Below are positions 1 to 64,000 of a stretch of DNA of 64,000 nt, one piece after another. The notes under the pieces were generated by a model, which ran no database searches, was not told the DNA's origin, and saw only the letters and a list, made by a program, of their open reading frames with translations. The stretch is from Eledone cirrhosa. Lineage: Eukaryota. The translations under genes were made by a program, and so were the position numbers. The stretch covers positions 2,542,001 through 2,606,000 of the forward strand of contig OZ024743.1 of the NCBI GenBank assembly GCA_964016885.1, in the 5' to 3' direction. How positions within the stretch are numbered: the first letter of the stretch is position 1; each line of letters opens with the position of its first letter.

Positions 1-908
1 CACATCTCCTCTTAGAATCTCTCACGGAATTGCACCGAAATTGCTATACTTGTACATTGAGCCCTAGCGAAGACATCGGAAAAAAAAAATTTCAAATTAA
101 CCCACCCTATGTGACGAAATCGAATATAATGTATCGATTTTTGAGCGTAAGTTATCAGTTATTTCCCTTTGTTCTGTTTACATTGAGCGTCTTACGTAAA
201 AAATTACGCTGGCTTTCTCAGCGTTTAAAATGACATTAACACAATACACGAACAGACAGTTGTCGAGCCAGCAAAATATTGACCTGCAAAATTCATCAGT
301 TCGAACACTAAGCTTCCGTTTTGCTTCATTTCCATTTAAAAGCATTTTAAAACAATATTTTTACTTGAAAACAAGTCTATTTAAAGACTACGTAAAACAA
401 GCAAATATTTCGTCGTTAGGCGTGCAGACAGACAGTCGTGCAGAGAGGTGATATAGGCGTGCAGACAGACAGTCGTACAGAGAGGTGATATAGGCGTGCA
501 GACAGACAGTCGTGCAGAGAGGTGATATAGGCGTGCAGAGAGGTGATATAGGCGTGCAGACAGACAGTCGTGCAGAGAGGTGATATAGGCGTGCAGACAG
601 ACATAACTGATAATTTGGTTACGCTAATGTTTTTCTCTGCGTTGCAGTGTTTACATTTTCGATCTTTGTTAATAAATAACCAGTGCAGTTTCTATCCCCA
701 GCATCCTCTTTTGTTATAACATTCGGGTTATCGTTATGTTTTCTTAACTTCATAAGGCATATTGTTGGTTGAGGGAATATTAATCAAAAACACCACATGC
801 AAGTCTGCACAGTAGACACTACAGTTTTTAAGCCAAAAAAGAAACTTAACATTGTAACTTTAACACAGCTACTGAGCGACCCCGAGCAACGCCGGGCTTT
901 ACTGCTAG
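1..908 (+). mobile_element. Non-autonomous Helitron-like element, 5' end outside the window
   Basis: Ends in the hairpin CCCG-agcaacgc-CGGG (881-896) followed by CTAG (905-908) then T. Carries an internal minisatellite. Confidence 0.65.
418..603. repeat. 37-bp minisatellite (aggcgtgcagacagacagtcgtgcagagaggtgatat), about 5 copies
   Basis: Direct tandem copies, one with an internal deletion. Confidence 0.95.
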
Positions 909-911
909 TTA

Positions 912-1792
912 TCTATATATATAAAATTGAGGATGTATGCCTGTGTGTGTGTGTGTGAGTTTGAATCCCTAAAACTCGAGAAGCACCCAACCGACTGTTT
1001 TCAAACTTTACACATGTAATACTTATGTTTCAGGGAGTGTTCTGAGCAAAAAAAATTCAAATTTTCAATGCCCTAGGAACTGCATTAGGCGATTTAGCGA
1101 TCTCTCTCTATAATTCTTAGTTTTTCTCTTTGTAGATACATACATATAACGTTGCACCCTTATAATATCTGTCTGTATGCCTGGCTGTCTGCATTACGTC
1201 AATTCCCTGAGGATGACTGTCTCTGTGTGTGTCTGAGTTTGAATCCCTAAAACTCGAGAAGTACCCAACCGATGTTTTTCAAACTTTACATGTGTATTAC
1301 TTATCTTTCAGGGAGTGTTAAGCACATTAGGTGAAAAACTGTGTTTTTTAAAGCTTTTTAGGGGTTTTTTGAGGCGTTACGTCAGACTGATTTCCATGAA
1401 ATTGTAACTATGTATTAGTCAGTCTCTTCTTCATACCGTGAGCAAACAAAATCCAACTTTTTTATGGCCTAGGGCCCGCATTAGGTGAAAAACTTCATTT
1501 TTTCAGCTTTTAGGGCTTTTTGGAGGCGTTAAGTCTAGCTGATTTTCCCGAAATTTCAAAGCATATGCGCATTAAAAAAATTAATTTTCTTGAGCCCCTA
1601 GGGCCCGCATTAGGTGAAAACCTGCATTTTTCTTGCTTCATCGAGGAAAATCTTAAAGATTATCCAGCCATCAGAGTATCCGGTTTATTTTCTTGACATA
1701 TTGTCCAGGCATGAGTTTTTCCACGGTTAGGTCTGTTGGCGGCCCGCGTTCCAAAATACCTTATCCCGTGCAACACCGGGTACCACTGCTAG
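912..1792 (+). mobile_element. Non-autonomous Helitron-like element
   Basis: Starts A|TCTATATATATAAAA with a (GT)n stretch, has internal duplicated blocks (gaatccctaaaactcgagaag; gcattaggtgaaaa), 3' hairpin CCCG-tgcaacac-CGGG, then CTAG|T. AT target, no TSD. Confidence 0.75.
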
Positions 1793-1891
1793 TCTGGAAT
1801 ATTTTAAACACTGAATTCGCTCAATCTGATCAATAGATAAATAGTTAGTTTGGCAGGCAGATGTCTAACTACTCTCAGAATAATTTAAGTA

Positions 1892-1975
1892 ATCACTAAA
1901 ATTCATGCCTTACAGTTATATCACTAAAATTCATGCCTTACAGTTATATCACTAAAATTCATGCCTTACAGTTAT
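1892..1975. repeat. 28-bp tandem repeat x3
   Basis: atcactaaaattcatgccttacagttat occurs three times. Confidence 0.95.
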
Positions 1976-2368
1976 ATTTTCTTTTTTATGATACTATACA
2001 TCACAAAATGGTTGTTTTATTCTTTGACTCTCAAAGCTTAACTCTTTAACGTCTTGTACTGCATTAAGAAGACATTCTTGAAAAGTATAAAACATCACTG
2101 ACTGCATCACAGTGAATATTGTCTTTATTCTAATATTGCAAATTTTCACAACAATCTGTTTAGTAGTAAAGATACTATAAGCATTTACATTTTTAAATAT
2201 TTTCTGCTAAATCAGTACAAGATGTTAACAGTTAATAGTAAATTCTTCTTAAAGTTAAATTTTGTTCATAATTATTAGATTTCTTCTGTGTTGTAAAGAG
2301 TATTATTTAGCAATTTATTATCAATAAGTTCCATATAATTTTCATAACTGAATTTCTTTTCTTTCCAG

Positions 2369-2492
2369 TACACCATTCTATTTTACTTTTTGGGCCCTGT
2401 GTATGTATGATCTCCATGTTCCTCATACAGCATATGAGAAACAAATACAACAACTAAGAGCACAAATTGTGGCCATTGAAGAAAATGACTTG
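2369..2492 (+). CDS. THOC2: THOC2 internal exon (first in window): TPFYFTFWALCMYDLHVPHTAYEKQIQQLRAQIVAIEENDL
   Basis: ccag|...|gtaggt boundaries. Resembles the THOC2 segment [21 protein letters not shown] as recalled; phase joins the next exon. Confidence 0.92.
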
Positions 2493-2542
2493 GTAGGTGG
2501 ATTTTTAAAAATGATTTTCGTTTATTTATTGCTTTATATTGA

Positions 2543-2889
2543 TTGAACAATGAGGACAAAAAAGACAAGGTTTAGTACTTAATTAGTTCATTGATTTATA
2601 AGTGTTTTAAAAAGTTGATTGAACCATGATACTATTGATATATTGACTAATTGGTAGCAGTTATGTAACTCCAAATCATCAGTCTCAATACAGTTGATCC
2701 ATCTCAACGTTTTCGTCAGAAACAAACAGATGTATCTATTGTATCATGACTGATGATTTGGAGTTGTATAACTGCTATTGATTAGTCAATATATCAATAT
2801 TATCATGATTCATTCAACTTTTTAATACTATCTTAAAACAATGAACTAATTAAGTACTAAACCTCACCGTTTTTGTTTCCATTGTTCAA
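2543..2889. mobile_element. Foldback/MITE-like imperfect inverted repeat, about 150-bp arms
   Basis: ttgaacaatg...aggtttagtacttaattagttcattg is mirrored by caatgaactaattaagtactaaacct...cattgttcaa. Confidence 0.8.
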
Positions 2890-4034
2890 CCTATTCATAT
2901 GACATTGAATACTCAACAAAATCTAATACGATGCTATTTTTCCACAAAAACAAAAATTTCTTTTCACCTAATTTTGTTGGGATATTCATATTCTTCCTAC
3001 AAGGAATTCTAACAGCGTTATTGATCCTACTGTAGACAAGTAAACACCAGTGAATTTATTAATTGCTATGAGATTTGATACAACCTCTGTACTTCTTTGA
3101 ATCTACATCTGGCTGTAGAATCTTTCAACTTCCGTGCCTTTTCCCCCTATATTGTCCTGTATCTTTGAGTTTGTCTAGCTTTTACTCTGAAGTCACTAAT
3201 CTATGTTGAATGTCTATCCTCTGTCTACCTTGCATGTCTACCTGAGTGGTAGCTGATGAGATGCTGAATCAGTTTCCTCATGTTACATCTTACAAATGGT
3301 TAGATCATTTATGTCTCTGACTTCCAAGAACCTTGATCCCTATTCATTCCTTTCACCATAATCTTAGTCTCCATCTATATTGTTTTTAACATTTTCATTA
3401 AATTCACTAGATGAAGTTGCTATCATCTGTTAACAAGATAGTCTGCAATAAGGTTCAAAGGAACAGTGTTTCTGTTGATCAGTCAGTTGTGAGTGTGATA
3501 CCTATATGGAGCTGTCAGTTTGAATAGTCAAACTTATTGTCTTACATACTCTGACTATTTCACAGTTGTGAATGTGATATATATGTAGCTGTTGTGTTGT
3601 CTGAATAGTCAAACTTATACTTTCACGTACACTGACTATTTCAATAACTTTATCCATTTCTCTGCCAACAGTATTTCTACTCGTCCAACTATAACCGAAA
3701 AAATTGTGTACACATGTTCCTTACATATGAGAAGTTTGTCTGAGGTTCCCCTCTATTCTGTCTCTTGTTTACAGCATAGACTTACTCACTTCCCCTCTAG
3801 CATCTCTACTATCTCTCTAGGCCTACAACTCATTTAGCCAACATTAATGGTGGTAACCTTGACATTTTACATTGAACTCAGCAAGATTTTCTGGTCGATG
3901 TTTATTTTCTACATCTGAAAGAGAGAGAGTTGGTATGATCATTTGAAGATGGTCGAGAGCTTTTCGTACATGGTTACATGTCCCCAACCAAATATCCTAC
4001 CGTTCACAGCACTGGTTCTTATTTTATTTTTTAG

Positions 4035-4176
4035 CCACAAAGTAAAAAGAAAAAAGATAAAGAACGGTGTACTTCATTGATTGACAAACTTATGGATGAA
4101 GAAAGAAGACAATCAGATCATGTGCAGCGAGTTATGGCTCGACTGAAACATGATAAGGACTCTTGGTTCTTGTGTA
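4035..4176 (+). CDS. THOC2: THOC2 exon: [47 protein letters not shown]
   Basis: ttag|...|gtaagt. Matches the THOC2 motif KKKKEKERC...EEEKKQ.EHV.RV. Confidence 0.95.
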
Positions 4177-4338
4177 GTAAGTACCTTTACAGTTTTATCT
4201 CTTCCTCTAATATAAAGCGTCTCTACACTATGGGCTTGGGTACCCTTTGACTACATTCAGTTGGCTTCAGTTCTATTTCACTGCATGACACCTTGGGCAA
4301 GTGTTTTCATTTATAACCTTTGGTTAACTAATGCCTTG

Positions 4339-4371
<33 letters not shown>

Positions 4372-4374
<3 letters not shown>

Positions 4375-4473
4375 TGGTCTCCCAAAAATTGTATACATAA
4401 TTCAACAACATTCTAATAAATATTGCCTGTACAGGTAATCAAAGTATGTATACATTTTTGGGGGAAACTATGT
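4372..4473. mobile_element. Small Tc1/mariner-type MITE
   Basis: TIRs catggtctcccaaaaattgtataca / tgtatacatttttgggggaaactatg, with TA-rich flanks. Confidence 0.55.
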
Positions 4474-5149
4474 ATATATATACACACACACACACACACA
4501 TTAGGCGGCAAGTTTAGAATAGGTACACTGTATCACTGTGATAAGAAGCAGCCAAAGCAGTTTGTATAAAGAAGGGCATCTTGCTGTAGGGAAAGAAAAA
4601 ACTGCCAGAAATGGGTCTTGTTTAATCTATGCAAGCATGGAAAAACAAAGGTAAAAACAGTCATATCTTAATCATCATCAAGATTGTTTTTACATTTGTT
4701 TTTCCAGTAACAAAGCCGTTGGAATATTACTTTGGAGGTATTTAATTAGTCCTTGATATTTTGGGATAAAATCCCTTAATCAAAAGAAAAATTGAGGAAA
4801 CTAAGTTATACTGGCATTTTAAAATTGAAACTAGCTGTTTTTTCAATGCTGGAAGTAATGAATGGATCACATGGTATGTTCTAATCTAAGCTATGGTTGT
4901 ATCTATTGACGAAGTAGAATGCAATGTAATAGTAAGTCCAACTGTTAGCCATTGTTTGTTGGGTTCTTGTCTGTTGTTGATTTGTGGTTTGATCCTATTT
5001 TTAACATTGAATTTCATATTTGTGTTGCTTTAGTCCTCTAAAATATAACACAATATTTTCTATACTTTCCACCATGCTTCAAGCAAACTACTTCACCCTC
5101 TTTATTGTAATTGATGTTTCAATAAGTTCAAATGTTCTCTTATTTCAAG

Positions 5150-5307
5150 GATCCACCAAGAATGAAATGATTACTCAATTCCTACAACTTTGTATATTTC
5201 CTCGCTGCTGCCTGACAGCCAGTGATGCTCTTTACTGTGCCAAATTCATTTATATTCTACACGAACAAAAGACTCCAAACTTCTCAACTTTGATATGCTG
5301 TGACAGA
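5150..5307 (+). CDS. THOC2: THOC2 exon: [52 protein letters not shown]
   Basis: caag|...|gtaagt. Contains the conserved Tho2 motifs [10 protein letters not shown] and KTPNFSTL. Confidence 0.96.
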
Positions 5308-6142
5308 GTAAGTTGAAAAATATCTTTCTCTTTCCATTCCATCTCTTAACAATTTGAATACCAGCCTGCTCAAAACCACCCATTTTAAAGGTTTCATATT
5401 TAAATAAAAGTTTTCCATCATAATTTGATATAAAAACCTTGTGTTAGGGTATGTTACAGACACCATTTGGAGGATCGTGGGACCAGTTGTCATGCATGCC
5501 TTGCAACAGGTCCTGTCAAAAGCAAGTCTCCAGTTGACCCAGCTGGATCCCCAAGCGAAACCAGCCAAGCTCATGGATGGTATCCAGTCATTTTGCTCAG
5601 GGTCTACTCCTGCCGGTTGGTTTTGCCCGTAAAATCTGTCCAGCGATTTTTTTTTTTTTCTTGAAATGTTCTAACTACATCCCCATAGTATCAGAGCTGT
5701 GGTCTCAATTCAGAGAAATAGCAGCTCTACCTGGAGTGACTCTCTGATCTCCGAGAGTAACTCTCTCATCTTTGAGCTATGCACTCTATCAAGTAATGTT
5801 ACTCCAAAAACCTTTTAAAGGAACCCCATTTCTGCTGCTCGTGTTCACAATCGTTTGGTCATTACCAAAGATTCATTCTGGCTCTCTAAGTTCAAATCCT
5901 ATCATAGTCAACTTTGCCTTTCATGATTTTGAGGTCAATACACAAAAAAAAAGCTACCAGTTCAGTACTGAGGTTGATTCTTCCTCTATATCTCTTTCTC
6001 ACTTCTTCTCATGAAGAAACTAGCTGTGTTCAAAGCTGGAGGGGAATGGGCTCCTCCAACAGGAGTTACGGGTCTATACATGTATGATTGCTTTAATTTG
6101 CATTTTATTATATAGCTATTGTTAATGTACATATGTTTTCAG

Positions 6143-6271
6143 ATTTTCTGTGATATCACATACACTGTAACTAGCTGCACAGAAAATGAAGCACACCGCT
6201 ATGGACGATTTCTTTGTGCTGCATTAGAAACTATAATGAAATGGCATGCTGACAAAGTTACATATGAAAAA
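6143..6271 (+). CDS. THOC2: THOC2 exon: [43 protein letters not shown]
   Basis: tcag|...|gtaagt. Contains SCTENEA.RYGRFL. Confidence 0.96.
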
Positions 6272-6403
6272 GTAAGTGTAAACATGTTATTTTATTTGGC
6301 CATCTATTATTCTTAGAGAAAACTTAATGAAGGATGTTTTTACTATTTGAAGATTTGAATAAATATAAGTTTTATTTTAATATCATTTTGTATGATTACA
6401 CAA

Positions 6404-6678
6404 GACAGAGGCGTGGTTGTGTGGATAAGCAGTTTGCTTCCCAACCATGTTGTATCAGGTTCAGTTCTACTGCGTGGTACCTTAGGCAAGTGATGGAAAC
6501 TGTATAGAAGCATGTCATTGTGTGTGTGTTTACGTTTACCTCCCATAACTTAGCAATTAAATAAAGTAAGTAGCAGGCTTGAAAAAATAATTATTTGTTT
6601 TGATATGATCAACTATATCCCTCTAAACCAATGCTCCAGTATAGCTTCAGTCTAATGACTGAAGCAGGTAAATGAATT
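6404..6678 (+). mobile_element. tRNA-derived SINE with a CR1/L2-type 3' tail
   Basis: A-box-like gtggttgtgtgg, B-box-like ggttcagttc, core accttaggcaagtg. Tail gctccagtatagcttcagtctaatgactgaagcaggtaaa. Confidence 0.7.
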
Positions 6679-7285
6679 AAAGCAACAATATGGCTAAAAA
6701 GAAATTTTTAATTATTATTTAGCTTGTTTTTCATATTTAATAGACAGTTGATTTGCTCTCACACACTCACCCACTTTTAATCAAAATTACTTCTAATCTG
6801 CTGAAAAAAAAAAAAAATATATATATATATATTAACTCTTAATGTTCACATGAAACTTTAACAAAACATTCTTGAAAAGTACAAAACAAGTACTCACTCT
6901 ATCATTAAAAATTAATGTCTTTATACTAATACAGAAAATGTTCACAATAGTCAATCCATTAGTAAGGACACTATACATTTGAAACCACATTAGAAAGACA
7001 ATTTTGAAAATGTAAAACAGCACGATGACTGTATCATATTAAGAATTCAAGTATTTACTCTAATACTGGAAATCTTCACTATTATCTGTCCACGAGTAAG
7101 GATACTATAAATATTTGAATTAACAAACTTGTTTTTAGATATTTTCTGCTAAATCATTATATGATATTAAGAGTTAAAACTAAATCAAAGCTTTTTGCTT
7201 TTATGAAAATGTATATGTATGTACTTTTTAACACTGTAATTACAAAATACAAATTATTCTCTCTCTTTTTTAAACCTTTTTTGAG

Positions 7286-7414
7286 GAATGTGCTAACTAT
7301 CCTGGATTTGTCAGTGTAATCCGTAAAGGATCTGATAATATAAACAAAGCAGATCAATTGGGTTATGAAAATTACAGGCATGTATGTCACAAGTGGCATT
7401 TCCGAATAACAAAA
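7286..7414 (+). CDS. THOC2: THOC2 exon: [43 protein letters not shown]
   Basis: ttttgag|...|gtgagt. Matches THOC2 EC.NYPGF...KADQLDYENFRHV.HKWH. Confidence 0.94.
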
Positions 7415-7477
7415 GTGAGTATGATAGAAATTTGATTTAAATAAAAAAACAACTTATTTTGAAAATTTACTTTATTT

Positions 7478-7895
7478 ACAACCCACTCTGTAATGTGGTA
7501 GTGTTGTTGCTATGATAAAATGCACCTAGTACACTCAGTAAAGTGGTAGTGTTGGTGCCATGATAAAATGCACCCAGACAGTTCAGTAAAGTGGTAGTGT
7601 TGGTGCCATGATAAAATGCACCCAGACAGTTCTGTAAAGTGGTAGTGCTGGTGCCATGATAAAATGCACCCAGACAGTTCTGTAAAGTGGTAGTGCTGGT
7701 GCTATGATGAAATGCACTCAGTATTGTTGTCACAATAAAATGCACCCACCCTACTGTATAAATTGATTGGCATCCAGCTATAGAAACTATTCTAAACTGG
7801 AACCTATGAGTAAAATGTGGTCATCTGATTTGTCTAGTCATCAAATGAGATAACCCATGTGAAAATGAAACAGACATAAAACTGAGATGATGATC
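7478..7895 (+). repeat. 48-bp tandem module (gcacccagacagttctgtaaagtggtagtgctggtgccatgataaaat), about 5 copies, ending in an RTE/SINE-like (GAT)n tail
   Basis: Direct tandem copies. Related arrays lie at ~23020-23283, ~30015-30145 and (minus strand) ~17750-18060. Confidence 0.75.
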
Positions 7896-7918
7896 ATCAT
7901 TATTATGAGTCCATTTTC

Positions 7919-10900
7919 CTAGATGAAATGCAGTTCGGGTTTGTGTCAGGCAAAAGTACCACAGACGCTCTTTTCATTGTACGACAACTACAGGAGAAGT
8001 ACCTAGCTAAAAGTAAACCCCTATACTTAGCTTTTGTTGACTTGGAGAAAGCCTTCGACAGAGTCCCCCGTTCCATTATCTGGTGGGCTCTTAGAAAACT
8101 AGGTGTTGACGAATGGCTTGTGAGAGCTATACAAGCCATGTATAAAGAAACAGTCAGCAATGAAGTGATTGCCATTGGGGTACCAGAGGACAAGGCTGAT
8201 CTTCAGGTATTTGCTGCCAGCTCAGCCAAAGACCTAGGCTGTGTTCCCCCAAAGGGTGCCCTCCGCCTTGGTCGACCTGGTCCAAAACCCAGACTCATCA
8301 GGCTGTCTTTCTCGGACCCCGCAGAGGCAACCTCATATCATCTGGCCTCTGCTAAAGCTGGGCGTGAAAATCGGATTACCTTCCGAACACGCCCAGGCCT
8401 ACCACCCCATGTACGTCCAAAACTACGTGCTGCAGCTTCCTTGAATCGGAACTCAGCACAAGATGAAATTTTCAGTCTGCGTGATGATGGGCAGATCTGG
8501 AGGTTTGTCAAGGCTGGTGAAACGTGGAAGAGAGATACCAGCTGGTCTGAGTGTGATCTACCCACAATAACTGGCAATGTAAAAACTGCTACAACTCTGG
8601 GAAACTAAACCAGAACAACCTGCCACCCTCTACACACCATCATAAACTGCGAGCAGGGTACAAATTGTTGTCCTTAAATGCTCGCAGTTTATGCAACAAG
8701 ATACATCTGTTCGAATCCTACGTCAGAAGCATCGACCCTGACTTCATCACAGTCACGGAAACATGGGCACATTCCTTACTCTGTGATGGGGTTTTCACCA
8801 TTACTGGGCACAACCTTTTCCGCAAGGACCACATTAACCGCCGTGGTGGTGGTGTGATGGTCTACGTTCGTTCAAACTTTTCGGTAATTCCTTGCGTTGA
8901 TTTGAATGAATCACAGGAAGAAGTTTTTTTCTGTGACATACGTATGACTATGTCAACACTTCTGCTTGGTGTTGTTTATCGCTCCCCAAACTACCATCAG
9001 GACACACAGCTTTGCGATATCCTGAGAGTTGCTGCCAAGAAAACAGCCACTTATGTGTTTATTGCAGGTGACTTCAATCATCCTGAGATCGATTGGGAAA
9101 CCTTTCGTTGGCCACAGGGTGCAAACGATTTCCTTGAACTAGTGCTGGACTCAAACTGGTCACAAGTAGTCACCTCTCCAACAAGAGGTGACAACACTTT
9201 GGACCTGATCTTCACCACTACTCCTGAAGTGGTTATCAGTTGTACTACTGAGGAACCTCTAGGCGACTCTGATCATGCTATGATCATTGCCAATCTGGCA
9301 CTTGAGGGCAGCAACAAAAACCAGAGCCATCTCCAATCTGCTTGCTTTGATTGGAAGAGGGCGGATTGGAACTTGTACTGCACTGAGCTACAGCGCCCAA
9401 ACTGGCATGAGATGTATAACTCTGGAGATGTGAACTCTATACTCCAGAGCATCCTGGACTCAATATGGATAGCGTGTGTGCAGCATCAGTGCCACGGAAG
9501 CGAAAAAATAACCACCCCAAAAGTGCAATCTGGGAAACTTCAGCGGTCCGACTTGCCAGGAAAGAACGTCGGAACGCTGAACGGGAATATAAACTGCATA
9601 GATCAGATGCCAACAGAAAAAAGCGGAATAAATCTTCTAACCATCTCAAGCAAGTGACAAAGAAGGCAGTGCTTGAATTTGAACAGTGCATCGCAACCAA
9701 TCCTGACAGTAAGGTGTTCTGGAAATATGTTCATTCAAAGCAGAGACCTCACTCTCCAGTTGGTCCTCTTCGCAATCCCCACACAAGCCAGATCACTGAC
9801 GATCCCAAGGAATGCGCAGAACTCATTGCTGAGTGCTATGCAAGTATTTTTACTGTTGAAAACCAGAATGTACCATCCCCACCATCTCTAACATCAAATT
9901 CCATAACAACTATGGAATTTACACCTGCAATGTTGCAACGTCACCTTAAGAATAAGCGCAACTATGCCTCCCCTGGTCTTGATGGTGTGACATACCTGCT
10001 TCTCAAACGTGGCGGGGATTTCCTTTTGCACCAGCTTTCTTTCTTCTTTCAATACTGTCTCAGCAATGGTGCTACTCCGGAGCAGTGGAAAACTGCCAGT
10101 GTCATTCTCCTGTTCAAAAAGGGCAACCGCATGTCACCTGTCAACTATCGTCCAGTCAGTCTTACTAGCTGTATGGCCAAACTGATGGAATCCTGTGTCA
10201 GAGAAACATTTTGGAACTTCTGGAGCTCTCACAGCCTCATCCGGCCCTCACAGTTTGGATTTATCCCTAACTCCAGCTGCTGTGATCAGCTTATCGAGTT
10301 CCTTGAGGACATCACCCGGATCACTGACAGCGGCTCATGGGTGGATGTTGTTTACCTTGACTTTGCTAAGGCTTTTAATTCTGTGCCACACAAAAGACTT
10401 ATGACAAAACTCTCTGCAATGGGTGTGAGGGATGATCTTTTCAACTGGCTGAAATCCTTCATTCTCAGCCGAAAGGAAGTAGTCACGGTTCTAGGACAGC
10501 ATTCTTCATCATATGAGATGTCATCTGGTGTACCACAGGGATCTGTTCTTGGTCCTCTTTTGTTTGTGGCATATATTAATGACATAGATGCCAACTTACA
10601 GAATGCCACGGTACTAAAATATGCAGATGACATCAAGCTGTACCTTGAAATCAAAAGGACTGATCCTGAAATTTACAACTCTTTCCTACAATCAGACCTG
10701 GACACAATGCAGCAATGGATCACAGACTGGCAACTGAAGCTGGCTGTGGACAAGTGTACCACCATGCATTTTGGAAGGAAAAATCCAGCGTCCACATACT
10801 CCCTCCACAACACTGACATCAATAAGTCCTCTTGTGAACGTGACCTGGGCATTACTGTCAGCAACGATTTGCGTTGGACAAAGCCTGTCTCTAAGATTGT

Positions 10901-13217
10901 CAAGAAGGCCGAGGGTGTCTTGGCATCACTCAGCAAGACCTTTGTTAGCCGCTCTCCAGCCATCTATTTAAAACTGTATACAGCTATCGTGCGACCACAC
11001 TTGGAATTCGCATCATCAGTCTGGAACCCCTATCTTGCTCGGAACATTGACCTCCTGGAAACTGTTCAGAGACGTGCAACCAAGCGCATACCCTCCATCA
11101 GACACCTACCATACTCTGAACGCCTTGCTTCCCTGGGCATGGATTCATTGAAGCTCCGACGTCTGGCAATGGACTTGGTGAATACCCACAAAGTTTTTAA
11201 CCATCTCGCCAACTGCAACCCTGAGCGCCTCTTTGATCTCCATGTGTCTAACACACGTGGACATGCCTACAAGATAAGAAAACAGCACAGCTCCCATGAC
11301 TTTCGCAGACATTTTTTCACGCTCAGAGTTGCTGAAGCATGGAACAAACTGCCTGCGTCAATTGTTAGCTGCCGAGACACTGCATCCTTTAAGACACTCA
11401 TGCTTCCCGAAATACGCCAAAACTACACCTGATGTGCCCCTTCCATACACATGCACACATGTGTGTATCATGACTCGTGCACTGTTCATTTTACTGATGT
11501 TTGTGCATTGCCCTATGTACTGTACATGCACTTTTTTGATGGGTTGTGGTGCACCTGGGCACTGCACAATATTTCATTATTGTTATTGTTATTATATCAT
11601 GACTCATACACTGTTTATTTTCCTGACATTTGTACATTATTCTATGTACTATACATGCACCTTTGATGAGTTGTAGTGCACCTGAGCACTGTACACAATA
11701 ATTTCATTATTATTATTATTATTATTAACAACGAATATAGTGAAGAGTTTAGCGTAAAAGTTGGCGTCCATCAGGGCTCTGTTCTTAGCCCCCTACTATT
11801 TATTATTGCCCTTCAGGCTATAACAGAGGAGTTCAAGACCGGCTGCCCATGGAAACTCCTATACGCAGATGATCTAACGCTCATAGCTGAATCAATGACC
11901 GAGCTAGAGAAGAAATTCCAAACATGGAAGCACGGCCTAGAATCAAAAGGCCTTAAAATTAACCTGGCTAAGACTAAAGTTCTAGTTTGTAGGAAAGAAA
12001 ATAAGGCGGCTGTCCCTTCCGGGAAATGGCCATGCTCAGTGTGTAGGAAAAGCGTAGGTAGAAACTCCATTTTATGTCCCAAATGCAAAGTATGGGTGCA
12101 TAAAAGATGTAGTGGGATCACAGGTAAGCTAACTAAGAACATAGATTTTACATGTGGCCGATGCTCTGGTGCAATAAGTAGCAGCAAGTGCCCACAAAAT
12201 ACTAGCTCTTTCAATTGCGCAGAGGGTTCTATAGAAATAGTGGACAGCTTCCGTTACCTGGGTGACAAAATCAGCAGTGGGAGAGGGTGCTCGGAAAGTA
12301 CAGTAGCTAGAGTCAGAACTGGATGGAAAAAGTTCAGAGAGCTTATACCACTATTAGCCGCTAAAGGGTTCTCCCTAAAAATGAAAGGCAGGTTGTATGA
12401 TGCCTGCATACGAACAGCAATGCTGCATGGCAGTGAGACCTGGGCATTGTGTGCAGAGGATATACGCAGATTAGAGAGGAACGAAGCTTGCATGCTCCGC
12501 TGGATGTGTAATAGTAATATACGCGAACGGCAAAGCATAAACGAACTAAGGAAAAAATTAGAAATAAGAGGGATCAGATGTTGTTTACTCGAGAGAAGGC
12601 TACGTTGGTATGGTCACGTGATGCGCATGAAAGACGACAGCTGTATAACAAAGTGCAGGGCAATAAAGATAGACGCTAGCCACGGAGTAGGCAGACCCAG
12701 AAAAACCTGGGACGACTTGATAAATTCCAACCTCACACGCTTACACCTCTCCAAGACAATGTCACTGGACCGAGACCTTTGGCGGTACTTAGTAATAGAG
12801 AAGACCCGCCTTACCTAAATACAAAGTAAAACCTACTACAGTCAGTAGGCATCTCTAACAAAATACCCCCCCCCCCCCCACACACACACACACACACCCC
12901 ACCCCATCCACACCGCCCCTTTCAATGTAAAGTTATGTTGGTGCCACAACATCCAGGCCGAAACAAATGAGATCGTGTAGGTGTCACGACAAAAAAACAC
13001 AGTCCACACTGTAATGTGGCCGTGTAGGCAACACGGTAAAAACTTCCCAGACCCACACTGTAAATGTGGTTGGTGTTAGGAAGGGCATCCAGCTGTAGAA
13101 AACCCGCCAGAAAGTCCTATGTGAGCACGACAATCACTCTTGCCTCAAGTGGGAAAACCCCCGTCCAAACCCATGCAAGCGTGGAACACGGACGTTAAAC
13201 GTTGATGATGATGATGG
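7919..13217 (+). mobile_element. RTE LINE family A, 5'-truncated, split by a nested CR1/L2 (RTE parts 7919-8160 and ~11723-13217)
   Basis: RT motifs QFGF...FVDLEKAFDRVPR, then GVHQGSVLSP/YADD, a C4HC3 finger, [11 protein letters not shown] and a (GAT)n tail. Confidence 0.93.
8161..11725 (+). mobile_element. CR1/L2-clade LINE, near intact: 3' part of ORF1, APE endonuclease and RT (ORF2 8665-11432 with one frameshift), (ATT)n tail
   Basis: APE motifs LNARSL, TETW, GDFN, LDLI, SDH. RT motifs YLDFAKAF, GVPQGSVLGP, YADD. Duplicated 3' UTR. Confidence 0.92.
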
Positions 13218-13383
13218 CATAGTGTGGATTGTCTTTTGTCATTTTTTCATGTTGTCCAGTATCTGGAAGATTTTTCCTCACATTTTACTTTTCTGCAGGT
13301 TCCTATTTATTTCTAAATTTATAGAATATATATATTTTTTTCTCATATGTATAAGTAATTCATACATTGTCCTTTATTTTCAG

Positions 13384-13452
13384 GCTATGGTAGCTTGCTT
13401 AGAATCAAGAAACTACATCCAGATCAGGAATTCTCTTATAGTTCTCACAAAG
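13384..13452 (+). CDS. THOC2: THOC2 exon: AMVACLESRNYIQIRNSLIVLTK
   Basis: ttcag|...|gttttg. Matches CLE..Y..IRN.LIVLTK. Confidence 0.93.
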
Positions 13453-14252
13453 GTTTTGTATTGTTGTACTTTAAACTATTTAGTTTTAGTTGTATCCATT
13501 TAATACAGAATTATTATCAAAAAATTTATTTATTAATTTCTCGCAGTACTTGCTTTTGATGTAATTATTACCGGTCTAACCCATGCTAGCGTGGAAGATA
13601 GACGTTAAACGATGATGATTATTATCAGTACATTTGGAGAGGAGATGGGCACCACTAAGCATTTCTTAAACTCACTGAAATGCCATGATGGACACAGTCA
13701 GACATCTAGAATGGCACCCCCAGTGACTGACTGCACCAGTTGTGGGAACTTGATTGATTCATTGATTGTTATCAGTAAAAATTAATTTCTTGTGGTTGAT
13801 GCTTTTGACGAGATGATTTGTCAATAATTACCTCTTGTATTCTAAGAGTACATACCATGCAACAATTTCAATTTGCTTCCTGTAAGCAAATACTATCATA
13901 AAATAGTACCAATATTTTTAGTGACAATGCCAATACATATATAGCTCTCATTAACTGAGTAATAGAAAAGTAGACTTTATTAAATTTCATCACTTTAACA
14001 GCTTATTAGTTGTAGATAGAACAGGGTCACTTGGTTTAAAAAAAAAAAACAATTCACCCTGTCTATTTATGTGTCTTTGTTTGTTTTTGTTCTGTTAAAT
14101 GAAGGATCTAACCATGTTCATCTGAGCCTCTTAGTTGCATAATGGACTTTAATAAACATTTTGTTATTCTTCATTCTGCTACTCCTGTCTCTCTCTAAAA
14201 ATGAATATATTTGTGATTTAAATATCAATAAATGTTCATAAAATGTTTCTAG

Positions 14253-14368
14253 ATTCTTCCATATTATCCGAGAGTAATGCAGTTTTGTCATGCATTAGAA
14301 AGAAGAGTCAACAGAATCAGACAAGAAGAAAAAGAGAAACGCCCTGATATTTATGCTCTTGTTATGGG
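14253..14368 (+). CDS. THOC2: THOC2 exon: [39 protein letters not shown]
   Basis: ctag|...|gtgaga. Contains [12 protein letters not shown]. Confidence 0.95.
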
Positions 14369-14703
14369 GTGAGATCACAGTTTTGCTTTCTAAAAATATA
14401 TAACTTAAACCTACATTTCGTTGTGGACTAGCAAATTACATGACACTGTATACATTAGCTTATTCATATTTAAGTAAAAATATCAACATAAATCTTTTGA
14501 CTACCTGTGTGATAATGTGTGATTTCACTGAACATTTGCTCTACATCAGACATTTTTATGACTTGAAGTTTTTTCCAGTTTGAATTTTTTGCATATTTTT
14601 TTCCTCCATATTCCTTCTTCTATCCTATCTTTACCATATATAACTATCAAATTCAATCATTTTGTTAACCATACACTCCTATAATGTTCTATTCTTTCAT
14701 TTC

Positions 14704-16990
14704 CATCATCATCATCATCATTATCACCGTTTTACGTCCGTTCTTCCATGCTAGCATGGGTTAGACGGGTTGTCCTGTTGTGTGCAGTGTCTGGTCGGCT
14801 GACCATGCCTTGCTCATACAGGAACTGATGTTGGCTTGATTTCTACAGCTGGATGCCCTTCCTAACACCAACCTTATTTACAGTGAGTCCTGGGTGCTTT
14901 TTTGCCGTGGCACCTCCACGACCACTTTGCAGTGGGAGGGTGTGGGGGCATATTGTCTATATGCTTCAGCTTGTACCGATGGGAGGTCGTGTACTCTATT
15001 ACTGCGTGATGCCAGAGGTCACGGTCGTGTGTCATCGCCTTTGAGAGGTGTAATTGGGTAAGGTCGGCTTTTATCACCTCATCCCAGGTCTTCTTGGGTC
15101 TCCCCACTCCGCGGTTTCCATTGACTTCTAGTGCTCTGCACCTTTTTATGCACCTGTCATCCTTCATACGCATCACATGTCCATACCAACGCAACTGCCT
15201 CTCCTGCACACAGCATTTGATTCCTCTTATGCTCAGTCTCTCTCTCAATTCATTTATGCTTTGCCGTTCGCGTATATTACTATTACACATCCATCGGAGC
15301 ATGCAGGCTTCGTTTCTTTCTAATCTACGTAAATCTTCCACCTTCAGTGCCCAGGTCTCACTACCATGTAACATTGTTGTTCGTATACACGCATCATACA
15401 GTCTGCCTTTCATTTTGAGGGAAAAGCCTTTTGCAGCTAGCAGTGGCAGTAGTTCCCTGAACTTCTTCCATCCCGTTCTTACCCTAGTTATTGTACTTTC
15501 TGAACACCCACCTCTGCTGCTAATTCGATCACCTAGGTAGCAGAAGCTGTCTACTGTTTCTACAGAGCCCTCCCAGAGATTGGTGGTACTTGTTTCCTGT
15601 GGCTGTTTGCTGCTTGCTGTCCCAGCACAGCTGCTACATGTGAAGCCAACATTCTTAATTAAGTTTCCTGAGATCCCGCTACATCTCTTGTGTACCCATT
15701 GTTTGTATTTGGGGCAGAGAATGAAGTTCCTACATACTGAGCAAGGCCATTTCCCTGAGTGGATCTGGGTTCTGTTTTCTAGTCTACTTACAAGGACCTT
15801 AGTCTTTGTCAGGTTGACTTTGAGACCCTTTCTTTCTAGTTTGGAATTTCTTCTCTAGTTCTACCATAGATTCAGCTATAAATGCGAGGTCATCTGCATA
15901 CAGGAGTTCCCATGGGCATCCGGTCTTAAACTCCTCCGTTATTGCCTGCAGGACTACGATGAACAGGATAGGGCTAAGAACAGAGCCCTGGTGGACACCA
16001 ACCTGTACGCTAAATTCCTCGCTATACTCATTGCTAATGCTAACTTAGCTGACTGCTCCCCTATACATGGCTTGTACAGCTTTCACAAACCATTCATCTA
16101 CTCCTAGATTTCTAAGAGCCCACCAGATTATAGCACGTGGAACTCTGTCAAAGGCTTTCTCGAGATCGACGAATGCCAGGTAGAGTGGCTTACTTTTAGC
16201 TAGGTACTTTTCCTGTAACTGCCTCACAAGGAAGAGGGCATCAGTGGTGCCTCTTCCTGGTACAAACTCAAATTGCATCTCATCTAGTTTCACCCGGTCC
16301 CTAATCAATTGTGCTATAACTCTTTCTGTTACTTTCATGACCTGGTCCATCAGCTTTATACCTCTAGTTTCCTCTATCTAGTGCATCACCTTTACCTTTG
16401 TAGCAGTTGACAATGATGCTACTGCACCAATCTTTTGGTATGACACCTTCTAGTATTACCTGGTTAACAATACGTATGGTTATAGTGTGACCTACAGACC
16501 CAGATGCCTTCAGCATCTCGGCAGCTATACCCAATGGACCGGTTGCCTTCCCCATCTTCATATCTTTGATTGCCTTACTTACTACACTGCTGCTGACTTG
16601 TACTGCTGGCTCCTCTATAGGGTCTACTTGGGGTAGGGTCTCTTCTTCCCATGCATTCTCCTCATTTAATAATCTATCATAATGGCTCTTCAATGTATCT
16701 TTCTTCTCAGCACTTGTGAGGGCAAGCTCACCTTTATCATTCCGGATACACTTTTCTCCAATGACATCACAATTCTCTACGACACACTGCCTCGCAATCT
16801 TGAACATCTCCTGTTTCTGGTTCTCACGTTGCAAAACATGCTTGAATTTTCTATCCTCTGCTTCCCTCCTAGCTAAGTATACTTGTCGCCTAGCTTCCCT
16901 CTTGGTCTCTATGTAATGTATCCTGCTTCCCCTGTTCTTCCATTCTTTCCATACCTGTCTCTTGGCCTTAACTGCCTCATCTATATTTCT
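14704..16990 (-). mobile_element. RTE LINE family B, 5'-truncated and degenerate
   Basis: RT fragments in ORFs 16364-17053, 16045-16350 and 14874-15413. (GAT)n tail at 14704. Confidence 0.92.
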
Positions 16991-17225
16991 ATTATGTTCT
17001 ACCATTATATAGCAATATTTAAAACAAAATTTAACCATTTCATTGACATTCAACCACAGAAAACACGCCTAAAATAAAACATTCAAGTGAGATGTGGCCA
17101 TTAGCCTATGTAGAAAAGCAGTTACTCTGAATAAGGACGAGGTGTAAAATTATATTTGAGTTTTAATCGACAGATCAATCTATTTATATATAAAAATTTT
17201 TTTTTTTTTTTTTTTGCTTTTGTAG

Positions 17226-17301
17226 ATATTCTGGTCAGCTAAAAAATAAAAGGTCAATGTGGGTCCCTGAAAATGAGTTTCATATCAAAAGCAAAGAATC
17301 T
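17226..17301 (+). CDS. THOC2: THOC2 exon: YSGQLKNKRSMWVPENEFHIKSKES
   Basis: tgtag|...|gtaagt. Contains YSGQLK...PENEFH. Confidence 0.94.
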
Positions 17302-18454
17302 GTAAGTAAAATATATATTGCTCAAATTTATTGTTTAATATATTTAACTCTAAATTTCTATTGATCACAAATATTTACTGTAAATTGCAATGTTTCATAT
17401 ATTTGACTTCTATGATTTTCAAATAACTAACAATATGGAGAGATTTAGTAACATAATTAACTTCCTTATTATTAAGCTAGAGTTTGGAACATATTTAAAT
17501 AAAGGTTCTTATAAAAATTTATGATGGAATTTTTTTTTTAGATAAATATAAACACTTTAAAACAAATAGTTTTGTATCATAAAATTAGGGTGGTGTTTGG
17601 TATCAAAGGGTTATTACAGGCATAATGGAAACAACCTATGAGGTAGTCGTCTGAGATGATTCTCTCCAAGTAAATTGATACTCACAAATACACATTAATC
17701 TAATAAACTTCAAGTTGGTTGAAGTCTGAAGGCCCATTAGCTACAATTTCATCATCATCACCATCATCTATTTTCCATGTTTGCATGGGTTAGACAAGCT
17801 GTTATGTTTTGAGGTGAGACATCAGGTTACCATATCTTGTTCACATGATCCAATTTTAGCTTTGAATACTCTTCCTCGTGCCAACCACATTACAGTGTAT
17901 TCTGAGAGCTTTTTGTCATAGCATCAGCACAACCACCTTACAGGATTTGTCATGATTACCTTACAGGGTGGAATGAACGCTATTTGTTGTGGTACCAACA
18001 CAACTACCTTACATGATGGACTAGGTTCTTTCTGTTGTGGCATCAGAACAACTACCTTGCAGTTTCTGAGAATTTTCTAAAAGCTCTGACTGAGTCTTTC
18101 ATTGTGCAATTTTATTGTTAGAAAATTTCAGTGCATTTTCAGTAAAGACCCCAATCATTCTGAATATAAATTCAGTCTAACCTTGTTAGCAGGGAAAGTG
18201 GACATTAAACAATGATGATGATGATGAATATTAAACTGGAACTATCTGAATTAGATTATTGTTCTTAGTTGATAAATTTACATAAATTCTTAAGAAAAAC
18301 ATAACATGAAGTTTATGGGAAGTCTGATGGAATTGTAGGGGTGCAGTCACAACACACAGTGGGTCTTGAACATTTTAAACCCGGAGGACCCCATCCCTCT
18401 CCAGGTCTGAACACAGCCTATTACCTTTAAAGAGAGGGAAAAAAAACTGAACCC

Positions 18455-18597
18455 AGTATTAGACTGGTACTTTATGTATTGACCTTAAAAGGATAAAAAG
18501 TTAAGTTGACCTCGGTGGGATTTGAACTCAGATCACTGAGTCTGAACAAATGGTGCAGCATTTAATCCTATGCCCTAACAACTCTGCCAAATTCACC
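18455..18597 (-). mobile_element. SINE 5' part, degenerate
   Basis: gacctcggtgggatttgaactcaga resembles the SINE at ~20140-20292. Confidence 0.55.
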
Positions 18598-18619
18598 AGT
18601 ATAAATTGAAGTTTACTGT

Positions 18620-19990
18620 TATAAAAGTCATGTCCTGTTACTGGTATTTGGTGTGGAAGTGTACACATTTGCCACCTCTGCCCGACCTTTCAGGGACATT
18701 TTCCTCTCAGCCCATTTCTGGGTGAGGGTGACCACCCTGTTCTTCACCTCATCCCAGTTTTTGTCCATCTAGAGGTCTGGACTGAACCAAACCCCAAGCA
18801 ATTTAATCGGTCTGTCAGTCCAACATCTGACAATGCTGTTGGACATCATGGACCTGTCTCTCCAGGTGCCAAGCTTCAGCCCACCAACTTTTCCTGCTTA
18901 ATTTTCACTCTTGTCAGCGCTTTGTATTCCCCCTGAATAAAGCTGATCACCTCAATGTGTTTGGTACTCAACACTACTGTAGTGACTTCATCAGCATATG
19001 ACAACACAGATCTCCTATGTCCTAGTTTGCACGGGATGCCCCTCAACGTCCCCAATTTGTGTAGTAGTGGCTCAGGAGTCGATAAATACAATAGGGATGA
19101 GAGGAAACAACTTTGGCAGACAAAGCACAAGATGCTAAATGGTTCCAAGAGATGATCATTCACTCTAACCTCAGAACAGATGTCGCTGTCCATAGCAGCG
19201 ATCCATCCTCTAAAAATGGGTCCAAAGCCAGCTGCTTTGAGGTCTGCTGCCATGCACTGATGGCCAACCCTGTCAAATGCTTTCCATTGATCTCAATTGA
19301 TCAGAACTCCGCCTGTGCCGGATTCTTTAGCGACCCTCTTTATGATGTATTGCATAAGGTGGAGGTTGTCATGGATGGATCTGTTTGGAATGGCACATGT
19401 CTGCACCTTTTCTATCAGACACCATCGACAAGTGGCAACCTCATTGCTCACACCTTGACCAAACTTTTGAACTCTACATTTAGCAAAGTTATGAACCTAA
19501 AATTATCAATATAATGCCCTTTGTTTGGGTCCTTTCTCAGCAGTTCCACTGCTCCTTGGCTTACAGAACTGGGAATTTTCCTGTTCTGCTGCCAGTTGCA
19601 GTAGATGTCTGTCATAAGGTCACCAAACAAGTCTGGTCTATAAATGTAAAGCTTGTAGGGCAGACTATCCAAGCCAGGTAATTTACCCCTGGTGTAGCTA
19701 GTCATTGCCTCTTGAATTTCAGCAGCTGTTATCAGCTTTTCACAACACTCTGCCTCAGTCACTGAGAACCACAGCAGGCTGTTGAAGTAGACATTAAAGT
19801 CTATCCCACAATCTGGCCTGCCGCTGCTCTGGAACAGTTGAATGAAGTGCTGCTGAGAAGCCACACACATCTTATGGTGCGCCAAAGATTGGATTGTGGC
19901 TTTGTTGCTATGCTAATTGCCTCTTCAAGTTTTTTAACTAGCTCTCCCCATATTCTAGTTTTTTCTATTGCTACAGCTTTTTTAAACATT
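18620..19990 (-). mobile_element. Decayed L1/Tx1-like RT fragment
   Basis: GK.PGLDSLPY.LY, LLRKD...NFR.ITLLNVEFK, and a YADE-like motif in ORFs 19448-19885 and 18876-19253. Confidence 0.7.
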
Positions 19991-19994
19991 ATCA

Positions 19995-20292
19995 ATTCTA
20001 GGGGGTCGATAAAATAAAGTACCAGTAACACACTGGGATCAATTTAGTCGACTTTCCCCTCCCCCAAAATTGCTGGCCTTGTGCCTAAATCAGAAACCAT
20101 TATTATTATTATTTTGGGGAGGAGAAAGTCAATTAAATCGACCCCTGTGTGTTATGCTACTTTATTTTATCGACCCCGTAAGGATGAAAAGTAAAGCTCA
20201 GCAGGATTTGACCTCAGAACGTAAAGGACTGCAACTCTATGCAGCGAAGCATGTTGCCCGATGTTCTACCAGCATTGCTAATCCACCGCCCT
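19995..20292. mobile_element. Two SINE fragments tail-to-tail (+ 3' end ~19995-20112; - copy ~20113-20292)
   Basis: ggggtcgataaaataaagta is mirrored by tactttattttatcgacccc; (ATT)n tail between them. Confidence 0.6.
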
Positions 20293-20355
20293 TAATAATA
20301 ATAATAATAACAACAATAATAATAAATAATTAATATACCTTGAAATATTTTTCAG

Positions 20356-20422
20356 CCCAAGAATCAGACTAAAAACACTTCACATTCATCCAAACATGAT
20401 ATTTCCAGAAAATCAATGGAAA
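20356..20422 (+). CDS. THOC2: THOC2 exon (low-complexity C-terminal region): PKNQTKNTSHSSKHDISRKSME
   Basis: ttcag|...|gtaagt. Open frame, and the phase bridges the flanking exons. Confidence 0.75.
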
Positions 20423-20639
20423 GTAAGTGTAATTTAATGATTGTCATGTTTCATCATCATCATCAGCATCATCATTTTATGTCCGCTTTTCCTTGCTTGC
20501 AAGGGTAGGATGGGAACTGATTCCGGCTTGATTTCTACAGCTGGATGCCCTTCATAACACCAACCTCATTTACAGTGAGTGCTGGGTGCTTTTTTGACGT
20601 GGCACCTCCACGATAGGGACCCAGTCCCTATCATCTCAT

Positions 20640-20778
20640 TTCTACAGCTGAGTAAACTGGAGCAATGTGAAATAAAGTGTCTTGCTCAAGGAAACAACAC
20701 ATCACCCGGTCTGAGAATTGAACTCACAACCTTTCGATTGCAAGCCCAATGCTCTAACCACTAAGCCATGTGCCTCCA
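20640..20778 (-). mobile_element. tRNA-derived SINE head
   Basis: aagtgtcttgctcaagg...aattgaactcacaacc...ctctaaccactaagcca; a related copy is at ~37985-38103. Confidence 0.7.
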
Positions 20779-20984
20779 TATCTTACCAAATATTGATAGT
20801 TATCTATTTGATTATCATACTCCACCAAATATTATCAATCACTTTTTACTCTTTCATGACTATATTTCTCATAAAACCAATAAAAACAAGGTTGGTGTCA
20901 GGAAGGGCAGCCAGCTGTAAAACATTGCCTCATAACTCATACCAGCACAGAAATGTTGGTGTTGAAAGTGATGTTAATGATATT

Positions 20985-21115
20985 CTCTCTCTCATAGGCC
21001 AGTACCAATCCTGTTTCTATCTCTCTCTCTATCCTTATATAGGCCATTACCAATCCTGTTTCTATATCTCTCCTTGTATGGGCTAGTACCAACCCTGTTT
21101 CTGTCTCTATCTGTC
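20985..21115. repeat. About 42-bp tandem repeat x3
   Basis: taggccagtaccaatcctgtttctatctctct variants. Confidence 0.8.
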
Positions 21116-21149
21116 TCACACACATAATTCCACCTTTGTATATTTACAG

Positions 21150-21306
21150 GTAAGACTCGTGATGGCAAAGAAATCAAAGAGACTAAGAAAGAGAAGAATG
21201 ATAAGAAAGTTGATAAGACAGAACCCGTTGTGGAAGGTAGATCTAAACCAAGTAGTCTCCCTGCTGACATCAAGAAAAATGAATTTGACAAAAAGCCTAG
21301 CGTCAG
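21150..21306 (+). CDS. THOC2: THOC2 exon: KTRDGKEIKETKKEKNDKKVDKTEPVVEGRSKPSSLPADIKKNEFDKKPSV
   Basis: tacag|...|gtaaat. K/E-rich open frame with consistent phases. Confidence 0.8.
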
Positions 21307-22104
21307 GTAAATATTTGCTTCTTTAACCCTTTTTAATAAATGAAACACACTGTCTATTAATTTTGGAAGTTTGAAGAACTAGAATTTTTTTCAACCTGCT
21401 GACATGTATGTGTGTGTATGTGCATATGCATGCATTTATATGTATGAGTTTATAAATATAAATGCGCAAATACTGACATACAAAAATACACAAACACATA
21501 CAGCGTAGTATATGGAACGCCAACTGCTGTTTTGCTATAGTTTTTTCACTATCCCCTTCCTTCCTTTTACATACACACATATTGTGTGACGAACGGAAGT
21601 CGCTCAAATTTATATATACATTTGATGAGATAACTAATACTTTTTGTTAGTAAGCTGATGTTTGAAACATTACTTTAAAATTTTAAAAATAAAACTATGA
21701 TGGAAAGTTTTAATGTAAATATGAACAATTTAAAATGAGCACTTTTGTATCAGATACTGACACACACACGCACGCACACACAGACACATTTATAGAATGT
21801 GACACAGATGGACACATACACGCACACACAGATAAATACTTGACCACATACGTATATATATATATATATGCATATATCTGTCTAGCTTCAGAATGTGATA
21901 ACTCATCTAATCCATGCTAGCGTGGAAAATGGGCATAAGACAGTGATGATAAGGATGATAAGGATGATAAGGATGATAACATAAGCAGAAAAGATTTTCT
22001 ATAAAAAAATGTTTGGCTCTTTCTTCTCCCATCTCATTCAGGCTGGTTAATACTTTATAGGAATCTAAGAGGGGGAAAATTATACATTTTATTTCTTATT
22101 TTAG

Positions 22105-22511
22105 TGCCTTGAAAGAAGAAAGAAACTCTGTTAAAGAAAGAGGTCCTAGCAAAGAAAGGTCACCAGAGAAAAGCAGTGACAAGGAAAATCGACATAAAGA
22201 GGAGAAGAGACACTGCAAGAGCCACGAGGAGAAAACTGCTACAAAGGAAAGGTTGAGCGGATCAAAGGACAAGACAACGAGCAAAGAGAAGTCGGAAGAG
22301 AAAAAACTGCGCAAGCAGGAGAAAGAAGACGAGAAATATGAAGAGAAGAAGACGAAAGAAAGCTATTACAAGGAAAAGGATGTTGGCAGCAGCAGTAGTA
22401 GCAGATACAGTGAGAAACCTTCAACTATGGTAGTACCTACAGGTGGAAGTGGAAGTTGTAATCAACATCGACGGAGTGCAGAAACTTCCCCAAAACATCC
22501 TGATGAGCGAG
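22105..22511 (+). CDS. THOC2: THOC2 exon, K/E/R-rich tail (ALKEERNSVKERGPSKERSPEK...PKHPDER)
   Basis: ttag|...|gttagt. ORF 22109-22516; a charged tail is typical of THOC2. Confidence 0.85.
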
Positions 22512-23798
22512 GTTAGTAGGTTTTTTTTTTTTTCTTCTTCTACATTTGTCACCATCATTACTTTTACAACCACTTTCCATGGTGGAATGGGTCTTCTGCA
22601 GCACAGCCTGTCTACACTTGTTACGGTCTTTCCTCATCTCTTCTGTGAGGTGTTCAACAAATTTGCATTTTCTTTCACACTCTGTTCACTCTGTAAAGAG
22701 GCAATGAATTGATAAATCCACTTAAACAATGGATAAAATGCTTTACAGTATTTACTCCAGCTCTCTGCATTCTGAGTTCAAATCATGTCGAGATCAACTT
22801 TGCTTTCATTCTTTCAAGGTCGATACTAAAAGTACTAGTGTTGATTCTTTCTCTACATCTTTTTCTCACTTCTTTTCTATTACTCTGTCTCCTTCTCTAG
22901 AAGAAATCAGTTGTGTTCAAACCTGGGGAGGGGATAGGCTCTGTCAGATTTAAAATGTTCAAGATACACCATTTGTCACTAAGGCATATCTATGACTCCA
23001 TCGAGAGTCTATACATACATACATTCTGTAAAGTGGTAGTGGTGGTATCACAACAAAAAAACACACCCAGTACACTCTATAAAATGGCAGTGGTAGTACC
23101 AGGAAAAAACACACCCAGTACACGCTGTAAATTAGTAGTGGTGGTGCAACAAAAAAATGCCCCCAGTACATGCTGTAAAGTGTTTGGTGTTAGGGAAAAC
23201 ATCCAGCCATGGTCATCTGACCTGTCAAATCTCAGTACATGACAACCCATCCAACGCATGTCAATATGAAAAATAGATGATGATTTGTTATTTGTGCCTA
23301 AATTTCAGTTGTTTTGAATCCTTTCGTTACCAGATTTCTAATAAAAGATGCTATGGTTTTCAAGTAATTTTGAAAATAATCAAGAATTGAGAGGGATTTA
23401 GTAATATATGTAACTCATTCATTACTCAGTTGGTGTTCCTAACATAACAAAGGTTCTTAAATAAAAAATATGAAGGATTTTAGATAAATATAATAAACAA
23501 TTTAAAATCTATAGCTTTTTAAAACAGTTTTGTATCTATCTATCTATCTAACATATATATGTTTGTGTGTGTGCTTATAAATAGATAGGTATATCCATCT
23601 GTCTCTATATCTGTCTTTCTCTCTCTCTCTATATATATATATGTATGTGTGTGTGTATGTATGCTTATAAATAGATAGATAGGAATATCCGTCTGTCTAT
23701 CTATGTCTTTCTCTCTCTCTAGATATATATATATATATGCGTGTGTGTATAATGATAATTTCTTTAATTATTTTGTATATTGTCTTTTGTCATTTTAG

Positions 23799-23845
23799 AA
23801 ATGAAACGAAGAAAGTTGGAGTCAGCGTCATCGACTTCAACAAAG
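23799..23845 (+). CDS. THOC2: THOC2 exon EMKRRKLESASSTSTK; may instead read through to TGA at 23867-23869 as the terminal exon
   Basis: ttag| acceptor in the correct phase; NLS-like KRRK; gttagt donor. Confidence 0.75.
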
Positions 23846-26800
23846 GTTAGTATGGAAGTATCAGCTTGAATCAACTTGAGTCAGACAAACTAGGGGTGTA
23901 GGTGATCCGACCAAACAAAGCAGCACTTTGCTGTAAGCTCACCTGTCTCGCGTTGAAATCAGTTGAGCCAACATCCTGTCTTACCGTGTTACCTGACCAG
24001 CTTCTGGGGAAAAGAGGCAGTGTATGGCCCCACAGAAGCAAACCAAGGAGTGATTACCTTTCAGTTGTTGCAGTCGTGTGTGATTTTTGAGATCCACAGG
24101 TGTCCAAGAAAGATAACCATTCTTCATTCAAGTGTGGGTGGTTCAATTTTCACTTGTACCCTGCATGATGAAAATGTTTTGGAAAAAAAGGAAAAATAAA
24201 AATGCTTTTTAATATTTATAATGAAAGCAATTGCTGGGTATGTGTAGCTACTCCTACTACTATTGTTATTAGTACTACTACTACTACTAATAGGGAATGT
24301 TCTTCGTTTTTGTGTCACAATCAGCGTGTGGAAAATACCATTGAAGCATGGCCGCAGCTGAAAAGTGTGTGTGCGCTTTAGCTGAAACACCATGGTGCGA
24401 TGCTTGCTGTTTCATTGCAGTGAAGATTTTCTTGGTCTTCATCAAGGGGATCTATCAATTTGGTGTTTATCAGAGAATATCATATCATCTAGCTAGAATT
24501 TACACAAAGAATTCATTGCCAACCGACATCATTGGTATGAAGTACTTGGAAGATTTGTTTGAAAATCCATATTCCTCCTGCGATCGTCTTGGTAGGCTGC
24601 GATTTGATTCCACACCATAAAATTATTATGGAGTATTTACTAATAAATCTCTAACCAAACAAAATTTTCTCTCTAGAAATATTATTCGAATATTTTGAGG
24701 TTATTTATCAAGAAATGCTAATGTTGAAATAATTTCCACTGAGAAGCAGCAACTTATAACAGTTTCCTGAAGATGACGACAACAACAGAAATGTATACTC
24801 TTGCACCACCTTAGCCTTCTATTAATTAACCTGTTGATTTGAAGAATAGTTCTCCATGTCTACATCTCAAAGATGATTTAATTCCCAAATTACTGACATC
24901 TGACGAGAATCAACTAGAAGGATTGGAAACAGCGCTGGAATCGTGAATCAATGATTGAAATATTAAAGGGGAAATTTAGATGTGTATCAATATATATCTA
25001 TTTATGTATGTGTGTATATAAATATAGATACATTATATTTATATATATAGTATCATTTTATGTCTGCTTTCCATGCAGGCATGGGTTAGACAGATTGTCA
25101 CAGGCTGCGATCATATGGGTTGAAGTGACCTCATCTTGCTCATTCGAAAAAATGAAGAAAAGGCAAATGGCTGGTCAAAAAAGGAGTTTAGTTCGTAGGG
25201 AGTGGGTCTTTCTTTTTTTTTTTTCCTACTTAATTTTAGTTTGGGAATTTGTCAGGCCAGTCTACCAATAGAAAATGATTGAAAAGAAGGATATATCAAT
25301 AAAGAAATATCAGCATATATTTGACACTTCCAACCCATGCAGGCATGGAGAAACTGATGTGAAAAGGATGGTTATATTTGGAGCATCTCTCTCTCTTTTT
25401 CGTCATCTCATTGACGATGAAGCTTTCCAAAATCTACGGCTGTTATGCTATCTTGCATTTAAACCAAATGAGTATATCACAAGTACGAAGAATTCACCGA
25501 CGAGAAGTTGCACCAGATTATCGGAAACAAATTTATTTCAAATTAGGGATTCTCAAGACCCAATTGAAGGAAGTCAGATAGGCAAGTGGATGGAAGGAGC
25601 AAAATATAAGCCCTACAGCAATCTATTCACATCATACAGATCAAAGATGGCATGCCTTTATGGTGAAGACTAAAAGAAAGTCTATGGATAGAGAAATTAG
25701 ATCTTTCAGCATACATTGTTCAGAAATGCTTCGATAAAAGAGGAAAACATTTCTAAAACAGGAGGAAAACATCCAGCATAACTTGAAAAATGCTGTATTA
25801 AGTAAATAAATCTCAAAAATAAAGTAGGGTTAAAACCACCACATATGCCACAGGGCTATTTTCTTTCACCTTTTTTAAAATATATATACACATATATATA
25901 TTGCCATTTTTATATATATATATTTATATATATGTATATATATATATATTGCTATAAGTTTATTTCTAAATATAATATTTAAAATTCCTCAGAAATATGC
26001 AATTTGGCCGTTGCCATTCTAGTCAAGCAAACTTTTTGAGGCTCATCTTTATCTATGGAAAATTTCACTATTAATCGGAATCTTCACATTTAAGTATCGT
26101 TCCACACTGGATTGCTATTGAAAAAAAAAAAAAAGGATCATTTGAGCCAGAGATGTAACCACCACAAACTGTTAACTAGTGTCAGAAGCTAGTCTTAATC
26201 CAAATGCTATTGACATTTTTCCCCATTTAAAATTAGTCATATTTTAAAAGTAATGGCAAGCAAGGTTATATGAAGTGGTACCAAGGATTTACCATTTTTC
26301 ACATCAACGTAAACACCAAGTTCTGGTTGCTGAAATTTATTTGGGTGATGAAGGTTCGTGGACTAAAATATTTTCTGAAAGGTAGGTGTTTATATTGGCT
26401 TATGTCTTTTCATTTGTTCCCATAATTAGTGTTTGCCAACCTTAATTTCATTCCACTACTCTAGCAGTTTTGTATCTCTTTCATTAGAAGAATTGTTCTA
26501 TGTTGGACAACACATAATGAAAAGACTAATCAATTATATAAATCATTTGTGTTTCATATTGACTATGCATGACAGCTCAATTCCATTAATGAAAACATTT
26601 TCATTATTGATTTTAAACTGTTCTTTATTCCTTCAACAAATTGCTTTTTATACACTATCATTTGACTTTTATTTGTTTTCAACTAATTTGTTTTTTTTTA
26701 TTTCTTTTCTTTTGTATCTGGATTTTTGTCATTGTTTTAAAATTTTTATTTCCACAATCTTGGTACCTTGAAATCTGGACAGATTACATTTTGAATGTCA

Positions 26801-27100
26801 TGTTTTGTCTTCAAGATTATGAAAAATTATCTTTCAGATATTGTTCTCATATATGTGTGTGCGGTTCAAGATTAAAAAAGAAAAACATAGACATATAATT
26901 ACACTTATGTCTAATTAGCTTCATGCTTGTTGGAAAAGGAATGCCTTAATATATCAGACATTAATCCTTCATCAAGAAAAAAGAGATTAGAAGGTTGAAG
27001 AAAAAAATAATTGTGTATTGGGATGGGTGAGATAGGCAGGCAAATAGTCAGATAGAGATATCATTTTAACATTTTCAAAAATATACGTTAAATTGATACC

Positions 27101-27179
27101 TCTCTCTCTCTCTCTCTCGTGCTCTCGCTCTCTCTCTCTCTCTCTCGTGCTCTCGCTCTCTCTCTCTCTCTCTCTCGTG

Positions 27180-27219
<40 letters not shown>

Positions 27220-27247
27220 CTATCTCTCTCTCTCCCTCTCTCTCTCC
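27101..27247. repeat. (CT)n microsatellite
   Basis: Seen directly. Confidence 0.97.
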
Positions 27248-27249
27248 CT

Positions 27250-28073
27250 GGTGGAGGGTGCTCTGAAAGTACAGTAGCCAGAGTCAGAACGGGATGGAAA
27301 AAGTTCAGAGAGCTTATATCACTATTGGCCACTAGAGGTTTCTCTCTAAAAATGAAAGGCAGATTGTATGATGCTTGTATACGAACAGCAATGTTACATG
27401 GCAGTGAGACATGGGCTTTGTGTGCAGGCTGGAGAGGAACGAAGCATCCATGCTCCATTGGATGTGTAAATAGTAATATATGCGAATGGCAAAGCATAAA
27501 TGAACTAAGAGGGATCAGATGCTGTTTACTCGAGAGAAGACTATGTTCGTATGGTCACGTGATGTGCATGAAAGACGACAGTTGTATAAAAAAGTGCAGG
27601 GCGATCAAAATTGATGGAAGTTACGGCGTCGGTAGACCCAGAAAAACCTGGGACGATTTGATAAATTCCAACGTTACACACTTACACCTCTCTAAGACAA
27701 TGTCACTGGACCGAGATCTTTGGCGCTACGCAGTAATACAGAAGACCTGCCTTGCCTATGTACAAAGCAAAACCTACAGTGAGTAGGCACCTCTTAACCA
27801 AATATAGACCCCACTCCCACCAACACCACCCTTTCTCCGTAAAGTTATGTTGGTACCACAACATCCAATCCAAAATAAATGAGGTCGTGTAGGTGTCACG
27901 ACAAAAAAAAAAAACAGTCCACGCTGTAATGTGGTTGGTGTTAGGAAGGGCATCCAGTCGTAGAAAACCTGCCAGATAGTCCTATACGAGCGAGACATGG
28001 TCACCCGACCAATCTTGCCTCAAGTGGGACAATTCCCGTCTAAACCCATGCTAGCGTGGAAGATGATGATGAT
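27250..28073 (+). mobile_element. RTE family A 3' fragment, degenerate
   Basis: GWKKFREL...LHGSETW...; 3' UTR and (GAT)n tail. Confidence 0.9.
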
Positions 28074-28445
28074 ATATATTTGTACTTATATTCAGTGATC
28101 CCATCTGATATCAGGTGACAGTTATCTTCCACCCCTTGTGATTCTAACTTAGACTCACAGTATCACATTGAGTTCTGAATATGGTTTATACCTGCATTAA
28201 TTGCAATCAAACCAACAGATATATATATTTATTACCTGATGACAACAACCCAGCTATAAATTTTGAGTAATGCCATTTTGGCTTCTCAATTATAAACTAT
28301 ATGTATGCATGCACACACACTTTAAATGGATTATGAAATGTTATAGCAATGATTAAATGTTTATGTCATTCAAGGCCAACAAACTGATAAACAAATATTT
28401 GAATTATATTATAGATGAAATCTTTGTAAAAAAACATCTCTACAT

Positions 28446-28662
28446 TACTATTCTTAGCTACTATAGCTCTATCTGTAGTACTATTCTTAGCTACTATAGC
28501 TCTATCTGTAGTACTATTCTTAGCCTCTATAGTACTATTAATCTCTAAAGCTCTACCCACAGTACTATTCTTAGCCTCTATAACTCTATCTACAGTACTA
28601 TTAGCTTCTATAGCTCTTTCTACAGTCAGTGCTATCTTTAGCTTTTATACCTCTATCTACAA
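28446..28662. repeat. 33-bp minisatellite (tactattcttagctactatagctctatctgtag), degenerate
   Basis: Direct tandem copies. Confidence 0.85.
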
Positions 28663-28722
28663 ATTATTCTGTCTGACTCTACAATTGTCTTCTAATTCTT
28701 CTCCAAAGGTTTTAATACTCCT

Positions 28723-29900
28723 ATCATCATCACCGTTTTACGTCCGTTCTTCCACGCTAGCATGGGTTAGACGGGTTGTCCTGTTGTGGGCAGTGTCTGG
28801 TCGGCTGACCATGCCTTGCTCATACAGGAACTGATCTGGCTTGATTTCTACAGCTGGATGCCCTTCCTAACACCAACCTCATTTACAGTGAGTGCTGGGT
28901 GCTTTTTCGTGGCGCCTACACGTCCACTTTACAGTGTGGGCTGGGTGCTTTTTTGCCGTGGCACCTCCACGACCACCTTGCGGTGGGGGGGGGGGGCATA
29001 TTGTTTATATGCTTCAGCATGTACCCATGGGAGGTCGGGTACCCTGTATTACTGCGTGACGCCAGAAGTCACGGTCGTGTGTCATTGACTTTGAGAGGTG
29101 TAGTTGGGTAAGGTCGGCTTTTATCACCTCATCCCAAGTCATCTTGGGTCTCCCCACTCCGCGGTTTCCATCAACTTCTAGTGCTCTGCACCTTTTTATG
29201 CAGCTGTCATCCTTCATACGCATCACATGTCCATACCAGCGTAACCGCCTCTCCTGCACGCAGCATTTGATTCCTCTTATGCTCAGTCTCTCTCTCAATT
29301 CATTTATGCTTTGTCGTTCACGTATATTACTGTTACACATCCATCGGAGCATGCAGGCTTCGTTTCTCTCTAATCTACGTAAGTCTTCCACCTTCAGCGC
29401 CCAGGTCTCACTACCATGCAACATCGCTGTTCGGATACACGCATCATACAGTCTGCCTTTCATTCTGAGGGAGAAGCCTTTTGCAGCTAGCAGTGGTAGT
29501 AGTTCCCTAAACTTCTTCCATCCCGTTCTTACCCTAGTTATTGTACTTTCTGAGCACCCACCTCCGTTGCTAATTCGGTCACCTAGGTAGCAGAAGCTGT
29601 CTACTGTTTCTACAGGGCCCTCCCAGAGATTGGTGGTACTTGTTTCCTGTGGCTGTTTGCTTGCTGTTTCAGCACAGCTGCTGCATGTGAATCCTACATT
29701 CTTAATTAAGCTTCCTGAGATCCCGCTACATCTCTTGTGTACCCATTGTTTGCATTTGGGGCAAAGAATGGAGTTCCTACCTACACCTTTCCTACATACT
29801 GAGCAAGGCCATTTCCCTGAGGGGATCTGGGTTCTGTTTTCTCGTCTACTTATAAGGACCTTAGTCTTTGTCATGTTGACTTTGAGGCCCTTTCTCTCTA
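28723..29900 (-). mobile_element. RTE family B 3' fragment with an uninterrupted ORF
   Basis: ORF 29014-29874. The 3' UTR is nearly identical to that of 40432-40898. Confidence 0.93.
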
Positions 29901-30492
29901 TCCAGTCAGTTATTATAACTCATTACTCCATAGCTTAACATGAAGGGTAATCAGAATGAAGAGTATTGCTTATTGTTAGTTTGATATTTATTACCTGTGT
30001 ATGCCCTGGTGTTGAAAAATAGTAGTATTGGTGCTACAATAAAATGCATCTAGTCCACTCTGTAAAGTAGTAGTGCTTGTGCCATGATAAAATACATCCA
30101 CTTCCCTCTGTAAGATGGTAGTGCTGGTGCCATGATAAAATTCAGTGGTTTTCATTATCACCATTTTTGTGTTAGTTTTTCTATGTTGACATAAATTGAA
30201 CAGGTCGACTCCTATATATTTTTATTGTGAAGATGTAGGAGAGAAGACTCAGTTGCGAAATATGATGCTATGATGATATATTTAAAAAATATATATATAT
30301 ATGTGTAGATAAATCTACCAAAATGTATGGTAGTGTCCAATCCGTATGAAGAACTCAATGTAATCCGAATATCATGAAAAGAGATGTATTCAAAAAAATT
30401 TTTAGATGAAAAACACAGGAAAACAGAGTCAAGATAAATTAATAAAAATAATGAATAAAAACAAAGAAACAGTTCCTTATATTAAAAAATTC

Positions 30493-30626
30493 ATCATTTT
30501 ACGATCGTTTCTAGGATATATATGTGTGTGTTGGTATGTATATCATATAGATCTATGTAAAATTTTTACAAACTATCAGAGGGTATATACATACCTACAC
30601 ATATATATGCTGTCTTCAGAAATAAT
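30493..30626 (-). ncRNA. Type I hammerhead ribozyme motif, mirror copy in the left palindrome arm
   Basis: Reverse complement of 30628-30761. Confidence 0.65.
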
Positions 30627-30627
30627 G

Positions 30628-30761
30628 ATTATTTCTGAAGACAGCATATATATGTGTAGGTATGTATATACCCTCTGATAGTTTGTAAAAATTTTACATA
30701 GATCTATATGATATACATACCAACACACACATATATATCCTAGAAACGATCGTAAAATGAT
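30628..30761 (+). ncRNA. Minimal type I hammerhead ribozyme motif with a long helix II
   Basis: attattt-CTGAAGA-[cagcatatatatgtgt...acacatatatatccta]-GAAA-C-gatc-GTA-aaatgat. 7-bp helix I and palindromic loop III. Confidence 0.65.
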
Positions 30762-30886
30762 GAATTTTTTAATATAAGGAACTGTTTCTTTGTTTTTATT
30801 CATTATTTTTATTAATTTATATATATATATATATATATATATTAATTCAAAATATTAACAAAAATAGACATTCTTGTGATCAAGTA

Positions 30887-30953
30887 TATTTTATTATACA
30901 TATTTCAGAGGTACTGAGCTAACTTCAACAGTACGTCCTCATCAGATAAAATA
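30887..30953 (-). ncRNA. Minimal type I hammerhead ribozyme motif
   Basis: Minus strand: tattttat-CTGATGA-ggacgtactg-ttgaagttagct-cagtacctct-GAAA-T-atgt-ATA-ataaaata. Perfect 8-bp helix I. Confidence 0.8.
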
Positions 30954-31164
30954 AGATGATGCATGACATACCCTGACATAGTAGGTGGTTAAGGTTCAGT
31001 CATGGTAGTGAGTAAGATATGCAAAACTCAATATTTATATACCTTAAGATTGAGACTTGAAAAAACTTACATATATTACAGAGGGTGCGCGTGAGAAAGC
31101 TTAAAAATAACAGCAATTTACATAACTGTTGGAGATTCAAATAATTTAAATTATTGAAGAAAGA

Positions 31165-34100
31165 AAGTGGCGGCCTAGGAGTTGTTCGAGTTCTTTCGCG
31201 ACTGTCAGCATACTACTTCGCCCCCCAGCAATCCATTATTTTGCTGGTATCATGCCACCTTTGCGGATAAGGCAAAACATTGCCGGCCTCCATGTAAATA
31301 TTCAGCTTTGGGAAATGTAGGTCAGAGTCACTAAAGGCGGCAAGTGAACTCTACGAGATACAACAGAACCGCCATTTCTTCATAGAGGACCTCCTGTCTG
31401 GAAGAGCCTTCCTCGTAGACATAGGAGCTTCGTGCAGTATTTGGCCTGTCAATTGTATGACAGTAACTCCTCCTGAGTCATCAATGAATCTACAAGCTGT
31501 CAATCATTCGCCGATACGGACTTTTGGACAAATCTCGCTTCCTCTGCAATTCAGAAATCTTCGAGAATTCAAATGGATTTTTATGGTTGCCGACCTATCA
31601 TATCCGATCTTGGGAGCGGATTTTCTACACCATTTTGCATTGACGGTGGACGTCCCTGGCCGATGCCTAGTAGACGACATTACTGGTTTTTCTCTTTGTT
31701 TCCAACAGTTACCCCAACCTTTTTCATCGCTAATGCTGGGAAACCCTATCATTCATTGTTGAATTCTTTCCCACAGCTTACTCAGGGAAATTTTCGAGTT
31801 GTCGAACCGACTCACACAACGGAGCATTTTATCTCTACAACTGGCGCCCCAGTGTTCTCATGTCCTCGTTGCTTGCCTGCAGACAAATTGAAGGCAGCAC
31901 GGTCCGAGTTCGACTACATGCTGCAGCTAGGCATAATTCGCCCTTCTACGAGCCCTTGGGCTTCTCCGTTGAACATGGTACTCAAGACTTCTGGCGACTG
32001 GAGACCCACTGGGGATTATAGGAAGTTAAATGCTATAACTGTCCCGGATATATATCCTATTCCACACCTGCAAGATTTTGCATCGTCATTGCAGGGATGT
32101 AAAATAGTCTCGAAGCTCAATTTGGTGCGAGCCTATCATCAGATTCCTGTCAAGAAAGAAGATATTCCGAAAACGGCCATTACGACTCCATTTGGATCAT
32201 TCGAATTTCTTACCATGCCTTTTGGACTTAGGGATGCTGCTAGCACCTTTCAACAGTTCATGGATGAGGTCACTCGTGGTTTAGACTTCGTCTACACTTA
32301 TATTGATGATCTGCTTATTGCTAGTTCCTCCAGAGAACACATACGTCATTTGAATCTTTTTTGTTTTGTCGACTCAAGGATTACAGTGTTCAAATAAATA
32401 CCACAAAATGTGTTTTCGGTGCGGAATCGCTGAATTTTTTAGGTCATGTCATTGACTCCAAGAGTATTCGATCCCTCCCTCTACGAGTTCAGGCTATAGA
32501 GGATTTGCCTCCGCCGACCTCACTTCGTCAGTTGCAACAATTCCTAGGACTGATAAATTTCTATAGACGTTTTGTTCCGCATTGTGCTAATCTACTCTTC
32601 TCTCTTACTGAGATTCTGAAAAATTACCGCAAGAAAAACAAGGAAATCTCTTTGACTCAGACTCAGATCGAGGATTTTCAAAAGACCAAATCAGCATTGG
32701 CTAGTGCGTCTTTGTTGGCCCACCCAGTGTCCAATGCCAAGTTTTCGCTTTGTGTTGATGCGTCGGATACTGCAGTGGGTGCAGTCTTACAACAGAGTAG
32801 TGACGATCACCAACAACCATTGGAATTTTTCTCCAGAAGTAGAAGCCTGCATAAACTCGCTACAGCACCTTTGCCCAGGAGCTGTTAGCCATCTACCTTT
32901 CCGTGAAACATTTTTCACATATGCTCGAAGGAAGGTGTTTTACAATCTATACTGACCATAAACCTTTGACCTTCGCTTTAAGGGCAAAGTCCGACAAGTA
33001 CTCGCCCAGAGAAACAAGGCATCTCGACTTTATCTCGCAATTCACAAACGACTTCCAACACATTCCAGGCTCATTGAACACGCCCTGTTTCGATTGCCGA
33101 TCAGTTCAATTGCGTCATCCCACAACATCGATTTAAATCACTTGGCAGCAGACCAACCTGCACTGGAATCGTTGGATATTACATCAGCCGAATTTGCAAC
33201 GAGTAATTTGAAATACCTACCATTGCCCACCGCAGATGGACAGATTCTCTGCGACGTTTCCGTGGATTCACCGAGACCGTTTGTCCCGCTAAACCATCGT
33301 CGTACTGTGTTTCTTGCTTTACACAGCATTTCCCACCCAGGATCTTTTGCCACAGTAAAGCTCATAACAGCCAGATTCTTCTGGCCAAATATGAGGCACG
33401 ATGTTACTGCTTGGTGCCGTTCCTGCATCGCTTGCCAGAAATTGAAAATCCATAAACACGTTAAGGCTCCGCTCGGTACGTTCAGTACACCGGACGCCCG
33501 TTTCCGGCACATTCATGTGGACATTGTGGGACCTTGGCAAGTCAGTGGTGGTCATACATATCTATTGACTGTTATTGATCGTTTTTCGCGATGGCCTGAA
33601 GCCATCTCCTTGAAAGACATCACTGCTGAAACGACAGCGCGTGCTCTAGTATCAGGATGGATTGCCCGCTTTGGAGTGTCAACCATGATTACAACGAACC
33701 GTGGAAGACGGTTTGAATCGAATCTCTTCCATGAATTAACGAAAATCATCGGCGCTAAATGCATCCGAACGACTGCATATCATCCTGCCTCTAATGGAAT
33801 GGGGGAGCGTTTCCACTGACAACTAAAAGCCGCTCTATGGACTTCTCCTGACTCTACGCGCTGGAGCGAGTACCTCCCTATTGTGTTGTTGGGGATTCGG
33901 TCAACAATAAAGGAGGACCTTGGGTTCTCCCCGGCTGAATTGTTATATGGTGCTCCTCTAGCGTTACCTGGGCAAATGCTTGCCCCTGTCGAACTTGCTG
34001 AACAAGATCCGCTTTCCTACGTATCCCATCTGCGTTCCTATTTTCAGGACCTGCTGCTGATGGATACGAGGAAGCAAACTGTAAAATCTGCAGTCCCGAG

Positions 34101-34881
34101 GGATATTGCCTCGTGGACCCATGTGTTTCTGAGAAACAATGCCGTGAAACCACCTCTCACACAACCATACTCTGGACCCTACCGTGTAGTAGCTCGTTCC
34201 GAGAAACATTTTACTGTAGACATTAAGGGTTCCAGAGAGACGGTTTCGATTGAGAGACTCAAACGAGCACATTTGGACACAGATGCTATCGCACCTGAGC
34301 CACAAACGCCCCCATCTTTTTCTTTCGCACACACACCTGCCTCTTCGTCCCCCCCTATCAAAAAGATATAAGACTACGACCCATTCCAGTCGGAGGGTTC
34401 ATTGGCCAAAAAAACTGTGTAGCACGGTATATTTTTAAACTGTTATTGTGCGGTGCTTTAATCCTGTAGTGACTATTGGAACTTTTAGGAAATTGTATTT
34501 ACATTTTATTACATTTGTTTTTTCCTTTCACGTTCTTGCATGCTTGTTTAATATGTATTTCTGAAATTTGTTGTGCCCTTCATGCTCGGTTGGGCTGATT
34601 GCTCCTTGGTTTGGGATTTTTGCTGGTTGCTAATCGGTTTTTCTACATACATGATTCGGCGAACCGATTTTTATTTAATTTTCTAAAAATCTGGTGGGTG
34701 ACCATGTAGAAGATCACGCCATCTAGCGTCGACTTTGAAGGCAGTCGTTTAACTGCCCTTAGTTCTGACGTCAGTAGCTGAAATAATGGCTTTTGAACGG
34801 TGATACCTCGGAGGGAATAGACGTGTTTCCACACAGTGACCCAAATAGCAATATCACACCATGCGGTCGCTGCATAATACA
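31165..34881 (+). mobile_element. Ty3/Gypsy LTR retrotransposon, 5'-truncated and frameshifted (gag end, PR, RT, RNase H, IN, 3' LTR)
   Basis: Gag knuckle CWYH..F...A..C.PPC; protease FLVDIGAS; RT YIDD; RNase H DAS and TDHKPL; integrase HH-CC and GPY motifs. Confidence 0.93.
34705..34881 (+). repeat. Putative 3' LTR of the Gypsy element
   Basis: TGTA...TACA termini after a degenerate PPT (ctggtgggtgacca). No 5' LTR is available for comparison. Confidence 0.5.
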
Positions 34882-35113
34882 ATTATTGACAATTACCCAA
34901 CCTAGGAGCACTGATGTATTTAATTATATTATTTAATTGCTCTAATTAAAATGTTCACATAACATAATATTGAGGTATGTTCCTTCTTCCTTGTTTGACC
35001 ATGTGCCACTATATTAAATCCAATTAGACGGGATGTCTGACCACCCCGCCTAAATATGTATATATATATATATATGTATATATATGTATATATATATATA
35101 TATATATATGTAT

Positions 35114-37868
35114 CCAGGTAGATTATATCCTTACCAGGAGACGTGACAGAGTGTCTGTTGTAAACACTAAATCCCTTCCTCATGAAGAATGCACGTCTCA
35201 ACATAGACTCATAATCAGCGACCTCAAAGTCAGGACGAGACGTATTCGACAACAGAAGAGGACTATCCTCAGGAGAAAAATATGGAAATTAAAGGACCCC
35301 ACAGCCAGTCATAAATTTAAAAGCATATTACTTGATGCTTTCGACAGTAAGGAAGAGCAATTAGAGTCGTACAATATAGAGGAACAGTGGGAATTCCTGA
35401 AAGCTAACCTGCTGAAGGCGACAGATGAAACCTGTAGCTGGAGCAGGCCTATAGGCAGGAGGAGAGTAACTTGGTGGTGGAACAGTAAGGTGGAGAGGTC
35501 AATCAAGGCCAAAAAGCAGGCTTGGAAAGCATGGCAGGATGGGGGAAGTAGAGAAGACTATCAAGTGGCCAGGAGGGAAGCTAGGAGACAAGTGTACTTC
35601 GCAAGAAGGGAAGCAGAGGAAAGAAAGTTCAAGCATGTTCTACAACGCGAGGACCAAAAATGTGAGGTGTTCAGGATTGCTACACAATGTGTCAAGGAAA
35701 ACAGTGATATTGTCAGGGAGAAGTGTGTCCTAAATGATGATGGTGTACTTGCCATCACTGACGCTGATAAGAAGGTAGCTTGGATGTGTCACTACGAAAG
35801 GCTACTAAATGAGGAGAATAATTGGGAGAAAGACGGTCTCCCCCACATCGACCCAATAGAGGGACCAGCAGTGCAAGTTGAAGGTAGTATAATAAGTAAG
35901 GCGATCAAATACATGAAGACGGGCAAGGCGGCCGGGCCTTCGGAAATAGTTGCCGAAATGCTGAAAGCATCTGGAACGGTGGGACACACTAAGGTCACCC
36001 GGATAGTAAACCAAGTCATACAGATGGGGTCGTTCCGAAGGACTGGCGCAGCAGCATCATCATTAACTGCTACAAGGGTAAAGCTGATGCCCTAGATAGG
36101 GGAAACTATAGAGGCATTAAATTAATTGACCAGGTCATGAAGGTCACAGAAAAAGTAATAGCGCAAATAATCAGAGAGAGAATTGATCTCGACGAAATGC
36201 AGTTCGGCTTTGTGTCAGGTAAAAGTACAACAGACGCTCTTTTCATTGTACGACAACTACAGGAGAAGTACCTAGCTAAAGGTAAACCCCTATACTTAGC
36301 TTTTGTTGACTTGGAGAAAGCCTTTGACAGAGTACCCCGCACGATTATCTGGTGGGCCCTTAGAAAACTAGGTGTTGATGAATGGCTTGTGAGAGCTCTA
36401 CAAGCCATGTATAAAGAAACAGCCAGCAAGGTTAGAATTAACAACGAATAGAGTGAAGAGTTTAGTGTAAAAGTTGGTGTTCATCAGGGCTCCGTCCTTA
36501 GCCCCCTACTATTTATTATTGCTCTTCAGGCTATAACAGAGGAGTTCAAGACCGGCTGCCCATGGGAACTCCTATACGCAGATGATCTAACGCTCATAGC
36601 TGAATCAATGGCTGAACTAGAGAAGAAATTCCAAACATGGAAGCATGGCCTAGAATCAAAAGGCCTTAAAGTTAACTTGTCTAAGACTAAAGTTCTGGGA
36701 AATGGCCATGCTCAGTGTGTAGGAAAAGAGTAGGTAGAAACTCCATTTTATGTCCCAAATGCAAAGTATGGGTACATAAAAGATGTAGTGGGATCACGGG
36801 TAAACTATCTAAGAATATAGATTTTATATGTGGCCGGTGCTCTGGTGCAGTAAGTAGCAGCAAGTGCCCACAGAATACTAACTCGATCCATTGCACAGAT
36901 GGTTCTATAGAAATAGTGGACAGCTTCCGTTACCTGGGTGATAAAATCATCAGTGGGGGAGGGTGCTCTGAAAGTACAGTAGCTAGGGTCAGAACGGGAT
37001 AGAAAAAGTTCAGAGAGCTTATACCACTATTGGCCGCTAAAGGGTTCTCTCTAAAAATGAAGGGCAGGCTGTATGATGCCTGCATACGAACAGCAATGTT
37101 ACATGGCAGTGAGACCTGGGCATTGTGTGCAGAGGATATATGCAGACTGGAGAGAAACGAAGCTTGCATGCTCCGCTGGATGTGTAATAGTAACATACGT
37201 GAACGGCAAAGCATAAACGTACTAAGGGAGAAATTAGAAATAAGAGGGATCAGATGTTGTTTGCTCGAGAGAAGACTACGTTGGTATGGCCACGTGATGC
37301 GCATGAAAGACGACAGCTGTATAAAAAAGTGCAGGGCAATAAAAATAGACGGTAGCCACGGAGTAGGCAGACCCAGAAAAAGCTGGGACGACTTGATAAA
37401 TTCCGACCTCACACACACCTCTCCAAGGCAATGTCACTGGACCGAGAGCTTTGGCGTTACATAGTAATAGAGAAGACCCGCCTTACCTAAGTACAAAGTG
37501 AAACCTACAGTCAGTAGGCACCTCTAACAAAATACACCCCGTCCCACTACCCCCACCCCATCCACACCACCCCTTCAAGGTAAAGTTATGTTGGTACCAC
37601 AACATCCAGGCCGAAACAAATGAGGTCGTGCAGGGGGTCACGACAAAAAAACGCAGTCCACGCTGTAATGTGGCCGTGTAGGCAACACGGTAAAAACCTC
37701 CCAGTTCCACACTGTAAATGTGGTTGGTGTTAGGAAGGGCATCCAGCCGTAGAAAACCCGCCAGACAGCCCTATGCGAGCAAGACAACCACTCTTGCCTC
37801 AAGTGGAAAACCCCTGTCCAAACCCATGCAAGCGTGGATTATGGACGTTAAACGATGATGATGATGAT
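35114..37868 (+). mobile_element. RTE family A, 5'-truncated, several disablements
   Basis: End of the endonuclease, RT, C4HC3 finger, 3' UTR and (GAT)n tail; TA repeats on both sides. Confidence 0.94.
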
Positions 37869-37889
37869 ATATGTATATATATATATTTT

Positions 37890-38103
37890 CTCGATCGACT
37901 TTCGTCAAATCGGTCCGAGGGAACAATGTTTCCGTTGGTCTTTCCAATTGCTAATACTATCTATCGGTCGCAACTCCAGGTAGAAGGAGCAACGTGAAAT
38001 AAAGTGTCTTGCTCAAGGACATAACGCATCACCTGGTCCAGGAATCGAACTCACAACCTTACGATTGCGAATCCAATTCTCTAACCACTCGGCCACACGC
38101 CTT
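37890..38103 (-). mobile_element. tRNA-derived SINE
   Basis: aagtgtcttgctcaagg...ggaatcgaactc...ctctaaccactcggccacacgcct (B- and A-box complements). Confidence 0.72.
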
Positions 38104-38377
38104 CACTAAATATATATACATATGTGTGTGTGTGTGTATCCTCCTTTTCTCTCTCACACACACACACACAGACATGGGTATGTATGTGTGCGTACGTGGG
38201 TGAATGCATGCATGCATATGTGCGTGTATTGTATACATGTATATTGTATGTATATATATATATGTATATTGTATGCATCTGTATTATATTGTGTGTATGT
38301 GTATGTGTGTGTGTATGATATGTATATGTGTGTGTATGTATGTATGTATATTTTTTTCTTTAGAAGTCTTCTCTATA

Positions 38378-39820
38378 TGTGGTATTTGGCATGAATTCCT
38401 CCTATAATACTTCTCTTTGAGAGGAGCACGATATGTGGAGTAACACATATGTATTGTCGCAGTTGAAACTGAGAACCACCACCCCTCCTGCTGACCCAAA
38501 TGTTTACTGAGGACCAGAACACCATTCCCCACAATATAAGAGAGGAATGCGCTTGCCGGACTATTGATGACCATAACATAACATTCCAAGGTAATGGCAA
38601 AACACAGTGAATGCTAGACATGACCAGAACACCACAACATGCACATCGGAGCAACAGAGATATAACATCAATAAGCGAGTCAATTGAATTTTTTGAGTTG
38701 AAATACATATAGATATGTGTCTGTGTGTATCGGACACACGTACACATAAAGAAACTGCTGACCTAAATGTACCTGTCATGCCTGTCTGAATTCCTAAGAG
38801 AATTTCCGGTCAGTTACTATCTTGACCGATTACCCTCACAATTACTACGTATAAATATGTGTCTGTGTGTATCGGACCCACGTACACATAAAGAAACTGC
38901 TGACCTAAATGTACCTGTCATGCCTGTCTGAATTCCTAAGAGAATTTTCGGTCAGTTACTATCTTGACTGATTACCCTCACAATTACTACGTAGCGGTTC
39001 TTGCACGTGACTGCTGGACCCGGATGAAACGAAGACGAAGAATTTCCTTGCGTACCGTTTTGTACCACAGATGCGATCTCACTCTGCCTCGTTAATGTTC
39101 AATCGACACCAAAGTTCTACGTTCGGAGCAATAGAATTGAATCCAACCACCGACAACATAGTTGGATGACCGATAATCACACCAAACCGGAGTACTGTGA
39201 TCCTTGTGATTTCGAGATATACAACCACTGACACTGTTACGAAGACCAGAAAACCATACTCCATAATATTGAACCAAATGATTGATTTGCGCGACCAAAA
39301 TAACACCACACACATATTGAACTAGGAATATTGGATCCTCCGTCAATGTCTGGGTGAGCAAAAATAGATTTCTATCTGCATTGGAATTTACGAACTTGTG
39401 CATCTGCTGTGGTGTCAAAAACAAACGCACATGACCGCACGGATGAACAATGGACTATACCACGTGGCTTGAACCTGCAGGTGAATTGAAGGATTTGTAA
39501 CTCTGATATACAGATTGTTTATTATTAAGATGTATAAACTTGACATAACTATTATCATCTTATATTCTCTCAAATAATCACGTTTGATTATATTTCTCTA
39601 TCCCGTTTTCTCCCCCTATATTTATAATATTTTTGTTTGAAAAGATCGGTTTTTTTACATTGTCTTTTCCCCTCCTAATTCTTTATATATTCTCTATATA
39701 TTTTTTATATATATTTTTTTATCTTTATTCTTATTTTCACTTTTATCATCCTTTATATTTTACCTTATTCTTACTTTTATACCTTATTATAGTGTAATCT
39801 AACCCATGCCTTATTATACA
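38378..39820. mobile_element. Possible solo LTR or other non-coding element with an internal ~140-bp tandem duplication (38714-38992)
   Basis: TGT...ACA termini, non-coding, flanked by microsatellite. The duplication is seen directly; the LTR call is tentative. Confidence 0.35.
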
Positions 39821-39829
39821 TTATTATAC

Positions 39830-39923
39830 ATATATGTATACAGACGTACAGTGGTATGTATATATATATATACATACATGCACACATATATATATGTACG
39901 TATGTATATATATATGTATATAT

Positions 39924-39969
<46 letters not shown>

Positions 39970-39970
39970 G

Positions 39971-40004
<34 letters not shown>

Positions 40005-40431
40005 TGTATGTATATATATGTATATATATATATATATGTATGTATATAGATGTATATATATATATGTATGTATATAGATGTATATATATATATGTATGTA
40101 TATAGATGTATATATATATATATATGTATGTATATAGATGTATATATATATATATATGTATGTATATAGATGTATATATATATATATATGTATGTATATA
40201 GATGTATATATATATATATATATATGTATGTATATAGATGTATATATATATATATATGTATGTATATAGATGTATATATATATATATGTATGTATATATA
40301 TGTATATATGTAGATATATGTATATATATATATATATGTATATATATGTATATATATATGTATATATATATGTATATATATATATGTATATATATATGTG
40401 TATATATGTATGTATGTATATATGTATGTAT
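39830..40431. repeat. (TA)n/(TATG)n microsatellite
   Basis: Seen directly. Confidence 0.97.
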
Positions 40432-40898
40432 GTTGATGGAAACCGCGGAGTGGGGAGACCCAAGATGACTTGGGATGAGGTGATAAAAGCCGACCTTACC
40501 CAACTACACCTCTCAAAGTCAATGACACACGACCGTGACTTCTGGCGTCACGCAGTAATACAGGGTACCCGACCTCCCATGGGTACATGCTGAAGCATAT
40601 AAACAATATGCCCCCCCCCCCCCCACCGCAAGGTGGTCGTGGAGGTGCCACGGCAAAAAAGCACCCAGCCCACACTGTAAAGTGGACGTGTAGGCGCCAC
40701 GGAAAAGCACCCAGCACTCACTGTAAATGAGGTTGGTGTTAGGAAGGGCATCCAGCTGTAGAAATCAAGCCAGATCAGTTCCTGTATGAGCAAGGCATAG
40801 TCAGCCGACCAGACACTGCCCACAACAGGACAACCCGTCTAACCCATGCTAGCGTGGAAGAACGGACGTAAAACGGTGATGATGATGATGATGATGAT
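40432..40898 (+). mobile_element. RTE family B short 3' fragment within a TA microsatellite
   Basis: Nearly identical to the reverse complement of ~28723-29175. Confidence 0.93.
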
Positions 40899-40957
40899 AT
40901 GTATGTATATATGTATGTATGTATGTATATATGTATGTATGTATATATGTATGTATG

Positions 40958-40988
<31 letters not shown>

Positions 40989-41057
40989 GTATATATGTAT
41001 GTATGTATATATGTATATATACATGTATGTATATATATATATAAGTATATATATATG

Positions 41058-41132
<75 letters not shown>

Positions 41133-41221
41133 GTATGTATGTATATATGTATATATACATGTATGTATATATATATATGTATATATATATGTATGTATGT
41201 ATATATGTATATATACATGTT

Positions 41222-41833
41222 ATGTCAGGTCACCAGTTGGTGCTACTGGTAACATGTATCCCAGTACAACCTGTCTCATGGTCGGGTCGTTGGCGACTAA
41301 ACTGGCAACCCCATCAAGGTTTCTTGGTGAGGAGGGTGACTTTGGACATCCTGCAGGACTAAAAACAAAACCTGTCAAAGGGCAAAGGAGCTCTTAAGTG
41401 TCAATGGCCATCCAAAATCACTGGGAGAGATGACCCCTTAGCCTTTGTCAAGGCAGAATTCTAGGAGAAGGAAAACTCTGATATAACACCTGCAACCCTG
41501 ATGGTATCCAATGATGTTGACTAGTTCTTCTTTTTGGTAAATATCATCTTGGTTAAGAGAGTGGGACTGGCTTTGTGCAGTGCCTTTGCTCACTATAAAA
41601 GCTTCACGGCACAGGCATTGCTTTATATCTGGAGATCTCTCCGCACTTGTCGTCACATGGTACCATGGGCCCAACACTATGTGTCAATAGTTGTCACAAG
41701 TGTAGTGTTTGTACCAGAGTTTTCAAGTCGCTGGCTGGACTAAAAAGTCACACTCGTTCAGCGCATCGGTAGGGGTTCTCCTACATGGATATAAAGTAGT
41801 GGTCGTACTCGAAAACGAGTTGGCAGCCACCAT
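41222..41833 (+). mobile_element. Bipartite non-autonomous RTE-like element (5' UTR joined to a C2H2-encoding 3' end)
   Basis: Motif ctaggagaaggaaaactctg recalled from RTE 5' UTRs. 41701-41772 encodes [23 protein letters not shown]. Confidence 0.6.
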
Positions 41834-42026
41834 ATATACATGTATGTATATATATATGTATATATATATGTATATATATATGTATATATATATATATGTA
41901 TATATATGTATATATATATGTATGTATATATATATATGTATATATACATGTATATATATATATGTATATATACATGTATATATATATATATGTATATATA
42001 CATGTATATATATGTATATATACATG

Positions 42027-42057
<31 letters not shown>

Positions 42058-42071
42058 GACTCCAGTTCATG

Positions 42072-42108
<37 letters not shown>

Positions 42109-42122
42109 GACTCCAGTTCATG

Positions 42123-42157
<35 letters not shown>

Positions 42158-42161
42158 GTAT

Positions 42162-42210
<49 letters not shown>

Positions 42211-42342
42211 CATGTATATATATTTATATGACTCCAGTTCCCCAGTGAATTAACGACCCAACAAGGAACTGGGCATATCAGAGTATTGACAATATCATAC
42301 ACCTAAACAACATATGTACTTGTCTATACCATACTAATTCAA

Positions 42343-42397
42343 ACTACCTGAAGAGGTCACAGCCAAAGATGGCTGTCACTGAAATATATATAGCAGT
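42343..42397 (+). ncRNA. Minimal type I hammerhead ribozyme motif
   Basis: actac-CTGAAGA-ggtcacagcca-aaga-tggctgtcact-GAAA-T-atat-ATA-gcagt, followed by AATAAA. One mismatch in helix I. Confidence 0.75.
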
Positions 42398-42447
42398 AAT
42401 AAACGAAGCTAAATTTTAATCATTTGACTTTTATTTAACTTTATTTT

Positions 42448-42572
42448 ATGTATGTATATATATATATGTATGTATATATATATATGTATATATATATATG
42501 TATGTATATATATATATGTATATATATATATGTATGTATATATATATATGTATGTATATATATATATGTATG

Positions 42573-42604
<32 letters not shown>

Positions 42605-42610
42605 TGTATG

Positions 42611-42641
<31 letters not shown>

Positions 42642-42642
42642 G

Positions 42643-42674
<32 letters not shown>

Positions 42675-42680
42675 TGTATG

Positions 42681-42711
<31 letters not shown>

Positions 42712-42823
42712 GTATGTATATATATATATGTATGTATATATATGTATATATATATATATATATGTATGTATATATATGTATATATATATATATATGTATG
42801 TATATATATATATATATGTATGT

Positions 42824-42877
<54 letters not shown>

Positions 42878-42966
42878 ATATATGTATATATATATATATA
42901 TGTATGTATATATATGTATATGTATATATATATGTATGTATATATATATATGTATGTATATATATG

Positions 42967-43001
<35 letters not shown>

Positions 43002-43134
43002 GTATGTATATATATGTATATATATATATATATGTATGTATATATATGTATATATATATATATATGTATGTATATATATGTATATGTATATATATATGTA
43101 TGTATATATATATATGTATGTATATATATATATG

Positions 43135-43173
<39 letters not shown>

Positions 43174-43285
43174 ATATATATATATATGTATGTATATATA
43201 TGTATATATATATATATATATGTATGTATATATATGTATATATGTATGTATATATATGTAGATATATATATATATATGTAGATAT

Positions 43286-43326
<41 letters not shown>

Positions 43327-43367
43327 TATTTATGTATATATATGTATGTATATATATATATGTATGT

Positions 43368-43436
<69 letters not shown>

Positions 43437-43555
43437 TATGTATGTATATATATATATGTATGTATATATATATATGTATATATATATATGTATGTATATA
43501 TATATATGTATATATATATATGTATGTATATATATATATGTATATATATATATAT
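42448..43555. repeat. 1.1-kb (TA)n/(TATG)n microsatellite
   Basis: Seen directly. Confidence 0.97.
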
Positions 43556-44453
43556 CTGGATGGAAAAAGTTCAGAGAGCTTATACCACTATTAGCCGCTA
43601 AAGGGTTCTCCCTAAAAATGAAAGGCAGGTTGTATGATGCCTGCATACGAACAGCAATGTTACATGGCAGCGAGACATGGGCATTGTGCGCAGAGGATAT
43701 ACGCAGACTAGAGAGGAACGAAGCCTGCATGATCCGCTGGATGTGTAATAGTAATATACGCGAACGGCAAAGCATAAACGAACTAAGGAAAAAATTAGAA
43801 ATAAGAGGGATCAGATGTTGTTTACTCGAGAGAAGGCTACGTTGGTATGGACACGTGATGCGCATGAAAGTCGATAGCTGTATAACAAAGTGCAGGGCAA
43901 TAAAGATAGACGGTAGCCACGGAATAGGCAGACCTAGAAAATCCTGGGACGAGCTGATAAACTCCGACCTCACACACTTACACCTCTCCAAGACAATGTC
44001 ACTGGACCGAGACCTTTGGCGGTACTCAGTAATAGAGAAGACCCGCCTTACCTAAATACATAGTAAAACCTACTACAGCCAGTAGGCATCTCTAACAAAA
44101 TACACCCCCGTCCCACCACCCACACCCCCATCCACACCACCCCCTCCTATGTAAAGTTATGTTGGTGCCACAACATCCAGGCCGAAACAAATGAGATCGT
44201 GTAGGTGTCACGAGAAAAAAACACACAGTCCACACTGTAATGTGGCCGTGTAGGCAACACGGTAAAAACCTCCCAGACCCACACTGTAAATGTGGTTGGT
44301 GTTAGGAAGGGCATCCAACTGTAGAAAACCTGCCAGACAGTCCTATGCGAGCAAGACAATCACTCTTGCCTCAAGTGTGACTACCCCCGTCCAAACCCAT
44401 GCAAGCGTGGAACACGGACGTTAAACGGTGATGATGATGATGATGATGATGAT
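43556..44453 (+). mobile_element. RTE family A 3' fragment
   Basis: GWKKFREL...KTRLT*, 3' UTR and (GAT)n tail. Confidence 0.94.
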
Positions 44454-44582
44454 ATATATATGTATATATATATGTATGTATATATGTATGTATATATGTA
44501 TATATATATGTATGTATATATATATATGTATATATATATGTATGTATATATATATATGTATATATATATGTATATATATATG

Positions 44583-44639
<57 letters not shown>

Positions 44640-44671
44640 GTATATGTATGTATATGTATATGTATGTATAT

Positions 44672-46135
44672 GCGAAGTCTTTCAATTCAGGATTTGGGCA
44701 CCATGGCCCATTCGAGAAGAGAATTACTGTTTGCGGAGACATATCCGGGTGTGGGTGGTTTGTCCGGGATTACTTGGAGGAATTTGTCCAAAGACTTCTT
44801 GAATTTTGTGTGGTCAGTTTCTGTTTTGACGTGTCCTGGTGTGATGTTGAAGAGAGCAGGGCCGATTGAGGTGAAATAATTGTGCCGTATTGTTGTTATG
44901 AGTTGCGATTTAGATTTTTGAATGGGACGGATAGCACGGGGCCCAAGCCTTGGGTGTATCTTGAAGGCGATGCCAACATCATTTGGGCAGTGATGATGGA
45001 ACATTTTCCACATCATGCAGATAATATAACGCTCACGGCGACGTTGGAGTGAGTAAAGTTTCAGGTTTTCCAATCGACCCCAGTAGTCAAGGTCTGACAT
45101 GCCATCTATCTTTTTCGTGATTGCCCTTTGAGGAGCTTCAAGTTTCATGATACTTTGTTTCGTGTGGGGAGACCACAGTGGACAACAGTATTCAAGGTGT
45201 GGTCGGGCGAAAGTAGAGAAGAGAAGGATAATGGTGCGGGAATCTCTCGACTGGAAGGTTCTGAGGATCCAGGAACACATTCTGCGGGCCATGTCAACTT
45301 TGCTGCTTATATGCGTGGTCCAGCTTATGTTGCTGTCCACGGTTACTCCCAAGTCTCTGATGTTGTTAGATGCCACGAGAGTTTCCCCGGAGGGAAGGGA
45401 GTACGGGAGTTTCAGAGCATCCTCTTTTCCAAAGTGGATCAGTTCGAATTTGTCTTCGTTCAGTAACATGTTGTTCTTTTCTGCCCATTGGGTAACAGCC
45501 AGTAGGTCTGACTGAAGGCTTATCCGGTCATCCACGCCATTGATGACCTTTTGGAGCTTGGAATCATCAGCGAAAATTTTAATGTTGCTGTGTTTGATGA
45601 TGTCAGTGATGTCATTAATATAGATGATGAAGAGAAGTGGGCCCAACACAGTGCCTTGTGGGACTCCACTACTGACTTTGGCTGGGCTTGATTTGACTCC
45701 CTCAACTACAACATGTTGGGTTCTGTTTGACAGGAAGCTCTTGATCCACTGCAGCAGCTTTCCAGTGACACCAATATTGGACAGCTTTCTCAGTAGAATG
45801 TTATGATCAACCCTGTCAAAGGCCTTGCTGAAATCAAGGTAGATAACATCAGTGTTGGAACCCTCTCCCAAGGCTCTCAAAATGTCATCAAAGTGATGCA
45901 GTAGTTGCGTCAGGCAATCCCTTCCATTACGGAATCCATGCTGGTTGGAGTTCAGCATAGTGTTACTCTCAAGGAAGTGGGTCATTCGCGATCTCACCAC
46001 TCGCTCAAATACCTTAATGATATGAGAGGTGAGTGAGATTGGACGGTAATTCACGGCAAGGGATTTGTTTCCCTTTTTGAAAACTGGGACAACAGACTGG
46101 GATAGAAGGTTTTCTGGCACATATCCAGCATCCAT
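44672..46135 (-). mobile_element. CR1/L2-clade LINE family 2, 5'-truncated, uninterrupted RT to C-terminus
   Basis: [32 protein letters not shown]. Stop at 44687; a very short 3' UTR runs into (CATA)n. Confidence 0.93.
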
Positions 46136-46552
46136 ATATATATATGTATGTATGTATATGTATGTATGTATATATATATATGTATGTATATATATATATG
46201 TATGTATATATATATATGTATGTATATATATATAGGTATGTATGTATATATATATAGGTATGTATATATATATAGGTATGTATATATATATAGGTATGTA
46301 TATATAGGTATGTATATATATATAGGTATGTATATATATGTATGTATATATATATAGGTATGTATATATATGTATGTATATATATATAGGTATGTATATA
46401 TATGTATGTATATATATATATAGGTATGTATGTATATATATGTATGTATGTATATATGTATGTATGTATATATATATATGTATGTATATATATATATGTA
46501 TGTATATATATATAGCTATGTATATATATGTATGTATATATATATAGGTGTG

Positions 46553-46597
<45 letters not shown>

Positions 46598-46704
46598 ATA
46601 TATATATGTATATATATATATGTATGTATATATATATATGTATGTATATATATATATGTATGTATATATACATACATATGTATATATACATACATATATA
46701 TATA
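46135..46704. repeat. (TA)n/(TATG)n/(TAGG) microsatellite
   Basis: Seen directly. Confidence 0.97.
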
Positions 46705-46846
46705 TAACCACGGAGCTTGAGGCAATCCAGCAAAGCTACACCAAGAGGATTGCCAAGATGAGGGAGACAAGCTACTGGGAGAGGCTGAAGGAACTGAACC
46801 TCTACTCCTTGGAGCGAAGACGGGAGAGATACGCAGTGATCTACAT
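46705..46846 (+). mobile_element. Short fragment of CR1/L2 family 3
   Basis: [46 protein letters not shown], nearly identical to the minus-strand copy at ~63750-63893. Confidence 0.9.
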
Positions 46847-49800
46847 TGGACGGGGGTAGTCCCACTTGAGGCAAGAGTGATTGTCTTGCTCGCATAGGAC
46901 TGTCTGGCAGGTTTTCTACAGTTGGATGCCCTTCCTAACACCAAGCAGATTTACAGTGTGGGTCTGGGAGGTTTTTACCGTGTTGCCTACACGGCCACAT
47001 TACAGCGTGGACTGTGTGTTTTTTTGTCGTGACACCTACACGATCTCATTTGTTTCGGCCTCGATGGCGCGGCACCAACATAATTTTACATAGAACGGGG
47101 TGGTGTGGATGGGGTGGGGGTGGTGGTGGTGGGACGGGGTGTATTTTGTTAGAGATGCCTACTGGCTGGAGTAGGTTTTACTATATATTTAGGTAAGGCG
47201 GGTCTTCTCTGTTACTGAGTACCGCCAAAGGTCTCGGTCCAGTGACATTGTCTTGGAGAGGTGTAAGTGTGTGATGTCGGAGTTTATCAGCTCGTCCCAG
47301 GTTTTTCTAGGTCTGCCTATTCCGTGACTACCGTCTATCTTTATTGCCCTGCACTTTGTTATACAGCTATCGACTTTCATGCGCATCACGTGTCCATACC
47401 AACGTAGCCTTCTCTCGAGTAAACAACATCTGATTCCTCTTATCTCTAATTTTTTCCTTAGTTCGTTTATGCTTTGCCGTTCACGTATATTACTTTTACA
47501 CATCCAGCGGAGCATGCAAGCTTCGTTCCTCTCTAGTCTGCGTATATCCTCTGCACACAATGCCCAGGTCTCACTGCCATGCAGCATTGCTGTTCGTATG
47601 CAGGCATCGTACAACCTGCCTTTCATTTTTAGGGAGAACCCTTTAGCAGCTAATAGTGGTATAAGCTCTCTGAACTTTTTCCAACCAGTTCTGACTCTAG
47701 CTACAGTACTTTCAGAGCACCCTCCCCCACTGCTGATTTTATCGCCCAGGTAACGGAAGCTGTCCACTATTTCTATAGAACCCTCTGCGCAATTGAAAGA
47801 GCTAGTATTTTGTGGGCACTTGCTGCTACTTATTGCACCAGAGCACCGGCCACATGTAAAATCTATGTTCTTAGTTAGCTTACCTGTGATCCCACTACAT
47901 CTTTTATGCACCCATACTTTGCATTTAGGACATAAAATGGAGTTTCTACCTACGCCTTTCCTACACACCGAGCACGACCATTTCCCAGAAGGGACCGCCG
48001 CCTTGTTTTCTTTCCTACAAACTAGTACTTTGGTCTTAGCCAGGTTAATTTTAAGTCCTTTTGACTCTAGGCCGTGCTTTCATGTTTGGAATTTCTTCTC
48101 TAGCTCGGCCATTGATTCCGCTATGAGTGTCAGGTCGTCTGCGTATAGGAGTTCCCATGGGCAGCCTGTCTTGAACTCCTCTGTTATAGCCTGAAGGGCA
48201 ATAATAAATAGTAGTGGGCTGAGAACAGAGCCCTGATGGACGCCAACTTTTACGCTAAACTCTTCACTATATTCGTTGTTAATTCTAACCTTGCTGACTG
48301 TTTCTTTATACATGGCTTGTATAGCCCTCACAAGCCATTCGTCAACGCCTAGTTTTCTAAGAGCCCACCAGATAATGGAGCGGGGGACTCTGTCGAAGGC
48401 TTTCTCCAAGTCGACAAAAGCTAAGTAGAGGGGTTTACCTTTAGCTAGGTACTTCTCCTGTAGTTGTCGTACTATGAAAAGAGCGTCTGTGGTACTTTTG
48501 CCTGACACAAACCCGAACTGCATTTCATCTAGGTCAATTCTCTCTCTGATTAGTTGCGCTATTACTTTTTCCGTGACCTTCATGACCTGGTCGATTAATT
48601 TGATGCCTCTATAGTTACTACTATCTAGGGCGTCTCCTTTACCCTTATAACAGTTAACGATGATGCTGCTATGCCAGTCCTTCGGAACAACCCCATTCTG
48701 TACGACTTGGTTAACTATGCGGGTGACCATGGTGTGTCCCACCGTGCCAGATGCCTTCAGCATCTCAGCAACTATTTCCGAAGGCCCAGCCGCCTTACCC
48801 GTCTTCATATCCTTGATTGCCTTACTTATTATACTCCCCTCGACTAACACTGCTGGTCCCTCTATTGGGTCGATATGGGGGAGACTGTCTTTCTCCCATT
48901 TATTCTCCTCATTTAGTAGCCTTTCATAGTGACACTTCCAAGCTACCTTCTTATCAGCGTCGGTGATGGCAAGTGTGCCATCGTCGTTTAGTACACACTT
49001 CTCCCCGACAATATCACGGTTTTCCTTGACGCATTGCCTAGCAATCCTGAACACCTCACGTTTTTGGTCATCGCGTTGTAGAACATGCTTGAACTTTCTT
49101 TCCTCGGCTTCCCTTCTTGCTAAGTACACTTGTCTCCTAGCTTCCCCCCTGGCCACTTGATAGTCTTCTCTACTTCCCCCATCCCGCCATACTTTCCAAG
49201 CCTGCTTTTTGGCCTTAATTGACCCCTCCACCTTACTGTTCCACCACCATGTTACTCTCCTCCTGCCTACAGGCCTGCTCCAGCCACAGACTTCGTCTGT
49301 CGCCAACAGCGGGTTTGCTTTCAGAAATTCCCACTCTCCCTCTATATTGTCCGACTCTAAATGTTCTTCCTTACTGTCGAAAGCATCAAGTAATATGCTT
49401 TGAAATTTATTCCTGGCTGTGGGGTCCTTTAGCTTCCATATTTTTCTCCTGAGTATAGTCCTCTTCTGCTGTCGAGTACGTCTCGTCCTGACTATGAGGT
49501 CGCTAATTATCAGTCTATGTTGGGAGGTGCATTCTTCATGGGGGAGGGATTTAGTGTTTACAACAGACACTCTGTCACGTCTTCTGGTAAGGATATAATC
49601 TACCTGGCTTGTGTGTTCCCCGGATCTATAGGTGATCAGGTGATTGTCACGTTTTTTGAAGTTAGGGTTACAGATAGTTAGGTTATTTGCATCACAGAAT
49701 TCCAGGATTCTGGAGCCTTCCTCATTTCTAGTACCAAACCCATAGCCTCCATGGATTTCGTCGTAGCCGTCACAATGTTGTCCAACGTGACCATTTAGGT

Positions 49801-50586
49801 CGCCTGCGATAATTATATAGTCACTGTCGGATATTTGGGAGGTAGTTAGCATCAGTGTCTCATAGAATCTGTCTTTTATAGTGCCGGGCAGTCCGGATTG
49901 GGGTGCGTACGCAGATATTACTGTCACCGTAGTTCTATTGAGGACAAGTCGTATTTTAATTATTCTGTCGTTCACTCTATTTACGTCTATTATCTTATCT
50001 GCCCACTTTTCTGCTACCATGATTCCTACTCCACCCAGCCCATCGTCGTTTCCCACCCAGAAAAGCTTATAACATCGTTTTTTACCCTCAATGAACCTAG
50101 CAGACCCACCCCTCCACCTGGTCTCTTGAATACAACAAACATCGACCTCCTTACGTTCAAGCATTTCTACAACCTCGTTAGCGCGACCCTTTAGGGTGCC
50201 TACATTTATGGTACCAACTCTGAAGTTTTGGATTGCGTTTGGGGATCGGGGGCGGTGGGGGGAGAAGGGCGATGGGGTTATGTTAGCCGTCCGCGGTCGA
50301 AACAATGAGGAGTGCTCGCATTCTCGTCCAAGAGGTGAATTTGTCTTTATCTTTGGCATTGTCGCTGAGCGTCCAGATTTTTCTCTCTCACTCCTCCACT
50401 CTCCAGGATTCCGCAGTCCATCCATCCATCATATATCGAAAGGCAACCAGGCAAGCGATAGTATAGGCCTCTGGCTTCTGATTGGTCCGCGTAATAATAC
50501 TGGTGATGTGTGGGGGCTCTGGTTTATGATTGGTCCACGTAATAGCAATGGTGGTGCGTGGGGGTGGGAGGGAGGGGTGTTGGGTA
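46846..50586 (-). mobile_element. Full-length RTE family A LINE (5' UTR, 3' UTR lacking its tail)
   Basis: Single APE-RT reading frame 50425-47189 plus UTRs. Confidence 0.95.
47189..50425 (-). pseudogene. RTE ORF (APE endonuclease, RT, PHD-like finger; 1078 codons) with one in-frame TGA at 48080-48082
   Basis: ORFs 48080-50425 and 47189-47968 are in the same frame with no other stop between them. Other copies have TGG (FQTWKHG). Confidence 0.92.
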
Positions 50587-50916
50587 GCTAGATAGAAGGT
50601 AATGATTGAATGGGGTCCTTGCATTTAACAAGCGATTAACAAAAATACAAAATTTGTTCTGTTCAATACGACCAAAAACTTTCGTATTTAACAATTAATA
50701 AATACAAAAAATGTAGATTGTTTTAGCGATAGATTGGCTATTTGGACTTGATACGAAATATGGATTGTTTTGAAAATACGCTAGAATTAGGATTAAAATA
50801 CGCTAGAATTAGGATTTGTGGAGGTAGAGAGATGAAGGAAAATCTGTACATTACGTTACATGAATATCGTGGGGGTAGACAGCAAGCAATGAAATTTGGC
50901 GAAGTGAATTCCTATC

Positions 50917-50948
<32 letters not shown>

Positions 50949-51845
50949 GGGGGGTGGCCGCATGATGGTTGTGTGTGTTAGGCGTTTGACCGCCCCATGC
51001 CTTCGAAGAAGGAAGAAGGAAAGGATTTTGTTTTTTTGTTTTGAAGATACGCTAGAATTAGGGATTGAGGTTTGAAAATACGTTAGGGATTGAGGTTTGA
51101 AAATACGTTAGGAATTAAGGTTTGAAAATACGCTAGATAGAAGGTAATGATTGAATGGGGTCCTTGCATTTAACAAGCGATTAACAAAAATACAAAATTT
51201 GTTCTGTTCAATACGACCAAAAACTTTCGTATTTAACAATTAATAAATACAAAAAATGTAGATTGTTTTAGCGATAGATTGGCTATTTGGACTTGATACG
51301 AAATATGGATTGTTTTGAAAATACGCTAGAATTAGGATTAAAATACGCTAGAATTAGGATTTGTGAAGGTAGAGAGATGAAGGAAAATCTGTACATTACG
51401 TTACATGAATATCGTGGGGGTAGACAGCAAGCAATGAAATTTGGCGAAGTGAATTCCTATCATATATATATATATAGAGAGAGAGAGGGGGGGGGGCCGC
51501 ATGATGGTTGTGTGTGTTAGGCGTTTGACCGCCCCATGCCTTCGAAGAAGGAAGAAGGAAAGGATTTTGTTTTTTTGTTTTGAAGATACGCTAGAATTAG
51601 GGATTGAGGTTTGAAAATACGTTAGGAATTAAGGTTTGAAAATACGCTAGATAGAAGGTAATGATTGAATGGGGTCCTTGCATTTAACAAGCGATTAACA
51701 AAAATACAAAATTTGTTCTGTTCAATACGACCAAAAACTTTCGTATTTAACAATTAATAAATACAAAAAATGTAGATTGTTTTAGCGATAGATTGGCTAT
51801 TTGGACTTGATACGAAATATGGATTGTTTTGAAAATACGCTAGAA
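50587..51845. repeat. Tandem array of a ~515-545-bp unit x2.4
   Basis: Units begin gctagatagaaggtaatgattg at 50587, 51132 and 51646. Confidence 0.95.
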
Positions 51846-52135
51846 TATATATGGATATGTATATGTATATATATATGGATATGTATATATATATATGTAT
51901 ATATATGTATATAAGCGTGGAAGATGGACGTTAAACGATGATGATGATGATGATGATGATGATGATATATATGGATATGTATATATATATGGATATGTAT
52001 ATATATATATGTATATATATGTATATAAGCGTGGAAGATGGACGTTAAACGATGATGATGATGATGATGATATATATATATATATGTATATATACGATAT
52101 TAAACAAATGGAAACTATATTTATAAAGCCATATT

Positions 52136-52201
52136 TATTTCGTTATATATATTTCTGGGATATCATATTAAAAATATGGTATGCCTTCATCAGACAAAAT
52201 A
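52136..52201 (-). ncRNA. Minimal type I hammerhead ribozyme motif, intact core
   Basis: Minus strand: tattttgt-CTGATGA-aggcataccatatt-ttt-aatatgatatccca-GAAA-T-atat-ATA-acgaaata. Confidence 0.75.
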
Positions 52202-52344
52202 CAATACATAAGCTGTTTTATAAATAATTATTGACATACCTTATAATAATGCAACTTCCATTTAAAAAGTTGATTTGGTAGTCAATGGAAGTTGCATTAT
52301 TATAAGGTATGTCAATAATTATTTATAAAACAGCTTATGTATTG

Positions 52345-52410
52345 TATTTTGTCTGATAAAGGCATACCATATTTTTAATATGATATCCCAGAAATATATA
52401 TAATGAAATA
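52345..52410 (+). ncRNA. Hammerhead mirror copy with a G8>A core mutation (CTGATAA), probably inactive
   Basis: Right-arm copy of 52136-52201. Confidence 0.6.
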
Positions 52411-52542
52411 AATATGGTTTTATAAATATAGTTTCCATTTGTTTAAAATCGTAAACTTACTCCAGAAACTGTTGTGTGCTTTTATATCAGTTATAAAATA
52501 TTTACTAGTTGTAACCCAACAATCTTAAATAAAACTTTTGCA

Positions 52543-52573
<31 letters not shown>

Positions 52574-52574
<1 letters not shown>

Positions 52575-54778
52575 GAGACGTATAACATAGATAATAACTG
52601 GAATTTCTTAAGTGACAACTTGCTGCAGGCTACTGATGAAACTTGTGGCTGGAGCAGAGCTCCAACCAGACAGAGAGTGACCTGGTGGTGGAACAGCACA
52701 GTAGATAAGGCCATTAGAGACAAAAGACTCGCATGGAAGGCTTGGAAAAAGGGTGGGAGTAGGGAAGAATATACAGCCACTAAGAGAAGCTAGACGTCAG
52801 GTGTACTGAGCACGCAGGGAGGCAGAGAGTAGGAGGTTTGCCAATGTTCTGCGACGGGAAGATCAGAGGCGTGCGGTGTTCCACATTGCAAGGCAGTGTG
52901 TCAATGCAAATCAGGATGTTGTTGGAGATAAATGTGTCCGGGATGATGCCGGTGTACTTAGTGTCACGAATGATCAGAAAAAGGAGGCCTGGAAATGTCA
53001 TTATGAGAGACTGATGAATGTGGAGAACGAATGGGAGAGAGAGAAATTACCCTTGGTAGATCCGACAGAGGAACCAGCTATTGAGATTGACGAATATAGG
53101 GTCCAAGAGGCGATTAGGGAAATGAAAAATGGTAAGGCTGCCGGACCATCGGGAATAGTTGCTGAGATGCTGAAGGCATCAGGGGACGTAGGCACTAAAC
53201 TGGTTGCACGCATCATCAATCAGGCTATATATGGTGGTGTCATACCCAAAGACTGGTGCAGCAGTATTCTCATGAATTGCTACAAAGGTAAAGGGGATGC
53301 TTTGGAGAGGAGCAATTATAGGGGTATAAAACTGATAGATCAGGTTATGAAAGTGGCAGAAAGGATTTTAGCACAACTAATTAGAGAAAGGGTCAAACTA
53401 GATGAGATGCAGTTTGGTTTTGTGCCTGGGAAGAGTACAACAGATGCCCTCTTCTTGGTGAGACAATTGCAAGAGAGGTTCTTAGAGAAGAATAAGCCAC
53501 TATACTTAGGCTTTGTTAACCTAGAGAAGGCCTTTGATAGGGTACCCCGATCTGTCATCTGGTGGTCCCTAAGGAAGCTAGGTGTTGAGGAATGGCTTGT
53601 GAGGTCAGTGCAAACTTTGTACAGGGGTACTCTCAGTAAAGCCAGGGTAGGAATGGAGTTTAGTGAGGAATTCCAGATACAAGTAGGAGTACATCAGGGT
53701 TCGGTCCTCAGCCTGCTCTTGTTCATTATAGTCCTCCAAGCCATAACAGAGGAGTTTAAGACTGGCTGTCCATGGGAACTTCTCTATGCTGACGATCTGG
53801 TTCTTATAGCAGAATCAGTAGAGGAGCTAGAGAATAAATTCTGGCTATGGAAACAGCAGTTGTAAGCAAGAGGACTGAGAGTGAATCTAGCTAAGACAAA
53901 AGTGTTGATGAGTAGAAAAGAGGACAAAACCCTGATTCCGTCAGGGAAATGGCCATGTTCGATATGCAGAAAAGGAGCTGGCATAAATTCTATAAAATGC
54001 ACACAATGCAGATCCTGGGTACACGAGATGTAGCGGGCTAGCAGGCAAACTAACAGGTAGGGATAACTATGTATGCAGTAGATATACAGGGAAATTAGAT
54101 AGTAGAAGTCGCACTGATAGACACATTTTTCAAATGCAAGAGGGCGCTATACAAGTGGTGGATAGCTTCCGGTACCTAGGAGATCAGATTAGCATGGGAG
54201 CAGGGTGTTCCGAGGCCATAGTATCTAGAATAAGGATGGGTTGGAAGAAGTTTAGTGAGCTGCTTCTTCTGCTGACGAAGAAGGGTTTCTCCCTGCGTAC
54301 GAAAGGCCGGTTGTATGATGCCTGTGTGAGGAGCGCGATGCTGCATGGTAGTGAGACATGGGCAGCAACTGCAGAGGATATGCGACGGCTGGAGAGAAAT
54401 GAGGCAAGCATGCTCCGTTGGATGTGCAGTGTAAATGTGCGTGAACGACCCAGCATAAATGTGTTGAGAGAGAAACTGTGTCTGAGAGGGATAGAATGTA
54501 GTGTACGGGAGAGGAGACTGAGGTGGTATGGACATGTGATGCGCATGGAGGATGACCGATGGGTGAAGAAGTGCCAGGAATTGCCAGTTGAATGAAGACG
54601 TGGTAGAGGTAGACCACGAAAAACATGGGCGGAGGTGGTGAGAACAGACCTCAGATCATTGAAGCTCACGGTGGAGATGACGAGGGACCGTGACGAGTGG
54701 AGAGATGCTGTGCTGAATAAGACCCATCCCACCCTTGCAAGCAGGGAAAAGCGGACGTAAAATGATGATGATGATGAT
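52574..54778 (+). mobile_element. RTE family C, 5'-truncated and degenerate
   Basis: RT ORF 52876-53865, C-terminal ORF 54134-54595, short 3' UTR with (GAT)n. Confidence 0.93.
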
Positions 54779-54789
54779 CTATATATATA

Positions 54790-54878
<89 letters not shown>

Positions 54879-54880
54879 AT

Positions 54881-57800
54881 TGATGGATGAACTAAGGAAT
54901 TCTGGAGAGTCTGAAGAATATGGACACTCAGTGACAATGCCAAAGATAACGACAAATTCACCTCATGCTGCCGTGCGAAAGGGCAAGGACTCCTTCTCTT
55001 TGTTTTGGCCGCGGATGACCAACATAACTCCAACCCCATCCCCCTCACCCCTCCCTGCGCCCCACCCACCAAACGCAATCCAAAACTTCAGTGTTTGTAC
55101 CATGAATGTAGGCACCTTAAAAGGTCGCTCAAACGAGGTTGTAGAAATGCTTGAATGTAAGGAGGTTGGTGTTTGCTGTATCCAAGAGACCAGGTGGAGG
55201 GACGGGTCTGCTAGATTCATTGTGGGTAAAAAAACGATGCTATAAGCTTTTCTGGGTGGGAAATGACAATGGGCTAGGTGGGGTAGGAATGATGTTAGCA
55301 GAAAAATGGGTGGATAAGATTATAGACGTAAATAGAGTGAATGGCAGAATAATTAAAATAAGACTTGTTCTAAATAGAACTACTGTGACAGTAATATCTG
55401 CGTACGCACCCCAATCCGGACTGCCTGGCGCTATAAAAGACAGAATCTATGAGACACTGATGCTCACTACCTCCCAAATAACCGACAGTGACTATATAAT
55501 TATTGCTGGCGACCTAAATGGTCACGTTCGACAACATTGTGATGGCTATGACGGAATCCATGGAGGCTATGGGTTTGGTACTAGAAATGAGGAAGGCTCC
55601 AGAATCCTGGAATTCTTTGACGCAAATAACCTAACTATCTGTAACACTAACTTCAAAAAACGAGACAATCATTTGTTCACCTACAGATCAGGGGAACATA
55701 CCAGCCAGGTAGATTATATCCTTACCAGAAGACGTGACAGAGTGTCTGTTGTAAACACTAAATCCCTCCCCCATGAAGAATGCACCTCTCAACATAGACT
55801 CATAATTAGCGATCTCATAGTCAGGACGAGACGTACTCGACAACAGAAGAGGACTATCCTCAGGAGAAAAATATGGAAGCTAAAGGATCCCACAGCCAGT
55901 AATAAATTTAAAAGCATATTACTTGATGCTTTCGACAGTAAGGAAGAGCAATTAGAGTCGTACAATATAGAGGAACAGTGGGAATTCCTGAAAGCAAACC
56001 TGCTGATGGCGGCAGATGAAGTCTGGCTGGAGCAGGCTATAGGCAGGAGGAGAGTAACGTGGTGGTGGAACAGTACGGTGGAGGAGTCAATTAAGGCCAA
56101 AAAACAGGCTTGATAACTATGGCGGGATGGGGGAAGTAGAGAAGACTATCAAGTGGCCAGGAGGGAAGCTAGGAGACAAGTGTACTTCGCAAGAAGGGAA
56201 GCAGAGGAAAGAAAGTTCAAGCATGTTCTACAACGCGAGGACCAAAAACGTGAGGTGTTCAGGATTGCTAGGCAATGTGTCACGGAAAACCGTGATATTG
56301 TCGGGGAGAAGTGTGTCCTTAATGATGATGGTGTACTTGCCATCACTGACGCTGATAAGAAGGTAGCTTGGAAGTGTCACTACGAAAGACTACTAAATGA
56401 GGAGAATAACTGGGAGAAAGACAGTCTCCCCCACATCGATCCAATAGAGGAACCAGCAGTGTTAGTCGAAGGTAGTATAAGTAAGGAAATCAAAGATATG
56501 AAGTCGGGTAAGGCGGCTGGGCCTTCAGAAATAGTTGCCGAAAGCTTCTGGAACGTAGTGACACACTAGGTCACCCGGATAGTAAACCAAGTCATACAGA
56601 ATGGGGTTGTTCCGAAGGACTGGTGTAGCAGCAGCATCATTAACTGCTACAAGGGTAAAGGAGATGCCCTAGATAGGGGTAACTATAGAGGCATTAAATT
56701 AATCGACCAGGTCATGAAGGTCACAGAAAAAGTAATAGCGCAACTAATCAGAGAGCGAATTGATCTAGATGAAATGCAGTTCGGGTTTGTGTCAGGTAAA
56801 AGTACCACAGACGCTCTTTTCATTGTACGACACCTACAGGAGAAGTACCTAGCTAAAAGTAAACCCCTATACTTAGCTTTTGTCGACTTGGAGAAAACCT
56901 TTGACAGAGTCCCGCGTTCCATTATCTGGTGGGCTCTTAGAAAACTAGGATGAATGGCTTGTGAGAGCTCTACAAGCCATGTATAAAGAAAGAGTCAGCA
57001 AGGTTAGAATTAACAACGAATATAGTGAAGAGTTTAGCGTAAAAGTTGGTGTTCATCAGGGCTCCATTCTTAGCCCCCTTCCTATTTATTATTGCCCTTC
57101 AGGCTATAACAGAGGAGTTCAAGACCGGCTGCCCATGGGAACTCCTATACGCAGATGATCTAACGCTCGTAGCTGAATCAATGGCTGAACTAGAGAAGAA
57201 ATTCCAAACATGGAAGCATGGCCTAGAATCAAAAGGCCTTAAAATTAACCTGTCTAAGACTAAAGTTCCAGTTTGTAGGAAGGAAAATAGGGCACCGGTC
57301 CCATTCGGGAAATGGCCATGCTCAGTGTATAGGAAAGGAGTAGGCAGAAACTTCATTTTATGTCCCAAATGCAAAGTTTGGGTGCATAAAAGATGTAGTG
57401 GGATCACAGGTAAGCTAACTAAGAATATAGATTTTATATGTGGCCGGTGCTCTGGTGCAATAAGTAGCAGCAAGTGCCCATTGAATACTACCTCATTCCA
57501 TTGCACAGATGGTTCTATAGAAATAGTGGACACCTTCCGTTACTTGGGTGACAAAATCAGCAGTGGTGGAGGTGTGCTCTGAAAGTACAGTAGTTAGAGT
57601 CAGAACTGGATGGAAAAAGTTCAGAGAGCTTATACCACTATTAGCCGCTAAAGGGTTCTCTCTAAAAATGAAAGGCAGGCTGTATGATGCCTGCATACGA
57701 ACAGCAATGTTACATGGCAGTGAGACCTGGGCATTGTGAGCAGACTGGAGAGGAACATGAAGCTTGCATGCTCCGCTGGATGTGTAATAGTAATATACGT

Positions 57801-58439
57801 GAACGGCAAAGCATAAACGAACTAAGTGAAAAATTAGAAGGGATCAGATGTTGTTTACTCGAGAGAAGACTACGTTGGTACGGTCACGTGATGCTCATGA
57901 AAGACAGCTGTATAAAAAAGTGCAAGGCAAGAAAAATAGACTGTAGCCACGGAGTAGGCAGACCCAGAAAAACCTGGGATGACCTGATAAATTCCGACCT
58001 CACACACTTACACCTCTCCAAGACAATGTCACTGGACCGAGATCTTTGGCGCTACACAGTAATACAGAAGACCCACCTTACCTAAGTACAAAGTGAAACC
58101 TACTATAGTGAGTAGGCACCTGTTAACAAAAATACACCCTCGTCCCACTCCCCCCCCCCCCATCCACACCACTCCTTTCAATGTAAAGTTATGGGTCGTG
58201 TAGGTGTCAACAAAAAAAAACACACAGTCCACGCTGTAATGTGGCCGTGTAGGTAACATGGTAAAAACCTCTCAGTCCACACTGTAAACGTGGTTGGTGT
58301 TAGGAAGGGCATCCAGCCTTAGAAAACCCGCCAGACAGTCCTATGCGAGCAAGACAACCACTCTTGCCTCAGGTGGGAAAGCTCCCGTCCAAACCCATGA
58401 AAGCGTGGAAGATGGACGTTAAACGATGATGATGATGAT
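54881..58439 (+). mobile_element. RTE family A covering almost the whole ORF, many frameshifts and stops
   Basis: Collinear with 46846-50425 from the ORF start to the (GAT)n tail. Confidence 0.94.
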
Positions 58440-58474
58440 ATATATATGTGTATATATATATATGTATATATATG

Positions 58475-58559
<85 letters not shown>

Positions 58560-58597
58560 AGGAGGTTATAGTTCACTTGAAGCATTGTGTAATGAGG

Positions 58598-58871
58598 TAT
58601 AAACGTTTGTATATGTATAATAAAGCCAAAACAATGCAGGTATGGACATAGAATAAAGAATGCAAATGCATGACTTAGCAAGCTATTTAGAACACTGGTT
58701 TAACCGCTTTACTTCCCTCCGAAGAAGAGATATTATCTCGAAAATTAAAGACATTTAACTAAATCTAAGGTAAAAGACTAATTGTCAACAATATCTTTTG
58801 CATTTGCATTCTTTATTCTATGTCCATACCTGCATTGTTTTGGCTTTATTATACATATACAAACGTTTATA
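58598..58871. repeat. Inverted repeat, 73-bp arms with a 128-nt spacer
   Basis: tataaacgtttg...tgcaaatgca is mirrored at 58799-58871. Confidence 0.92.
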
Positions 58872-59067
58872 TATATATATGTGTATATATTTATGTATAT
58901 ATATATATATATTTATGTATATATATATCTATATATATATCTATATATATATATATATGTATTTATATATGTATATGTATATATATATGTATATGTATAT
59001 GTATATATATATGTATATATATATATGTATATATATGTATATGTATATATATATGTATATATATATG

Positions 59068-59102
<35 letters not shown>

Positions 59103-59139
59103 GTATATATATATGTATATATATATGTATATATATATG

Positions 59140-59210
<71 letters not shown>

Positions 59211-59241
59211 GTATATATATATGTATATATGTATATATATG

Positions 59242-59310
<69 letters not shown>

Positions 59311-59311
59311 G

Positions 59312-59396
<85 letters not shown>

Positions 59397-59505
59397 GTAT
59401 GTATATATATATATGTATATGTATATATGTATATATATATGTATGTATATATATATATATGTATATGTATATATGTATATATATATGTATGTATATGTAT
59501 ATATG

Positions 59506-59552
<47 letters not shown>

Positions 59553-59581
59553 GTGTATATATGTATGTATATGTATATATG

Positions 59582-59628
<47 letters not shown>

Positions 59629-59897
59629 GTGTATATATGTATATATATGTATATATATATGTATATATATATGTATATATATATGTATATATATATGTAT
59701 ATATATATATGTATATAAATATATGTATATATATATATGTATATAAATATATGTATATATATGTATATATATATATGTATGTATATATATATATGTATGT
59801 ATATATATGTATATATATATATATATGTATATAAATATATGTATATATATGTATATATATATATGTATGTATATATATATATGTATGTATATATATG

Positions 59898-59930
<33 letters not shown>

Positions 59931-60308
59931 GTATATATATATGTATATATATATATGTGTATATATGTATGTATATATATGTATATATATATATGTATGT
60001 ATATATATATGTATGTATATATATGTATATATATATATGTATATATATGTATATATATATATATATGTATGTATATGTATATATGTATATGTATATATAT
60101 GTATATATATATATGTATATATATATATGTATATGTATATATATATGTATATGTATATATATATGTATATGTATATATATATATGTATATATATATATGT
60201 ATATGTATATATATATATATGTATATGTATATATATGTATGTATATGTATATATATGTATATATATGTATATATATATGTATATATATGTATATATATAT
60301 ATATATAT
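58872..60308. repeat. 1.4-kb (TA)n/(TATG)n microsatellite
   Basis: Seen directly. Confidence 0.97.
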
Positions 60309-60341
60309 TTAAAAGAATAGGGGTGTTACACACAAGTTGTG

Positions 60342-62863
60342 ATATATTGGTAAACCGAAAAGAAAATGCTGACAAATTGTTCACAGTGAAAAATAGTTTA
60401 ATTAGGAATAAATGAGAATTAGTAATAGTATTGGTTAGTATTCAGTTTTGGTTTTAAGTTTTACCGGTTGCGCATTTCTAATACTTTTCAAAAATAATTT
60501 TGAGATAGAGCGCCCGTGATGTTTGCTCTAATCTGATTAGTTTTGGAAATTCTACCTGTTTTATGTAAAAAAAAGTGGCTCCAGATGTATGAAAAAATTC
60601 TTGTGGTCAAAACAATTTTGATTGGTCGGTAGAGGTCGTGTGAATGTTAAAAATTGATATTGGGCCAAAAGTAGGTTTGTGTCGGCTGATTGAGAAGTCA
60701 CTGAGAAATAAGTCTTTCAAAACAAATATGTGTGTGTGTGTAGTAGTAGTAGTAAAGAGGTTCGTTGTTGTGATAATGGTCAGCAGGGATATGTGTGCGA
60801 ACTGCAGCCTATTGATAGTTGAAATGCCTATTAAGACAAGTGTGTGTGTGTAGCAGAGTAATTCGTGGTAGAGGGATGGTCAGTAGGAATGTGTCTGTAA
60901 GTGTGCGGGGGATATTTTAACATGTTAAAAGATATTTTTCAGCTCTTGTCTTATACGGAGATGTGTGTGTGTGTGTGCGTGCGTGCGTGTATATGTCTCT
61001 TTGAATGTTAATGTACGCGTGTGTATATATATGTGCGTGTGTGCGCATGTGTGTGGGTGGACCAGTAATTATTTTTGTGGTACTGGTGAAATGGTGTACA
61101 TTCCATATTTTCAGTAAAATCGATTCTCTCAATAGAACATCAAAAACCTTAATAATAAAAGGTGCGAAATGATATATAGTATTGGCATAATACCAAGGTG
61201 TGTGTGAGTGTGTCCAGATTGTACATACTGTAAGGGGAATCCATTAGGCCTTGCCGTATTGGAATACCTGTGCACAAATATGTATCTGGAGTGTGTCCAG
61301 AAATTGTATACCTGTGCACAAATTGTATATTTGTGTACAAATTGTACACGTGTATCTGGAGTGTGTCCAGAAATTGACGTGTGTATGTTATGGGTTCGTC
61401 TTAGGGAGAAGTGTTTAGACGGGGTCCATATTTGTTAATAAAGTAAGATTCCTTGCTGATACAAGGAATCTTTATTAACAAATACGGACCCCGTCTAAAT
61501 ACTTCTCCCTAAGACGAACCCACAACATACACACGTCAACATACATAGCTACATCAGCATACATCCTACATACATATAAACACAATGACATACGTAAACA
61601 CACATGTTCTATGGTGCAACACAAATATACACAAATTTGCATACCTTTTGATGTCTATAGATATAAACGTGCCGACACACATACATACATAAACGCACAC
61701 ATGCATTGAACACTGATGGGCACATACATATTTGTACACAACTATTCCAGTACGGCAAGGCCTAATGGATTCCCCTTGCAGTACGTACAATCTGGACACA
61801 CTCCAGATACATATTTGTACACAGGTATACAATTTCTAATCACACTCCAAATACATGTGTACAATTTGTACACAAGTATACAATTTCTGGACACACTCCA
61901 GATACATATTTGTGCACAGGTATTCCAATACGGCAAGGCCTAATGGATTCCCCTTGCAGTACGTACAATCTGGACACACTCACACACACCTTGGTATTAT
62001 GCCAATACTATATATCATTTCACACCTTTTATTATTAAGGTTTTTGATGTTCTATTGAGAGAATCGATTTTACTGAAAATATCGAATAATGTACACCGTT
62101 TCACCAGTACCACAAAAATAATTACTGGTCCACCCACACACACACATGTATGCGCACACACGCACATATATATACACACGCGTACATTAACATTCAAAGA
62201 GACACACACACACACTTCTCCGTATAAGACAAGAGCTGAAAAATATCTTTTAACATGTTAAAATATCCCCTGCACACTTACAGACACATTCCTACTGACC
62301 ATCCCTCTACCACGAATTACTCTGCTACACACACACACACACACACACTTGTCTTAATAGGCATTTCAACTATCAACAGGCTGTGGTTCGCACACACATC
62401 CCTGCTGACCATTATCACAACAACGAACCTCTTTACTACTACTACTACACACACACACATTTGTTCTGAAAGACTTATTTTTCAGTGACTTCTCAATCAG
62501 CCGACACAAACCTACATTTGGTGCAAAATCAATTTTTAACATTCACATGATCTCTACCGACCAATCAAAATTGTTTTGACCACAAGAATTTTTGCAACAC
62601 GAATTGGCGCAAAACTTATTTTAATACCGCTGGAGCCACTTTTTTAACATAAAAACAGGTAGAATTCCCAAAACTAATCAGATCAGAGCAAACATCACGG
62701 ACGCTCTATCTCAAAATTATTTTTGAAAAGCATTAGAAATGCGCAACCGGTAAAACTTAAAACCAAAACTGAATACTAACCAATACTATTACTAATTCTC
62801 ACTTATTCCTAATTAAACTATTTTTCACTGTGAACAATTTGTCAGCATTTTCTTTTCCGTTTA

Positions 62864-62872
<9 letters not shown>
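60342..62872. mobile_element. Large non-coding foldback element with ~1.1-kb inverted arms
   Basis: atattggtaaac.gaaaagaaaatgctgac at 60344 is mirrored at the right end. Innermost hairpin centred near 61468. The right arm has extra sequence at ~61541-61830. Confidence 0.88.
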
Positions 62873-62910
<38 letters not shown>

Positions 62911-62963
62911 GTATATATATATGTATATGTATATATATATATGTATATGTATATATATATATG

Positions 62964-62994
<31 letters not shown>

Positions 62995-63341
62995 GTATGT
63001 ATATATATATATGTATATATATATATGTATATGTATATATATATATGTATATGTATATGTATATATATATATGTATATATATATGTATATGTATATATAT
63101 ATATATGTATATGTATATATATATGTATATGTATATATATATGTATATGTATATATGTATATGTATATGTATATATATATATGTATATGTATATGTATAT
63201 ATATATGTATATGTATATATATATGTATATATGTATTTGTATATGTATATATATATATGTATGTATATATATATATATGTATATATATATATGTATGTAT
63301 ATATATATATATGTATATATATATATGTATATATATATGTA
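62873..63341. repeat. (TA)n/(TATG)n microsatellite
   Basis: Seen directly. Confidence 0.97.
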
Positions 63342-64000
63342 TACTCTTTTACCTGTTTCAGCCATCCGGCTGAGGCCATGCTGGGGCACTGCCCTTGTTG
63401 CTACACATTTTATCTCCAGCCTGTATAGGTTGGCCACTGGTGTAAGAGGGAGTTTGTTGCTGCTGCCCTTAGGTTTCCCTCGTGTCTTGCTGTGGGCTCA
63501 TCCGGGATCCTGGATAACAAGGTGTCGAGATGTTTCTTAAAGACATCCACCTCCACGTCATTCAAGTCTCTCAGATGCCTCGGCAGCCTGTTGAAGAGTT
63601 GAGGGCCCTTGAATCCCAGGCTATTGCAATACCTGCTCCTTATTCTAGATGTGGAAGACGGGACCTTTGGCACCACACAGTGACGTCCTGTTCGACGGTT
63701 GGTCCAGCTCCCAATGCCAATGTTTGGTGCTAGTCCCTCCAGGATTTTCCACATGTAGATCACTGCATATCTCTCCCGTCTTCGCTCCAAGGAGTAGAGG
63801 TTCAGTTCCTTTAGCCTCTCCCAGTAGCTTGTCTCCCTCATCTTGGCAATCCTCTTGGTGTAGCTTTGCTGGATTGCCTCAAGCTCCGTGGTTAGTTTGA
63901 CACTATGGGGTGACCACAACTGGGAGCAGTAGTCCAGGCGGCTTAGGATAAATGTCCTCCATAGTGTCAACATGGTGTCTCGATCTCTTGTCCAGAAAGT
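63342..64000 (-). mobile_element. CR1/L2 family 3, 3' end (continues beyond the window)
   Basis: ORF 63410-63973 (LDYCSQLWSP...[11 protein letters not shown]); tail ggctgaaacaggtaaaagagta. Confidence 0.92.

Follow-up and report, generated by a model that had tools for sequence, protein, structure and literature searches.

Four hammerhead ribozyme motifs and two inverted twins were found in the stretch of DNA that was analysed (64,000 nt, hereafter the window). Its surroundings in the 3.0 Gb genome we take to be RTE-like and other LINE remnants, named from protein motifs, together with (TA)n tracts. The sequence-only reading had described four motifs with a C·C mismatch at the fourth pair of helix II, and a descriptor scan recovered all four, with the helix II pairs as first described and C·C at pair 4 in each. 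The coordinates given earlier hold as the ends of helix I but not as the starts of the cores, which lie at 30635, 30945, 42348 and 52193. The features are as follows.

30304..30634, minus strand: inverted copy of F1, 94% identical to L151, whose twin hammerhead is intact (core at 30619; C 30609 faces C 30515)
30620..30842, plus strand: F1 3′ end (pLTR piece), 97% identical to the 3′ pLTR of the two-pLTR element L151
30628..30761, plus strand: hammerhead motif 1, core 30635, helix II of 101 nt, unpaired C 30645 facing C 30739, cut predicted after 30754
30804..31165, minus strand: F2 3′ end, 93% identical to L170
30887..30953, minus strand: hammerhead motif 2 with core at 30945, C 30935 facing C 30910, cut predicted after 30895
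42222..42461, plus strand: F3 3′ end followed by a (TA)n-type repeat, 96% identical to the 3′ pLTR of the two-pLTR element L097
42343..42397, plus strand: hammerhead motif 3 with core at 42348, C 42358 facing C 42377, cut predicted after 42392
52086..52285, minus strand: F4 3′ end holding motif 4, 98% identical to L115 and 84% to the two-pLTR element L096
52136-52201, minus strand: hammerhead motif 4 with core at 52193, C 52183 facing C 52159, cut predicted after 52144
52284..52574, plus strand: inverted F4 copy, 97% identical to L115, carrying the twin hammerhead 52345-52410
52345-52410, plus strand: twin of motif 4, core 52353, with G8 changed to A and C·C retained

The motifs show the characters of a type I hammerhead, namely the CUGANGA and GAAA core, an NUH triplet, and three helices of which helix I is open. 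Pairs 1 to 4 of helix II are C·A/A-U/G-C/C·C in motif 1, G·U/G-C/A-U/C·C in motif 2, G·U/G-C/U-A/C·C in motif 3 and A·A/G-C/G-C/C·C in motif 4. The G10.1-C11.1 pair adjoining the core is thus absent from these four, just as many published Hydra-clade rows lack it, and C·C occupies pair 4 in all six window motifs, the two inverted twins included. The helix III loops of motifs 1 to 4 are GAUC, AUGU, AUAU and AUAU, and the cleavage triplets are GUA, AUA, AUA and AUA. Motif 3 also has an A·C mismatch at pair 2 of helix I, a minority form present in 3 of 30 copies from loci chosen without regard to their likeness to motif 3. A descriptor blind to pairs 1 and 4 returned five window motifs with scores of 29–37, and 200 Markov resamples gave 10 hits scoring at least 27. 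No hammerhead family appeared among the 150 of 180 Rfam rows listed (E ≤ 1), which held only microRNA-like matches on (TA)n and hairpins.

Judged by their likeness to fuller copies, the window motifs lie in 5′-truncated 3′ ends of ORF-bearing Penelope-like elements with Hydra-clade motifs, and not the small non-autonomous retroelements that had been suggested. The window pieces are 84–98% identical to the 3′ ends of reference elements. Two hammerhead-bearing repeats flank an RT/GIY-YIG frame in the full elements L096 (3845 and 7592; family F4), L097 (4530 and 8627; F3), and L151 and L153 (both F1). Family F2 is linked through two loci, L139 and L170, which have an endonuclease frame 1.6–2.0 kb upstream of the hammerhead and cluster together in the endonuclease tree; in L170 the hammerhead lies 1,966 bp downstream of the GIY-YIG-type frame. 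The frame beside the motif-2 copies L027–L030 was left out of this link, and it follows an F6-type hammerhead.

The translations of L096 and L097 show a single RT frame with a GIY-YIG-type endonuclease at the C-terminus, and the Pfam GIY-YIG model matched one of four pieces at E = 7 × 10−4, a match that falls short of the curated cut-off. RWK (F3) or RWR (F4), DKT, the CxCX5C linker, and the endonuclease CxxC and CxH are all present in F3 and F4; RWR and CxCX5C are present in F1, and CxCX5C in F2. Frameshifts or stops interrupt the ORF in most copies examined. Partial tandems with pLTRs, an inverted truncated copy and a (TA)n target were all seen (L096, L097, L151, L153 and the window twins). 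The hammerheads of a tandem are spaced by 3.7–4.2 kb. Most tandem copies have the motif about 240–280 bp upstream of the ORF, and it lies near the 3′ end of the element. The Hydra-clade assignment is a motif match to the description of Craig et al., and our trees contained sequences of this genome only. The idea that these are the missing hammerheads of Naiad elements, which have an N-terminal endonuclease and DKA, was ruled out by the C-terminal endonuclease and the motif DKT. A non-LTR retrozyme was also ruled out, as the window copies are single or inverted and match the 3′ ends of ORF-bearing elements.

We searched the whole genome with helix II left free (CTGANGA-N14-44-GAAAYRYRYRTA) and obtained 110,286 matches (control 430). 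Requiring C·C at pair 4 within this pattern left 75,621 of them, or 69% (control 8). Pair 4 is not mostly Watson–Crick in this tally. The 5′ base of pair 4 was other than C in 6,387 matches, so that C stands there in about 94%. It was opposite a purine in 4,190 matches, and the first 100 rows listed for that set contained an F2 subfamily in which C·A recurs, along with C-G copies here and there. By subtraction, about 24,000 matches have C·U, mostly from family F6 among the rows listed. F1 falls outside these counts because its helix II is longer. An earlier pair of pattern counts, 18,523 of 19,394, is approximate, as the gap ranges differed slightly between the two. For single motifs, there were 788 first-look candidates for motif 2 (41 identical 81-nt copies among the 43 matches listed), 182 candidates in the genome for motif 3, and 4,043 genome occurrences of the 24-base tail of motif 1. 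A metagenome scan covering at least 117 loci yielded no pair-4 C·C hammerhead among 23 structured matches. Near-identical F3 and F2 pieces occurred at very low depth in the run of a second organism; these may be carry-over and were therefore not counted as a second species.

The conservation of pair 4 was analysed in 308 distinct copies (191 sequences), a non-random sample picked around known hits. Pair 4 was paired in 5% of these copies; 240 had C·C, 35 C·U and 9 C·A. C was opposite C, U or A in 40 of 53 clusters and in 14 of the 15 clusters found in at least two loci, where pair 4 was C·C in 12 clusters and C·U, C·A and A-U in one each. Among the same 15 clusters, four paired types were found at pair 2 and three each at pairs 3, 5 and 6. 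The pairing rates at pairs 2, 3 and 5–7 arise partly by construction (four of the five were required to pair), the copies are non-independent, and the lineages share ancestry. Pair 1 varied, with about half of the clusters having a true pair there, and the length of helix II ranged from 20 to 116 nt among the copies. In the amplified lineages the C on the 5′ side has thus persisted, facing C, U or A, and pairs 2, 3, 5 and 6 have swapped among Watson–Crick types around it. Because the partner varies and the 5′ C is kept, the fixed feature is an unpaired C and not a C·C pair. The conserved mismatch reported before is real and genome-wide, with covarying neighbours, but it is not C·C as such, as large lineages carry C·U and C·A.

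Exceptions were also found. Pair 4 is U·C or U·U in some singleton motifs, and it is paired in other families of the same element type (L092, L120, L142, L158 and L165), some of which share the 8-nt palindrome. Some inverted twins share a Watson–Crick or U·C pair 4 (L291 and several other twin pairs). Either templates of this kind were apparently mobilised now and then, or the twins were homogenised; the existence of these twins speaks against a strict need for the C.

The four motifs had been called unrelated, and this does not agree with the trees. F2, F3, F4, F5 and F6 formed one clade (100/100). F1 grouped weakly (80/89) with a family whose core is altered and which lacks the pair-4 mismatch; a topology uniting all of the C-mismatch families was not rejected (p-AU 0.06). 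This tree used 14 of the 29 assembled rows, and another held 19 rows. The base of the endonuclease-only tree was not resolved, and several rare C·C clusters had no linked frame and were not placed. The carrier families share 36–49% identity in the endonuclease, with the exception of F4 and F5 (84%). Because F2, F3 and F4 belong to one clade and F1 to the same element group, these sequence comparisons indicate one origin, or at most two, of the pair-4 mismatch.

We then compared these motifs with published hammerheads. Craig et al. tabulated 34 motif rows, 26 of them from the Hydra clade (PMC8557442). The Hydra-clade elements described there have in common with ours RW[K/R], DKT, CxCX5C plus a GIY-YIG-type domain at the C-terminus, and they share the (TA)n insertion, the inverted truncated copy and a type I hammerhead near the 3′ end. 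Like ours, their hammerheads carry an additional base on each side at the foot of helix II, and 14 of the 26 Hydra-clade rows have a mismatch at pair 1, so the non-canonical closing pair noted earlier is not new. In contrast, inspection of these 26 rows by eye found neither a pair-4 mismatch (0/26) nor an 8-nt even palindrome in helix III (0/26). The present elements also differ in a helix II of up to 116 nt and in repeat units of 3.7–4.1 kb, whereas the Hydra-clade elements are generally shorter than 3 kb (a tendency, and not diagnostic).

Cervera and de la Peña described minimal hammerheads of Penelope-like elements (PMC4209133), for which dimer action is established as a class. Ours share with them type I architecture, a long helix II, a small palindromic helix III, predicted dimer action and many variable families per genome. 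Their consensus differs from the window motifs by one extra 5′ base and by G10.1-C11.1 beside GAAA. C·C in helix II occurred in none of the 56 rows of that 2014 alignment, in which helix II holds one U·U or C·A in each of two rows. The pair-4 mismatch is thus absent from the rows of both published alignments. Non-LTR retrozymes (PMC7229834; 10.64898/2026.07.22.740005) share type I and a weak palindromic helix III, and for the Amex2 motif of the axolotl a mismatch of U with U has been described at the foot of helix II. However, the retrozymes described there are short ORF-less tandem repeats, whereas the window copies are dispersed and collinear with ORF-bearing elements. The Poseidon element PAc (Frangieh et al. 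2024, PMC11167929) shares a hammerhead at the pLTR–ORF junction of a Penelope-like element, but it belongs to another clade, its hammerhead overlaps the ORF start, and no helix II mismatch is mentioned in the passages compared. That hammerhead cleaved only upon addition of the protein of the element, which makes it a model for protein-assisted cleavage; the stretch proposed to bind the protein comprises the first 172 nt of the ORF, and insertion in vitro was independent of cleavage. The phrase "C-C mismatch" occurred in none of the 20 papers listed by a literature search of text, and a prior description may exist.

In nearest-neighbour folding, the monomer hammerhead lay 4.4–8.7 kcal/mol above the lowest fold. 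The double hammerhead was 11.6–14.8 kcal/mol better than two monomer hammerheads, and the dimer fold was about level with two misfolded monomers. Closing pair 4 gave a predicted gain of 5.8–6.7 kcal/mol. These energies fit the published dimer model (PMC4209133) and the protein-dependent cleavage of another Penelope-like hammerhead (PMC11167929).

From the observed identity, layout and copy numbers of the elements and the conservation and covariation in helix II, the following course may be proposed. A tandem transcript would carry two motifs about 3.7–4.1 kb apart, and their 8-nt palindromes would pair to form a double hammerhead. The pair-4 mismatch would leave two firm pairs beside the core, and a lone motif would stay unfolded. 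The unpaired C might be read by the protein of the element or by helix I, and this contact might replace the loop 1–loop 2 contact of canonical hammerheads. When helix I was inspected by eye, no conserved partner base for the pair-4 C was found. The window's solo and inverted copies are probably inactive, and a transcript running across the inverted twins would fold into long hairpins and not into hammerheads.

The chances are about even that the helix II cytosine stays unpaired because it makes a base-specific contact that helps to activate a ribozyme predicted to fold only as a dimer or with protein help. We favour this explanation over the three that follow, since the C on the 5′ side is fixed and the base facing it is free. 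Pair 4 could instead be a generic hinge or brake, where a weak spot of any kind at this level holds the ribozyme inactive or allows refolding, and C·C serves simply as a very weak mismatch. The cost of the mismatch (about 6 kcal/mol) is as such a hinge would predict, pairs 2–3 of motifs 3 and 4 are predicted to pair only weakly (0.03–0.08), and the singleton motifs with U·C or U·U at pair 4 are of the same kind. However, a generic mismatch should drift on both sides, and the 5′ C has remained in about 94% of the genome matches and in 14 of the 15 multi-locus clusters with a variable partner. A hinge is thus possible, but we doubt it.

It is rather improbable that the C is a neutral accident, inherited from one ancestor and spread by amplification. 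The single clade of F2–F6, the twins with a closed pair 4 and the dispensability of cleavage in vitro in another element (PMC11167929) would all accord with such an accident, but the C stayed while the flanking pairs changed repeatedly on both sides and helix II varied from 20 to 116 nt, and the more distant F1 lineage also has an unpaired C. A constraint outside the ribozyme, for instance on a promoter or protein site within the DNA of the repeat, or on the reverse-transcription template, is very unlikely: the motif does sit upstream of the ORF in most tandem copies and near the 3′ end, and the sequence bias extends to pairs 5–7, but the feature is set by its register in the RNA helix, and the flanking letters differ between families.

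Within the favoured explanation of a base-specific contact, a more specific and tentative proposal is that the unpaired C is a docking point through which the telomerase-like protein of the element, or helix I, switches the hammerhead on. Such a contact would be previously undescribed and would occur in about 100,000 copies.

The sequences point to a real and abundant lineage-level variant of the known Penelope-like hammerhead with a conserved unpaired C. Perfect-stem descriptors would overlook this large hammerhead population. If the C is neutral, it would be only a lineage marker of a known element. Penelope-like hammerheads cleave poorly alone, and one base fixed across lineages with fewer than half of their endonuclease residues in common would provide a one-nucleotide handle on protein-assisted or dimer-dependent activation. 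If the C is indeed a docking point, these motifs would represent a new subtype of hammerhead, with copies in the genome numbering about 100,000.

In the window, two opposed ends of family F1 form an almost perfect palindrome (30304-30842) with motif 1, the type I hammerhead of this family, in its middle; F1, like F2 and F3 below, is a family of Hydra-clade-type Penelope-like elements. This palindrome is directly adjoined by an F2 end, and elements of different families are stacked at the same (TA)n sites. Other parts of the window (8557-11432, 31298-34371, 44687-45500 and 48080-50428) are occupied by long LINE frames with endonuclease and reverse transcriptase, the disrupted pol region of an LTR retrotransposon, and numerous RTE-like copies.

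Further observations concern loci elsewhere in the genome. At L291, an F3 copy, the inverted twins flank an endonuclease remnant, and each of them has a C-G pair at helix II pair 4 (counted from the core). In several families (L053, L089, L120, L151 and L165) the arms of helix II are greatly extended, measuring 90-116 nt, and the proximal helix II pairs are kept. Further families of this element type (L142, L158, L108 and L107) also have hammerheads at their 3' ends, located 3' of the endonuclease frames, but the core of these is changed to CCGANGA or CAGAAGA.

At L290 (G000:C1:43586000-43595900), 308-bp units form a tandem array that includes an inverted block. Each unit contains a short type I hammerhead, with U·U at pair 1 and CGCG as helix III. 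This array looks like a non-LTR retrozyme.
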